In this document: positions 1-41,145 of the stretch, one piece after another | How the letters are laid out: every line of letters begins with the position of its first letter | Numbering within the stretch: position 1 is the stretch's first letter | DNA from: Candidatus Bathyarchaeia archaeon | Lineage (GTDB): Archaea; Thermoproteota; Bathyarchaeia; Bathyarchaeales; Bathycorpusculaceae | Assembly (NCBI GenBank): GCA_038883715.1 | Contig: JAVZLS010000013.1 | Location: 1-41,145, forward strand | Direction: 5' to 3' | DNA length: 41,145 nucleotides | Translations under genes and position numbers: made by a program | The notes under the pieces: generated by a model | Seen by the model: the letters and a program-made list of their open reading frames with translations, nothing else | Database searches by the model: none | Told to the model about the DNA's origin: nothing

Positions 1-1160
1 TTCATGTAATCGGGATACCAAACAACCTCATGGGCTTCCTTTTCTACACGGTCTGTTAGGATGCGGGTTTTCATAAACCACTGTTTGCGCTCCAAAATTT
101 CTATTGGCGTTTCGCATCTTTGGCATATGCCTATCTCCTGCCTTATAGACTCAATTTTTTCTAGAAGCCCTTCAGCCCTCAAATCCTCTACTATGGCTTT
201 TCTGGCTTCTTCGACCGTTAAGCCCTTATATTTTCCGCCGTTCTCGTTTATCAGCCCATTTTCAGTCAGAATTGTGATTACGGGCAAGTTATGCCTTTTA
301 ACGGTGCGGACGTCCTCCTTGTCGCCGTAGGTGCAAATCATAACAACGCCAGTGCCGAAGGATGGATCAACAGCGTCATCTTGGATAATCCCCACATTGC
401 GGTTCACAATTGGCACTTTTATGCGTTTTCCGATGTATTTGTTGTAGCGGGTGTCTGTTGGGTTTACGGCCACAGCTACACATGCCGGTATAAACTCTGG
501 TCGGGTTGTGGCTATGAGAAGGTGTCCGCCACCATCTGCCAATGGAAATCTTATGTAGTGTAGCTTGCCTTCCCGCTCTTCATACTCCACTTCAGCATCT
601 GCAATGGCAGTTTCACATCTTGGACACCAGTTGACCGGATGTGTGCCCTGATAAATGTATCCCTTCTTGTAGAGGATTATGAAGCTCAGCTGGGTTCTCC
701 GCCAATAATCCGGGTCCATGGTGCGGTATTCCGTTGTCCAATCAACGCTGCATCCAAGCCTTACAATGCCCTCCCTCATCATGGCAATATATTTCTCAAT
801 AAGCTGCATGCACAAACTGCGAAACTTGTCAGGCGGCAGGTCTCGCTTACGAATGTTGTGCTCTCTTTCCACCTGAACTTCTATGCCTAAACCGTGGCAG
901 TCCCACCCCTGCGGGAAATAGACATTGTAGCCTCTCATGCGTTTATATCTGGCGACTATGTCAAAATAGGTCCAGTTTAGGACGTTCCCCATGTGGAACT
1001 CGCCGGAAGGATAAGGCGGCGGAGTGTCAATGCTGAAGACTGGAAGCTTATTATCTTTCCAGTCGAAACGGTATATACCCCAATCTTCCCAACGCTTCTG
1101 CCACTTCCGCTCAATAGCCAATATGTCAAACTCATTTGGCAAAGGCTTCATACTAGACAT
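1..1160 (-). CDS. valS: valyl-tRNA synthetase, N-terminal part; runs off the window edge and is absent from the ORF track
   Basis: Manual translation MSSMKPLPNEFDILAIERKWQKRWEDWGIYRF..IDTPPPYPSGEFHMGN (HIGH-like)..QGWDCHG..VNWCPRCETAIADAEV..ATTRPE..FGTGVVMICTYGD..QWF; open to base 1. Confidence 0.95.
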   Translation of the reverse strand, partial: MSSMKPLPNEFDILAIERKWQKRWEDWGIYRFDWKDNKLPVFSIDTPPPYPSGEFHMGNVLNWTYFDIVARYKRMRGYNVYFPQGWDCHGLGIEVQVEREHNIRKRDLPPDKFRSLCMQLIEKYIAMMREGIVRLGCSVDWTTEYRTMDPDYWRRTQLSFIILYKKGYIYQGTHPVNWCPRCETAIADAEVEYEEREGKLHYIRFPLADGGGHLLIATTRPEFIPACVAVAVNPTDTRYNKYIGKRIKVPIVNRNVGIIQDDAVDPSFGTGVVMICTYGDKEDVRTVKRHNLPVITILTENGLINENGGKYKGLTVEEARKAIVEDLRAEGLLEKIESIRQEIGICQRCETPIEILERKQWFMKTRILTDRVEKEAHEVVWYPDYM

Positions 1161-1180
1161 CCTAACAAACTTCGACTTTA

Positions 1181-1196
1181 GGAAAGATAAATATAC
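1181..1196 (+). promoter_or_regulatory. putative BRE/TATA promoter for the riboswitch-thiC transcript, in the divergent valS/thiC spacer
   Basis: GGAAAGATAAATATA about 20-30 nt upstream of the riboswitch leader. Confidence 0.5.
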
Positions 1197-1210
1197 AAGT
1201 ACATAACAAT

Positions 1211-1324
1211 TACTCCGCTCAAGGGTTTGGGGGAGCTGGGCGGTGACCCGGCTGAGAGGACGGCTGAGCGCCGTCGACCCTTAGAACCTGATCCGGGTAA
1301 TGCCGGCGGAGGGAAAATGGAGTG
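1211..1324 (+). ncRNA. TPP (THI-box) riboswitch
   Basis: Canonical order GGGG..GCTGAGA..GACCC..GAACCTGATCCGGGTAATGCCGGCGGAGGGA; P3 GCTGGG/CCCGGC, P3a GACGGC/GCCGTC, P5 CCGG/CCGG; directly upstream of thiC. Confidence 0.95.
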
Positions 1325-1392
1325 AACAGAGGTGCCTTCAAACTTCTCTAAACAAATAATAACAGTTCATTCCAGTTTCTGGAGGGTTTTAA

Positions 1393-2694
1393 TTGACAAC
1401 GCAGATGGAGGCAGCTAGGAGAGGGCAAATAACCGAGGAAATGCGAATAGTTGCAGAGGACGAAGGCGAATCTCCCCAAGCCCTTTGCCAGCGCATAGCA
1501 CAAGGCACCGTCATAATAACTCGCAACATTAAACGGGAAAACGTTCACCCGGTGGGGATTGGCAAAGGCTTACGCACAAAGGTTAACGCCAACATTGGCA
1601 CAAGTCCAGACCTATGCAACCTAAACTTGGAAATCGAGAAGGCCAAGGTTGCCGTCAAATATGGCGCCGACACCATTATGGATTTAAGCACAGCTGGCGA
1701 CTTGGACGAAATAAGAAGAGCCATAATCAAGGCTGTAAATGTGCCCATTGGAACAGTGCCGATTTATCAGGCAGCCATAGAAGCTACGAAAAAGAGGGGC
1801 GCAATAATCCACATGACAGAAGACGACATATTCAACACCATAGAGAAACACGCCAAAGACGGCGTTGACTTCATGACCGTGCACTGCGGCGTCACACAAC
1901 AAATCGTCAAAAAACTCGCGAAGCATCCTAGGCTCATGGGGGTTGTAAGCCGTGGCGGAACATTCCTAGCCGCTTGGATACTCCACCACGACAAAGAAAA
2001 CCCATTATACGCCAACTATGATTACCTTTTGGAACTGGCTAAAAAATACGATTTTGCCCTAAGCCTAGGAGACGGCTTAAGGCCGGGCTGCATATTTGAC
2101 TCCACAGACTGGGCTCAAATTCAAGAGCTGCTAACAATCGGAGAGCTTGTAGAAAGGGCGAGGGACGCAAACGTTCAAGTCATGGTGGAGGGACCCGGCC
2201 ATCTGCCATTAAACGATGTGGCTGCCAACGTTCAGCTTGAAAAATCCATATGCAAGGATGCACCCTTCTACGTGCTTGGTCCAGTTGTCACCGAGATAGC
2301 GCCTGGATACGACCACATTGTTGGAGCTATAGGCGGAGCGTTGGCTGGTTTGGCAGGCGCCGACTTCCTATGCTACTTGACACCGGCGGAGCATCTAGGA
2401 CTGCCAAGCCTAGAAGATGTTAAAGAGGGCGTTATAGCCACAAAAATTGCTGCTCATGCCGCTGACATTGCAAAGCTTGGAGCAAAAGCCGCTGCACGGG
2501 ACCTAGCTATGGCTAAGGCTAGGGCGAATCTCGACTGGAAGGGACAGTTTGAGAATGCCATCGACCCGGAAAAGGCGAAAAAGGTTCATGGACGCATAAA
2601 GCCGAAAAGTCCTGAAACATGCTCCATGTGCTCTGAATATTGCGCCATAAAAATTTTGAAGGAAGCCTTAAAGGCGGAGGGACAATGCCTATGA
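1393..2694 (+). CDS. thiC: phosphomethylpyrimidine synthase ThiC
   Basis: TKVNANIGTS, MDLST, SRGG, LGDGLRPG, EGPGH, YLTPAEHL, C-terminal CSMCSEYC; GGAGG SD and TTG start. Confidence 0.97.
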   Translation: MTTQMEAARRGQITEEMRIVAEDEGESPQALCQRIAQGTVIITRNIKRENVHPVGIGKGLRTKVNANIGTSPDLCNLNLEIEKAKVAVKYGADTIMDLSTAGDLDEIRRAIIKAVNVPIGTVPIYQAAIEATKKRGAIIHMTEDDIFNTIEKHAKDGVDFMTVHCGVTQQIVKKLAKHPRLMGVVSRGGTFLAAWILHHDKENPLYANYDYLLELAKKYDFALSLGDGLRPGCIFDSTDWAQIQELLTIGELVERARDANVQVMVEGPGHLPLNDVAANVQLEKSICKDAPFYVLGPVVTEIAPGYDHIVGAIGGALAGLAGADFLCYLTPAEHLGLPSLEDVKEGVIATKIAAHAADIAKLGAKAAARDLAMAKARANLDWKGQFENAIDPEKAKKVHGRIKPKSPETCSMCSEYCAIKILKEALKAEGQCL

Positions 2695-4052
2695 AAAGCC
2701 GAATTCCGGTGGCAATAACGATTGCTGGTAGTGACTCTGGTGGTGGCGCTGGAATTCAAGCAGACTTAAAGACTTTTGCGGCTTTAGGAGTCCATGGAAC
2801 AGTTGCCATCACCTCTATCACGGCTCAAAACACTTATGCTGTCCGAGCTGTTCAAGACTTGAAGCCAGAAATCGTCAGCGAACAGATTAGAGCTGTAGCC
2901 GAAGATTTTTGCATTGATGCTGGAAAAACAGGCATGCTCCACACGGATGAAATCATAAAAGCTGTGGCTTCAGAAGTCTCCAAATACAATTTTCCACTAG
3001 TTGTGGACCCGGTGATGGTAGCGAAGTCTGGTGCACCACTGCTAAAGCCCGAAGCCATAAACGCCCTAAAAGAGCATTTGCTTCCCTTAGCGACCGTCGT
3101 TACTCCCAACAGATTTGAGGCTGAAAGGCTCTCCGGCATTGAGATACAAAGCCTAAGGGAGGCTGAAAATGCCGCCAAGAAAATCTCCAAGATGGGACCG
3201 GAGGCTGTTGTGGTTAAGGGTGGACACATCGAAGGCGCAGAGGTAACAGACATCCTCTATTATAAAGGTAAGTTTCGGCGTTTCACATCGCCTAGACTGG
3301 ATGAAAAAACCACACATGGAACTGGATGCAGCTTCTCAGCTGCCATAGCCGCTGGACTTGCCAAAAAATTGGGCGTCCCAGAGGCTGTTGAAAACGCCAA
3401 GAACTTTGTGGCTTTAAGCATAAAGTTTGGCTTAAAAATTGGGAAGGGTTACGGTCCAGTTAATCCTATGGCTTATCTCTATCGCGAAGCCTCGAGGTAT
3501 GAGGTTTTGCTCAACTTGGAGGAAGCCAAGAACCTTTTGGAAACGCATCCAGAAGTTGCAGAGCTTATTCCAGAAGTGGGCATGAACGTTGCCATGGCTG
3601 TCAGATATGCTGAAAGTGTTAATGATGTTGCCGCCATAGACGGAAGAATCGTCAGAACATCAAGCGGTGTTAAGGCTGCCGGAAACCCGAAGTTTGGGTG
3701 TTCCCGCCACCTAGCCAAGTATTTAGTTGAAATTGTTAGGCACGATGAGGATAAGAGGGCTGCAATAAACCTAAGGTTTTCAGAGGAAACCTTGAAAATT
3801 TTGGAGAAACGCGGTTTAACTGTATCCTTTTATGATCGCTCAAAAGAGCCTGAAGAAATCAAGAAGATTGAGGGTATGACCATACCTTGGGGTGTGAAAG
3901 AAGCCATAAAAAATGTTGGAAAAGTACCAGATGTGATATATCATAGGGGCGACGTTGGGAAGGAGCCCATGATAGTTGTTTTTGGTAGGGACGCCCTTTC
4001 CTTGGTTAAAATGGTCGTGGAAATTGCTGGAGGGAAAAAGGGCGATGCATAG
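2691..4052 (+). CDS. thiDN: bifunctional HMP/HMP-P kinase - thiamine-phosphate synthase (ThiD-ThiN fusion)
   Basis: IAGSDSGGGAGIQADLKT, VVDPVM, HGTGCSFSA; C-terminal ThiN domain (IPEVGMN, FGCSRHLA, GDVGKEPM); ATGA overlap with the thiC stop. Confidence 0.95.
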   Translation: MKSRIPVAITIAGSDSGGGAGIQADLKTFAALGVHGTVAITSITAQNTYAVRAVQDLKPEIVSEQIRAVAEDFCIDAGKTGMLHTDEIIKAVASEVSKYNFPLVVDPVMVAKSGAPLLKPEAINALKEHLLPLATVVTPNRFEAERLSGIEIQSLREAENAAKKISKMGPEAVVVKGGHIEGAEVTDILYYKGKFRRFTSPRLDEKTTHGTGCSFSAAIAAGLAKKLGVPEAVENAKNFVALSIKFGLKIGKGYGPVNPMAYLYREASRYEVLLNLEEAKNLLETHPEVAELIPEVGMNVAMAVRYAESVNDVAAIDGRIVRTSSGVKAAGNPKFGCSRHLAKYLVEIVRHDEDKRAAINLRFSEETLKILEKRGLTVSFYDRSKEPEEIKKIEGMTIPWGVKEAIKNVGKVPDVIYHRGDVGKEPMIVVFGRDALSLVKMVVEIAGGKKGDA

Positions 4053-4053
4053 G

Positions 4054-4194
4054 TCATATTTGACGTTTAAGCCAGTTTCTAGCCCATTTTCGCAAGCACT
4101 CTTCAGAGCAGAAAACGTAGAGCTTATTCACACAGCATGTTTTGCGCACAACCGGTTTTCCGGTTATGATTTTTCCGCAGACTTGGCATCGCAT
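4054..4194 (-). CDS. 46-aa TRASH/YHS-like Cys-rich metal-binding microprotein (not in ORF track)
   Basis: MRCQVCGKIITGKPVVRKTCCVNKLYVFCSEECLRKWARNWLKRQI*; CxxC..FCSxxC signature; AGGT SD; fills the thiDN-thi4 gap. Confidence 0.8.
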   Translation of the reverse strand: MRCQVCGKIITGKPVVRKTCCVNKLYVFCSEECLRKWARNWLKRQI

Positions 4195-4264
4195 GTTTGG
4201 TTACCTAACGAGGAAATGGTTTTAAGCTGTATAAAGCTCTTCCTAAAGGCTGGAGGCATAATCA

Positions 4265-5062
4265 ATGGCTGAAAAGATCAGGGAAGTTGAAGAGGAAGTC
4301 ATAACAAGGGCGATAATCCGGAAAGCTATGGAAGACTGGATAGACTTGGCTGAAACAGACGTTGTCGTTGTTGGGGCTGGCCCTTCTGGTTTGACGGCGG
4401 CAAGACACTTGGCAAAGGCTGGACTGAAAACTGTTGTCTTTGAGAGGAAGCTCTCCTTTGGCGGCGGAATAGGCGGCGGAGGCATGCAGTTCCACAAAAT
4501 TGTTGTGCAATCGCCGGCAGACAAAATTCTCCGGGAAGTGGGCTGCAAACTTGAGCCTTTAGAGAAGGGACTCTTCATCGTGGACACGGCTGACATGATG
4601 GCTAAGCTGGCTTGCGGCGCCATTGACGCCGGGGCAAAAATAATTTTGGGCGTAACCGTTGACGACCTAATATATCGCGATTCGCCTACAAAGGTTGTTG
4701 GCGTTGTTGTCCAGTGGACATCGGTCATTATGGCTGGCATCCACGTTGACCCATTGGCTGTTAAAGCTAAGGCTGTCATTGACTGCACTGGTCATGATGC
4801 AGAAGTTCTCGCTGTAGCCTCTAGAAAAATTCCAGAACTGGGAATCACTATTCAAGGCGAAAAATCCATGTGGTCGTCCCGCGCCGAAGAGCTAACAGTC
4901 AAAAATACCAGGGAAGTTTGTCCTGGACTTTTTGCCGCGGGAATGGCTGTAGCCGCCATAGACCAGGCGCCACGTATGGGACCAATATTTGGAGGCATGC
5001 TCCTCAGCGGCGAAAAGGTTGCGCAGCTGGTTATAGAGAAACTAAAGGGCAAGGGCGCCTAA
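4265..5062 (+). CDS. thi4: thiazole synthase Thi4, His-type (sulfide-dependent)
   Basis: [21 protein letters not shown] (His in place of the yeast suicide Cys), [20 protein letters not shown]. Confidence 0.95.
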
Positions 5063-5068
5063 ACCTTC

Positions 5069-5200
5069 ATGGACTTTTGTGGTATCTGCAAAAAGAAAGC
5101 CGCAAATTACACTTGCCGAAGGTGTGGCAAGCGTGTCTGCAGAGACTGCTATTTCCACCACGGAATCTGCGTAGAATGTGCTAGGCTTTTAGGAAAGTAG
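5069..5200 (+). CDS. 43-aa zinc-finger microprotein with 4x CxxC (not in ORF track)
   Basis: MDFCGICKKKAANYTCRRCGKRVCRDCYFHHGICVECARLLGK*; starts 6 nt after the thi4 stop. Confidence 0.8.
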   Translation: MDFCGICKKKAANYTCRRCGKRVCRDCYFHHGICVECARLLGK

Positions 5201-5962
5201 TATCCTTTCAGGAGCATTGTAGACGTTCATCCGCTTTCCACGAACAAAGCCTATCAACGTTAAATTTGCCCTTTTGGCAACTTCTATGCCGGAATCCAGC
5301 GCCGCAGCTATTGAGGCGATTATTGGTATGCCAACCTTTGCGGCTTTTAGGACTATGTCGGCTGTCAGCCTTCCACTTAGGGTTAGGAAACATCCGCCGA
5401 AGTCCGTTTTTTGTAGGGCGCATTTTCCTATGACTTTGTCCACGGCGTTGTGACGCCCAACATCCTCTGCAAAAGCCAATAGCGTTCCGTCAGCCTTGTA
5501 GATGGCAGCAGCATGTACTCCACCAGTTTTCCTGAAAATCCCTGCCATGCGATTTAGGTTGTTAACGCAGTTCTGGACAGTTTCGGCCTTAACGATTATT
5601 TCCGAGTCTATTTTCTTTAGGAATTTTGGTGTTTGAGGCTGGTAGGGCCCTCCGCATGCTGATGGAATTATACGGGAGAGCCGTCCCGCAAGTTTTAGGC
5701 GAGTTTCAAGGTTTACGCTTGGTTTTAGGTTTACGTGGCATGTGTCCTTTTTAACCGATATTTTTTCGACTTCTTCAACCGCCTTAACTATGCCTTCTGC
5801 GAGAAGATGTCCCAAAACCAGTTCTTTTATGTCTTTAGGAGTGCACATTATTGTGGCGTAATGCCTCTTGTTTATGAAAATGTGGATGGGCTTTTCTTCA
5901 GCCACGTAATCCTCGATTTTCTGAAGTTTTTTGGCTTCGATGTCAATTTTAACTATCTCCAC
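5189..5962 (-). CDS. fdhD: formate dehydrogenase accessory sulfurtransferase FdhD
   Basis: VAEEKP, SACG, TGGVHAAA, EDVGRHNAVDKVIG, SGR, LIGFVRG. Confidence 0.93.
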   Translation of the reverse strand: MEIVKIDIEAKKLQKIEDYVAEEKPIHIFINKRHYATIMCTPKDIKELVLGHLLAEGIVKAVEEVEKISVKKDTCHVNLKPSVNLETRLKLAGRLSRIIPSACGGPYQPQTPKFLKKIDSEIIVKAETVQNCVNNLNRMAGIFRKTGGVHAAAIYKADGTLLAFAEDVGRHNAVDKVIGKCALQKTDFGGCFLTLSGRLTADIVLKAAKVGIPIIASIAAALDSGIEVAKRANLTLIGFVRGKRMNVYNAPERILLS

Positions 5963-5987
5963 TTTTGCTAAATTGGATACCCCCTCT

Positions 5988-6866
5988 CTATTTTTTCAGC
6001 TCCGAAAGCACAAAATCGACTATTTCATCTGCAATATTGACCCTCGTGACAGACTGTAAGCCCTTCCACCCGGGTTGACTGTTAACCTCCACCACGAGCG
6101 GGCCCTTTGGGCTTTCGAGGATGTCCACTCCTGCAATTTTGCATTTTATTAGGTGGGCGGATTTTACGGCTAACTCTTCCAGCTGGCTGTCAAGCTTTAC
6201 TGGTTCTGGGCGGGCCCCTTGGCTATAGTTGGTTTTCCAGCTTTTGGCAACTCGGCGCATGGCGGCAACCACGCGGTCGCCTATAACAAAGGCGCGGATA
6301 TCAGAACAGCCGTGAGGGACAAACTCTTGAATGTAGATTACGCCATGATAAAAGGTCACAGCTCTAAAGGCTGTGTAAGCCACTTCAGGGTCCTTTATGC
6401 GTGTCGAGCCTATACCCCTAGAGCCGAAAATGGGTTTGAGGACAACGTCTCCGCCAAGCTCATGAAACGCCTTTAAGGCTTCGTCAGCATCCTCCGTGAC
6501 AGCGGTCCGCGGCACTGGTATGCCAGCATCCTCCAGTATCGCAAGCAAATCGTATTTGTCAACGCAGTGTTCAATGGCTTCTGGAGGGTTAATAACGTAA
6601 AAGCCGAGCCTTTCAAGGCGATAAAGCAAGTCCATGCGGAAAACAATCTCCTCTAAAGAGCCGCGCCCAATCGGACGAATTATCAGAGCATCCAAGTCTT
6701 TCAAGACATCGACGTTACGCACGTTTAGGTAGGGCTTATAACCAACCCGCGCCACAAGCCATGGAAAGCTAAAACAGACATGGGGAATTTTGCGCTTTGA
6801 CAACGCTTCGCGAAGCTGAGCGGAGCTATAGGCGTTGGGGTTTCGCGTGACAATTCCAAACTTCAA
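5988..6866 (-). CDS. RimK-family ATP-grasp ligase, probable H4MPT:alpha-L-glutamate ligase (MptN/Orf5-like)
   Basis: KPIFGSRGIG, QEFV, DIRAFVIG, WKTNYSQG, GVDIL, EVNSQPGW; substrate inferred from C1 gene context. Confidence 0.8.
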   Translation of the reverse strand: MKFGIVTRNPNAYSSAQLREALSKRKIPHVCFSFPWLVARVGYKPYLNVRNVDVLKDLDALIIRPIGRGSLEEIVFRMDLLYRLERLGFYVINPPEAIEHCVDKYDLLAILEDAGIPVPRTAVTEDADEALKAFHELGGDVVLKPIFGSRGIGSTRIKDPEVAYTAFRAVTFYHGVIYIQEFVPHGCSDIRAFVIGDRVVAAMRRVAKSWKTNYSQGARPEPVKLDSQLEELAVKSAHLIKCKIAGVDILESPKGPLVVEVNSQPGWKGLQSVTRVNIADEIVDFVLSELKK

Positions 6867-6941
6867 ACTTACCGCCTTTAATAACCTATCCTAACGAGAA
6901 AAGCCTCAACGCAGAACTTTAAAGTTTCCATTAGAATGGGC

Positions 6942-7052
6942 TTATAGCCATTTGCTCATTTTTATGAAGTCTACGCCCCACCATTCTTTATGTAGTATAC
7001 TTCTGGCACAAATCCAAGCTTCAAGTATAACTTCAAGGCTGGAATTAAAACT
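6942..7052 (-). pseudogene. 3' relic of a GNAT acetyltransferase gene, frameshifted
   Basis: IPALKLYLKLGFVPE / frameshift near 7000 / ILHKEWWGVDFIKMSKWL* matches the GNAT C-terminal motif; no 5' part present. Confidence 0.65.
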
Positions 7053-7829
7053 TTAATACATGTTTAACAAGGCGGCAATATTTTTAATTAGCGTTGGTGT
7101 CTTTCTGTAGATTTTATCCTTCCTAAAGATGTCGGATTTGGGGATATCGTCTACAAAACTTTTATGCTGTATCGGATTGTCGGACACCATGTGGAATGAG
7201 GAAACCTTGAAGCCGGCCTTTTTAGCTTCTCGGTATAAATGGAATGTTTCCATGTCAACTCCTAAAAGATTCATCCGTTCGGCATAGGCGTAAAATTTTG
7301 AGTCCTCGGAGGTTATTGCGTCAATTGTGCAAAGGGTTCCCTCGTGAAGCAAAACTCCATTTTTTATGCAAAAGTCTTCCAGCAAACTTCTGTAAACGGA
7401 GTACAGCTCCTGTGAGTGACTCACTGCCTCATTCATGCTTTTGGCGTACGCTGGAATGGCTCGAACTGGCACTATTATGTTGCCTATCTGGATATCTCTT
7501 TTTAAGGCTCCAGCTATCCCGACTCCAACAACCCTTTCACATGAAAATTTTGTTAAAAGCCTAACAATGTCTGTGACTTCTGAAGAGCCACAACCAGCCG
7601 CGATCACTGTCGCATATGAATCATCACATTTTATGAGGGCGAGATTCCACCAGCCCATACTTCTTTTAACCACAAATTTTCGTTTGGCAATCTTTCCAAA
7701 AAGCCAGTGAATGCCCAGCGTTAAAATCACAGTCTTTTTAATATCTGATGGTGGACAGCCAAAGAACACTTCAGCTAGCTTATCGGAGCTATGGTCCATT
7801 ATAACACTCATTTCAACTACCCTAAACAT
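7053..7829 (-). CDS. nucleoside phosphorylase/hydrolase family (PNP_UDP_1)
   Basis: GCGSS, VGIAGALKRDIQIGNIIVP, GVDMET, VSDN. Confidence 0.85.
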   Translation of the reverse strand: MFRVVEMSVIMDHSSDKLAEVFFGCPPSDIKKTVILTLGIHWLFGKIAKRKFVVKRSMGWWNLALIKCDDSYATVIAAGCGSSEVTDIVRLLTKFSCERVVGVGIAGALKRDIQIGNIIVPVRAIPAYAKSMNEAVSHSQELYSVYRSLLEDFCIKNGVLLHEGTLCTIDAITSEDSKFYAYAERMNLLGVDMETFHLYREAKKAGFKVSSFHMVSDNPIQHKSFVDDIPKSDIFRKDKIYRKTPTLIKNIAALLNMY

Positions 7830-8679
7830 GATTATTTTTGGTTAACATTATTGTTAATACTTTAATAGTCCCAAGTGCACGACTCTCGATTTCAAAGAGC
7901 CCCATAGTTTTGAACATGTTCTCTTTTAATATCCTCTCCAAAGCGGATTTGACGAAAAACCATTCAATCTTCGAAGTAACATGCTGTAGCACTCGTGTCA
8001 GCACATCCACTATTCGGTTAGTTGAAAAAGCGTCCACTATGCAAAGCACCCCGCCGGGTTTTAGAACGCGACGGAATTCTTCAACAGCCGCTTTTCTTCC
8101 TGAGAATGTTTTAATCTCATGAATAACGCCACTGCAAAGGATCACATCAACAATGGAGTCTCTAAGGGGAAGATGCTCAACCTTGGATCTTATGACTTCT
8201 AAAGATTTGCTTAGCTCCTTGCCATATTTCAATGAAATATCATCGACGTCTACGCCTACCATTTCAAAATTTTTGCTACAGTGTTTTTGGAGCCTCAGAA
8301 TAAACCTTCCCCACCCGCATCCAGCATCCAAAACAATGGAGTTGGCGCTCCCTAGAAACTTTTCTAGCAACTCTAGAATTTTGAAGAATGCGCTCTGTTT
8401 TTTATCAAAACTTTTAGCGTCTTTAAAAATCTGTTTCACAAGCTCATTAGGACTTCCAAACATTTTCAAAGTTTTAACAACATCAGCCTCTTCAACAGTT
8501 TTTGCCCCTCTCTTTAAAGCGCCTTTTAAACTGTAAAACTTTATCTGGTTCTCAAGTTCAAAAAGCATGTTTTGTAAATACTCGGGTTTGACCTCTAACC
8601 TTGAAAACTTATACTTAAAATCCTTTAAATAATTCGCAATAATCCTTTCAGCTCTTTCATCAAAACTTAATTTGGACAG
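7822..8679 (-). CDS. class I SAM methyltransferase with N-terminal HAAS-like helical domain; probable CTG start at 8679 (track start 8568)
   Basis: VLDAGCGWG, GVDVD, LPLRD, RVLKPGG; frame is open upstream to GGAGG-N7-CTG. Confidence 0.8.
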   Translation of the reverse strand: MSKLSFDERAERIIANYLKDFKYKFSRLEVKPEYLQNMLFELENQIKFYSLKGALKRGAKTVEEADVVKTLKMFGSPNELVKQIFKDAKSFDKKQSAFFKILELLEKFLGSANSIVLDAGCGWGRFILRLQKHCSKNFEMVGVDVDDISLKYGKELSKSLEVIRSKVEHLPLRDSIVDVILCSGVIHEIKTFSGRKAAVEEFRRVLKPGGVLCIVDAFSTNRIVDVLTRVLQHVTSKIEWFFVKSALERILKENMFKTMGLFEIESRALGTIKVLTIMLTKNNHV

Positions 8680-8700
8680 AGGCTGGCCTCCTTGCGAAGG

Positions 8701-9633
8701 TTAAAACTTATGGATGTATTGCGTTAATTCCATGATGTTCTGCGGTTTTTTAAAAAGCTCCACCATCAAATACGCACAATTTACATTGAAGTATGGTGGC
8801 CCTTTCCTTGAAAAAAGTGTCAAAACTTTCCCATTATGGTCTATTTTGTAGCCTTCTTCGCATGGCTCATGTCCCCTTATTAGAACTTTAACACCAAAAT
8901 TTTGCAGAACGGTGTCAGCCACTTTTTGTCCGAAGAGTTTTCCCGCTCCACGAGGAGATGCGCATGTTTCACTTATTGCGTCGGTTGGGTCGCTCCAAAG
9001 CAAGTCTTCCAGAAGGCTCTCCTTTGGGTGCCTTTCATGGGCGTAGGCTAAATCCTCAAGGCTTTTTGCTTGCGGTGGCACACCGCCATGAACCATCAGG
9101 TAGCGTTCCTCAACAATTACGGCATTGTACAAGAACCCGAAAAGTTTGAAAATTTCCTCGTAAGCTTGTTGCCACGCTTTGCCGAATTTTGCTTGGAACT
9201 GCCATGGCAGATCATGGGGTGAAGCCAGTAGGTCTTCTGGTCCCTCGTGGTTTCCCCTCATTAGGATTATCTGCTTTGGAAAGTGCAGCTTAAGTTTCAA
9301 AAGCGTGTAATAAACTTCAGCGGATAAGGGTCCCCTATCACCATAATCGCCTAGAAAAATCAGCGTTGCTTTTTCGCCTCGGCTTAGTTTGTCTAGGAAG
9401 TTGCTTCTGTTTAAGATTTCTATTAGGCTTTCTAGGTCGCCGTGCAAATCCCCAACAACCAGCGCCTCGCCCATAGGCGAAAGCTTAACAAGCCTACCAA
9501 AAACCTCAAAATTCCCTATTTTCCCGTTTTCTTTGCCAATTAGCTCCCTAGCCTCTTGAACGACGCGGCAGAAATCTTCGGATGAAGCTTCAAAGGCTTC
9601 TTTTACAATTTGCTTAAGGTTTGGCCTTTGCAA
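8701..9633 (-). CDS. PPP-family Ser/Thr protein phosphatase (PP1/PP2A-like)
   Basis: GDLHG, GDYGDRG, RGNHE, HGG, LLWSDP, SPRGAG, IRGHE, TLFS. Confidence 0.93.
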   Translation of the reverse strand: MQRPNLKQIVKEAFEASSEDFCRVVQEARELIGKENGKIGNFEVFGRLVKLSPMGEALVVGDLHGDLESLIEILNRSNFLDKLSRGEKATLIFLGDYGDRGPLSAEVYYTLLKLKLHFPKQIILMRGNHEGPEDLLASPHDLPWQFQAKFGKAWQQAYEEIFKLFGFLYNAVIVEERYLMVHGGVPPQAKSLEDLAYAHERHPKESLLEDLLWSDPTDAISETCASPRGAGKLFGQKVADTVLQNFGVKVLIRGHEPCEEGYKIDHNGKVLTLFSRKGPPYFNVNCAYLMVELFKKPQNIMELTQYIHKF

Positions 9634-9643
9634 GTTCTCCGCC

Positions 9644-10900
9644 TCAAACCTCGATGGCTATTTCAACTCGTTTTCCGGAAAAGTTGAGAATGTTCTTCTC
9701 CATGCGGCTTTTGCATTCAAAAATTTTTGCGGCGACATCCTTTAAGCCCTTTTCAGTCGCCACAATTTCAGCCTCTAAGCTTTCAGCCCTTTTCTTCAAC
9801 CTATCCACATGCTCGTTTAGTCTCGCCACTTCGCTTTTGGCTTCGGCTAAAGTTGAGGATGTGGAAAGTTTAGCTTTGCGCTGATTCGCGTCCACACACT
9901 TTTGGTATAGGCTTGCAAGCGAATTCTTGCTGAGAATTTCTTCTATGGCTTGCCTTGCTTTACGCTCTTTATCGGGCTTAAGTTTAAGCTTGCCCTCCAC
10001 CATAAGCCTCAAAGTCTTCTGCAAAATCTGCCTTAAAAGCGGATAGTCATCATTTTCTGTAGCTAAAGCCTCAAATGGATCTGCCAAATAATGGTTAAGC
10101 TTTTTCAGCTCTTCCGGTGTTAAGCCGCTCCCCTCGCCATGAGAAGCCAAAGACTGAAGCTTAATTAGGGGTTTTTGAAGATGACGAAGATGGTACTCGA
10201 CTTCCCTTCTTAAACTGCCTATTGCCTCGTCCAACTCTGCCAAGTGGCTTAACCCACCACTTTTTTCAAGCTCAATAATCCTAGATTGAACGTTGGCCAG
10301 CTCCTCCTCAACCTTTCTACGCTCATCTTCAACTCTTTCTCTCTCCATTCTTAGATTTGCTGTCCTCTCCTTCAACCTGTTAACCTCGTCTATAAGTTGG
10401 AAGGTTTCCTCCAAAACCTTAGCCTTAACATACTCTTTTGTCAGAAACTCGTTAAGCTCTTTAAGCGTGCCTTTCGCAGTTTCAAAAGCCCTCAAGAATT
10501 TGCCTCTATCCATTATGAAGAAGGGTGAAATCCTTGGAAACCAGTTTCTAACATCAACATCCGTAACAGCGTAAGCCTTCTGGGCAGCGTTAACAAAGCT
10601 TTCAACATCCTTAAAGGATGGCTTTTCCGGAACCCTAATCGGCTGTATCCTCTCAAGGAAAAGTTTAGCAAGCTTGTTTAGGGCTTGTGCCCTCTTAAAA
10701 GTGCGCATGTTACGCTTCTCAATCTCCTTACGACTATTCTCCAAAAGCATACGACAAGCATCAACCAAGCCCTGATGGGACTCCTGCATCTCGTCGAGAA
10801 GCCTCTCAGCCTTAGCATGCACAGGACCAAGAACAGAGCTGGTTTCGCCCTCAAGCCAGCCCCTAAGCTCATTGAAAGAAATTTTAAGGCTTATTGACAA
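9644..10900 (-). CDS. long coiled-coil protein of unknown function; likely TTG start at 10900
   Basis: E/K/R/L-rich heptad stretches; GGAG before TTG; 10 nt from the phosphatase gene. Confidence 0.75.
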   Translation of the reverse strand: MSISLKISFNELRGWLEGETSSVLGPVHAKAERLLDEMQESHQGLVDACRMLLENSRKEIEKRNMRTFKRAQALNKLAKLFLERIQPIRVPEKPSFKDVESFVNAAQKAYAVTDVDVRNWFPRISPFFIMDRGKFLRAFETAKGTLKELNEFLTKEYVKAKVLEETFQLIDEVNRLKERTANLRMERERVEDERRKVEEELANVQSRIIELEKSGGLSHLAELDEAIGSLRREVEYHLRHLQKPLIKLQSLASHGEGSGLTPEELKKLNHYLADPFEALATENDDYPLLRQILQKTLRLMVEGKLKLKPDKERKARQAIEEILSKNSLASLYQKCVDANQRKAKLSTSSTLAEAKSEVARLNEHVDRLKKRAESLEAEIVATEKGLKDVAAKIFECKSRMEKNILNFSGKRVEIAIEV

Positions 10901-11023
10901 TAGGCCTCTCCAAAAATAAATGAGCAAAAGTCATATTAATGTTTAAAGCATTTTATTTTACTCATTTTTAAGTAGAAACTTATATATGAGTATAAACTCT
11001 AAAGCTCGCTCAGCAGGGACGAA

Positions 11024-11704
11024 ATGGGCATGGCGGCAGATTCCAGAAGAATAGTTTTCCTAGCGCTTATGGCGGCGTTAGGAAATGTGATGTTTGTTAT
11101 TTCGCAAACAATTTTTAAGATGACCCAAATAGCCCTAGACTTATCCCATATTGGAACTTTAATTGCAGCGGTTTACGGGGGCCCATTGGCAGGTTTAGTT
11201 GCCGGGCTTCTTGTGGGCATAGGACCTGGAATCTACTTCGGGTATGTGGGTGGAAGCCTAGGGCTGCTTGGAGCTTTAGGTTTACCTATAGGAAAAGCGA
11301 TGACGGGTGTTAGTGTTGGCTATTTGGCGAAGATATTTAGAGTGCAACATTCGAAAGGCTCTTCTTGGAAGGTGACCTTCGCAACTTTGATCGGATATAT
11401 TCCAGAGTGTATTTATACGCTGTTCTTCTTTATTGTTCTCGTTACAATTCTACTTCCAGATGTTGCCGCATTTTTCACATCCATCTTCGGTTCAATATGG
11501 GCGCTAGCACTTTCAGTTTTAGCCAAAGCATGGGTTGAAATGGCTTTGCTGGGATTTTTCATGGGAGCGCTCGTTGGAAACAGCGGTTTTAACGATTTTG
11601 TAGGTCGTGTTTTCATGAAAACTTTTACAGTTCAAAAATTCAAACAAAAGGCAAGGAAGAAAACTAGCCTAACTCAAAGGATTTCGTTAGGGCATCAGGA
11701 TTAA
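11024..11704 (+). CDS. ECF transporter S-component-like membrane protein
   Basis: IVFLALMAALG..DLSHIGTLIAAVYGGPLAGLVAG pattern; about 6 TM helices. Confidence 0.75.
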   Translation: MGMAADSRRIVFLALMAALGNVMFVISQTIFKMTQIALDLSHIGTLIAAVYGGPLAGLVAGLLVGIGPGIYFGYVGGSLGLLGALGLPIGKAMTGVSVGYLAKIFRVQHSKGSSWKVTFATLIGYIPECIYTLFFFIVLVTILLPDVAAFFTSIFGSIWALALSVLAKAWVEMALLGFFMGALVGNSGFNDFVGRVFMKTFTVQKFKQKARKKTSLTQRISLGHQD

Positions 11705-12629
11705 TCTTTCCGGCCGTGAAAGTTTTTCCGGTTCTAATGTTGTTTATGGTTATTTTTGCTGGTGCGAATATGTTTGGGTCTATTTTGTAGAAGTCGTAAT
11801 TGGCGGCTTTGAAAATTTCTAGGAAGGGCTTGCCATAGTCTTTTGACGATTTGGACGGAGCTTGCTCTACTATCTTGGCTAGCTCGTCTTCGTTTTCATA
11901 GTCAACTATGTAGTGGGTTACTCCTCCATATAGGATGGCGTCGTTGGTTCTAGCCATGGCTTTGACAAATTTTGGGTGAGCTGGCGGTATTGGAGCGGAG
12001 CCCCAAGCATAAAGAATAGCGTTCGGGTTAAAGCCCAACTTTGTGAGTTTATGGATTCCAGTTTCAACTATTCTTCCGGCTACCTGTGTTGCTCCGGCTA
12101 GGCTTGCTGTGGGGGTTAGTATTAATGCCAGGTTTTCGTACTGGATGTGGCAGTCTTCAGCCAGCCTCCGCATGAGCTTTTCAGGCGGCATTTTGTCGGT
12201 TTCCAAGACCACTATGGCTTTGTCAAACTCGTCTTTATAGCCTATCTTCTCATAGATTTCCTTTGGTTTTTGGGCTAGGGCTCTTGCGGGTCCAGAGCCT
12301 ATGGCGAAGTAGTCACCCTCCTTAATGTTCCATCCTGCAAACTGCGAACCCAAAGTGGCTATGGCTGGATGGTCTGTGTAAACAAATATTGTTGGAAGCT
12401 CGAATTCACCATACTGCCAAAAGCCTATAGTGGCTTTTCCACACCCGCCCATGCAGATTTCCGTTATAATCTTGCCGGCTTGAAAGCCGCCTTTCGATTT
12501 TATCCCAGCATCCACAACTGTGGCGCCGCATTCCGCCTTTTCAACCTTTACGCCGTAAAATTCTGGGCTTCCACAAAGTTTTTCCAGCAGCTTCCATGCC
12601 AAACGGTTTACACTTAATCCGCCTTTCAT
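11664..12629 (-). CDS. mch: methenyl-H4MPT cyclohydrolase
   Basis: LSVN, EICMGG, LGSQFAGW, GSGPARAL, TNDAILYGG, FYKIDPNIFAPA. Confidence 0.96.
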   Translation of the reverse strand: MKGGLSVNRLAWKLLEKLCGSPEFYGVKVEKAECGATVVDAGIKSKGGFQAGKIITEICMGGCGKATIGFWQYGEFELPTIFVYTDHPAIATLGSQFAGWNIKEGDYFAIGSGPARALAQKPKEIYEKIGYKDEFDKAIVVLETDKMPPEKLMRRLAEDCHIQYENLALILTPTASLAGATQVAGRIVETGIHKLTKLGFNPNAILYAWGSAPIPPAHPKFVKAMARTNDAILYGGVTHYIVDYENEDELAKIVEQAPSKSSKDYGKPFLEIFKAANYDFYKIDPNIFAPAKITINNIRTGKTFTAGKINPDALTKSFELG

Positions 12630-12643
12630 GGCTTAACCCCATT

Positions 12644-13471
12644 TTAGAGAAGTTTTTCATAGCGGCTTAGGTGGGGGTTCGGCTCTTTTGCGACAAAAAG
12701 CCTTCCACGACCGTTTTCCGTCAAATCTCCAAGGAACAAGTAGAAAGGCGCTTCCACAACTTCGCCCTCTTCTATTTTAACTCTCTTCCTTATGCCCTCA
12801 ATTGTGAATGTGGGGAGAACGGATTCCAAGAAGCCTCCGACAACTATCGTCCCGTCTATCATGCATGCTCCAGCTCTTCCACCGCAGTCTTTCTGCACGT
12901 AAATTGTGCCGCCATGCATTCTGAAACCCACAAACTGTCCGGCATTCCCACAAATCTTTATCAAACCTTTCTTCATGTGGGCTCCGGCTTCGCTTCCAAC
13001 GTTTCCATGCACAATTATTTTTCCACCTTTCATTCCTTCAGTGCTTCCGCGGTACGGCGCACCTAAATAGTCGCCGGCGTTTCCGTGAATCTCTATTGTT
13101 CCGCCCTTCATCATGGAGCCAGCCCAACCAAAAACGTTGCCGTAAACGGTTATTTTTCCGCCGCGCATTTCTTCGCCCAGGTGCATGCCAGCGTCGCCTT
13201 TAACAATTATTTCGCCGCTTTTCATTCCAGCGCCTATTCGCCTAACGCGGCTCACATCACCATGGATAGTTATCACGGTGGCTTCAGATTTGCCTTCTTC
13301 CTTTGCCACTTCAACTTTGAAGAGTTCTCCAAGTTTTTTCTGTTTTTTCCCTTCCCAAACCTCCAGCCCTTCAATTTCTTTTTGTTTTTTCCCTTGGAAA
13401 ATGTCTGGGTTTATGCATTCAGCCATTATTGGCAGTTTGAACTCCTTTAACGGGTATAGGTTTACCAACAT
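12644..13471 (-). CDS. fwdC: formylmethanofuran dehydrogenase subunit C
   Basis: Repeated GxxMxGGxIxVxG beta-helix motifs; GAPYRG. Confidence 0.95.
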   Translation of the reverse strand: MLVNLYPLKEFKLPIMAECINPDIFQGKKQKEIEGLEVWEGKKQKKLGELFKVEVAKEEGKSEATVITIHGDVSRVRRIGAGMKSGEIIVKGDAGMHLGEEMRGGKITVYGNVFGWAGSMMKGGTIEIHGNAGDYLGAPYRGSTEGMKGGKIIVHGNVGSEAGAHMKKGLIKICGNAGQFVGFRMHGGTIYVQKDCGGRAGACMIDGTIVVGGFLESVLPTFTIEGIRKRVKIEEGEVVEAPFYLFLGDLTENGRGRLFVAKEPNPHLSRYEKLL

Positions 13472-15162
13472 TATACATCAGCCTTTACGGTTATGGGTTG
13501 GGAAATTGCCAAATAATCCTCACTTACCGGATAGTTCTCAAACTCAACAGTCCAGTACTCTTTAAACCGCCTTTTCATTTCCTCTGTTATTTTCGCCTCT
13601 TCGCTGGTTTTCACGTCCAACCACATAGTTGCCCCATCAATATGCCTTAAAACCTCGCCGTCCTTAACAACCACTTGTCCGCCCTTAATAGTGTAGGCTG
13701 CCCTCTTGAAAGCCCGCCTCAAAGCCTTATACTTCTTTGAGGGGTCGGTGGTTTCTGGGTTAAAGTTGTATATGGCTATGTCCGCGTCTGCGCCGACGCC
13801 TAAGTGTCCCTTGTTTTTAAGCCCTAGGGCTTTGGCTTGCCCCGCTCTCGTCACTATGGCTATTTCATAAAAGCTTAACTCGCGGTCTATTGTTGGGAGG
13901 AGGCTTCTACTTCTGGCTTTTGGATTAATCTTTTTGAGGGTGGCTTCTCTGGCTTTTCTGCTCATAAGCCAAGCCACAATCCTCGGATAAGCGATAAATG
14001 GTCCACCGTTCGGGTGGTCTGTTGTCATTAAAATTTTCCAGGGGTCTTTTATTAGTAGGGCTAGTTCTAAGCCTATTGACCACTGGGTTGCGTGAACATA
14101 GCTTTTCCTCTTGTAGTGGAATGGTACGATTCCGGCGCTGGTTTCTGTTTCCACGTCGTGGTTTACCCACTTGTTGCCGCTTAATGTGTAGAGTATGTAT
14201 TGGAATGGACCGTCAGCCGTCATTGTCGTTGTGTTTGTGAATATTACCTGTCCCATGTCCATTGTCACGTGGGAATGGGCGTTGACGTAGTTGGCTATCT
14301 CTTCTGCTCCGGACTCGAAGGTTCTCCAGTCGTCACCCTTAAAGGCGCTGAACTGGCAGTGGGTTATATGGATTACCGGTTTGTCGTCTTCGGCTAAATC
14401 CTCCACGCATTTCATTGTTTCTAGGGCTGTCACATAATTGCCCGGCTTCCCAAGATTGTTTGTGTGCACGTGGATTGTGTGTGGCAAGTTTAGAAGCTTA
14501 TTAACCTTGCATAGTCCGCGGATAATCTCGCGGGGTGTAATTCCAAAATATGGAACTTGGTCGTCTATGCTGTTTACGTTGTGCCCAAAACCCCAAGCCT
14601 CAAGCCCACCTGGGTTGACAAGCTTTATCGCGTAGCCCTTAGTCGCCTTAATCATCCATGCCACGTGGCGGGCGCACTCCTCTATTCTGCCATCCCTCAA
14701 ATATTCGAGGACAAACCACCAGTCGCCGAGGAGCGGATAACTAGACTTATCAATTATTGGCGTGTCGCTTAACTCTTCATGGGTGTGTTTCGCCTCCAAA
14801 GGTGGCATGGCTGGGTCCATAACCGTTGTCCAGCCCATCCTCGCGTAACGATAACCCGTCGTAAAAGTGGATGGAATAGAATAGCCCACACCAGACCTTG
14901 TTACGGCTGTTTTGCGTTCAAAATCCTTGAAGTGGTCTTCTGGGCGTAGCAGCCTTCCAGAGTTCACTTTTCCTCCGGCTATGTGGCTGTGGATGTCAAC
15001 CCCGCCCGGCATGACAACCATTCCAGAAGCATCAATCTTCTTAGCTCTCCGCTCGTTAACTTTCTCGACTATTTTGCCGTCTTTCACGGCTATGTCCATT
15101 TTTTCTCCGTCAATACCGTTGAGGGGGTCGTAAACAAGCCCGTTTCTTATTAGAAGCTCCAT
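13471..15162 (-). CDS. fwdA: formylmethanofuran dehydrogenase subunit A
   Basis: DIHSHIAG, KLVNPGG, HVHTNNLGKPGN, TTDHPNGGPF. Confidence 0.96.
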   Translation of the reverse strand: MELLIRNGLVYDPLNGIDGEKMDIAVKDGKIVEKVNERRAKKIDASGMVVMPGGVDIHSHIAGGKVNSGRLLRPEDHFKDFERKTAVTRSGVGYSIPSTFTTGYRYARMGWTTVMDPAMPPLEAKHTHEELSDTPIIDKSSYPLLGDWWFVLEYLRDGRIEECARHVAWMIKATKGYAIKLVNPGGLEAWGFGHNVNSIDDQVPYFGITPREIIRGLCKVNKLLNLPHTIHVHTNNLGKPGNYVTALETMKCVEDLAEDDKPVIHITHCQFSAFKGDDWRTFESGAEEIANYVNAHSHVTMDMGQVIFTNTTTMTADGPFQYILYTLSGNKWVNHDVETETSAGIVPFHYKRKSYVHATQWSIGLELALLIKDPWKILMTTDHPNGGPFIAYPRIVAWLMSRKAREATLKKINPKARSRSLLPTIDRELSFYEIAIVTRAGQAKALGLKNKGHLGVGADADIAIYNFNPETTDPSKKYKALRRAFKRAAYTIKGGQVVVKDGEVLRHIDGATMWLDVKTSEEAKITEEMKRRFKEYWTVEFENYPVSEDYLAISQPITVKADV

Positions 15163-16619
15163 TAGGCTTTAGCCTCCTTCCTTTTTATCCTTCTAACTTC
15201 AGCCAAAATCCGCCTCAGAATCTCCTCGTCTGGAAGAATGCCCCTCGGTGGGTTCACCACCTTCTTTAGAGGTATGGGCACGTGGTCCATGCGGTAGGCT
15301 GTTCCAGAAGCTTCTATGCCAACAAAAGCCGACGGAATAAGCACGTCAGCCATTTGAGCTGTCACATTCATGTGGGGGTCGATAACTATTAAGGGGTTTT
15401 CCACCAAGTGTTCAGCCGCTTTTCGTGGGAAGTTTGAAACTGGGTCTGAAGCCACTATTAGAGCGGCATCAGACTCCTTCCGCAATAAAACGTCGATAAC
15501 TGATGTTTCGCCGGGATTGTACCTTGGATAGCCAAGGGAGAAGTCCACGGCGTACGGGTAGCCCGTTTGCCAAGTAAAAACCGTGTTGGCGCCAGTCACA
15601 TTGAAGTGCCCCCGCATGGGCATTATGACAAATTTTGTTCTCATGTTTAGGTCCCGCACTAATGAAAGCGCCGCGTCTATGTTTCGCAGTTTGCCACTGC
15701 TCATTGTTAAGCCAAGCCCAAAGAACAAGGCGCCGAAATCGCAGCTAACCATGGCGTCAGCCACCTCCTCCAAATACTCCACTGGTACTCCAGCCACTTT
15801 GTCAACTTCAAGCTCTTGGTCGCGAACCAGCGCCCGGAAAGCCTGCAAAAGCTCATAATCCCTGTTGGGCTCAACTTGCACGAAATAGTCTGCGATTTCA
15901 GCCGACTTTGTCCGCCTAACGTCAATCACTATAAGTTTTCTACCTTCCTTGGCTATTGACGGGTAGGGCTTATACCCGGAAACTGGTGGAGGGACCGGCG
16001 CCGGCTTTTTGAAGAACAGCCGTTTAATGGCACTTTGAATCTTTTTCCGTCCGACAAGAGCCTTAACCTTGTTCACGTAACTTCTCCATGCGCTCTTCTC
16101 AAATCTTCCCTCTGAGAAGGCTGTGTAACGCTCTATGTGCCTCGGATGGGCACTCCAAGGGTTGCTCCCCCAATAAACGATAAGGTCAGCCCTATGCCTA
16201 ATCTGCCCCAAAGTGCATGATGGAATCCCAACGTCTTGAATGCTTAATATTGATGGCCCGTGGCAGACAACAGAGGTGTTGTCTATTACTCCGCCAACTT
16301 CTTCAGCGAGTTCTATGCCAACGCTTATGGCTTCGCAACTTGTGCTGCTCCAGCCATAAAGCACTGGATAGTTAGCTTCAGCCAAAATTTCAGCTGCCCT
16401 TCTAACAGCCTCTCTAAGGGTTGTTTTGACAAGCCCGCCATTTTTCCTTATCATGGGCCTTAAAACACGATGCTCGCCACAGTAGCCCAAAAACTTGGCT
16501 TCACACATGGCACAGCCATTCTTAACCTTGACGATGCGTCCATTCTCAACGGTTAGTTCTATGTCATCGCATAGGCTTCCACAAACGGGGCAAGTTACAG
16601 CCTTAACAACCGGCATCAT
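15162..16619 (-). CDS. fwdB: formylmethanofuran dehydrogenase subunit B (W/Mo, Cys-type)
   Basis: CPVCGSLCDD, VCHGPS, HPRH, MRGHFNVTG, RYNPGET. Confidence 0.96.
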   Translation of the reverse strand: MMPVVKAVTCPVCGSLCDDIELTVENGRIVKVKNGCAMCEAKFLGYCGEHRVLRPMIRKNGGLVKTTLREAVRRAAEILAEANYPVLYGWSSTSCEAISVGIELAEEVGGVIDNTSVVCHGPSILSIQDVGIPSCTLGQIRHRADLIVYWGSNPWSAHPRHIERYTAFSEGRFEKSAWRSYVNKVKALVGRKKIQSAIKRLFFKKPAPVPPPVSGYKPYPSIAKEGRKLIVIDVRRTKSAEIADYFVQVEPNRDYELLQAFRALVRDQELEVDKVAGVPVEYLEEVADAMVSCDFGALFFGLGLTMSSGKLRNIDAALSLVRDLNMRTKFVIMPMRGHFNVTGANTVFTWQTGYPYAVDFSLGYPRYNPGETSVIDVLLRKESDAALIVASDPVSNFPRKAAEHLVENPLIVIDPHMNVTAQMADVLIPSAFVGIEASGTAYRMDHVPIPLKKVVNPPRGILPDEEILRRILAEVRRIKRKEAKA

Positions 16620-17025
16620 TAATCCTTCCTAAAACTGTTTTGAGAAGCTCCTCCAAGCCTAGAACTGGCTTGTCTAGGGCTGGCTCCACAGAAGCTGGAA
16701 TCCCCTTAAAAGAGGGCATACCAATGCCATTGGTTTCAGGGTCGACAACAACATTCGCCCATGGACCATAAGGGATAAAAACCACGCCTTGGTGCGGTGC
16801 CCTCAAAGATTTCTTGGCTTTAACCACGACTGAGCCAAAAGCCGTTGAAACTTGAATGTTGGTTCCATCTCTTATGCCAAGCCTTTTCATATCCTCTGGG
16901 TCCATATAGCAAACGGATACGCTTTCCACATACTCTTTTGAGGATTTTCCCCGCTCTTTTCCGGCACCCTGCTCTATTGTACGTCCAGTCAATAGGGTAA
17001 CTTTCAGCTTAGGCTTCTCTTCCAT
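16603..17025 (-). CDS. fwdD: formylmethanofuran dehydrogenase subunit D
   Basis: LLTGRTIEQG, FIPYGPWAN, GMPSFKG. Confidence 0.95.
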   Translation of the reverse strand: MEEKPKLKVTLLTGRTIEQGAGKERGKSSKEYVESVSVCYMDPEDMKRLGIRDGTNIQVSTAFGSVVVKAKKSLRAPHQGVVFIPYGPWANVVVDPETNGIGMPSFKGIPASVEPALDKPVLGLEELLKTVLGRINDAGC

Positions 17026-17102
17026 GGGTTAACCTCAACATTTGCACATTAACGCCAAACATTTCTTGAAAGCTACATACAGAAAACTCAATCCTAATTA
17101 AT

Positions 17103-18035
17103 TTATCCCTTCCCAACATTAAGAATAATTGTGCGAATTAACCAACCATTTGGCGGAGTTAGTGGTTGTGATGGAGACCCTTCCGGAGGAGGCGTAAATT
17201 TGGGGTGCTCTTCGCTTATAGGTGGTTTTTCAAGTGCTAGTTTTTCTGCCTTCCTCTTTCGGTAAACGTGTATTGCAAAGTATACAAGCATAGCTCCTAC
17301 GAGTATGAGTACCGAGTAAATGAATGTTGTTAAAGCGTAGGTGACATAAGTAAAACGCACATTTGAGGTATTATATGTAAATACTATACTGTAAGATAGC
17401 GTCCGAGGATAGCCAGATTCCACATAATTAACCGTCCAATACTGCCTATCCTCCAACATGAGTCCAGTTTCCCGATCATATATTATTTCAAGCCTTCCAT
17501 AGTAATTAGCAGATATTATACTTCCATAGAGTGAAATGTCCCGGGAGCAGCTAAACTCTATGCTATTTGCCATCAATGTGTAAAAGAATAGCCATCCATA
17601 ACACCTTAAGCCTGAATCGGACAAGGTAACCGTCTGATTTAAAATTTTCACTGCGTCTCCGGGGTTATGCCCCTCACCAATCCATAAATCAAAGTATTCG
17701 CCATGAGGTGGAATTTCCAGCGTAGGCAAAAGTTCTTCAACGAGGATTATGGAGCGATTGATTAGGCTTACATAAAATGTTATCGAAGCTGAGGCTGCAC
17801 CCGCCATCATAAGCCTTTCTACAACCTCGATGTATGTTTTATTGATAATGTCGTTAGTGCTCAACTCGAATTGTCCCCGTAGAGAATATCCTAGAAAAAT
17901 TACAGTGTAAGAATATTCAACACGCAAAAATGGGAAGGGTACAGTTTTTCTTCCTACGGTAAGAGCGTGGGGAAGGAACATAACTAGAAGAGTTTCTGAA
18001 AGAATAATGAATATGAAAATTTTACCGTGAGACAT
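17103..18035 (-). CDS. secreted/membrane-anchored hypothetical protein; likely ATG at 18035
   Basis: N-terminal hydrophobic signal, Y/S/T-rich body, C-terminal TM followed by RKRK and a Pro-rich tail; AT-richer than neighbours. Confidence 0.65.
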   Translation of the reverse strand: MSHGKIFIFIILSETLLVMFLPHALTVGRKTVPFPFLRVEYSYTVIFLGYSLRGQFELSTNDIINKTYIEVVERLMMAGAASASITFYVSLINRSIILVEELLPTLEIPPHGEYFDLWIGEGHNPGDAVKILNQTVTLSDSGLRCYGWLFFYTLMANSIEFSCSRDISLYGSIISANYYGRLEIIYDRETGLMLEDRQYWTVNYVESGYPRTLSYSIVFTYNTSNVRFTYVTYALTTFIYSVLILVGAMLVYFAIHVYRKRKAEKLALEKPPISEEHPKFTPPPEGSPSQPLTPPNGWLIRTIILNVGKG

Positions 18036-18287
18036 TATGGCAACTAGACCTCTCAAAAACTTTTCTAACAAAAGGATAAAACGTGTGCCTAGTAACTCTA
18101 GTAGACAATGATCAGCCTCCGTCAAACATACATTTTAAATAAATATCGATACTCATCAGCTTTAAATTTATCCCAATGGGCATTCCAAAAGCAACGAAAG
18201 GTCCTTAAAATGAGAGTAAAAAGCTATGTATTTTTGCTGCTGAAAAAGCCAATAGCAGTCTACCCTCTATCGTTTTTGTCTTTCAAA

Positions 18288-19238
18288 TTATGGTCTATAG
18301 CCGCTCAGCAAAGCTAAGGCTAGGGCGGCAGCAATTATGTCTGCTGTTGTTCCCGGATTCAATAGATTGCTTTCCTTTCTTAGCATAGCGTCAAACTCAC
18401 GGAGCTTCTCCCTCCCAACGGCTGTTTTAAGACCTCCGCTTTTCAAGACTCCCTCAGCTGTAGCGGAGACTTCACGAGCTCTTTTAAGTCCAGCCTTTCT
18501 TGCAATGAAGGTGTCTGGATGCCTAGCTAAAACAGCAAGGAATGTGTGAATTATTGCCGTGTTAAGGTCTTCGTCTTCCTTAAGATTCTGCATCAACAGT
18601 GGATAGGCATGTTCGAAGGTTACTGGGTAGTTGTTAACCCATTCTGAGCAAACCATGTCGTAGGATGAGGCTATTTTGAAAACTTGGTAAAGTGAAATTC
18701 CCTCTTCAATTATGCGCTTCACAGAGTTTGGGTCGTTAACATCTAGGTCTGGGGCTTTTCCCAAACCGCTGGGCTTGGCAATTCCAACAGCCTCGTAAAC
18801 TGCAACGGCATCTTCGGGCGTTGTCGCTTCGACAATTCTTTGCAAATTTTGCCTTAAAATAGAAAGGTTAAAGATTCCCTTTTCCGTGGGTGTCATGCCA
18901 GCCGCCACAGCTAAAGGCGTAAAAAGTATTATTGTGCCAAGCAACGTGTTGCCACCGCTCTGCCAAGCATTAATGTCAGCTACACAGTCTCTGATAATCC
19001 CTCCAACACCTACGTCTCTCAAAGCCAATTCGCCCCTTGAAACAATCATGCCCCGTTCGGCAGCCAACCTAAAATGGGGAGCCGCCGCCACAGCAGAAGC
19101 CAAAAAATGCATGTGATTGGTTCCCTCAAAACCAACCACCAAATTCACGTTTCCAGGCTTATCAGCACCAACCTCCAAAAGAATGGCCAACTCCAAACAA
19201 CGCGAAACATGCTCAGCCTTGTTAAACGGGAAAGCCAT
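18288..19238 (-). CDS. CitG/MdcB-family triphosphoribosyl transferase (archaeal/methylotroph H4MPT-linked type)
   Basis: LEV..KPGNV, NTLLGTIILF, DTFIARK, NPGTTADIIAA. Confidence 0.9.
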   Translation of the reverse strand: MAFPFNKAEHVSRCLELAILLEVGADKPGNVNLVVGFEGTNHMHFLASAVAAAPHFRLAAERGMIVSRGELALRDVGVGGIIRDCVADINAWQSGGNTLLGTIILFTPLAVAAGMTPTEKGIFNLSILRQNLQRIVEATTPEDAVAVYEAVGIAKPSGLGKAPDLDVNDPNSVKRIIEEGISLYQVFKIASSYDMVCSEWVNNYPVTFEHAYPLLMQNLKEDEDLNTAIIHTFLAVLARHPDTFIARKAGLKRAREVSATAEGVLKSGGLKTAVGREKLREFDAMLRKESNLLNPGTTADIIAAALALALLSGYRP

Positions 19239-19288
19239 CGAACATTGCACCTTTACTGTATAGCTTGCATGGAAAGGCTTATTAACGT

Positions 19289-19306
19289 TGTGTAAAAAAT
19301 TACACA
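19289..19306. promoter_or_regulatory. palindromic operator in the citG/ECF-S divergent promoter
   Basis: TGTGTAA-AAAA-TTACACA immediately 3' of the BRE/TATA-like GAAAGGCTTATTAA. Confidence 0.6.
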
Positions 19307-19338
19307 GCAATTACCAAAAATACATAAGGAAGTTGAAA

Positions 19339-20295
19339 ATGCAAAAGTTAAAGGTGTCTGCCCGTGAAATAGCCCTAACGGCAATCTTTGCGGCTCTATC
19401 GTGGACTGTTTCAGAATTTGTTCCGGGAATTCCGATAATAGGCGCTTCTGGTTCAAGTATAAGCTTCGACGCCTCGCTGGCGCCCATCTACGGCGTAATT
19501 GTCGGACCATATTTGGGGTTTCTTGCAGCCGTGATCGGTGGTTTAGCTGCAGCTGGAAACCTCTTTACGATTTTAACATCCTTCTGCACTGGCATATCGG
19601 CGTTTGTTGCAGGAATGTTAACAACCAAAAAAGTGGGTAAAACAATTCATGGATGGACGTTTTCAGCGGTTGCCATCGCAATACTTTTGGCAGGCTGGTA
19701 TTCCACGGATATTGGTCGAGCGGCACCATTTTATCCGATTCCCCATATCACGGGACTGTTGATGGTGCTTATTGCTAGGGGATGGATTGCCGACAAAATT
19801 GTAGAGGAAAAAGAAGAAAAACTGGTTAAAAAATTGAAGACGGACTATATGGCTTGGGGCATGATTTGCCTATTGATAGGGATAACATGCTACTTCACTT
19901 ACACAGATATTGGAAAATTATTTGAAACCATGGAAATTCTCAAAGTTTTGCCATTTCTCACTTACGCCATGCTCATAATCGGAGCGTTCTCGATAATTTA
20001 CGGATTCTTCAGCTGGATTAAACCAGGATTTGTGACGGCTACAGCCATAGCGTGCTACTGTGGAATCATCGCAGACCATATGCTTGGCAACTTAATATTT
20101 TTGGGTATGATGGATGTTGTTGCTCCTGCATTGAAGAGCGCGCCAAGCGAGTTTATAGCGGGCATATTTATGATGGTGCTTCCGATATCAGTTATTGAAA
20201 GAACGTTGTTTACAGCTATTGCCACAACAATTGCGGTGGCTCTCTTGCCAACTTTACGGAAAGCTGGGCTCACATACAGAAAGAGCGAAATATAA
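19339..20295 (+). CDS. ECF transporter S-component-like membrane protein, extended
   Basis: EIALTAIFAAL, LAPIYGVIVGPYLG, DHMLGN, IERTL; ATG 19339 after AGGA. Confidence 0.78.
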   Translation: MQKLKVSAREIALTAIFAALSWTVSEFVPGIPIIGASGSSISFDASLAPIYGVIVGPYLGFLAAVIGGLAAAGNLFTILTSFCTGISAFVAGMLTTKKVGKTIHGWTFSAVAIAILLAGWYSTDIGRAAPFYPIPHITGLLMVLIARGWIADKIVEEKEEKLVKKLKTDYMAWGMICLLIGITCYFTYTDIGKLFETMEILKVLPFLTYAMLIIGAFSIIYGFFSWIKPGFVTATAIACYCGIIADHMLGNLIFLGMMDVVAPALKSAPSEFIAGIFMMVLPISVIERTLFTAIATTIAVALLPTLRKAGLTYRKSEI

Positions 20296-20305
20296 GCTGA
20301 TAGTA

Positions 20306-21334
20306 ATGATGTCGAAAATGCAGCCAGCAGAAGGCTTTTTAATAGAGTCTGTTGAGGGCATAATCTTTGACGTGAAGGGACTAGTTCACCCGCCAAGCAA
20401 GATAATAGCTTTTCCCCGCTTTATTCCAGATAAAAAAGGTTCTCGCATCCGCAACGGCGTTATGTACAGCAAAGTTTATGGAATTTCTGAAAGGTTCGCT
20501 TTTCTCGGAAGGACTATTCCGAATTATGTTGTTCACGACCCGATTTTTGACGATAAGCTATGTGAAGTTCCGCTGGAAAATGTAAAAAAGGTTTACAGCC
20601 CAATTGAGGGCTTAAAGAGGCTTAGGGAAAGCGAAAGCCTCGATGGTTTGGAAAAGGCTGCTTTGCAATGTCTAGAAATTTTGAAAAAAGAGGCAGGAGT
20701 GCCGTGGAACAAGCTTGGGATTTCTGGTTCGGTTTTGGTTGGCTTGCATACTGATGCCTCTGACATAGACCCAGTTGTTTATGGCGCTGAAAACTGCCGG
20801 AAAGTGCACAGAGCCTTGAAGAGGTTACTTGAGGAAGGTAACACTCCTTTCAAGCCTTACAGTTTGGAGGATTTGCGGAGGCTTTTCGCCTTCCGTTCGA
20901 AAGACACCATTATGAGCTTCGAGGACTTCGTAAAGGTCGAATCCAGAAAGGTTTTCCAGGGCAAGTTCATGAACAGAGACTATTTCATCCGTTTCGTGAA
21001 GGACTGGAATGAAATAGGCGAAAAGTATGGCGATATCCGCTATAAGAATTGTGGCTATGCGAAGGTTGAGGCCGTGGTTGTTGATGATGCTGAAGCCATA
21101 TTCACACCATGCACATACAAAGTTAGAGACGTAAAAGTTGTCGAGGGACCAAAACTCGAACCAATAAGGGAAATTGCATCTTTTCGCGGAAGGTTCTGCC
21201 AACAAGCAAGGGAAGGTGAGAGTGTCACGGCGCAAGGAAAACTTGAACATGTGACGGACGGCAGAAGTGGCGAGGAATACTTTAGGCTACTTCTTGGAAA
21301 CAAGCCAACAGACTACATGATTTTAAAAAGTTAG
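20306..21334 (+). CDS. Pol-beta-superfamily nucleotidyltransferase, paralog 1 (COG1665-like)
   Basis: EGIIFDVKGLVHP, LGISGSVLVGLHTDASDIDPVVYG, C-terminal beta domain (IFTPCTY, SFRGRFCQQA..GKLE). Confidence 0.85.
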   Translation: MMSKMQPAEGFLIESVEGIIFDVKGLVHPPSKIIAFPRFIPDKKGSRIRNGVMYSKVYGISERFAFLGRTIPNYVVHDPIFDDKLCEVPLENVKKVYSPIEGLKRLRESESLDGLEKAALQCLEILKKEAGVPWNKLGISGSVLVGLHTDASDIDPVVYGAENCRKVHRALKRLLEEGNTPFKPYSLEDLRRLFAFRSKDTIMSFEDFVKVESRKVFQGKFMNRDYFIRFVKDWNEIGEKYGDIRYKNCGYAKVEAVVVDDAEAIFTPCTYKVRDVKVVEGPKLEPIREIASFRGRFCQQAREGESVTAQGKLEHVTDGRSGEEYFRLLLGNKPTDYMILKS

Positions 21335-22416
21335 GTTTTAGCTGCCGGCTCTGCAACTTTCAAGGCTTGCTCGTAATAGCGCGGTCCATAAGTCAATGTC
21401 ATTTGGTGAAAGCACTCGCCATCTTGTAACTCAACTTTTTCAAGGTTTCCTTCAGCATAAACTATTTCGCCACTCCACGCCTGCATCCTAAACTCTTCAA
21501 GATAGGAGACAACCCTTTTTAAGTCTCTCACTTTTGGGCCTTCAATAATTTTAACAGTTTCAACATGGTAAATTGATGGCATAAAAGGGGCTTCTGAATC
21601 ATCTTTTATGCGTAGAAGCGCCTTAACCCAGCCTTCACGGGTAATTCTCCTAACTTGACCGTATTCGTTTCTAATTTCACTCCAGTCTTTCACTGGTTCA
21701 AACTCAACCTTGATGGTCCTTCCGGAGGCTTCGTCGTAGAAAACTCCGTAAATGAGCTTGCGCCGTTGATGCCAAATAAACTCTTCTGAGCGTATGTTCT
21801 TAAAGCGCCAAACCTTCCCCTTAATGGATGAGTCATCTTCGAACTCGTTAGAAAAACCCGAATTCTTATCCATGTAAAGTTCTTGTAGAACCTCACGTAT
21901 GCGCTCAAGATTTTTCCTCCCATAAACAACCATGTCTATGTCAGAGAATTTTGGATGGTAGAAGCCTTGGAGAAGCGAGCCGAAAACACCAAAATCCATA
22001 ATAGACAAGCCGGAACTAACCACTGTTGCTTCTAAGACTTTTTGAAGAGCCTTTAGAAGCTTGTCTTTCGGTTCTTTTTCAATAAGCCTTTTTAGGGCTT
22101 CCTCCGGCTTTTTTATGCCCGCCACATTGGAGTTTTTCACGCCGACAACCTTTCTGCCGATTGGCTCGTACAGAATCATGTATTGTGGATAGTTTGCCTC
22201 TATAAAGCGCCAGCCTTCATCCTCGTAAAACTTGTAAAAGACATTTGCGCCATCAGTTCTGTAGGCTTTAGGGTTGGCAGACTTAAAAAGATTAGAAGGC
22301 GCATACTCAGCATCGCATACGAAACCATCTGGCGGATGAGTATAGCCAAAAACGCGGAAGATTAAGCCTTCACGTGTTATTATTGCGTCGCGGTCCCTAA
22401 GCCTTAAACCGGCCAA
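21331..22416 (-). CDS. Pol-beta-superfamily nucleotidyltransferase, paralog 2 (COG1665-like)
   Basis: [58 protein letters not shown]. Confidence 0.85.
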
Positions 22417-23441
22417 ATGTACTCTTCCTCGCTCTCAGCAGTTCCGACAACAACTTGATAAAAGGCTTCACCGCCGCCAACCCTCTCCACTCGTTCCAGC
22501 ATCCCGGAAACCTCTATTTTCTGGTTGCTTCTGGCTATGTTTCTGTAGCATCCAATCATGGAGACAACGGCCCATGGAACCATTTCTCTTGGAAGCTTTG
22601 AGTTTTTGTTTAATGGTGTGTAGTCTTCAATCTTGTATATGGCTGGACGGAACATGGCTTCGCTGTCATCTTTAACCTTGCATTGGAATTTGACTAGCGC
22701 GATTGGCGTGTAAAAGTACTCGCCATACTTGGTTGTAACTTCTTCTGGTTTACGGACAGCATTATACATGAAGATTTTCCCGAGGTAACGCCCCTTAAAC
22801 CGTCTCGCTGCGTCCAGACGGTTGTTAAAAATGTAGCTTAGGGTTCCCTCCTCAACAAGCTTGTTAATTGCTTCCTCCACCTTGCGGAAGTTCTGGCTTC
22901 CATAAACAACAATGTCTATGTCAGACTTTTGGGAATGCATGTTTAGTGCTATGGAGCCGTGGACACCAAAATCGTCAAGGACAACCTCTGAAGCATTGGA
23001 AACTAAATCTACAAAATCAAGGGTCATCCTTTGCAGTTTATCCAGCTTTTTCATTTTCAAGAGTCGTTGGAGGCATTCCCTTGGAACATAAATCCTCCTA
23101 ATTTTCTTTAAAGGTACACTGATAACATCTTTTCCTCTGTAAGGGCAATGGTAAACATAGTCCGGGAAATATGTCCGAAAAACTTCTAGGAAAGTTTGGT
23201 AGTTTTTCGCCGTGTAAAGCTTTTCAGCCCTAAAAAGCTCGGTTCGCCCATAACGCCACGTCCTCCCCAAAAGGCGGACATTAAATAGTTCTTTAAACCC
23301 TGATGGAATATACTTTAGAAAAGCGAAGACCCGCTTTTCCGGATGTTCGTACCCAAAAACGTTTAGTATAAAGCCCTCTTTGGTTGTGAATGTGTCTCCG
23401 TCCATTGGAAGCCAGTTTTTAGGTGCAGCCGTCAATGTCAC
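22404..23441 (-). CDS. Pol-beta-superfamily nucleotidyltransferase, paralog 3 (COG1665-like)
   Basis: [57 protein letters not shown]. Confidence 0.85.
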
Positions 23442-23531
23442 CTTGTTAGAATTTGGCTGACTGTTTTAAAAGTGTTGACGTTGAGTAGAAAACAATTTAA
23501 GATTAACAGTGAAGACTTTTGATGGGTATGT

Positions 23532-24005
23532 TTGGTGAGTTCTCTACATCCCTATGTAGTTTTCCTTCCAGCCGAAGAAAAAGACCGCATACTAAGCGCA
23601 ATTTTCGGCTCTAAGGCTTCCCTTGACATTTTAAGATTCTTCCTTAAAACTGGGATTTCAAACAAAGTTTACCAGAAAGACCTCGTTAAGGGGCTTTCCT
23701 ACTCAAACAAGACTATAATCGAGAACTTGAAGGTTTTGACCAAACTTGGAATCTTAACAGAGAACATGGAAAAGAAACAGCATGAAGGACGCATAATATG
23801 GGTTAAATCCTACAAGCTTTCAGATGCCGGAAAATGGTTCGCCCTTCTTTTGGCTGAGGAAAAGGAGCTTTCAGACAAGGAAAAGGCAGAAATATTACAG
23901 AACATTTTCAGAAGCTACATAAAATGGGTAAAAAACCTATCGGAAAAACTCCACGTGGAAAAGGCCACATTTAAAAGAATCTTTAGCGAAGAGATGGAAG
24001 GCTAG
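23532..24005 (+). CDS. winged-HTH protein, probable transcription regulator
   Basis: VYQKDLVKGLSYSNKTIIENLKVLTKLGIL..YKLSDAG. Confidence 0.75.
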   Translation: MVSSLHPYVVFLPAEEKDRILSAIFGSKASLDILRFFLKTGISNKVYQKDLVKGLSYSNKTIIENLKVLTKLGILTENMEKKQHEGRIIWVKSYKLSDAGKWFALLLAEEKELSDKEKAEILQNIFRSYIKWVKNLSEKLHVEKATFKRIFSEEMEG

Positions 24006-24016
24006 AAGGTGCAAAA

Positions 24017-24559
24017 TTGAAAACCAAGGTCGCAGTCATAGCCGTATTGGGAGGCAAAGAGTCAGGCAAAACAACGACAATAGAAGCCTTAACAAGGGAG
24101 CTAACCCGCCGAGGCTACAAAGTTGCAGCCATAAAACACATTCCAGAGAAAGACTTTACAATCGACACAAGGGGCAAGGACACTTGGAGATTCGCCGAAG
24201 CCGGAGCAAAAACAGTGGTCGGCATCTCGCCAAAAGAAGTGGCCACTATAGAAAAGGGCAGCGCGAACAATTTTTCCCTAGAAGCCATAATAGAAAAATG
24301 CCAAGACAGTGACATAATCCTAATTGAAGGTTTCAGAAAAATTTTGGGCAAAAACTCCAATATACCAAAAATAGTGGCGGTAAAATCTGAAGAGGAGGCT
24401 GCTGAAGCCCTAAAAGCCTATAAGCCCATAATAGCCTTTACAGGACCCTACTCGCCGATGATAAAAGACTTGCCGGCTCCATACTTTGATGTTTTTAGGG
24501 AGCAAGCCGAACTTGCGAAGCTTGTGGAAAAAATTATAAGGGAAAAAAGAGGTTTTTGA
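24017..24559 (+). CDS. mobB: molybdopterin-guanine dinucleotide biosynthesis protein B
   Basis: GGKESGKTT, IKH, DTRGKDTWRF, LIEGFR. Confidence 0.92.
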   Translation: MKTKVAVIAVLGGKESGKTTTIEALTRELTRRGYKVAAIKHIPEKDFTIDTRGKDTWRFAEAGAKTVVGISPKEVATIEKGSANNFSLEAIIEKCQDSDIILIEGFRKILGKNSNIPKIVAVKSEEEAAEALKAYKPIIAFTGPYSPMIKDLPAPYFDVFREQAELAKLVEKIIREKRGF

Positions 24560-24562
24560 AGT

Positions 24563-24699
24563 AGCCCCTTTATGGAGCGCCCATGTTTATTTGTGGGGTT
24601 TGGAGATTCCGAGGGGGAGAAGGGGGAGAAAGGAGAGCTTTTCAAAAATAGAAGTGGTTTCTCCAAACCTTTCCACTTTTTGGGCGTTCCTATAGGGCT
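24563..24699. repeat. long imperfect inverted repeat between convergent mobB and cdvC
   Basis: AGCCC/GGGCT, GGAGCGCCCA/TGGGCGTTCC, GTGG/CCAC and GGTTTGGAGA/TCTCCAAACC around a purine-rich loop. Confidence 0.7.
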
Positions 24700-25859
24700 T
24701 TAAAGGCTTCAAACCATCTGTTGTATAGGGCCAGCATGTCAAGGGAGACGCTTGGCTTTCTCTCTTCAAGAATCTGTCTAAAATCGCTCATCCGCAGGGG
24801 CCTTGGCTTGGCAAGCTTGTTTGATGCTTGACCAGACTCAAAGAATTCGCCTATAACTTTTAGGTGGGCTGCTTGGCAGACGTCTTTTATGTCGCTTCCT
24901 GAAAAGCCTTCTGAAAGCCTAGCCAACTCGTGCAAATCCACATCTGGAGCCAAGAGCAAATTGCTCGTGTAATGCTTAAACATCATTAGGCGGGCGTGGT
25001 GGTCTGGAAGTGGCACAAGGATACGCTTTTGGAAACGCCTAATAAAGGGCCAGTCCAAATCCCAAGGCTTATTTGTGGCGCCAATAACATAGACGTGAAT
25101 GTTTTTGCCCTTATCTATTATGCCGTCCATCTCCTTCAAGAACTGGTTTCGCACTCGAACTTCGCCGCCAACCTCGTTGGAATGCTTACCCATCAGAGAG
25201 TCTAACTCATCAATGAAGATTATAGCTGGCTTCTTATCCTCCAAAGCAGACTTCCTAGCAGACTCAAAGAGGCGGGCAACATTCTGCTCAGCCTCACCCA
25301 GCCACTTAGACATTATTGAGGCGGCATCCACAGAAATAAAGACGGCGTCAATCTCTGTTGCGGCAGCGGCGGCCAACAAAGTTTTGCCGCATCCAGGTGG
25401 TCCGAATAGTAGTATGCCTCTAGGCCACCCAAGTGGGAAAAGGTCTGGTCTCTGAACCGGGTAGATTATGGCTTCCTTTATGGCTTTCTTTGCAGTGTCA
25501 AGTCCAATAACCTCGTCCCATTTCACGTTTGGCTTTTCCTTAACAATTAGGTCTTCATAGCTGGCCTTCCTCTCCTCGCCCACTTTTCCTCCTTCAACAC
25601 CTTTAGCTTCTTCCGCCCTTGGCTCTGCTGGACCAACAGCGCCCTGCAGCACTTTAATTCTCTCTTGATAGGCTATGGCCCTTTGAATGTAAACCTTGTT
25701 TAAGCTGTAATCCGGATAAAGCTGAACAAGCTTCAGAAGGGTTTCTATAGCCTTCTGATACATGGTTATGGCCATGCCTCTGGCTCCCTGCTTGTCTAGG
25801 CGGACAGCCTCTAATGCATAGTTTGTTGCAGCCTTTTCCAGTTCCTGCGAAGCTTCCAT
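24690..25859 (-). CDS. cdvC: CdvC / Vps4 AAA ATPase with MIT domain
   Basis: N-terminal MIT (AVRLDKQG..AITMYQKAI), GPPGCGKT, SKWLGE, FIDELD, ATNKPWDLD, RRFQKR. Confidence 0.95.
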   Translation of the reverse strand: MEASQELEKAATNYALEAVRLDKQGARGMAITMYQKAIETLLKLVQLYPDYSLNKVYIQRAIAYQERIKVLQGAVGPAEPRAEEAKGVEGGKVGEERKASYEDLIVKEKPNVKWDEVIGLDTAKKAIKEAIIYPVQRPDLFPLGWPRGILLFGPPGCGKTLLAAAAATEIDAVFISVDAASIMSKWLGEAEQNVARLFESARKSALEDKKPAIIFIDELDSLMGKHSNEVGGEVRVRNQFLKEMDGIIDKGKNIHVYVIGATNKPWDLDWPFIRRFQKRILVPLPDHHARLMMFKHYTSNLLLAPDVDLHELARLSEGFSGSDIKDVCQAAHLKVIGEFFESGQASNKLAKPRPLRMSDFRQILEERKPSVSLDMLALYNRWFEAFKAL

Positions 25860-25866
25860 AAGGAGT

Positions 25867-26784
25867 TCACCTTCTAGCTTCGATCTTTATCTTACCTTTA
25901 GCCCCAAGACTTTGGAGGGCTTTTTCAATATCTTCGTATGAGGCGCCCAACTCCCGAGAGCAGCGCGTTAAGTCTATTTCGCCTCCACTTTTCCGAACAT
26001 ATTCTAGGAGGGCGTCTTCAAGCGTCGGCTTTCCAACCCGGAGCGAAATCTCTTGGATTTCAGCCTTTCTGAAGGAGATGAGGTTTTGGGAGCTGCTCCC
26101 TTCGGCTTCAACTGTTTCGCCGCCAACAGACTGGGAGCATGAAGCAGCTAGGGCAACCATCTGCTTAATCTGGGCTTGGGCAGGCTCAAGTTTTGCCTCC
26201 AGCTTTGGCGCTGGTGCTTCCTCCTGCATAGCGGGCGGTTCAGGAAGCTTCTCAGCCAACCTCCTCTCCAAGAAACTTGAAACTTCTTTCAGAATTTGTT
26301 CTCCGGCTGGTGTAACTCTGTCAACTGGGATTATTACTTCGTCTGCTGATATTCTTGTAGAGTAGATTGTTTCTCCTATAACGTCGTTGATTTCGCTAAG
26401 CTCTGAGGAAACCTCTGGTAAAACATCAAAGAGCTGTTTTGAGACGCTTTGGAGAGTTCTCAAGGCAGGTTTTAGGTCTATGACTATGTCGCTTAGCTCT
26501 TTCACCGTTTCGAGGCGGAGGATAACCCTTTCAATGGCAAGCTCCACCTGCTGGAGAAAATTAATTAGCTTTCGAACTTCGGCTAGCTCGTTTGCACATA
26601 TTGCGGCCCTTTCCTTGTTGTTGGCTCTTAGTGCTGTTACGCATGTCTGGAATAGGTTTTTGTCTCTTTCCTTCAGCCTCAGTGATGCTTGAACCACTTT
26701 ATGTTGTTGGATTCGCAGTTTATGCACAGACTTGATTATAACTTCTCGTAGTGGTGGAGGGGTTTGGGTGAAAGGGTTTTTTAT
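25867..26784 (-). CDS. cdvB: CdvB (ESCRT-III core, MIM2, C-terminal winged helix); probable ATA start at 26784 (track start 26727)
   Basis: RAAICANELAEVRK, LRLETV, LPEPP, C-terminal YVRKSGGEIDL..LGAKGKI; GGAGGG-N7-ATA in frame. Confidence 0.9.
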   Translation of the reverse strand: MKNPFTQTPPPLREVIIKSVHKLRIQQHKVVQASLRLKERDKNLFQTCVTALRANNKERAAICANELAEVRKLINFLQQVELAIERVILRLETVKELSDIVIDLKPALRTLQSVSKQLFDVLPEVSSELSEINDVIGETIYSTRISADEVIIPVDRVTPAGEQILKEVSSFLERRLAEKLPEPPAMQEEAPAPKLEAKLEPAQAQIKQMVALAASCSQSVGGETVEAEGSSSQNLISFRKAEIQEISLRVGKPTLEDALLEYVRKSGGEIDLTRCSRELGASYEDIEKALQSLGAKGKIKIEARR

Positions 26785-26814
26785 TTTTGCTCCCTCCGCC
26801 CGCTACGCAGAAAC

Positions 26815-27534
26815 CTATATTCCGGATTCGCCTGCTTCTTTCACGTAAACTATGACTGGTGGTTCTGGGAGGCTTGGAGACGGGGGAGTTGGGGCTTCAA
26901 CATGCTCTTCAGTAACAGCCTTCGGCGCCTCTCCCAATAGAATGTTTGAAAGCTTGTTTTTCATGCTTTCAAGGTCTGTCTTCTCCAAGTTCGCCCTTTT
27001 CAGGCATTCTTGAATTGTTGTAAACGCCGCCTGATAAGATTGGTCGTCAACCTCGCCTATCTCATGCTCTACTTCTAGGTGGACAAGCGCATAATTCAGC
27101 TCCCTAATCTCCTGATTGCACCTTTCAATCTCTTTATCAATCCTTTCAAGAAGGGTTTGGGCTTCACTTTTAAGCTGGTTTAGGGCGCCCTCAAAACTTC
27201 TGTGTAAGTCTTCATAAACTTCTGGTGAAATCTTTTTTTTCTCAAGAAGCTCTTTTAGGGCTTGGTCTTTACGCCATATAAGCGGAATCTGGTCGCAGAA
27301 AACCGCGGTATCATATTTAACTTTTGAAAGGAAAATTACTTCTGAGCCTTCAACCTTTATTGTCCCAGCGGGATACTTAACGAAGCGCCCATCACTGTGC
27401 CTTATGTAAACGGCGTCCACTCCACCGTGGGGCTTTACAGCTAGGGAAGCCACCTCGCCTATTGGGCGTCCATACTCGTCTTTAATGACTTTGCCGAGGG
27501 ACAAAAAAAGATTGGGATCTTGTGGCATGTACAC
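26815..27534 (-). CDS. cdvA: CdvA (PRC barrel, coiled coil, C-terminal CdvB-binding peptide)
   Basis: GKVIKDEYGRPIG, GEVDDQSY, C-terminal PEPPVIVYV; located between ESCRT-III genes. Confidence 0.88.
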   Translation of the reverse strand: MYMPQDPNLFLSLGKVIKDEYGRPIGEVASLAVKPHGGVDAVYIRHSDGRFVKYPAGTIKVEGSEVIFLSKVKYDTAVFCDQIPLIWRKDQALKELLEKKKISPEVYEDLHRSFEGALNQLKSEAQTLLERIDKEIERCNQEIRELNYALVHLEVEHEIGEVDDQSYQAAFTTIQECLKRANLEKTDLESMKNKLSNILLGEAPKAVTEEHVEAPTPPSPSLPEPPVIVYVKEAGESGI

Positions 27535-27549
27535 TCCTCCATTATGTTA

Positions 27550-28212
27550 TTAAGATGTTTCTGTTGTGGATTTTTCTGGAAGCGGCACCTGCGGGATCCC
27601 TGCCGGAAGCTCTGGGAACTTCTCCTTAATTTTCTGTTCAGCCACAGCTGCAGCCTCAGTAAGTATTTTTTGGGCGTCTTCGTTAGCTGTTTCAAAGTTT
27701 ATGGATAATCCTGTGCTTTGTCCAGCCTCAACTATTATTCCGCTTAAAAGGTTGCCTATCTGCCCTAACTCCCTCTCCGCTTCTGGGAAGATGTTAGCCA
27801 TTCCAGTTTTTACGGCTCTTAGCACGCTTACTGCGGGTCCAAGAGTTGAAACAACGTCTCCAAGCTCTGATACTGTGCGTAATCTTAAGACTATTTGTTC
27901 AAGGGCAAGCCTAGCCTGCATAATCATCTTTTCCATCTTCCTTATCTCAGCCAACTCGTTGGCAAAGACATTTGCCCGTGCCATGTCATGCTTTGTGTAA
28001 GCATCGACAATTCTTGCAAATATTGACTTGTCTCTCTGGCTGAACCTCTCACTTGCTTGGTCTAACTTCTGTATTTGGAGTTCTATGCGTCGGACAGCCA
28101 TGTCAAGCCTCGGCTTCAACGGACCCGGCGGCCTGACAGCCTCCTTGATGCGCTCTGTTATTGGTTGCTCGTCGCGTCTCTCATCCCATTTTCTACTAAA
28201 CTTTTCGGACAA
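27550..28212 (-). CDS. second ESCRT-III/Snf7 paralog without wH (CdvB1/B2-like); TTG start at 28212
   Basis: RANVFANELAEIRK, LRLRTV, EDAQKILTEAAAVAE, FPELP; GGAGG-N8-TTG. Confidence 0.9.
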   Translation of the reverse strand: MSEKFSRKWDERRDEQPITERIKEAVRPPGPLKPRLDMAVRRIELQIQKLDQASERFSQRDKSIFARIVDAYTKHDMARANVFANELAEIRKMEKMIMQARLALEQIVLRLRTVSELGDVVSTLGPAVSVLRAVKTGMANIFPEAERELGQIGNLLSGIIVEAGQSTGLSINFETANEDAQKILTEAAAVAEQKIKEKFPELPAGIPQVPLPEKSTTETS

Positions 28213-28432
28213 GCTTGATTCCTCCAAAAAGAGGCTTAAGGGGCATGGCAAATCTTTATACATTCTTAATATGCCCGCATTATCCACGTATATATGTAGA
28301 GCTATATGTGCCGGCTGAAACCTTTTTGAGCTTTAATTTTCCAGTGAAAAGAACTCCTTGCTGTTTTCTCGGAAATAGACAAAAAAGTGTAAGTTAGACT
28401 AAAAAGAGGCTTATAATTCAATTCTAGGCTAG

Positions 28433-28657
28433 GTGGAAAAGATGGGCGAAAGATTAAAGGTATTCGTGTTTGTCGCAATCCTCGGATTCTTCGCGGGAAT
28501 CGTAGCTGAACTAACAATAGAGTACGTTATTCCAGCGCTTGCAGCTATACTGCCAGTTCTATTCAGTAAATACATCCTCGCGGGACTAACAGGTGCCTTC
28601 CTAACACTCATAATGGTTAGCATATGGGCATACATTACAGGACCAAAAGAAACATAG
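28433..28657 (+). CDS. small two-TM membrane protein
   Basis: Two hydrophobic helices; TATA-like TTATAA just upstream; divergent from the cdv operon. Confidence 0.7.
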   Translation: MEKMGERLKVFVFVAILGFFAGIVAELTIEYVIPALAAILPVLFSKYILAGLTGAFLTLIMVSIWAYITGPKET

Positions 28658-28730
28658 TTCTCCAAACTTCCGTTCACCTTTTTACCTCCTTCTTCCAGCG
28701 AATTGTTAGCGGATTGCATAGCCGTTTATT

Positions 28731-28793
28731 TTGGACTCAGAAGCGGAAAAAGCAATCATCAGTTCAGTGTACCTCGATTTCTTCATCGTCCAA
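28731..28793 (-). ncRNA. box C/D methylation guide sRNA
   Basis: Minus strand TTGGAC-G-ATGAAGA(C)-AATCGAGGTACA-CTGA(D')-AC-TGATGA(C')-TTGCTTTTTCCGCTT-CTGA(D)-GTCCAA, with a 6-bp terminal stem. Confidence 0.9.
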
Positions 28794-28870
28794 GAAATAC
28801 AAAGTGTTAACGAAATTATTTATGTTTTGCAACCATTGTAAGGTTGAAAAGCTGTGCGGAGAGAAAATCT

Positions 28871-29374
28871 TTGGAAAGAAGCTATGTTGAGAATTATCGT
28901 TTAAGGCTTGAAAACGCCTCAAGTTATGGTGCCATTTGGGAGGTTGTTAAGGACACCGTTGCCTTTTCTCTGAACCAGCGGAGGGCTGGGATGATGCTTT
29001 TCCTCGATGATTTGCCCATACAGTTAGGCGCCTACCACCCCATTGGAACAAACAACATTATTCTGAACCGCATCCTTGTCAAGGCTGTTGAAGCCTCTAC
29101 AAATTCGAAGCGTGTTGTAAACGCCTTAATCTATAATCTGCTTCTCCACGAGTATCTCCACGCACTGGGGCATGTCTCCGAATTAAAGGTTAGGCAGCTA
29201 GTCTATCATGTCGCAAAGGAGTGTTTCGGCGAAGAGCATATAACAACAACCATAGCCAAAAGCAGTCCGTGGGCTCTGCTGAAGAGCATACCCCTAGACA
29301 AGGCTTTTCACGCCAAGCGGGTCATGGAAATTGTTAAGGACTTTGAGAAGACAGACCAGAAATACATAGTTTAG
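28871..29374 (+). CDS. small zincin-like HEXXH protein
   Basis: LLHEYLHALGH..E; GGAG before TTG 28871 (track start 28844). Confidence 0.7.
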   Translation: MERSYVENYRLRLENASSYGAIWEVVKDTVAFSLNQRRAGMMLFLDDLPIQLGAYHPIGTNNIILNRILVKAVEASTNSKRVVNALIYNLLLHEYLHALGHVSELKVRQLVYHVAKECFGEEHITTTIAKSSPWALLKSIPLDKAFHAKRVMEIVKDFEKTDQKYIV

Positions 29375-29391
29375 GAGGGGCGGATGAAAAT

Positions 29392-30225
29392 ATGTGCGGC
29401 ATATTTGGCTACATACTGAAAAAGCCGATAGAAGTCGCATACGCCTTAAAAGTTCTCCAAAAACTTGAGAGGCATCAATACCCAAACGAGCCAAAACCCG
29501 TTGGGGGCTACGGTGCCGGAATAGCCATCCTCACAAGCTCTGGAATGGTGTTGCTTGAAAAAGTTGGAAAGGTTGATGGTTCACCAGCGGAACACTTGGC
29601 TAAAACATGCAAGTTTGACACAGCATCGGTTTTGATTGGACATGTGCGGTTGCCAAGCCCATGGTTCATGGAAACAGCCCATTTTAGGGAGACAGCCCAA
29701 CCATATGTTGTGCAGTGTTTTTCTGGCTTAACGGTGATTTCAGCCCATAACGGAAACGTGACAAACTATAAGGCTATTCGAGAAAGGCTTAGCGGAAAAC
29801 ACCTTTTCGAGTCCGAGAGAGCTGAGCTTATAGACTCCGAAGTTATACCACACTTGTTTGAAGAGCTTCTACTTGAGAAAGGCTGCCCAGAAGAAGCCCT
29901 AAACACGCTTTACTCAGCCGTAGATGGACCAAATACCATAAGCCTCCTCCAAATCGAGAAAGGGCGAACGCTTCTACATTTCCTTCATAAGGGGAAGACG
30001 AGAGGCTTAACTATATGGAAAAATAGGAGAGGCGAAGTTATTTTCTGTTCGAGAAAAGAACCGTTGATGGAAACGCTGGGCTTTTTCCTTGATAAAGGCA
30101 ATTTTGTGGAGCATTTGTCCATCCCGTATGGCAAAGAGGGAAACTTTAAAGTAACCTTCACTTTTAGTCTAAGGGAAAAGCTATTAGGACGGAGCCAAAA
30201 ATGTTCAGAGAAATGTCACAGTTGA
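29392..30225 (+). CDS. stand-alone class II (Ntn) glutamine amidotransferase domain protein
   Basis: MCGIFG, GHVR, HNG, DSE. Confidence 0.85.
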   Translation: MCGIFGYILKKPIEVAYALKVLQKLERHQYPNEPKPVGGYGAGIAILTSSGMVLLEKVGKVDGSPAEHLAKTCKFDTASVLIGHVRLPSPWFMETAHFRETAQPYVVQCFSGLTVISAHNGNVTNYKAIRERLSGKHLFESERAELIDSEVIPHLFEELLLEKGCPEEALNTLYSAVDGPNTISLLQIEKGRTLLHFLHKGKTRGLTIWKNRRGEVIFCSRKEPLMETLGFFLDKGNFVEHLSIPYGKEGNFKVTFTFSLREKLLGRSQKCSEKCHS

Positions 30226-30764
30226 ACAAATATTTACGTCAAGACGAGAAGATTTTATGGAGCGGCAAGCCAGAAATCGTACCCTTCATATTTTCGGGGT
30301 ATGCGGGTTTTTCCCTCTTCGGGTTTGTCTGGCTTATTTTTGTACTCATCATGATTATGTCGGTGCCAGTGACTGGCGCGCCATCTCCATTCATGTTTTT
30401 TGCAGCGTTCTTTATCCTATTCGGATTATGCATAATCATAGGTCCACTAACAGCTGAGCTTTTGAGGTACAGAAACACTGAATACGCGATCACAAATCAA
30501 CGGCTCATAGCACAAACAGGAGTCATAGGACTAGACACAAGATTCGTTGAACTAGACAAAATCCAAGAAGTTTACGTGACTGTCGGTTTGCTGGATAAAA
30601 TTTATGGAACTGGGTCAATCATTGCAGTTACTGCTGGCTATGTTCCAGTTGGAACCCCAAGCCCTCATGGAGTATTAGTGCGTCCAGCGTTTAGGGCTAT
30701 AAAAAACCCATACGAGGTTCAGAGGCTTCTCCAAGAAGCCATAAGGGGAAGAAGCAGCCCCTAA
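30213..30764 (+). CDS. membrane protein with bacterial PH (bPH_2) domain
   Basis: EKILWSGKP, two TM helices, YAITNQR, GTGSI. Confidence 0.8.
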   Translation: MSQLNKYLRQDEKILWSGKPEIVPFIFSGYAGFSLFGFVWLIFVLIMIMSVPVTGAPSPFMFFAAFFILFGLCIIIGPLTAELLRYRNTEYAITNQRLIAQTGVIGLDTRFVELDKIQEVYVTVGLLDKIYGTGSIIAVTAGYVPVGTPSPHGVLVRPAFRAIKNPYEVQRLLQEAIRGRSSP

Positions 30765-30821
30765 AAGCCCAGCAAAGGATAAGTGAATGAGACGGTCAAA
30801 AAGTATTGGCGAAACAAGATA

Positions 30822-33728
30822 ATGAAGGAAACCGTCGACCAAGATGTTTTCAAACTTCTCGCCAAGCCAATTCAAGAGGGGCTGGTTGAGCTTGGTTTTT
30901 CAAAGCCTACTTTACCACAAGTTTTGGCTGTCCCCCATATTCTAGCCGGAGAAAATGTTCTTTTGATTGCGCCAACTGGAAGCGGCAAAACAGAGGCTGT
31001 TCTTCTGCCAGTTTTCTCAAACTTTATTCAGCATAAGGAAAAGAAGGGCATAGGGATTGTTTATGTTACACCTTTAAGGGCTTTAAACCGTGATCTTTTG
31101 AAGCGCTTAGCCTTTTGGGCTTTAAGGCTTGGCATAACTATTGAGGTTAGGCACGGCGACACGGAGTTAAGACTGCGGAGGAAGCAAGCGATTTCGCCGC
31201 CCAACATGTTGGTAACAACGCCGGAAACTCTTCAAGCGGTTCTCCCAGGCGCCCGCATGAAGGAGCACCTAAAGCATGTTAGATGGTTGGTCATAGACGA
31301 GGTGCATGAGCTTGCCTCCAGCAAGCGTGGAACCCAATTGACGGTGGCTCTTGAACGCCTATACGATATTGCTGGTAAAGAGTTTCAGAGGATAGGCTTA
31401 TCAGCTACTGTTGGAAATCCGGGGAGGGTTGCCCAATTCATAGCTGGAACAAACAGAAACATAAGAGTTGTTCAAGCTTCACTTTCTAAAGGCTATAGGT
31501 ACACTGTTGAGTATCCAGCGCCAACAGAAGCCGATTACGAGTTGGCTGGGAAGATTGGCATTTCGCCGGAAGGCGCCGCCAGAATAAGGCACATAGCCGA
31601 GCTTATTGATAGCCACAAGTCCACGCTCATATTTGTGAACAGCAGAACAGTGGCAGAAATGCTTGGGCATCGCTTCACCCAGCTTGGAAGAGGCGACATA
31701 GCTGTTCATCATGGCTCCTTGTCGAAGGAGGAGCGCATCCAAATCGAGGACGACTTTAAGGCTGGAGTTTTGAAGGCTATAATTTGCACGAGCACATTGG
31801 AGCTTGGCATAGACATTGGAAGCGTGGACCTGGTCATCCAGTACCTTTCGCCGAGGCAGGTTTCCAGCCTAATCCAGAGGGTTGGGAGAAGCGGACACCG
31901 CCTGGATATACTTTCCGAAGGCGTGATAGTTACAGCTTTTCCAGACGACTTGCTGGAGTCTTTGGCTGCTGTTAGAAACGCCTACAACGGCAGAATTGAG
32001 CCAGTTCCAATTCATGAAAATGCCTTGGACGTTTTAGCTCATCAAGTTGCTGGCATACTTATGGATAAGGAGAGCGTAACCATAGACGAGCTTTTGACTT
32101 TGCTCAGAAGAGCCTACCCATATAGGCGTCTCACTAAACAAAATCTTTTGGAAGTAGTACACTTTTTAGCCAGCCTCAACCAATTAAAATTTGACGAGGA
32201 AAAGGTTTTGAGGAAAACGCGGAAGACAAGGAACTACTACTACGAGAACCTCTCAATGATTCCGGATGAGAGACGCTACCCAATAATAAACATTCTAACG
32301 GACAGACGAATCGGCACACTTGGCGACGAATTTATGGCTTTAAAAGCCCGAGTAGGCTTAAACATCATCGTCCGCGGAAAAGTTTGGCGCATAGTCCAGA
32401 TTGAGGATGAAACCGGCACAGTTTATGTAGTTCCATCTGAAGACCCATTTGCCGCCATCCCAGGATGGGATGGTGAAATGCTGCCGGTTCCCTTCGACCT
32501 AGCCCAAGAAACTGGAAGACTACGCCAAGAAATTGGCGAACTATTGAAAATTTTTGAAAAAGCCGACGTAGTGGCGGAAAAGGTTGCAGAAAAGTTCAAC
32601 ATAAACAGGGAGATGCTAAACGAGGTTGTTGGGGAGATTGAGGAGCATATAAGGCAAGGAGCACCCCTGCCAACACATAACCACATTCTCATTGAGACGT
32701 TTGACAAGTATTTGGTGGTGCACGCTTGTTTCGGCGAGATTGTAAACAGCACCCTTGGAGGCATTTTCGACGCGATACTTTCAGACAAAGAGCTTATTGT
32801 TGGCTGGTGGAACGACGGCTACCGCATACTAATTGAGGCTCCGCGAAAAATCTTGCCAAGAGAAGTTGAGAAGATGCCAGAAACGCTTTTCAGCTTAAAT
32901 GATGAGCAAGTTGAAGAAGCCTTCAAGGATTATTTGGAGGCAAAGTTTCCATACGCTTACAAAATGAAGTTCGTGGCTGAAAGGTTCGGCGCCCTCCCAA
33001 GGGGAAAAACCATGGGTCCAAAGAGGCAGAACCAACTGCCCGCCATTTTCAAGGGAACACCAATTTATGATGAGACTTTAAGGGAAGCTATGCTCGAGAA
33101 AGCCGACCTAGAAAAGGTTAAGGAGATCATGCGAAACATTAAAAATGGAAAAATTAAGGTTAGCACATTATATAGAGCGGAGAATCCAACACCACTAGCC
33201 TACCATATTTTGGCTAAGTATAGCGACGTTTCAGAGCTTATGGCTCCGGAGCGCATCCTACTAAGCAACATCGAAAAGATGAAAAGGGCAATAGATGCGA
33301 AGATGGCGGCGCTAATGTGTATCGAATGCGGAGAATTATCTGAAAAGAAGGTTAAAGAATGGCCAGACCACCCCACATGTGGAAAATGCGGTTCAAGGCT
33401 TTTGGCATTGCTGTATCAAAGTCAGAATGCGAAACGTCTCCAAGAGATACTAGGTAAAAGGCGCATGGGCAAAAACCTAACAGAGGAAGAGCTTAAGGAG
33501 ATAGCCCATGCAAGGCGCACAGCCGACCTGATCCTAAGCTATGGAAAGAAGGCGATAATAGCCCTAAAAGTTAAAGGTGTAGGGCCAGAAACAGCCTTCA
33601 GAATTCTCTGTAAAATGCACCCCAGCGAAGGGGAGTTCTACATGGACCTTTTAAAGGCGAAAATCCAATACTTGAAGACAAGGGAGTTCTGGGAAGACAA
33701 AGAAAACCGTTTAAAAACCTTCACCTAG
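30822..33728 (+). CDS. lhr: Lhr-family SF2 helicase with C-terminal Cys4 Zn finger
   Basis: APTGSGKT, DEVH, SAT, HHGSLS, LELGID, QRVGRSGH, CIEC..CGKC. Confidence 0.92.
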   Translation: MKETVDQDVFKLLAKPIQEGLVELGFSKPTLPQVLAVPHILAGENVLLIAPTGSGKTEAVLLPVFSNFIQHKEKKGIGIVYVTPLRALNRDLLKRLAFWALRLGITIEVRHGDTELRLRRKQAISPPNMLVTTPETLQAVLPGARMKEHLKHVRWLVIDEVHELASSKRGTQLTVALERLYDIAGKEFQRIGLSATVGNPGRVAQFIAGTNRNIRVVQASLSKGYRYTVEYPAPTEADYELAGKIGISPEGAARIRHIAELIDSHKSTLIFVNSRTVAEMLGHRFTQLGRGDIAVHHGSLSKEERIQIEDDFKAGVLKAIICTSTLELGIDIGSVDLVIQYLSPRQVSSLIQRVGRSGHRLDILSEGVIVTAFPDDLLESLAAVRNAYNGRIEPVPIHENALDVLAHQVAGILMDKESVTIDELLTLLRRAYPYRRLTKQNLLEVVHFLASLNQLKFDEEKVLRKTRKTRNYYYENLSMIPDERRYPIINILTDRRIGTLGDEFMALKARVGLNIIVRGKVWRIVQIEDETGTVYVVPSEDPFAAIPGWDGEMLPVPFDLAQETGRLRQEIGELLKIFEKADVVAEKVAEKFNINREMLNEVVGEIEEHIRQGAPLPTHNHILIETFDKYLVVHACFGEIVNSTLGGIFDAILSDKELIVGWWNDGYRILIEAPRKILPREVEKMPETLFSLNDEQVEEAFKDYLEAKFPYAYKMKFVAERFGALPRGKTMGPKRQNQLPAIFKGTPIYDETLREAMLEKADLEKVKEIMRNIKNGKIKVSTLYRAENPTPLAYHILAKYSDVSELMAPERILLSNIEKMKRAIDAKMAALMCIECGELSEKKVKEWPDHPTCGKCGSRLLALLYQSQNAKRLQEILGKRRMGKNLTEEELKEIAHARRTADLILSYGKKAIIALKVKGVGPETAFRILCKMHPSEGEFYMDLLKAKIQYLKTREFWEDKENRLKTFT

Positions 33729-33749
33729 AAGCTTGGCAGGTGAAAAATC

Positions 33750-35051
33750 TTGACTGAAAACAGCTCTCAGCGTGGAGAACTTAAGCCAACCCTAGGATTG
33801 TTTGATGCTACAGCCATAAGCATAGGCGCCATAGTGGGAGCCGGCATATATGTTGTTACTGGTATAGCGGCTGCCCTTGCGGGTCCAGCCTTGATTGTTT
33901 CCATGTTTTTGGCTGCAGCCATATCTATGCTTACAGCTATGAGTTTTGCTGAGTTGACAGCTTGGAAGCCTATAGAGGGAAGCATTTACGAGTATTCTTA
34001 CCAACTAATTTCGCCTCTTGCAGGATTCCTAACTGGTTGGATGTGGGTTATATCTAACACTTTTGCCGGCGCAGCTGTCTCCTTAGGCTTTGCAAGCTAT
34101 TTATGCACTCTTTTCCCGACATTACCGCCAAACGTTGTGGCGGCTGTTTTCTGCTTCCTTTTCACGGTGCTCAACTTTTTGGGGATGCGCCAATCAGCCC
34201 TCCTAAACAATGTGCTTGTGGCGGCTAAACTCTCCATTTTAGGATTCTTCGTGGTTTATGGATTCCTTTACATGAATCCTTCGAACCTTGCACCTTTTAA
34301 CCCCTTTCAAATGGGAGTTTTGTCCGGCGCATTTTACATTTTCTTTGCTTATGGCGGATTTGCAAGAGTTGCCGTAGTGGCAGAGGAGGTTAAAGATGCT
34401 AGAAGAAACGTGCCTAGAGCTATTATGCTTTCCTTGGCTATATCAACAGTGATTTACATCCTAGTTAGTTTTGTGGCTGTTGGGCTTGTAGATGCTTCAA
34501 AGCTTGCTGGCTCAAACTCGCCGCTTGCAGAGGCTATAGGCGTTACCGGAAACGCTGTTGCAGTCTACGTAGTTTCAGCTGGCGGCTTAATTGCAACAGC
34601 AAGTGTTTTGCTAACAGCCATTTTGGGGGTTTCCCGCATGGCATACGCCATGGCAAGGAGAAAAGATTTACCCAAAGTCCTAAGCAGTCTCCATCCAAAA
34701 TATAATACGCCGTATCTCTCCATATGGATCGTAGGCTCCGTCATGATTTTGCTTGTTCTCTTCGTGGACATAACAAGGGTTATAGCCATAAGCAATTTCG
34801 CACTGCTCTTCTATTATACGTTGGCTAACGTTTCAGCATTAAGGCTAAAGGCGCACAATAGAATGTACCCAAAAACAGCGCCATTTTTAGGGGCAATCTC
34901 GTGCATAACCCTTTTAATCTTCACGCTTTTTACTTTGCCCCAAGCATGGATTTTGGGCGCTGCAACTCTGGCTGTCGGCGTCGTCTACTTCTGGCTTAAA
35001 AATCTTAAGGCGCTGCTACTTATGAGAGCCATGGATTCTGAAAAACTCTAA
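33750..35051 (+). CDS. APC-family amino acid permease
   Basis: GAIVGAGIY, FAYGGF..AEEVKD, about 12 TM helices. Confidence 0.92.
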   Translation: MTENSSQRGELKPTLGLFDATAISIGAIVGAGIYVVTGIAAALAGPALIVSMFLAAAISMLTAMSFAELTAWKPIEGSIYEYSYQLISPLAGFLTGWMWVISNTFAGAAVSLGFASYLCTLFPTLPPNVVAAVFCFLFTVLNFLGMRQSALLNNVLVAAKLSILGFFVVYGFLYMNPSNLAPFNPFQMGVLSGAFYIFFAYGGFARVAVVAEEVKDARRNVPRAIMLSLAISTVIYILVSFVAVGLVDASKLAGSNSPLAEAIGVTGNAVAVYVVSAGGLIATASVLLTAILGVSRMAYAMARRKDLPKVLSSLHPKYNTPYLSIWIVGSVMILLVLFVDITRVIAISNFALLFYYTLANVSALRLKAHNRMYPKTAPFLGAISCITLLIFTLFTLPQAWILGAATLAVGVVYFWLKNLKALLLMRAMDSEKL

Positions 35052-35484
35052 CGGGTTTTCCCGTTTCCCGCTCATAGTCGCCAACATAGTACCCTTTCAC
35101 AATTTCTTTAAGGGCGTTCGGCTTCAACAAAACTTCTCCGTTAATCGCGATTATTAGTTCTCCAAAAGCCCTATCAACCCCCATTCTAAAAACTTCACCC
35201 TTTCCTACAGAAGCACTGTTTTTGATGACTCTGCCTTTAATGTTAGGCCATTTTCTCCGACATTTTTGGATTGTTGCCCATGCAATTTCGTATGTGTAGT
35301 CACTGCTTCCATCATCAACAACCAAGATTTCACAAAAGTTCGGGTACTGCGCCGCACTTTTAAAAAGGCTCCCTATAAGTTCTGAGACTTTTCTCTCTTT
35401 GTTGTAGACTGGAACAATTATGGAGACAGATGGATAACGTACCCTTTTGCACAACACATTATTTCCGCATAGTTTCCCTTGCAT
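35020..35484 (-). CDS. truncated GT2 glycosyltransferase, N-terminal half only; possible pseudogene
   Basis: VSIIVPVYN, VVDDGSSD, GK; DxD replaced by NGE; ends by overlapping the permease gene. Confidence 0.6.
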   Translation of the reverse strand: MQGKLCGNNVLCKRVRYPSVSIIVPVYNKERKVSELIGSLFKSAAQYPNFCEILVVDDGSSDYTYEIAWATIQKCRRKWPNIKGRVIKNSASVGKGEVFRMGVDRAFGELIIAINGEVLLKPNALKEIVKGYYVGDYERETGKPVRVFQNPWLS

Positions 35485-35666
35485 TAGAATTGCCGGCCCT
35501 CTCCTTTCCCGTACACTTCTTAGCCCCTTTTCAAAATAAAGCATGTATTCCCGATCGAAAATATATCAGAGAAAACTATAGCCTAAACGCTGACGGCGGA
35601 GACATATCAAAAGTTAAGAAGACATAAATACCGCTCGTACAACGTTTCTGATTCCGAGGATAAATC

Positions 35667-36497
35667 ATGGAAGACCTATCGCGTTACTACACACTCCTAA
35701 AAGACCCGACGAGGCGAAAAATAATTGAAATTTTAGGCGCTCAAGAAAAGGTGGGGTTTAAGGAGCTCCGTGAAGCCTTAGGCTTAGGCGTCGGCACCGT
35801 CTATTACCATCTTGACATGCTTTCAGACTTTCTCGAACAAGACAAGCAGCGCAAGTATAGGCTGAACTCGAAGGGACAAGCGCTCTACAGAGTCCTAAAG
35901 GAGGGAAGCATACCAGCAAACCTCGGAATAAGCGAAACCCTAAGCAACCGCGCAGCAAAATGGCTTTTTCTTTCGCCTCTCTTCGCCCAAACAATAAAGC
36001 CTTTAAGGCTTATGCCCTTATCTTTAGCAATCCTCTTTTTAGGAGCTTATGGAGCATCTATGGCAAGACTTGAACCAGCCCTATTCTTCTATTTTGAATA
36101 CTCCACCCGCAGTTCAACAAGCACCATGGCACTATTCATATTCAACTGGATAGGGCTATTCCTATTCACAGAAGCTTTAGCCCTCGCACTCTTCAAACGC
36201 GCGGGAAACGAATTACAACTCTTCACATGTATTGGGCTGGCAGCTCTTCCCCTGGCAGTTTTCCCATACATATACATGGCTGTTCCAGAAATCCTAAGCG
36301 GATTCAACCTATACTATACGGAAATTGAAATGATAAGGCAAGCTATATTAATAATTCTGCAGATTTGGAGTCTATTACTTGTTTCTGCAGCGGTCTGCCA
36401 TGGAAAGGGCTTAAGGCTTGACAAAGGCATTATCATAAGCCTAACAGCCATATACCTAAACATAGCCGCCCTCTTCATACTCGGACGCTTCACGTAA
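35667..36497 (+). CDS. ArsR-like wHTH fused to a multi-TM membrane domain
   Basis: LKDPTRRKIIEIL..GTVYYHL..YRLNSKG followed by about 5 TM helices. Confidence 0.82.
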   Translation: MEDLSRYYTLLKDPTRRKIIEILGAQEKVGFKELREALGLGVGTVYYHLDMLSDFLEQDKQRKYRLNSKGQALYRVLKEGSIPANLGISETLSNRAAKWLFLSPLFAQTIKPLRLMPLSLAILFLGAYGASMARLEPALFFYFEYSTRSSTSTMALFIFNWIGLFLFTEALALALFKRAGNELQLFTCIGLAALPLAVFPYIYMAVPEILSGFNLYYTEIEMIRQAILIILQIWSLLLVSAAVCHGKGLRLDKGIIISLTAIYLNIAALFILGRFT

Positions 36498-36498
36498 A

Positions 36499-36535
36499 AG
36501 TTCTATAATTCTAGAACTCTTGATAGGCGGAGTTC
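36499..36535. promoter_or_regulatory. overlapping inverted repeats (operator or terminator)
   Basis: AGTTCTA-N6-TAGAACT, and GAACTC-N10-GAGTTC followed by a T-run. Confidence 0.4.
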
Positions 36536-36597
36536 GGGTTTTTTGGAAGCGGTTCTCTTAATAAGCCGTTTTGCATAGTCCTTTTCGGTGAAAAAGC

Positions 36598-37965
36598 ATG
36601 AAAAACGTGAAAAAAACGATATTGGCTTTGGGTTTGGCTTTCCTACTGGCTGCGCCGGCGCTTGCTGTTTTAAGCCCAAGGGTAAACGCGGACGACTCTG
36701 TGGAGAATATTCAAAGCTTGCGTTTGGAGCCGCCGTACATCTGGAATAGCACGTGGTATAGGTTCAACAGTTCTCTAGTAACGCTGATCTTTCCTGCTAA
36801 GGGCACGAAGCCCATGTTCTTGTGGTGGTATACCGATGATAGCAGCAATATATATGTGGTGAAGTTTCAAGGCGTCATCGAGTATCTAATGCTTGACAAG
36901 CCCTACTATAGGCGTAGGTTCCACGCAGACAACGCTACTATAAATGCAACATTATGGAGCAACTACGTCGAACCAAAACTGTACCAGAAACGATATCAAT
37001 TTGGTCAATCTGGTGATATATGGTATAGAGGCAGAGTTGAAGAATTCAAAGAGCTTTTGTCGGATTTGCATAGGGCTTATTTGCCCTTTAGCGCTTGCAA
37101 CTGGACATTAAGCGGACCAGTATTTGTTGAAGGCGAAGACTATTGGTCCTTCAATTTCACATTAACCGAAGTACATGGACATCCAGGATTAAAATTCGCG
37201 GAGAACAACATTGAGATAAGATGTAGATTCTACAATGCAACAAAAACAGTAACTTTAGATGAAGAACATAGTTACACTGTTGCTGCTGGGCAGTTGAAAT
37301 TCGACTTTGTTGTAAAACATTGGGAGTGGAACATAGACAAAATCAACCAATTCCTTAAAAAATATGGCATTGAGATACCAGAAAGCCGAACTGGATTAGC
37401 CTTATGGATTAAGATGGCTTCAATAGAGCTTGAAGATTTGAAGGACGTTGGCAAAGAGGTTCAGAATCAAGCAGAGAACCAAGTTGAGGCTTGTTCCCGA
37501 ATGCGGGAAGTGGCAATAAACGGGGAGTACTATGCTGTAGATAAAAATGAGACAAGCCAAGATGAAAAGCCTATTCAAGCCACGCTTCAGCTTAGGGAGA
37601 GGTTCAGGGAGCGCATTAGACTGCACTATGCTGTTGGGGAAAAAGATGTGCCAGTGGGCTTCTTGGAGTTTGTTCCATGGGCCAGGCTTCTATATCCAAA
37701 CGGCACAACCTATGACTACGTGAATGTTACCGCTTCCTACATTGCTGCTGGCGGTCACCTGAGGCTTTTCATTTGCTACCCATACTTTGGCAACTACACA
37801 CTGGAGCATGACCCGACAATTGGCTTGACATCAGCTCCGCTAATTCCTGAGCTCATAAACCAGAAAGTTCTGCTGGTTTTGCTCGGCGCCACCGCCATTA
37901 TTGTCTTGGTTGTTGCTGCCATGAAGGTTCGGAGAAAGCCTATAAACGTCTTAGCCATCAAATAA
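36598..37965 (+). CDS. secreted, C-terminally membrane-anchored beta-rich surface protein
   Basis: Signal peptide MKNVKKTILALG..VNA; several NxS/T sequons; C-terminal TM followed by KVRRK. Confidence 0.8.
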   Translation: MKNVKKTILALGLAFLLAAPALAVLSPRVNADDSVENIQSLRLEPPYIWNSTWYRFNSSLVTLIFPAKGTKPMFLWWYTDDSSNIYVVKFQGVIEYLMLDKPYYRRRFHADNATINATLWSNYVEPKLYQKRYQFGQSGDIWYRGRVEEFKELLSDLHRAYLPFSACNWTLSGPVFVEGEDYWSFNFTLTEVHGHPGLKFAENNIEIRCRFYNATKTVTLDEEHSYTVAAGQLKFDFVVKHWEWNIDKINQFLKKYGIEIPESRTGLALWIKMASIELEDLKDVGKEVQNQAENQVEACSRMREVAINGEYYAVDKNETSQDEKPIQATLQLRERFRERIRLHYAVGEKDVPVGFLEFVPWARLLYPNGTTYDYVNVTASYIAAGGHLRLFICYPYFGNYTLEHDPTIGLTSAPLIPELINQKVLLVLLGATAIIVLVVAAMKVRRKPINVLAIK

Positions 37966-38045
37966 ATTCCCTTTTTCTTTTTGATATGTTGATTTTAGGA
38001 GTAAAAGTTTATATTGTGTATTGCTACGTAATATTTTGGATTCAT

Positions 38046-38183
38046 ATGAGACGCAGAGGAGAAAACGACGAAATCCGCTGGCAAGTTATAAAGGCAATGC
38101 TGGACGAGTTTCCAAACTTAAGAGAAAAAGTTAAAGCCTACATTGAAAAGCAGAAACAGAAAGAAAAGCCTCAGAACTTTTAG
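38046..38183 (+). CDS. 45-aa hypothetical protein, probably leaderless
   Basis: MRRRGENDEIRWQVIKAMLDEFPNLREKVKAYIEK..; TTTTATATT about 30 nt upstream. Confidence 0.55.
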   Translation: MRRRGENDEIRWQVIKAMLDEFPNLREKVKAYIEKQKQKEKPQNF

Positions 38184-38530
38184 ATGTGGTTTCTTTTTAA
38201 TAGATGAGGCGGCGGAACCTTAACATTGTTTTTGCCATTCTCGTTCTCTGATTTGAGAAGCCCTGTCAACTCGCGGTAGCGCTGAAGAAAATCTAAGCCC
38301 TTAGGCGTCGCCTTATAAATCTCCTTATCCTTCTCGAAGACCCTGTCAATAAGGTTAACTTTTAACATAAATTCTAAATAATCGTTAAGCTGCGTGAAGC
38401 TCAGGTTAGCCCTATACATAATCTGAGTTTTTAAAACACCATCCTTAGCTATGTCCAGAATTTCAGCAATTATGTATAGCTTATCTCTTCTCTTCTGGGA
38501 TGGGTTGGCTCCCCAAACATTCATTTCCAC
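38180..38530 (-). CDS. archaeal winged-HTH regulator (HTH_45-like)
   Basis: RRDKLYIIAEIL..KTQIMYRANLSF..YKATPKG. Confidence 0.88.
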   Translation of the reverse strand: MEMNVWGANPSQKRRDKLYIIAEILDIAKDGVLKTQIMYRANLSFTQLNDYLEFMLKVNLIDRVFEKDKEIYKATPKGLDFLQRYRELTGLLKSENENGKNNVKVPPPHLLKRNHI

Positions 38531-38696
38531 AATATTCCTCTTTCACAAGCCTTCTGCATGAAAAAAGGCTAATGCATTTTTTAAGCGGTGTTTCCCAAAA
38601 GCCACTATTACAATTATCGAAATATTCTCTAGAACAAACTTCTATAAGAAAAAACTTTAATCTTAAACTGGAAAACATTGCCTTCTAAGGAGGCAG

Positions 38697-39203
38697 ATGA
38701 AAATGTTGATCGGGTTAATGGCTGACACGCATGATAACTTGCCTATGGTGGAAAAAGCCGTAAAAAGGCTCAATGAAGAAAAAGTTGAAGTTGTGCTTCA
38801 TGCTGGAGATTATGTTGCGCCATTCGTTATACCAAAGTTTAGGGATTTAAAGGCTAAGCTGATAGGGGTTTTTGGCAACAATGACGGAGACCGAGAACTA
38901 TTGAAGAAGAGGTTTAGCGAAAATGAGAAGCTGGAAATTAGGGGGAACTTCGCGGAAATAACCATCGGAAAGGCAAAAATCGCGCTACTGCACGGGAGTG
39001 AAGAGGAACTTTTAAGGGCTATAATTAACAGCGGAAACTTTGACGTGGTTGTCCACGGACACACTCATAAGGCTGAAACCTACAAGAAAGGCAAAACATT
39101 GGTGGTGAATCCGGGCGAAGTTTGCGGTTATCTAACGGGAAAGTCGACTATTGCGCTGCTTAATGCAGAAAAACTTGAGGCAAAAATAATAGACTTGGTG
39201 TAA
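38697..39203 (+). CDS. YfcE/MJ0936-family metallophosphoesterase
   Basis: DTHDN, HAGD, GNND, HG, GHTH, NPGE. Confidence 0.92.
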   Translation: MKMLIGLMADTHDNLPMVEKAVKRLNEEKVEVVLHAGDYVAPFVIPKFRDLKAKLIGVFGNNDGDRELLKKRFSENEKLEIRGNFAEITIGKAKIALLHGSEEELLRAIINSGNFDVVVHGHTHKAETYKKGKTLVVNPGEVCGYLTGKSTIALLNAEKLEAKIIDLV

Positions 39204-39221
39204 ACAGGCTAGAGGAATGTT

Positions 39222-40154
39222 TCAGTTTTGGTTGGAATTGTATGGCTGCCTTCTCTGATTGGCTATTTTAAAAAATTCAACGAGTTCTTCGTCTGTTGCT
39301 CCGTTTCGCATGGGCGTTAAGATGTCCACCGTGTTGTCGTCTCTCATTAGACACGGCTTGAGTTTCCCGTCGCTTGTTACGCGTAAGCGTGTGCAATGCC
39401 AACAAAAATCGGTATTTTCTATTGGATGGACAACCTCAACTTTTACGTCTGGCAAATGGTATATGTGGCGGTTTTGCATGTATTTTCTGGCTTCGATTTT
39501 TATGGCTTTCTGCCTTAGCATTTCTTCATACTCGTCCAGAGGTTTGTGATAGGCAGCATAGTATTCGTTACTTATGTTTATTGGCTCAAGCTCAATGAGT
39601 TGTAGAACTGCACCTACTTCTCTCGCAAAATTAATCATTTCCGGCACTTGAGAATCATTAACTCCCCTTAAAACGAGCATGTTTAGCTTTACCGGGTTAA
39701 GTCCAGCCTCAACGGCCGCCTTAACACCATTTAAGACGTCTTCCAACTTGCCGCCGGTGAGTTTGCAGTATGTTTCGCTGTCTATTGTTGGCAAGTTTAT
39801 GTTTACACGTCTTAAACCATTCGCCTTAAGCTCTTTTGCTAATGGCTCAAGCAGTGTCCCATTAGTTGTCATTGAAAGCTCCTCCAAGCCATGTATGGAA
39901 GCTAAGCCCCTAACTATTTGCAGTATATCCTTGCGAAGCAACGGTTCTCCACCAGTGAGCTTGATTTTTGATACGCCTAGGCTGACGGCTGTTTTTGAGA
40001 TGCGCACAATTTCTTCAGCTGTCATCTCTGTTGTGTTTTCGGCTGTTTTGTCTTCACCTTCAGCGTGACAGAAACTGCAGTGTAAATTACATGGTTTTGT
40101 GAGGGCTATTCTTAGGTTCAAGAGCGGACGCCCATAGTTGTCGACCAGCACCAT
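39222..40154 (-). CDS. moaA: GTP 3',8-cyclase MoaA
   Basis: CNLHCSFCH, TGGEPL, FCWHCTRLRVTSDGKLKPCL. Confidence 0.95.
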   Translation of the reverse strand: MVLVDNYGRPLLNLRIALTKPCNLHCSFCHAEGEDKTAENTTEMTAEEIVRISKTAVSLGVSKIKLTGGEPLLRKDILQIVRGLASIHGLEELSMTTNGTLLEPLAKELKANGLRRVNINLPTIDSETYCKLTGGKLEDVLNGVKAAVEAGLNPVKLNMLVLRGVNDSQVPEMINFAREVGAVLQLIELEPINISNEYYAAYHKPLDEYEEMLRQKAIKIEARKYMQNRHIYHLPDVKVEVVHPIENTDFCWHCTRLRVTSDGKLKPCLMRDDNTVDILTPMRNGATDEELVEFFKIANQRRQPYNSNQN

Positions 40155-40156
40155 CG

Positions 40157-40684
40157 TTATTCCCGCGCGTGCTTAACGATGTGTGCAGCTTCCGGCAATA
40201 TAAGCTTTTCAAGACAAAGCCTAACAGCGTCCATAGAGCCCGGAATGCAAAAGAAAACCTTGCCTTTCGCGACGCCGGCGGCAGCCCTTGATAAGACTGC
40301 GGCAGAGCCAATTTTATTATAGCTTAAAAATCTGAAAATTTCGCCGAATCCGGGCAAGGTTTTCTCGAAGAATGGCGAAACTGTTTCGATGGTTACATCG
40401 GAGGGCGCTATACCAGTTCCGCCACAAAAAATAACGACGTCCACATCCGAGTTTAGGGTGTGCTCCACGCCATCTTCAATGAACACCTTATCGTCGGGTA
40501 TAAGCCTTCGGAACGAAACTGTGTGTCCAGCACGCTTAACCAGCCTTTCAATCAGGTCGCCAGATTCATCGCTAACTTTTTCACCTTTCTTTAGCTGGTT
40601 GTAGCGGGATGTGCTGACGACAAAAATTCCAAAACTAAGCCTTTTTGGAGCTTCAGCCCTATGCCTACGCGTGCTTTCACTCAT
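40157..40684 (-). CDS. moaB: molybdopterin adenylyltransferase MoaB/MogA; start 40684
   Basis: DESG, GGTGIAPSDVT, PGFGE, LSRA, IPGS; overlaps the moaC stop. Confidence 0.92.
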   Translation of the reverse strand: MSESTRRHRAEAPKRLSFGIFVVSTSRYNQLKKGEKVSDESGDLIERLVKRAGHTVSFRRLIPDDKVFIEDGVEHTLNSDVDVVIFCGGTGIAPSDVTIETVSPFFEKTLPGFGEIFRFLSYNKIGSAAVLSRAAAGVAKGKVFFCIPGSMDAVRLCLEKLILPEAAHIVKHARE

Positions 40685-41135
40685 TTCTGGACTGCTCCTT
40701 AACTTTTTTAACAACATGAATCTCTTCGATAGTTGTGAAGGGATACTGCCCCTCAGCATCTTTCTCATACTGTTTTACCATATCCCAAATTGTTAGGAGG
40801 CTTATGGCTGTCGCTACTAAGGCTTCCATTTCGACGCCTGTTTGGGCTTCAGTTTTCACGGTAGAGGAAACTTTAACGGTGGAATCGTTTAGGATTTTTA
40901 TGTCAACTTTTACGTTTGTTAGGGGTAGCGGATGGCAGAAGGGTATTAGGATGCTTGTCTCCTTTGCCGCTAGTGTTCCGGCAATTTTAGCTGTGTAAAT
41001 TGGGTCGCCTTTTTCGATTTTTCCATTTTTTATCAATTTTATGGTTTCTGGTTTTAGCCTAATTCTTCCGGTAGCTGTTGCTTCACGGTAAACTTTCGGC
41101 TTTCCGGTTATGTCAACCATCGCCACACAAATCAC
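40677..41135 (-). CDS. moaC: cyclic pyranopterin monophosphate synthase MoaC
   Basis: MVDITGK, LIPFCHP, TGVEMEAL, IWDMVK. Confidence 0.95.
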   Translation of the reverse strand: MICVAMVDITGKPKVYREATATGRIRLKPETIKLIKNGKIEKGDPIYTAKIAGTLAAKETSILIPFCHPLPLTNVKVDIKILNDSTVKVSSTVKTEAQTGVEMEALVATAISLLTIWDMVKQYEKDAEGQYPFTTIEEIHVVKKVKEQSRNE

Positions 41136-41145
41136 AGCTCCATTC

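Follow-up and report, generated by a model that had tools for sequence, protein, structure and literature searches.

A TPP riboswitch ahead of thiC-thiDN in a Bathyarchaeia archaeon and its proposed translational OFF switch

The leader of the thiC-thiDN genes in the window (the whole stretch of DNA analysed, 41,145 nucleotides) carries a complete TPP aptamer and is almost certainly a genuine TPP riboswitch governing thiC. The leader is best read, by analogy, as a translational OFF switch of the E. coli thiM type, in which a conserved hairpin directly 3′ of the aptamer would decide whether the Shine-Dalgarno (SD) sequence of thiC is free. The full statement, that a TPP-sensing riboswitch in the thiC-thiDN leader works as this proposed OFF switch, was given an even chance, and action by SD sequestration through the helix b hairpin was put slightly below that.

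Aptamer, host and gene neighbourhood

The window contained one Rfam family match, to RF00059 (TPP riboswitch, THI element), at 1219..1331 on the forward strand with 70.0 bits against a gathering score of 54.3 and an E value of 6.6e-12. The match was full length (model positions 1-105 of 105, not truncated) and was the only one to RF00059 in the 1.33-Mb genome. A TPP riboswitch had been proposed at this place in an earlier reading made from the sequence alone, together with an RF00059 search, which has now confirmed it. The structured core covers 1225-1318, with P1 formed by 1225-1228/1315-1318 and P2-P5 lying within it, and the thiC start is 62 nt past the end of the match. The conserved CUGAGA and ACCUGAUC...GCG.AGGGA segments are present; GG stands before AGGGA, and the aptamer thus contains GGAGG, an SD-like word.

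Helix conservation was assessed on 19 aligned related leaders with 500 shuffles as controls. The aptamer arm helices P2 to P5 were paired in 97.4%, 100%, 100% and 86.8% of cells, with two-sided changes in three of the four. Pairing over the whole structure, a count that also includes helices a, h and c described below, was reached by 0/500 shuffles. P1 consists of only four pairs, one G-U and three U-A, with one position G-G; its pairs were 84-91% paired in relatives and their covariation was not above control. The element is a further member of the known TPP riboswitch class, with which it shares the P2-P5 arms, the conserved segments and a place upstream of a thiamine gene. It differs from the class in its Bathyarchaeia host, its 4-pair P1 and the SD-like GGAGG within the aptamer.

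The host is an uncultured hot-spring archaeon. ThiC of the window matched records titled Candidatus Bathyarchaeia at identities of 99% and 97%, and the nearest ThiC loci were in Bathyarchaeia MAGs. These identities and the adjoining ThiDN, Thi4 and archaeal-type ValRS agree with the archaeal origin assumed earlier. The thiC gene (phosphomethylpyrimidine synthase, 1393..2694, forward strand) has a TTG start and scored 661.9 bits with NF009895 (cut-off 410) and 661.8 with TIGR00190 (cut-off 460); the BzaB model scored 603, under its cut-off of 700. It is followed on the same strand by thiDN (2640..4052; HMP/HMP-P kinase fused to a ThiN thiamine-phosphate synthase domain; NF006346 650.7 bits, with PF08543 and PF10120) and by thi4 (sulfide-dependent ADP-thiazole synthase, 4265..5062; TIGR00292 336.7 bits). 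The NF006346 match begins at residue 20, and the actual thiDN start is probably later than 2640. The profile matches uphold the placing of the riboswitch before thiC-thiDN, and thi4 is probably led by it as well. The divergent neighbour valS (valine--tRNA ligase, 3..1160, reverse strand) is represented by its 5′ part only; it matched NF009687 with 529 bits over residues 4-386, a score under the full-length cut-off because the frame ends at the window edge.

Archaeal thiamine genes are usually regulated by ThiR, a transcription factor in which a DNA-binding domain is fused to a ThiN domain. The genome search for thiR suggested in the sequence-only reading was run on the host genome (90.3% complete) and returned no ThiR; the single PF10120 (ThiN) match lay within the window ThiDN. 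No ThiR was found in the 41 genomes searched, the host included, each of which had at most one ThiN domain. Twenty genomes had a ThiN match, one apiece, 19 of them in frames of 416-500 aa and the 20th (268 aa) at a contig end. The target pathway is that of the ThiR regulon, but neither the host genome nor the 40 relatives showed a second ThiN-domain gene. The ThiT importer was likewise absent from the host genome in a search at the same completeness.

Transcription start and the proposed switch

A conserved BRE/TATA-like block at 1177..1196 on the forward strand, with a TATA-like octamer at 1188-1195, is the putative promoter. The block precedes thiC-type and thiT-type leaders in relatives, and a TATA-like box was located 26-40 nt upstream of P2 in 42 of 44 related leaders. 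A passage in PMC4247193 places archaeal transcription starts about 23 bp downstream of the TATA box and gives a median TATA-to-TSS spacing of 23 bp for T. kodakarensis. On this spacing, the most likely start of transcription lies near 1217-1221, roughly 23 nt past the conserved TATA box. Pyrimidine-purine steps fall in this zone at G1217, +22 from the TATA end, and at A1221, +26 from it. The RNA would then begin only a few bases ahead of the short P1. A calibration on leaderless genes of the host genome gave no 23-28 nt peak among 1156 candidate starts, with spacing counts climbing only at about 31 nt and beyond; leaders in this genome appear to be short and to bear an SD, so that leaderless-gene spacing could not serve as calibration. 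Two raw-read metatranscriptomes (X5, X8) contained 0 reads for the locus. Two contig sets (X1, X2), probably derived from DNA, are uninformative on the start site.

The sequence-only reading described three helices, a, b and c, around the aptamer end and the SD, and each of its segments was located exactly where it had put them: TACTCCG at 1211-1217, TGGAGTG at 1318-1324, TGGAGTGAAC at 1318-1327, GTTCATTCCA at 1365-1374, TTCCAGTTTCTGGAG at 1370-1384, GGAGG at 1381-1385 and TTG at 1393-1395. Helix b joins the SD-like strand at 1318..1327 to the strand at 1365..1374, which contains the anti-SD TTCC (both forward strand). Its duplex energy of -15.1 kcal/mol was reached by 2/3000 shuffles of either strand region. 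Among the 19 aligned leaders, 73.6% of cells paired (1/500 shuffles as high) and 14 cells were changed on both sides (0/500 shuffles match). Close relatives showed compensatory U-A to C-G and C-G to U-A changes, and the helix was out of register in five more distant leaders (L018, L034, L036, L038 and L045). Helix b is a real conserved pairing, beyond chance, and this part of the sequence-only reading stands.

Helix b encloses a linker hairpin, h, at 1328..1347 (forward strand; 1328-1333 with 1342-1347) with a conserved pyrimidine-rich loop at 1334-1341. The hairpin was present in MFE folds and was paired in 87.6% of cells, with 8/500 shuffles as high; its covariation score was reached by 5/500. 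In the MFE fold the base of helix b was extended by 1313-1316/1376-1379, replacing P1. The 5′ strand of helix b overlaps P1 by 1 nt (U1318), or by 5 nt if this extension is counted.

The SD of thiC, GGAGG at 1381..1385 on the forward strand, lies 7 nt ahead of the TTG start and was invariant or nearly so in the 19 leaders. Two pyrimidine tracts can reach it. The first forms helix c (1370..1384, forward strand), in which TTCCAG and CTGGAG close over a TTT loop and cover the SD; the coordinates show that b and c exclude one another, as had been claimed. The complementarity of helix c is present in the sequence, but the SD-hiding hairpin that the sequence-only reading saw in it is no commoner here than at other SDs of the genome: of 173 GGAGG-led candidate starts, 22 (13%) had a local hairpin of at least 6 bp over the SD, and helix c is 6 bp. 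It showed no two-sided change, its pairing was matched by 290/500 shuffles in the 19 leaders, and sliding its partner by -1 gave 80.7% paired against 84.2% in register. Helix c is not above chance or genome background and cannot covary. The second tract, at 1344..1350 on the forward strand, can pair with 1380-1386 to form helix d, which was chosen by RNAalifold unprompted. Its six pairs were standard in 18-19 of the 19 leaders with no two-sided change, and covariation therefore cannot test it.

The proposed mechanism has two states. Without TPP, the long imperfect hairpin of b and h, conserved directly 3′ of P1, would extend at its base into the A-run of the P1 3′ strand (1313-1316/1376-1379), sequestering this strand together with the pyrimidine anti-SD that the 3′ strand of helix b carries, and would leave GGAGG free. 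With TPP, P1 would close, the hairpin base would be lost and a pyrimidine tract (1370-1375, or 1344-1350) would pair with the SD. We infer where transcription starts, which way the switch works and that P1 is coupled to helix b, the last in the window from the overlap of only 1 to 5 nt.

The translational TPP riboswitch of E. coli thiM is an anti-SD/anti-anti-SD platform. The window resembles it in that a pyrimidine anti-SD stands upstream of the SD and an SD-like decoy just past P1, in helices c and b; helix b provides a conserved decoy strand pairing with the anti-SD, whereas helix c is not an anti-SD helix beyond the genome norm. The window differs from thiM in that its decoy overlaps P1 by so few nucleotides, in that its models show no ligand coupling and in that its host has an archaeal promoter and ribosome. 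The relative L102 has the full P1/decoy overlap of thiM. Its P1 is 9 bp (-13.5 kcal/mol), with a 3′ strand that overlaps the 5′ strand of helix b by 4 nt; helix b pairs at 9/10 positions and its 3′ strand bears the same anti-SD. As read from its sequence, L102 would give a clean P1/b/c exclusion without helix a.

In nearest-neighbour models of the window, helix b persisted alongside the Rfam P1 when the aptamer was enforced, and folding therefore gives no support for TPP coupling. From a 1217 start, enforcing the aptamer took the SD-unpaired probability from 0.52 to 0.65 at 37°C and from 0.46 to 0.49 at 70°C; at 65°C the window went from 0.52 to 0.53. Models of the window sequence showed no TPP-dependent fall in SD exposure, which runs against the earlier claim that TPP would hide the SD: enforcing the aptamer left the modelled accessibility of the window unchanged. 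Among the 19 leaders, which are kin and not independent, the enforced aptamer lowered the SD-unpaired probability in 17 at 65°C. With the aptamer folded, b and h together gave -42.7 kcal/mol, equal to or better than every SD-sequestering alternative (-42.7 with helix a, -39.7 with the substitute P1 extension a′, -37.2 for c alone and -29.3 with d, all in kcal/mol).

Four further candidates were rejected. An upstream ORF, ATG GAG TGA at 1317-1325, begins with ACG in four leaders (L008, L014, L043 and L044). A GTG-initiated frame from 1332 is broken in L043 by the loss of 1 nt and lacks a start codon in L036 and L038. Pairing of AAGG (1221-1224) with CCUU of the hairpin h loop showed one apparent compensatory change (L054 against L056), with a flanking pair that by eye was mismatched in most leaders. 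Pairing of the SD with the P2 3′ strand (1276-1282/1383-1389), present in the unconstrained MFE fold, has the wrong regulatory sign and was not conserved in L010.

Alternative readings of the leader

The alternative that survives best, although unlikely, is transcriptional control. Here b and h followed by a U-run immediately ahead of the SD would be a premature terminator favoured by TPP, intrinsic at oligo-U or factor-dependent, and without TPP a pairing of the G-rich P1/P2 5′ strand (1223-1233) with 1335-1345 would block the hairpin. The sign is right, as b and h coexist with the folded aptamer and stack on P1, and a run of 4-6 U directly follows the 3′ strand of helix b in 14/19 related leaders (by eye); the window, however, has just TTTCT at this place, the weakest U-run of the group. 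An 11-bp complementarity does join 1223-1233 to 1335-1345, and such a pairing would account for the conservation of the h loop, but it was at chance level (902/3000 shuffles, 665/1003 other 60-mers, 59/500 for an extended version) and lacked covariation. Clear anti-aptamer strands were found in the other thiC leader type, where 3/500 (L041), 1/500 (L042) and 0/500 (L053) shuffles were as good. Archaeal termination requires oligo-T and is not known to depend on a hairpin, which also counts against a terminator.

Less probable again is that the aptamer binds TPP but is followed by about 65 nt made up largely of intergenic DNA and the remains of a displaced thiT 5′ end, with thiC controlled weakly or by another route such as RNA stability. 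The same genus has an identical promoter and aptamer fused straight to thiT, the thiC leader of L102 retains a thiT-type P1 3′ strand and a TTG AAT start, and the window keeps the non-conserved ATG GAG TGA; the flat modelled SD exposure of the window would also fit. Against a relic speak the compensatory changes with which helices b and h have been conserved, the retention of the platform across 19 distinct leaders down to a ThiC identity of about 85%, and the absence of ThiR with no other thiamine regulator in view.

The mechanism of the sequence-only reading is improbable, ranking just behind the relic. In it the RNA begins at 1211 or before, TPP stabilises helix a across an 8-nt bulge and so frees helix c (OFF), and helix b forms in the absence of TPP (ON). 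All three complementarities exist, and a+h+c and P1+h+b are isoenergetic (-42.7 against -42.7 kcal/mol at 37°C, -15.1 against -15.7 at 65°C), giving the balance required of a switch. Helix a (1211-1217/1318-1324) nevertheless did not rise above chance. Its duplex energy of -10.0 kcal/mol was equalled by 455/3000 shuffles of the 5′ flank, 705/3000 of the 3′ flank and 245/1112 other 29-mers of the window. In the 19-leader alignment 78.6% of its cells paired and four pairs were changed on both sides, but the percentage paired was reached by 76/500 shuffles and the score by 63/500. The substitute extension a′ (1217-1220/1320-1323) was rejected as well: it was 73.6% paired, and with P1 137/500 shuffles were as high.

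The 5′ strand of helix a (1211..1217, forward strand), TACTCCG, ends at +21/+22 from the TATA end. L043 retains it although 3 nt between a and P1 are lost, which favours the helix. The strand was, however, equally conserved in thiT leaders from the same genus in which a complementary 3′ strand is missing (L003-L005), and unrelated promoters of the group have similar pyrimidine runs with ends at +21 to +25. It is probably a pyrimidine-rich stretch just upstream of the start and outside the RNA, as the conserved TATA box implies; at the spacing of about 23 bp given in a passage of PMC4247193, 6-7 of its 7 bases would be untranscribed. A start downstream of about 1218 would remove helix a, by the sequence-only reading's own account, and because the start is predicted near 1217-1221 this is probably so, or nearly so. 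P1 is moreover kept in both states, which leaves TPP without obvious means to favour a over b, and constrained folds from 5′ ends 1205 or 1211 still picked b. Of the on/off mechanism first described, helix b and its exclusion of c hold, and helix a as a TPP-coupled extension of P1 and helix c as more than a chance hairpin find no support.

A chance or decayed, functionless THI-box look-alike, for which the weak 4-bp P1 alone speaks, is hardly credible beside a full-length match at this E value, covariation in the aptamer arms and retention in 26/41 related genomes, always ahead of thiC or thiT.

Distribution in relatives and archaeal context

RF00059 matches were found in 26 of the 41 related genomes (25 above the cut-off), including 19 of 24 from the same family. 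They were always upstream of thiC or of a Thia_YuaJ (thiT) gene, and an RF00059 match upstream of thiC was confirmed in 21/21 regex-positive loci tested. Two forms occurred, a thiC leader as in the window and a thiT leader that lacks an expression platform. In metagenomes, 119 stretches matched a degenerate P4/P5 pattern, and the window-type platform was seen in 0 of the 80 loci inspected from that list. By eye, the loci matching this pattern were mostly bacterial-looking.

These two forms suggest, tentatively, that Bathyarchaeia re-use one conserved promoter and TPP-aptamer module as a cassette. In one use, seen in certain species of the genus, the module would be fused to thiT without a platform, the GGAGGG of the aptamer serving as SD 5-10 nt before a start that abuts P1; in the other, in sister species that include the host, it would drive thiC-thiDN by way of an additional platform some 65 nt long, derived partly from the displaced thiT 5′ end.

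TPP riboswitches have long been known, including from some archaea. Those of archaea are best known from Thermoplasmata (Thermoplasmatales), which the window resembles in having an archaeal host and thiamine-related downstream genes; here the host belongs to Thermoproteota/Bathyarchaeia, and the genes are the biosynthesis operon thiC-thiDN and, in relatives, the ThiT transporter. Counts of archaeal riboswitches given in a part of PMC5473149 are 79 for Euryarchaeota, 6 for Crenarchaeota and 1 each for Korarchaeota and Thaumarchaeota. Full-text literature searches, whose coverage leaves out most subscription journals, found no paper linking a TPP riboswitch with Bathyarchaeota. According to a statement in PMC8241225, the Thermococcus kodakarensis fluoride riboswitch was, as of 2021, the sole natural riboswitch of archaea to have been determined experimentally, and on that statement there is no archaeal TPP riboswitch mechanism to serve as reference. 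The fluoride riboswitch and the window element are both natural archaeal riboswitches and differ in ligand and fold.

How archaeal riboswitches shut genes off is essentially untested ground. The locus shows a family-level group of Bathyarchaeia using the TPP aptamer for thiamine genes, which is no surprise in kind, and its comparable leaders of two or three designs make a reasonable in vitro system. If the cassette is true, the natural pair of leaders would allow a direct test of whether an archaeal riboswitch acts on translation or on termination.

The aptamer and its gene neighbourhood

The seven motifs named in the sequence-only reading were all found in the window at their coordinates, and its identification of a TPP riboswitch was borne out. 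RF00059 (TPP riboswitch) matched at 1219-1331 (+), scoring 70.0 bits (E 6.6e-12; gathering score 54.3) and spanning model positions 1-105 without truncation. This was the sole Rfam 15 match across the 41,145-base window and the only RF00059 match in its genome (G000; 1.33 Mb, 41 contigs, 90.3% complete). The aptamer belongs to RF00059 on all sequence-level criteria that could be tested, with the P1 criterion alone marginal.

thiC (1393-2694, TTG start) and thiDN (2640-4052, PF08543 + PF10120) lie 3' of the aptamer as originally placed, followed by thi4 (4265-5062), and valS is divergent on the 5' side. ThiC matched NF009895 and TIGR00190 with 661.9 and 661.8 bits, both above cut-offs, and the BzaB model scored below its own cut-off. 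The thiDN frame as listed shares 55 nt with the 3' end of thiC (2640-2694); as the family match begins only at residue 20, the real start probably lies immediately 3' of the thiC stop. Between thiDN and thi4 there are 213 nt, and thi4 may be transcribed from a promoter of its own. The host is an archaeon, as had been read, and belongs to Bathyarchaeia, since the nearest ThiC-encoding loci among the matches listed from a species-representative collection (99% and 97% identical) belong to records titled Candidatus Bathyarchaeia archaeon.

Two leader types among relatives

In a set of 41 related genomes, G000 among them, RF00059 was found at E ≤ 0.001 in 26 (25 above cut-off), and in 19 of the 24 genomes of the same family, using stricter filters that may overlook weak matches. 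Genomes G025, G026, G028, G034, G035, G037 and G038, of the same order, contain thiC but neither an RF00059 match nor a second ThiN domain. From the same collection, 80 of 89 confirmed ThiC loci were taken; a simple aptamer regular expression was positive 5' of thiC in 29. Infernal confirmed all 21 regex-positive loci tested and gave one further match (L059) among 19 regex-negative loci tested.

The RF00059 loci sort into two leader types. In the thiC-type (9 of 27 loci, including the window) thiC starts ~140 nt past the CUGAGA motif. In the thiT-type (17 loci) a membrane protein of ~175-250 aa begins right after the aptamer; that of locus L002 is a Thia_YuaJ/ThiT (PF09515, 1e-47). A PF09515 match lay directly 3' of the riboswitch in 16 genomes, with G030 the exception where none was found. 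Locus L026 is interrupted by a contig end. No Thia_YuaJ transporter was found in G000.

The aptamer 3' segment lies 5-10 nt 5' of the start codon in 16 thiT-type leaders (L002-L007, L013, L015-L017, L019, L020, L022-L025), reading GAGGG in 15 and TAGGG in one, and the start codon abuts the 3' strand of P1, the aptamer closing helix. Inspection of the listed thiT-type sequences gave no second Shine-Dalgarno (SD)-like word between aptamer and start codon, so the ribosome-binding site would sit within the aptamer, making a switch without an expression platform. The window, compared over 1308-1319, retains the same GGAGGG and continues with a non-conserved ATG GAG TGA at 1317-1325.

Over 1161-1330 the window is nearly identical to L003, L004 and L005 of the same genus through the valS-divergent promoter block and aptamer, after which these continue into thiT, not thiC. 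Across 14 genomes of the genus, including G000, thiC was present in 7, all with a thiC-type riboswitch and none with ThiT, and ThiT in 3, none with thiC; neither was found in 4, which are 64-87% complete. The pattern looks like a cassette swap between thiamine synthesis and import. The thiC leader L102 (L102:1305-1503) retains the thiT-type 3' strand of P1 and, next to it, TTG AAT, matching the thiT start of L005, and GTGAAC at 1322-1327 of the window equals the first two thiT codons of L003 and L004. These matches suggest a displaced thiT start as the origin of the helix b 5' strand (1318-1327). In two sets of community contigs, agreement with the window stops precisely at the edges of the aptamer (1220; 1315-1317), with different flanks before 1220. 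Past ~1317 some contigs run into thiT-type sequence, so both leader types coexist in the same hot-spring samples.

Pairings of the thiC leader

The sequence-only reading had TPP stabilise helices a and c, hiding the thiC SD (GGAGG, 1381-1385), with helix b freeing it when TPP is absent. Merging identical sequences collapsed 38 leaders to 30, of which the 19 with the window's platform were aligned (A1); nine with a different platform (L041, L042, L052, L053, L054, L056, L057, L058, L095) and two unalignable 3' of the aptamer (L047, L097) were left out.

Helix b (1318-1327/1365-1374) withstood comparison. Its duplex energy of -15.1 kcal/mol was matched by 2/3000 shuffles of either side. On A1, 73.6% of cells were paired (1/500 shuffles as high), changes on both sides occurred in 14 cells (0/500) and the covariation score was 0.281 (1/500). 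The first pair changes from U-A to C-G in L008, L014, L043 and L044, the last from C-G to U-A in L009, and L102 has several double changes; the register is lost in L018, L034, L036, L038 and L045. Related sequences can outdo such shuffles without any structure, so support for helix b as a real pairing is moderate, not proof. The hairpin enclosed by it (h, 1328-1333/1342-1347) has similar, moderate support (87.6% paired, 8/500 shuffles as high; covariation 5/500).

Helix a (1211-1217/1318-1324), the proposed extension of P1, is indistinguishable from chance. Its energy was equalled in 455/3000 shuffles of the 5' flank, in 705/3000 of the 3' flank and by 245/1112 other 29-mers of the window; on A1 its 78.6% pairing was reached by 76/500 shuffles and its covariation by 63/500. 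The 5' strand lies in a conserved block formed by a TATA-like octamer (1188-1195) and its flanks. This block, TACTCCG included, also precedes L003-L005, which have no complementary 3' strand; conservation of TACTCCG therefore does not require helix a.

A TATA-like box was located 26-40 nt (mostly 29-34) 5' of P2 in 42/44 leaders, including promoters non-homologous to that of the window, and each of these leaders has a pyrimidine run that gives way to a purine at +20 to +26 from the box. The corresponding steps in the window are G1217 (+22) and A1221 (+26). In T. kodakarensis the TATA box is reported at a median of 23 bp 5' of the start site, for 96% of primary start sites (PMC4247193). Box position and this spacing place the predicted transcription start near 1217-1221, which would leave at most one base of the helix a 5' strand in the RNA. 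TATA-like octamers 5' of 1156 candidate ATG starts in G000 had no peak at 23-28 nt and rose from ~31 nt, which suggests that leaderless mRNAs are scarce and that most leaders are short and carry an SD.

For helix c, the complementarity over the SD is present as described (1370-1375/1379-1384) but is not above chance. On A1 84.2% of cells were paired, with 290/500 shuffles as high, and no changes on both sides were found in the 19 leaders. Sliding the partner by -1 left 80.7% paired, and 22/173 GGAGG-led candidate starts in G000 had a local hairpin of at least 6 bp over the SD. RNAalifold without guidance paired the SD instead with 1345-1350 (helix d), a pyrimidine tract that is conserved; the six pairs of helix d are standard in 18-19 of 19 leaders, with no double change. 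As the SD is invariant, a sequestering helix is unprovable by covariation here.

Possible coupling of platform and aptamer

The Rfam aptamer pairs enforced in folding of the window included the short P1 (1225-1228/1315-1318), comprising G1225-U1318 and three U-A pairs. With the aptamer enforced, b and h still formed directly beside P1. For a start at 1217 the SD-unpaired probability was 0.52 before and 0.65 after enforcement at 37°C (0.46 and 0.49 at 70°C); with 5' ends at 1205 or 1211 it was likewise not lowered. The models of the window do not show the proposed TPP-driven change at the SD. State energies (37°C, 1205-1400) were -42.7 kcal/mol both for aptamer + P1 + h + b and for the proposed OFF state of aptamer + a + h + c, and -39.7 kcal/mol for an OFF state with a 4-bp substitute for a, which would lie in a transcript from 1217. 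If helix a exists, these models put the two proposed states level, and since both keep P1 there is no lever for TPP. The unconstrained minimum free energy fold extended the base of b by 1313-1316/1376-1379, using the A-run of the P1 3' strand instead of P1; this competition with P1 could be such a lever.

L102 clearly shows the classical arrangement: a 9-bp P1 (-13.5 kcal/mol) whose 3' strand overlaps the helix b 5' strand by 4 nt, with 9/10 helix b positions paired and the same anti-SD on its 3' strand. At 65°C the enforced aptamer reduced SD exposure in 17/19 leaders, which are kin, the window being one of the two exceptions. Termination-based control, in which hairpin b + h and the following U-run would act as terminator, is a less likely alternative. 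The models give it the right sign, but among these leaders the window has the weakest U-run, and the anti-terminator pairing proposed for it is no better than chance. For the leader family the most likely design is a thiM-kind OFF switch that sequesters the SD; in this window its putative coupling step is weak.

A second thiC leader type (L041, L042, L053; weaker in L052, L054, L057) has a long strand just 5' of the SD complementary to the aptamer 5' half. Energies were -33 to -39 kcal/mol, with shuffles as good in 3/500 (L041), 1/500 (L042) and 0/500 (L053). The L053 strand bears UUCC facing GGAG and would make an anti-aptamer/anti-SD design clearer than that of the window.

ThiR is the usual regulator of archaeal thiamine genes, and archaeal TPP riboswitches are best known from Thermoplasmatales. 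A search of G000 for thiR gave none, its single ThiN domain lying inside the window's ThiDN, and none of the 41 genomes searched yielded a ThiR-like gene. ThiN matched in 20/41, never more than once per genome, 19 in frames of 416-500 aa and one (G007, 268 aa) at a contig end. Archaeal TPP riboswitches are recorded in general terms (PMC5473149), and the fluoride element is described as the one natural riboswitch of archaea that had been established experimentally as of 2021 (PMC8241225). A full-text search, with subscription journals mostly outside its coverage, turned up no paper on TPP riboswitches in Bathyarchaeota. The window riboswitch belongs to a class already known, and the mechanism first attached to it was over-read. 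The value of the locus lies in its comparative leader set and in the fact that we know of no archaeal TPP riboswitch whose mechanism has been tested so far.

Follow-up and report, generated by a model that had tools for sequence, protein, structure and literature searches.

Enzymes of the CitG and MdcB type are triphosphoribosyl-dephospho-CoA synthases that work with a second transferase, CitX or MdcG, in forming the holo-ACP of citrate lyase or malonate decarboxylase. The partner transferase releases PPi, and MdcG has a Pol-beta fold. A similar pairing was observed in a Bathyarchaeia genome, in a stretch of 41,145 nucleotides (the window) that carries a CitG-family gene (PF01874) and three nucleotidyltransferase paralogs (NT1–NT3). 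As in MdcB/MdcG and CitG/CitX, the CitG-like gene has a second transferase as its genomic partner, and this partner bears the Pol-beta-type G..GS / D.D signature that MdcG shares. The first-pass annotation had likened the NTs to the transferases MdcG and CitX. The Pol-beta motif and fold agree with this, but the NTs are not sequence members of either family: MdcG and CitX were absent among the 25 listed of the 26 Pfam families matched by 48 NT members (E<=1), and the NTs add an N-terminal barrel and a C-terminal OB domain.

Unlike CitG and MdcB themselves, the CitG-like protein (PF01874, 238.5 bits, 1.5e-70, cut-off 27; nearest solved relative 3h9p, 1.1e-13) scores far under both equivalog cut-offs (e.g. 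60.8 vs 280). The locus also differs from those systems in that searches turned up neither an ACP gene nor genes of citrate lyase or malonate decarboxylase. The window had been described as free of a citrate lyase or malonate ACP gene, and the genome-wide search agreed, as CitX, MdcG and a citrate-lyase ACP were not found across the whole genome (90.3% complete).

Among bacterial methylotrophs, the sections of PMC3615186 and PMC11533326 on the mch-orf5-orf7-fae island place in it orf7, a gene of the same CitG-like family that likewise lies near mch and a RimK-type ligase gene. The methylotrophs differ in their product, dephospho-H4MPT, which is made without phosphate and hydroxyglutarate (PMC8141765). 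The NT catalytic core resembles, in fold and motifs, nucleotidyltransferases that act in small-molecule or RNA metabolism: terminal uridylyltransferases, MenT toxins, CD-NTases and minimal nucleotidyltransferases. Unlike these other Pol-beta-fold enzymes, the NTs combine three domains, for which no full-length solved relative was found by sequence or fold, and lie in a cofactor-biosynthesis context.

Organization of the locus

The gene set reported by the first-pass annotation is present in the window, and ORF coordinates bear out both the operon and the gene overlap it described. The CitG-like gene, a homolog of ATP-dependent triphosphoribosyl transferases (18288–19238, minus strand), lies within an ORF spanning 18288–19310, and its ATG start, read from the sequence, is probably at 19238. 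A divergent intergenic stretch of 100 bp (19239–19338) separates it from a plus-strand operon comprising a polytopic S-component-like membrane protein of 318 aa (19339–20295) and NT1 (20306–21334), with 10 nt between the stop of the first gene and the start of the second. A start of NT1 within the membrane gene was rejected, and NT1 begins at the ATG at 20306. The positions listed as long-ORF starts, 19310 in citG and 19288 in the membrane gene, probably lie upstream of the true starts. NT2 (21331–22416) and NT3 (22404–23441), both on the minus strand, share 13 nt and form a pair convergent to NT1, with NT1 and NT2 overlapping by 4 nt (21331–21334). The membrane protein matched Pfam ECF-ribofla_trS (24.5 bits, cut-off 26.7) and ECF_trnsprt (22.7 bits, cut-off 30.7), both below cut-off, and many Bathyarchaeia loci have a weak homolog in the corresponding place.

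The H4MPT context claimed for this locus was likewise recovered, 1–12 kb upstream. It includes methenyl-H4MPT cyclohydrolase (Mch, 11664–12629, minus strand; Pfam MCH, 420.9 bits) and formylmethanofuran dehydrogenase genes (FwdC/A/B/D, 12644–17025, minus strand). The FwdC label corresponds to a Pfam GXGXG match in the first of these ORFs, and the others are, judging from their translations, presumably FwdA/B/D, labels that BLAST also carried; the Fwd genes are kept with the CitG-like/NT cluster across the compared Bathyarchaeia loci. A second ECF-type S-component gene (11024–11704, plus strand; Pfam ECF_trnsprt, 32.2 bits vs cut-off 30.7) overlaps the end of mch. Further upstream lies a RimK-type ATP-grasp ligase gene (5988–6866, minus strand; Pfam RimK, 122.5 bits), whose top match, NCBIfam NF040720 MptN_Meth, reached 272.9 bits, under the cut-off of 350. 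MptN is the tetrahydromethanopterin:alpha-L-glutamate ligase.

The family of NT1–NT3, Pol-beta-fold nucleotidyltransferases found mainly in archaea, is uncharacterised, and these three are the only NT copies in their genome. In alignment A1, NT2 and NT3 align full length with NT1 at 33% and 29% identity, and an N-terminal motif (E-G..(I/L).V.G..HP) is invariant in all three, as are G..GS, SDID.VVYG and DD.EA.F.P..Y; the three paralogs are thus full-length, each with an intact Pol-beta motif (G..GS, D.D), as first described. Pfam NTP_transf_2 (PF01909) was above cut-off in NT2 (27.2 bits) and NT3 (24.1 bits), both also placed by the tree, while NT1 matched no Pfam family and was assigned through the alignment, the tree and tblastn. 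Across the family, PF01909 was matched in 45 of 48 members, and no Pfam, NCBIfam or PDB family spans the whole protein.

Association with methanopterin genes across archaea

The NT family co-occurs with CitG-like genes and H4MPT markers. With the wider profile (A3), 91 of 201 Thermoproteota genomes contained both NT and CitG-like genes, 10 NT only, 1 CitG only and 99 neither; the corresponding counts with the narrower profile (A1) were 84, 7, 8 and 102. All 73 Thermoproteota genomes with an RFAP synthase (TIGR00144, E<1e-15) encode an NT. Among 81 Asgard genomes, counted by merging separate NT and CitG tables, NT was present in 56, CitG in 66 and both in 52, with NT only in 4. NT was also found in 121 of 121 genomes of the Methanobacterium phylum and in 119 of 151 genomes of the phylum of a Methanocorpusculum genome (G001), where CitG was present in 144 and both in 115. 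In this last phylum, 29 mostly larger genomes with CitG and Mch but without NT run against the association. Full-length NT was found in none of 81 Thermoplasmatota genomes, 2 of which have CitG, and one Methanomassiliicoccus genome lacks NT, CitG and Mch.

The association extends to gene order. In at least 8 family codes of Thermoproteota (genomes G097, G105, G089, G202, G029, G021, G037, G077, G166, G092 and G124), the CitG-like gene and an NT gene lie side by side on the same strand, and two genomes of family f23 exhibit a DUF1464-NT-CitG operon in which the NT and CitG-like genes overlap. Rearranged Bathyarchaeia loci (L046, L048, L050, L051 and L066) retain the CitG-like gene beside NT1. 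In three Asgard genomes, the gene order is DUF1464 - DmrX - MptH-like - MptA - NT - NT, comprising a dihydromethanopterin reductase (DmrX; TIGR02700, 299.5 bits vs 251), a dihydropteroate-synthase-like protein (MptH-like; TIGR00284, 376 vs 257) and MptA (TIGR00294, 295 vs 220); their CitG-like gene is located 3–6 kb off on the opposite strand. Furthermore, protein P0162 carries an HPPK domain (PF01288, 137.7 bits) fused N-terminal to the NT. Full-length HPPK-NT fusions of 487–557 aa, with coverage of at least 97%, made up 17 distinct 90% clusters among the best 120 matches, all with PF01288. At L313, the genes next after the fusion encode a 175-aa DmrX/AfpA-like flavoprotein and an MptH-like protein. 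Fusion to HPPK shows a common pathway, not a particular step.

Together, the co-occurrence with CitG-like genes, the adjacency, the Asgard operon and the HPPK fusion make it likely that the NT family belongs to the biosynthesis pathway of methanopterin (H4MPT), a one-carbon cofactor. The same lines of evidence strongly support the core of the original proposal, namely that the three NTs and the CitG-like enzyme act as one unit in this pathway; the proposal as a whole is supported in part.

Proposed role in building the methanopterin tail

To our knowledge, the methanopterin tail still includes steps with no assigned enzyme, and because genome comparisons put the NT family in this pathway, its paralogs are testable candidates for them. 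By analogy with MdcG and CitX, the NT step could be the formation of a phosphodiester on a CitG-made triphosphoribosyl intermediate, a tentative assignment that we place at or slightly under an even chance. The scheme that we infer, from its substrates and step order to PPi release, the roles of the three paralogs and import, would begin with the CitG-like enzyme using ATP to attach a 5-triphospho-alpha-D-ribosyl moiety to pterin-aminophenyl-ribitol at its terminal hydroxyl, with adenine released. The NT would then act in the manner of MdcG and CitX: the hydroxyl of (S)-2-hydroxyglutarate, or of another lineage-specific acceptor, would attack the alpha-phosphate, freeing PPi and giving the ribosyl-5-phosphate diester of methanopterin. 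Unlike the protein serine used by MdcG/CitX, this acceptor would be a small molecule of the cofactor pathway. Glutamate would be added last by the MptN-like ligase.

In the Bathyarchaeon itself, profile searches found no RFAP synthase (MptG), MptE-like protein or MptA. The Asgard MptA, MptH-like, DmrX and DUF1464 queries were unmatched in a single tblastn search, as were, by tblastn, the Asgard marker-11-like query and that of an unknown 350-aa protein; tblastn recovered the CitG-like gene and the NTs. Since no core genes (MptA, MptE, MptG, MptH, DmrX) were found and tail genes (CitG-like, three NTs, MptN-like ligase) are kept, this inventory suggests that the cofactor core is salvaged and the tail then built. 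The module would thus probably finish a core brought in through the S-component-like proteins. Precursor import gains indirect support from this retention of tail enzymes in a genome lacking recognised early H4MPT genes, and from two Asgard loci (L054 and L056) in which an S-component-like gene precedes NT pairs.

A rather less likely reading keeps the NTs in the pathway at another nucleotidyl- or phosphoryl-transfer step, one without a CitG-made triphosphate: they might adenylylate ribosyl-5-phosphate or 2-hydroxyglutarate ahead of ester formation, or activate an earlier pterin/arylamine intermediate. The operon and fusion partners are indeed early or core enzymes (HPPK, MptA, MptH-like, reductase), nucleotidyl transfer from NTPs is the chemistry of most Pol-beta-fold enzymes among the superfamily matches, and dependence on CitG is questioned by the NT-only genomes (10 of 201 Thermoproteota, one of them 100% complete, and 4 of 81 Asgard). 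In cell extracts, R. H. White reportedly observed ribosylation from PRPP and ATP-dependent addition of hydroxyglutarate; if right as stated, this assignment would make a CitG-type donor unnecessary, which counts against the phosphodiester mechanism. Against another step, the CitG-like gene is the tightest and most repeated neighbour of NT in Thermoproteota, including overlapping reading frames, and the Bathyarchaeon's retention of only CitG-like, NT and MptN-like genes, without core enzymes, fits a late, tail-side role.

Domain architecture and NT paralogs

The AlphaFold2 model of NT2 (pLDDT 95.1) consists of a small beta-barrel, a Pol-beta core (residues 116–244) and a C-terminal OB fold (residues 257–359). 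The modelled core, closest to terminal uridylyltransferases, matched TUT7 (Z 7.5), TdT (Z 6.8) and MenT1 (Z 6.2), which confirms the Pol-beta fold. The C-terminal domain is similar to OB folds of the SSB/RPA/MCM type (Z 6–7), a likeness that speaks against a cofactor role, and the N-terminal barrel is weakly similar to Sm/KOW/MazF barrels (Z<=4.2). OB folds and barrels of this type are common in RNA-binding proteins. On such grounds, the NTs could be RNA-directed enzymes, working for instance at tRNA 3' ends or in tRNA modification, with an indirect link to H4MPT genes. Methanogen neighbourhoods point the same way: the single-copy NT gene is not beside CitG-like genes, which also weakens the CitG pairing. 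It lies downstream of ACT-DUF5612 and threonylcarbamoyl-AMP synthase genes (TIGR00057, 158 bits vs cut-off 123) in 5 of 9 Methanomicrobiales/Methanosarcinales loci. In each of the 7 loci examined from the Methanobacterium phylum, it is divergent from a DUF366-QueD-like-radical-SAM gene group that has the look of tRNA modification. We nevertheless consider a role on RNA improbable, as the NT distribution tracks that of CitG-like genes and RFAP synthase rather than translation, with NT not found in the 81 Thermoplasmatota, 99 of 201 Thermoproteota or the Methanomassiliicoccus genome; the family sits within H4MPT operons and is fused to HPPK, and the Z-scores fall in the search tool's own middling range.

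Least likely of all, and very improbable, is a protein target, with the CitG-like enzyme and NT equipping a carrier protein with a phosphoribosyl-type prosthetic group in the way that CitG/CitX and MdcB/MdcG modify ACPs. A CitG-family enzyme paired with a Pol-beta-fold transferase follows that known logic, but the genome yielded no CitX, MdcG or citrate-lyase ACP, no conserved gene for a small carrier protein stood out in the clusters examined, and the gene context is cofactor biosynthesis.

The number of paralogs counts against the proposed scheme, since a single step should need only a single enzyme: this genome has three NTs, and Asgard genomes have two or four. In the tree, the NT1 clade comprises the paralog adjoining CitG-like genes, at a distance of 4–7 nt in L066 and L051, and NT1 shares 49% identity (tblastn) with the NT that comes first in the Asgard operon. 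The NT2 clade is sister to the single-copy methanogen gene, and the NT3 clade contains Bathyarchaeia only.

The CitG-like gene and the three nucleotidyltransferase paralogs

The genes described in the first-pass annotation, namely those of a CitG-like protein, a membrane protein and three nucleotidyltransferases, were all found as open reading frames in the window, which belongs to a Bathyarchaeia genome. The CitG-like gene (18288-19238, minus strand) lies in a frame that extends to 19310, with the ATG at 19238 read from the sequence, and a divergent spacer of 100 bp separates it from the gene of a polytopic membrane protein of 318 aa (19339-20295). Three paralogs of one Pol-beta nucleotidyltransferase family (NT) follow. 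NT1 (20306-21334) starts 10 nt past the membrane gene, NT2 (21331-22416, minus strand) is convergent with NT1 and overlaps it by 4 nt, and NT3 (22404-23441, minus strand) overlaps NT2 by 13 nt. These are the only NT copies in the genome.

The CitG-like protein contains a full-length PF01874 domain (238.5 bits; residues 37-332 aligned to positions 2-283 of the 284-position profile) and scored below the CitG/MdcB equivalog cut-offs (60.8 vs 280, 48.8 vs 282, 42.1 vs 272 and 41.8 vs 477). Judged by these profile scores, it belongs to a subfamily distinct from true CitG and MdcB. Profile searches for the citrate-lyase acyl carrier protein (PF06857), CitX and MdcG gave no match in the genome, which is 90.3% complete; in the CitX search, the control genome of E. 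coli was matched. The membrane protein fell short of the cut-offs of ECF S-component Pfam models (24.5 vs 26.7 and 22.7 vs 30.7), with matches confined to the N-terminal 125-150 of its 318 residues, and similarity to the other S-component of the window was undetectable.

NT1, NT2 and NT3 align end to end, the latter two being 33% and 29% identical to NT1, and all carry the Pol-beta signature hG[GS] followed by [DE]h[DE]. The G..GS and SDID (SDID.VVYG) motifs are invariant in the three paralogs, which also have N- and C-terminal motifs in common. Across a 48-member alignment, the invariant residues are G143, G146, S147, D159, D161, G166, G323 and E326. PF01909 (NTP_transf_2, cut-off 21) was matched by NT2 (27.2 bits) and NT3 (24.1 bits); NT1 had no Pfam match, and none of the three had an NCBIfam match. 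At E<=1, PF01909 was matched by 45 of the 48 members, and MdcG (PF10620) and CitX (PF03802) were not among the families listed for them (25 of 26 listed).

The family comprises 2140 proteins at E<=0.001 among 4587 candidates scored, and an exhaustive search returned 1437 clusters at 50% identity with E<=0.001, 405 of them at E<=1e-30. Database labels read "predicted nucleotidyltransferase" or "hypothetical", the ESM Atlas returned only archaeal "hypothetical protein" clusters, and the family label is presumably COG1665. No fused forms of NT1 of at least 600 aa were found, a result graded as weak evidence by the search tool. The sequence search of the PDB yielded no related solved structure, with best E values of 0.27 for NT2 alone and 0.029 for the 48-member profile.

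The AlphaFold2 model of NT2 (mean pLDDT 95.1, pTM 0.92) is predicted to comprise three domains, with fold Z values that are all middling on the tool's own scale. Residues 116-244 resemble the Pol-beta palm of TUT7 (Z 7.5, rmsd 3.3, 93 residues aligned), TdT (Z 6.8), Pol beta (Z 6.2) and MenT1 (Z 6.2), and residues 257-359 resemble the OB folds of SSB, RPA and MCM N-terminal domains (Z 6-7). Modelled alone, residues 1-115 form a small beta-barrel (pLDDT 92), whose structural alignment to Sm, KOW and MazF barrels was weak (Z<=4.2); the best value of 4.2 was too weak for its fold to be named. Foldseek against the PDB gave no match at E<=0.001 for either the full model or the N-terminal domain, the best matches of the full model being SSBs (E 3e-3).

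In the strand that might supply a third catalytic carboxylate, NT1 aligns an Asp, NT2 a Glu and NT3 no acidic residue, and the wide alignment (A3) contains no invariant acidic residue. Because NT3 lacks an acidic residue in this strand, its sequence hints at a possible active/inactive pair with NT2. The predicted complex of NT2 and NT3 (alignments A6 and A7) scored 0.00, which points neither way on a heteromer.

A FastTree phylogeny of the family (79 of 219 sequences kept after thinning at 65% identity; midpoint-rooted and read for topology only) placed NT1 in the clade of CitG-adjacent genes, together with the leading genes of the Asgard pairs. The NT2 clade is sister to the single-copy methanogen genes, and the NT3 clade is restricted to Bathyarchaeia. 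A fourth clade holds the second gene of the tandem pairs, and deep crenarchaeal-type branches are also present.

Distribution and gene neighbourhood of the family

Since related genomes are not independent, the counts that follow are read as a pattern and not as a statistic. Phylogenetic profiling, a check suggested in the first-pass annotation, showed that NT and CitG-like genes co-occur. Among the 201 Thermoproteota genomes at least 80% complete, the narrow three-paralog profile detected NT in 91 and CitG-like in 92 (both in 84, NT only in 7, CitG-like only in 8, neither in 102). With the wider A3 profile, which contains distant members from five Thermoproteota genomes that thus match by construction, NT was detected in 101 and CitG-like in 92 (both in 91, NT only in 10, CitG-like only in 1, neither in 99). 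NT is present in all 73 of the Thermoproteota genomes that have RFAP synthase (MptG; E<1e-15), and RFAP synthase is lacking in 28 of the 101 NT-positive genomes.

The 151 genomes of the Methanocorpusculum (G001) phylum include 119 with NT and 144 with CitG-like genes (both in 115, NT only in 4, CitG-like only in 29, neither in 3). Mch, found in 149 of the 151, is nearly universal there and therefore does not discriminate. The genomes without NT in this phylum are mostly the larger ones; 29 genomes, for example G224, G262, G270, G278, G285 and G299, have CitG-like and Mch genes and no NT. The control genome of Haloferax volcanii matches CitG, RFAP synthase, MptE-like and Mch profiles. In the Methanobacterium phylum, NT is present in 121 of 121 genomes, almost always as one copy, and a single copy is found in each of the named Methanothermobacter, Methanobrevibacter and Methanosarcina genomes. 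Counted by hand from two tables, 56 of 81 Asgard genomes have NT (typically 1, 2 or 4 copies) and 66 have CitG-like genes (both in 52, NT only in 4, CitG-like only in 14, neither in 11). The 81 Thermoplasmatota genomes yielded no full-length NT, three core-only fragments on frames of about 100 aa, and two CitG-like genes; NT, CitG and Mch were all absent from the Methanomassiliicoccus genome. Genome G013 gave six NT matches and none for CitG-like; its Mch match (C4:2340-3273) contains in-frame TGA, TAG and TAA stops, which may reflect gene decay or a faulty assembly.

In Bathyarchaeia, the block of CitG-like, membrane protein, NT1, NT2, NT3, Lrs14-like, MobB and Vps4 genes is widely syntenic, and this synteny alone could be inherited gene order. 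In six rearranged Bathyarchaeia loci (L046, L047, L048, L050, L051 and L066), CitG-like still adjoins NT1. Outside Bathyarchaeia, gene coordinates place CitG-like and NT next to each other and co-directional in at least eight other family codes (genomes G097, G105, G089, G202, G029, G021, G037, G077, G166, G092 and G124). Two complete genomes of family f23 share an operon of DUF1464, NT and CitG-like in which NT overlaps CitG-like; the NT homologs there are very distant (E values of 1e-27 to 1e-34 with the family profile).

The most telling genomic context for NT is an operon in three Asgard genomes (G564, G575 and G604), which runs from DUF1464 through dihydromethanopterin reductase (TIGR02700, 299.5 bits vs a cut-off of 251), a dihydropteroate-synthase-like protein (TIGR00284, 376 vs 257) and GTP cyclohydrolase MptA (TIGR00294, 295 vs 220) to a terminal NT pair. 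The CitG-like gene lies on the other strand, 3-6 kb from this operon, and after it come the genes of an unknown protein of 350 aa and of a TiaS-type kinase-domain protein, which resembles methanogenesis marker 11 below cut-off. By gene coordinates, eight more Asgard genomes have CitG-like 4-12 kb from an NT pair. DUF1464 (butyrate-kinase-like) heads both the Asgard and the f23 operons, and these conserved unknowns lie at loci L310 (7-813 and 7150-9336), L311, L312 and L089 (8304-9200). DUF1464, the 350-aa protein and the marker-11-like protein are candidates for further unassigned methanopterin steps.

A second association is a gene fusion. The cluster representative P0162 carries an HPPK domain (PF01288, 137.7 bits) N-terminal to NT, and among its best 120 matches, 17 distinct 90% clusters are full-length HPPK-NT fusions of 487-557 aa, with at least 97% query coverage and PF01288 in all. 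In the only genome record retrieved (L313:5506-9086), the fusion gene is followed directly by a DmrX/AfpA-like flavoprotein gene (175 aa) and then an MptH-like gene. The contig with this locus (59.6 kb) comes from a MAG that is labelled as Acidobacteriota, a label that reflects either the presence of the family in bacteria or a mis-binned contig; the Bathyarchaeia-like cluster L040, which bears the label "Acidiferrales bacterium", prompts the same question.

The single-copy NT genes of methanogens lie away from CitG-like genes. Among the 9 Methanomicrobiales/Methanosarcinales loci compared, 5 have NT in third position after ACT-DUF5612 and threonylcarbamoyl-AMP synthase genes. In each of the 7 Methanobacterium-phylum loci examined, NT is transcribed divergently from the DUF366, QueD-like, radical-SAM and CBS genes, and ACT-DUF5612 lies 0-7 kb away. 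ACT-DUF5612, the family of AF1403 (1y7p, a structure without known function), is conserved near the single-copy NT in Methanobacterium-phylum and Methanomicrobiales loci (e.g., L302:12165-12818 and L101:6766-7452).

A candidate route to the methanopterin tail

Methanopterin is a one-carbon carrier in methanogenesis, anaerobic methane oxidation, the archaeal Wood-Ljungdahl pathway and bacterial formaldehyde oxidation. Its ribitol bears a 5-phospho-alpha-ribosyl group, which is linked through its phosphate, as an ester, to 2-hydroxyglutarate. In the reaction of CitG and MdcB, a hydroxyl receives the 5-triphosphoribosyl group from ATP through an alpha-glycosidic bond, and adenine leaves; CitX and MdcG then join the alpha-phosphate to a serine hydroxyl with release of PPi. 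By the same logic, the CitG-like enzyme followed by an NT of Pol-beta fold would form the ribosyl-phosphate-hydroxyglutarate linkage of methanopterin. This mechanism was taken as the most likely one because the pair would make exactly that linkage.

The membership of the NT family in the biosynthesis of methanopterin-type cofactors is held to be very probable, and the chance that its specific step is the formation of the phosphodiester on a triphosphoribosyl intermediate made by CitG-like is put at close to even. The main rival is that NT catalyses another nucleotidyl- or phosphoryl-transfer step of the same pathway. The operon and fusion partners, being core-pathway enzymes, are compatible with such a step, as is the minority of genomes that have NT without CitG-like; work with cell extracts, in which PRPP and ATP reportedly served as co-substrates, was also counted in its favour. 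An RNA-directed role, kept alive by the methanogen neighbour genes and by the OB and small-barrel domains, was given a low rating, since a pterin cofactor is what the phyletic pattern, operons and fusion consistently indicate.

To our knowledge, no enzymes are assigned to the attachment of ribosyl-5-phosphate and of 2-hydroxyglutarate, and neither a function for the NT family nor enzymes for these steps were found in the literature searched (subscription literature being outside its scope). As no published assignment was found, the phosphodiester role of NT is treated as a variation on a familiar two-enzyme scheme, set in a pathway in which it would close a gap of long standing. The NT family offers a concrete, widely conserved candidate for the tail steps, with the CitG/MdcG logic as a mechanistic template, and it is testable in tractable hosts. 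Tail enzymes would also be specific targets for methane-mitigation inhibitors.

Core-pathway genes and the surrounding cofactor genes

Upstream of the NT block, the window contains genes for Mch, formylmethanofuran dehydrogenase (Fwd), a second S-component (above cut-off), a RimK-type ligase and FdhD. The best NCBIfam match of the ligase (5988-6866) was NF040720 (MptN) at 272.9 bits, under the cut-off of 350, and the protein passes a RimK-family subfamily model (220 vs 143).

Profile searches of the 90.3% complete genome did not find RFAP synthase, the MptE-like pyrophosphokinase or MptA. The Asgard MptA, MptH-like, DmrX, DUF1464, marker-11-like and 350-aa proteins had no tblastn match either, DUF1464 being likewise not found in the genome; the same search recovered the CitG-like gene (43% identity) and the NTs (49%), with the caveat that cross-phylum tblastn can miss divergent genes and that 10% of the genome is unseen. 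Three relatives that are 95-100% complete (G017, G135 and G149) also lack RFAP synthase and keep CitG-like and three NTs. The genome looks auxotrophic for the methanopterin core. The lineage has the H4MPT-dependent enzymes Mch and Fwd and, of the biosynthetic genes, keeps only CitG-like, the NTs and the MptN-like ligase. Since these tail genes are kept without the core genes and two S-component-type membrane proteins adjoin them, the simplest reading is that the core or a precursor is imported and the tail then built. The analysis suggests that some Bathyarchaeia are unable to make the cofactor core, which bears on genome-based metabolism and on culturing.

A more specific form of this reading, which we consider rather unlikely, is a salvage-and-tailoring module of CitG-like, the S-component-like protein and the three NTs. 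Bathyarchaeia that have lost the entire de novo pathway would import the tail-less pterin-arylamine-ribitol core, trap it by triphosphoribosylation and cap the phosphate, with the paralogs adding different acceptor acids or forming an active/inactive hetero-oligomer. If so, these archaea would depend on their neighbours for the methanopterin core, and the NT family would name the enzymes of the last unassigned methanopterin steps in all methanogens.

The interval from the MptN-like ligase gene to that of the second S-component holds genes of a calcineurin-type metallophosphoesterase, a PNP/UDP-phosphorylase-family protein and a class I methyltransferase (8701-9633, 7053-8568). In one distant genome, the start of NT is overlapped by a short metallophosphoesterase-like frame (L091:6697-7275; weak match). 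We know of no enzyme assigned to the phosphatase step of the methanopterin pathway either.

Downstream of the NT block, an Lrs14-like regulator, MobB and Cdv/ESCRT genes were observed. The Cdv/ESCRT-type cell-division set (24690-28287; Vps4-like AAA ATPase and coiled-coil proteins), in which the Vps4 label is carried by BLAST and the Cdv names are a reading of the translations only, shows conserved synteny with the NT block among Bathyarchaeia. Cofactor genes are abundant in the window, with thiamine genes (ThiC, a ThiD-ThiN fusion and Thi4; 1393-5062) and molybdenum-cofactor genes (MobB, MoaA-like and FdhD; 24017-24559, 39222-40154 and 5189-5962) distributed around the region.
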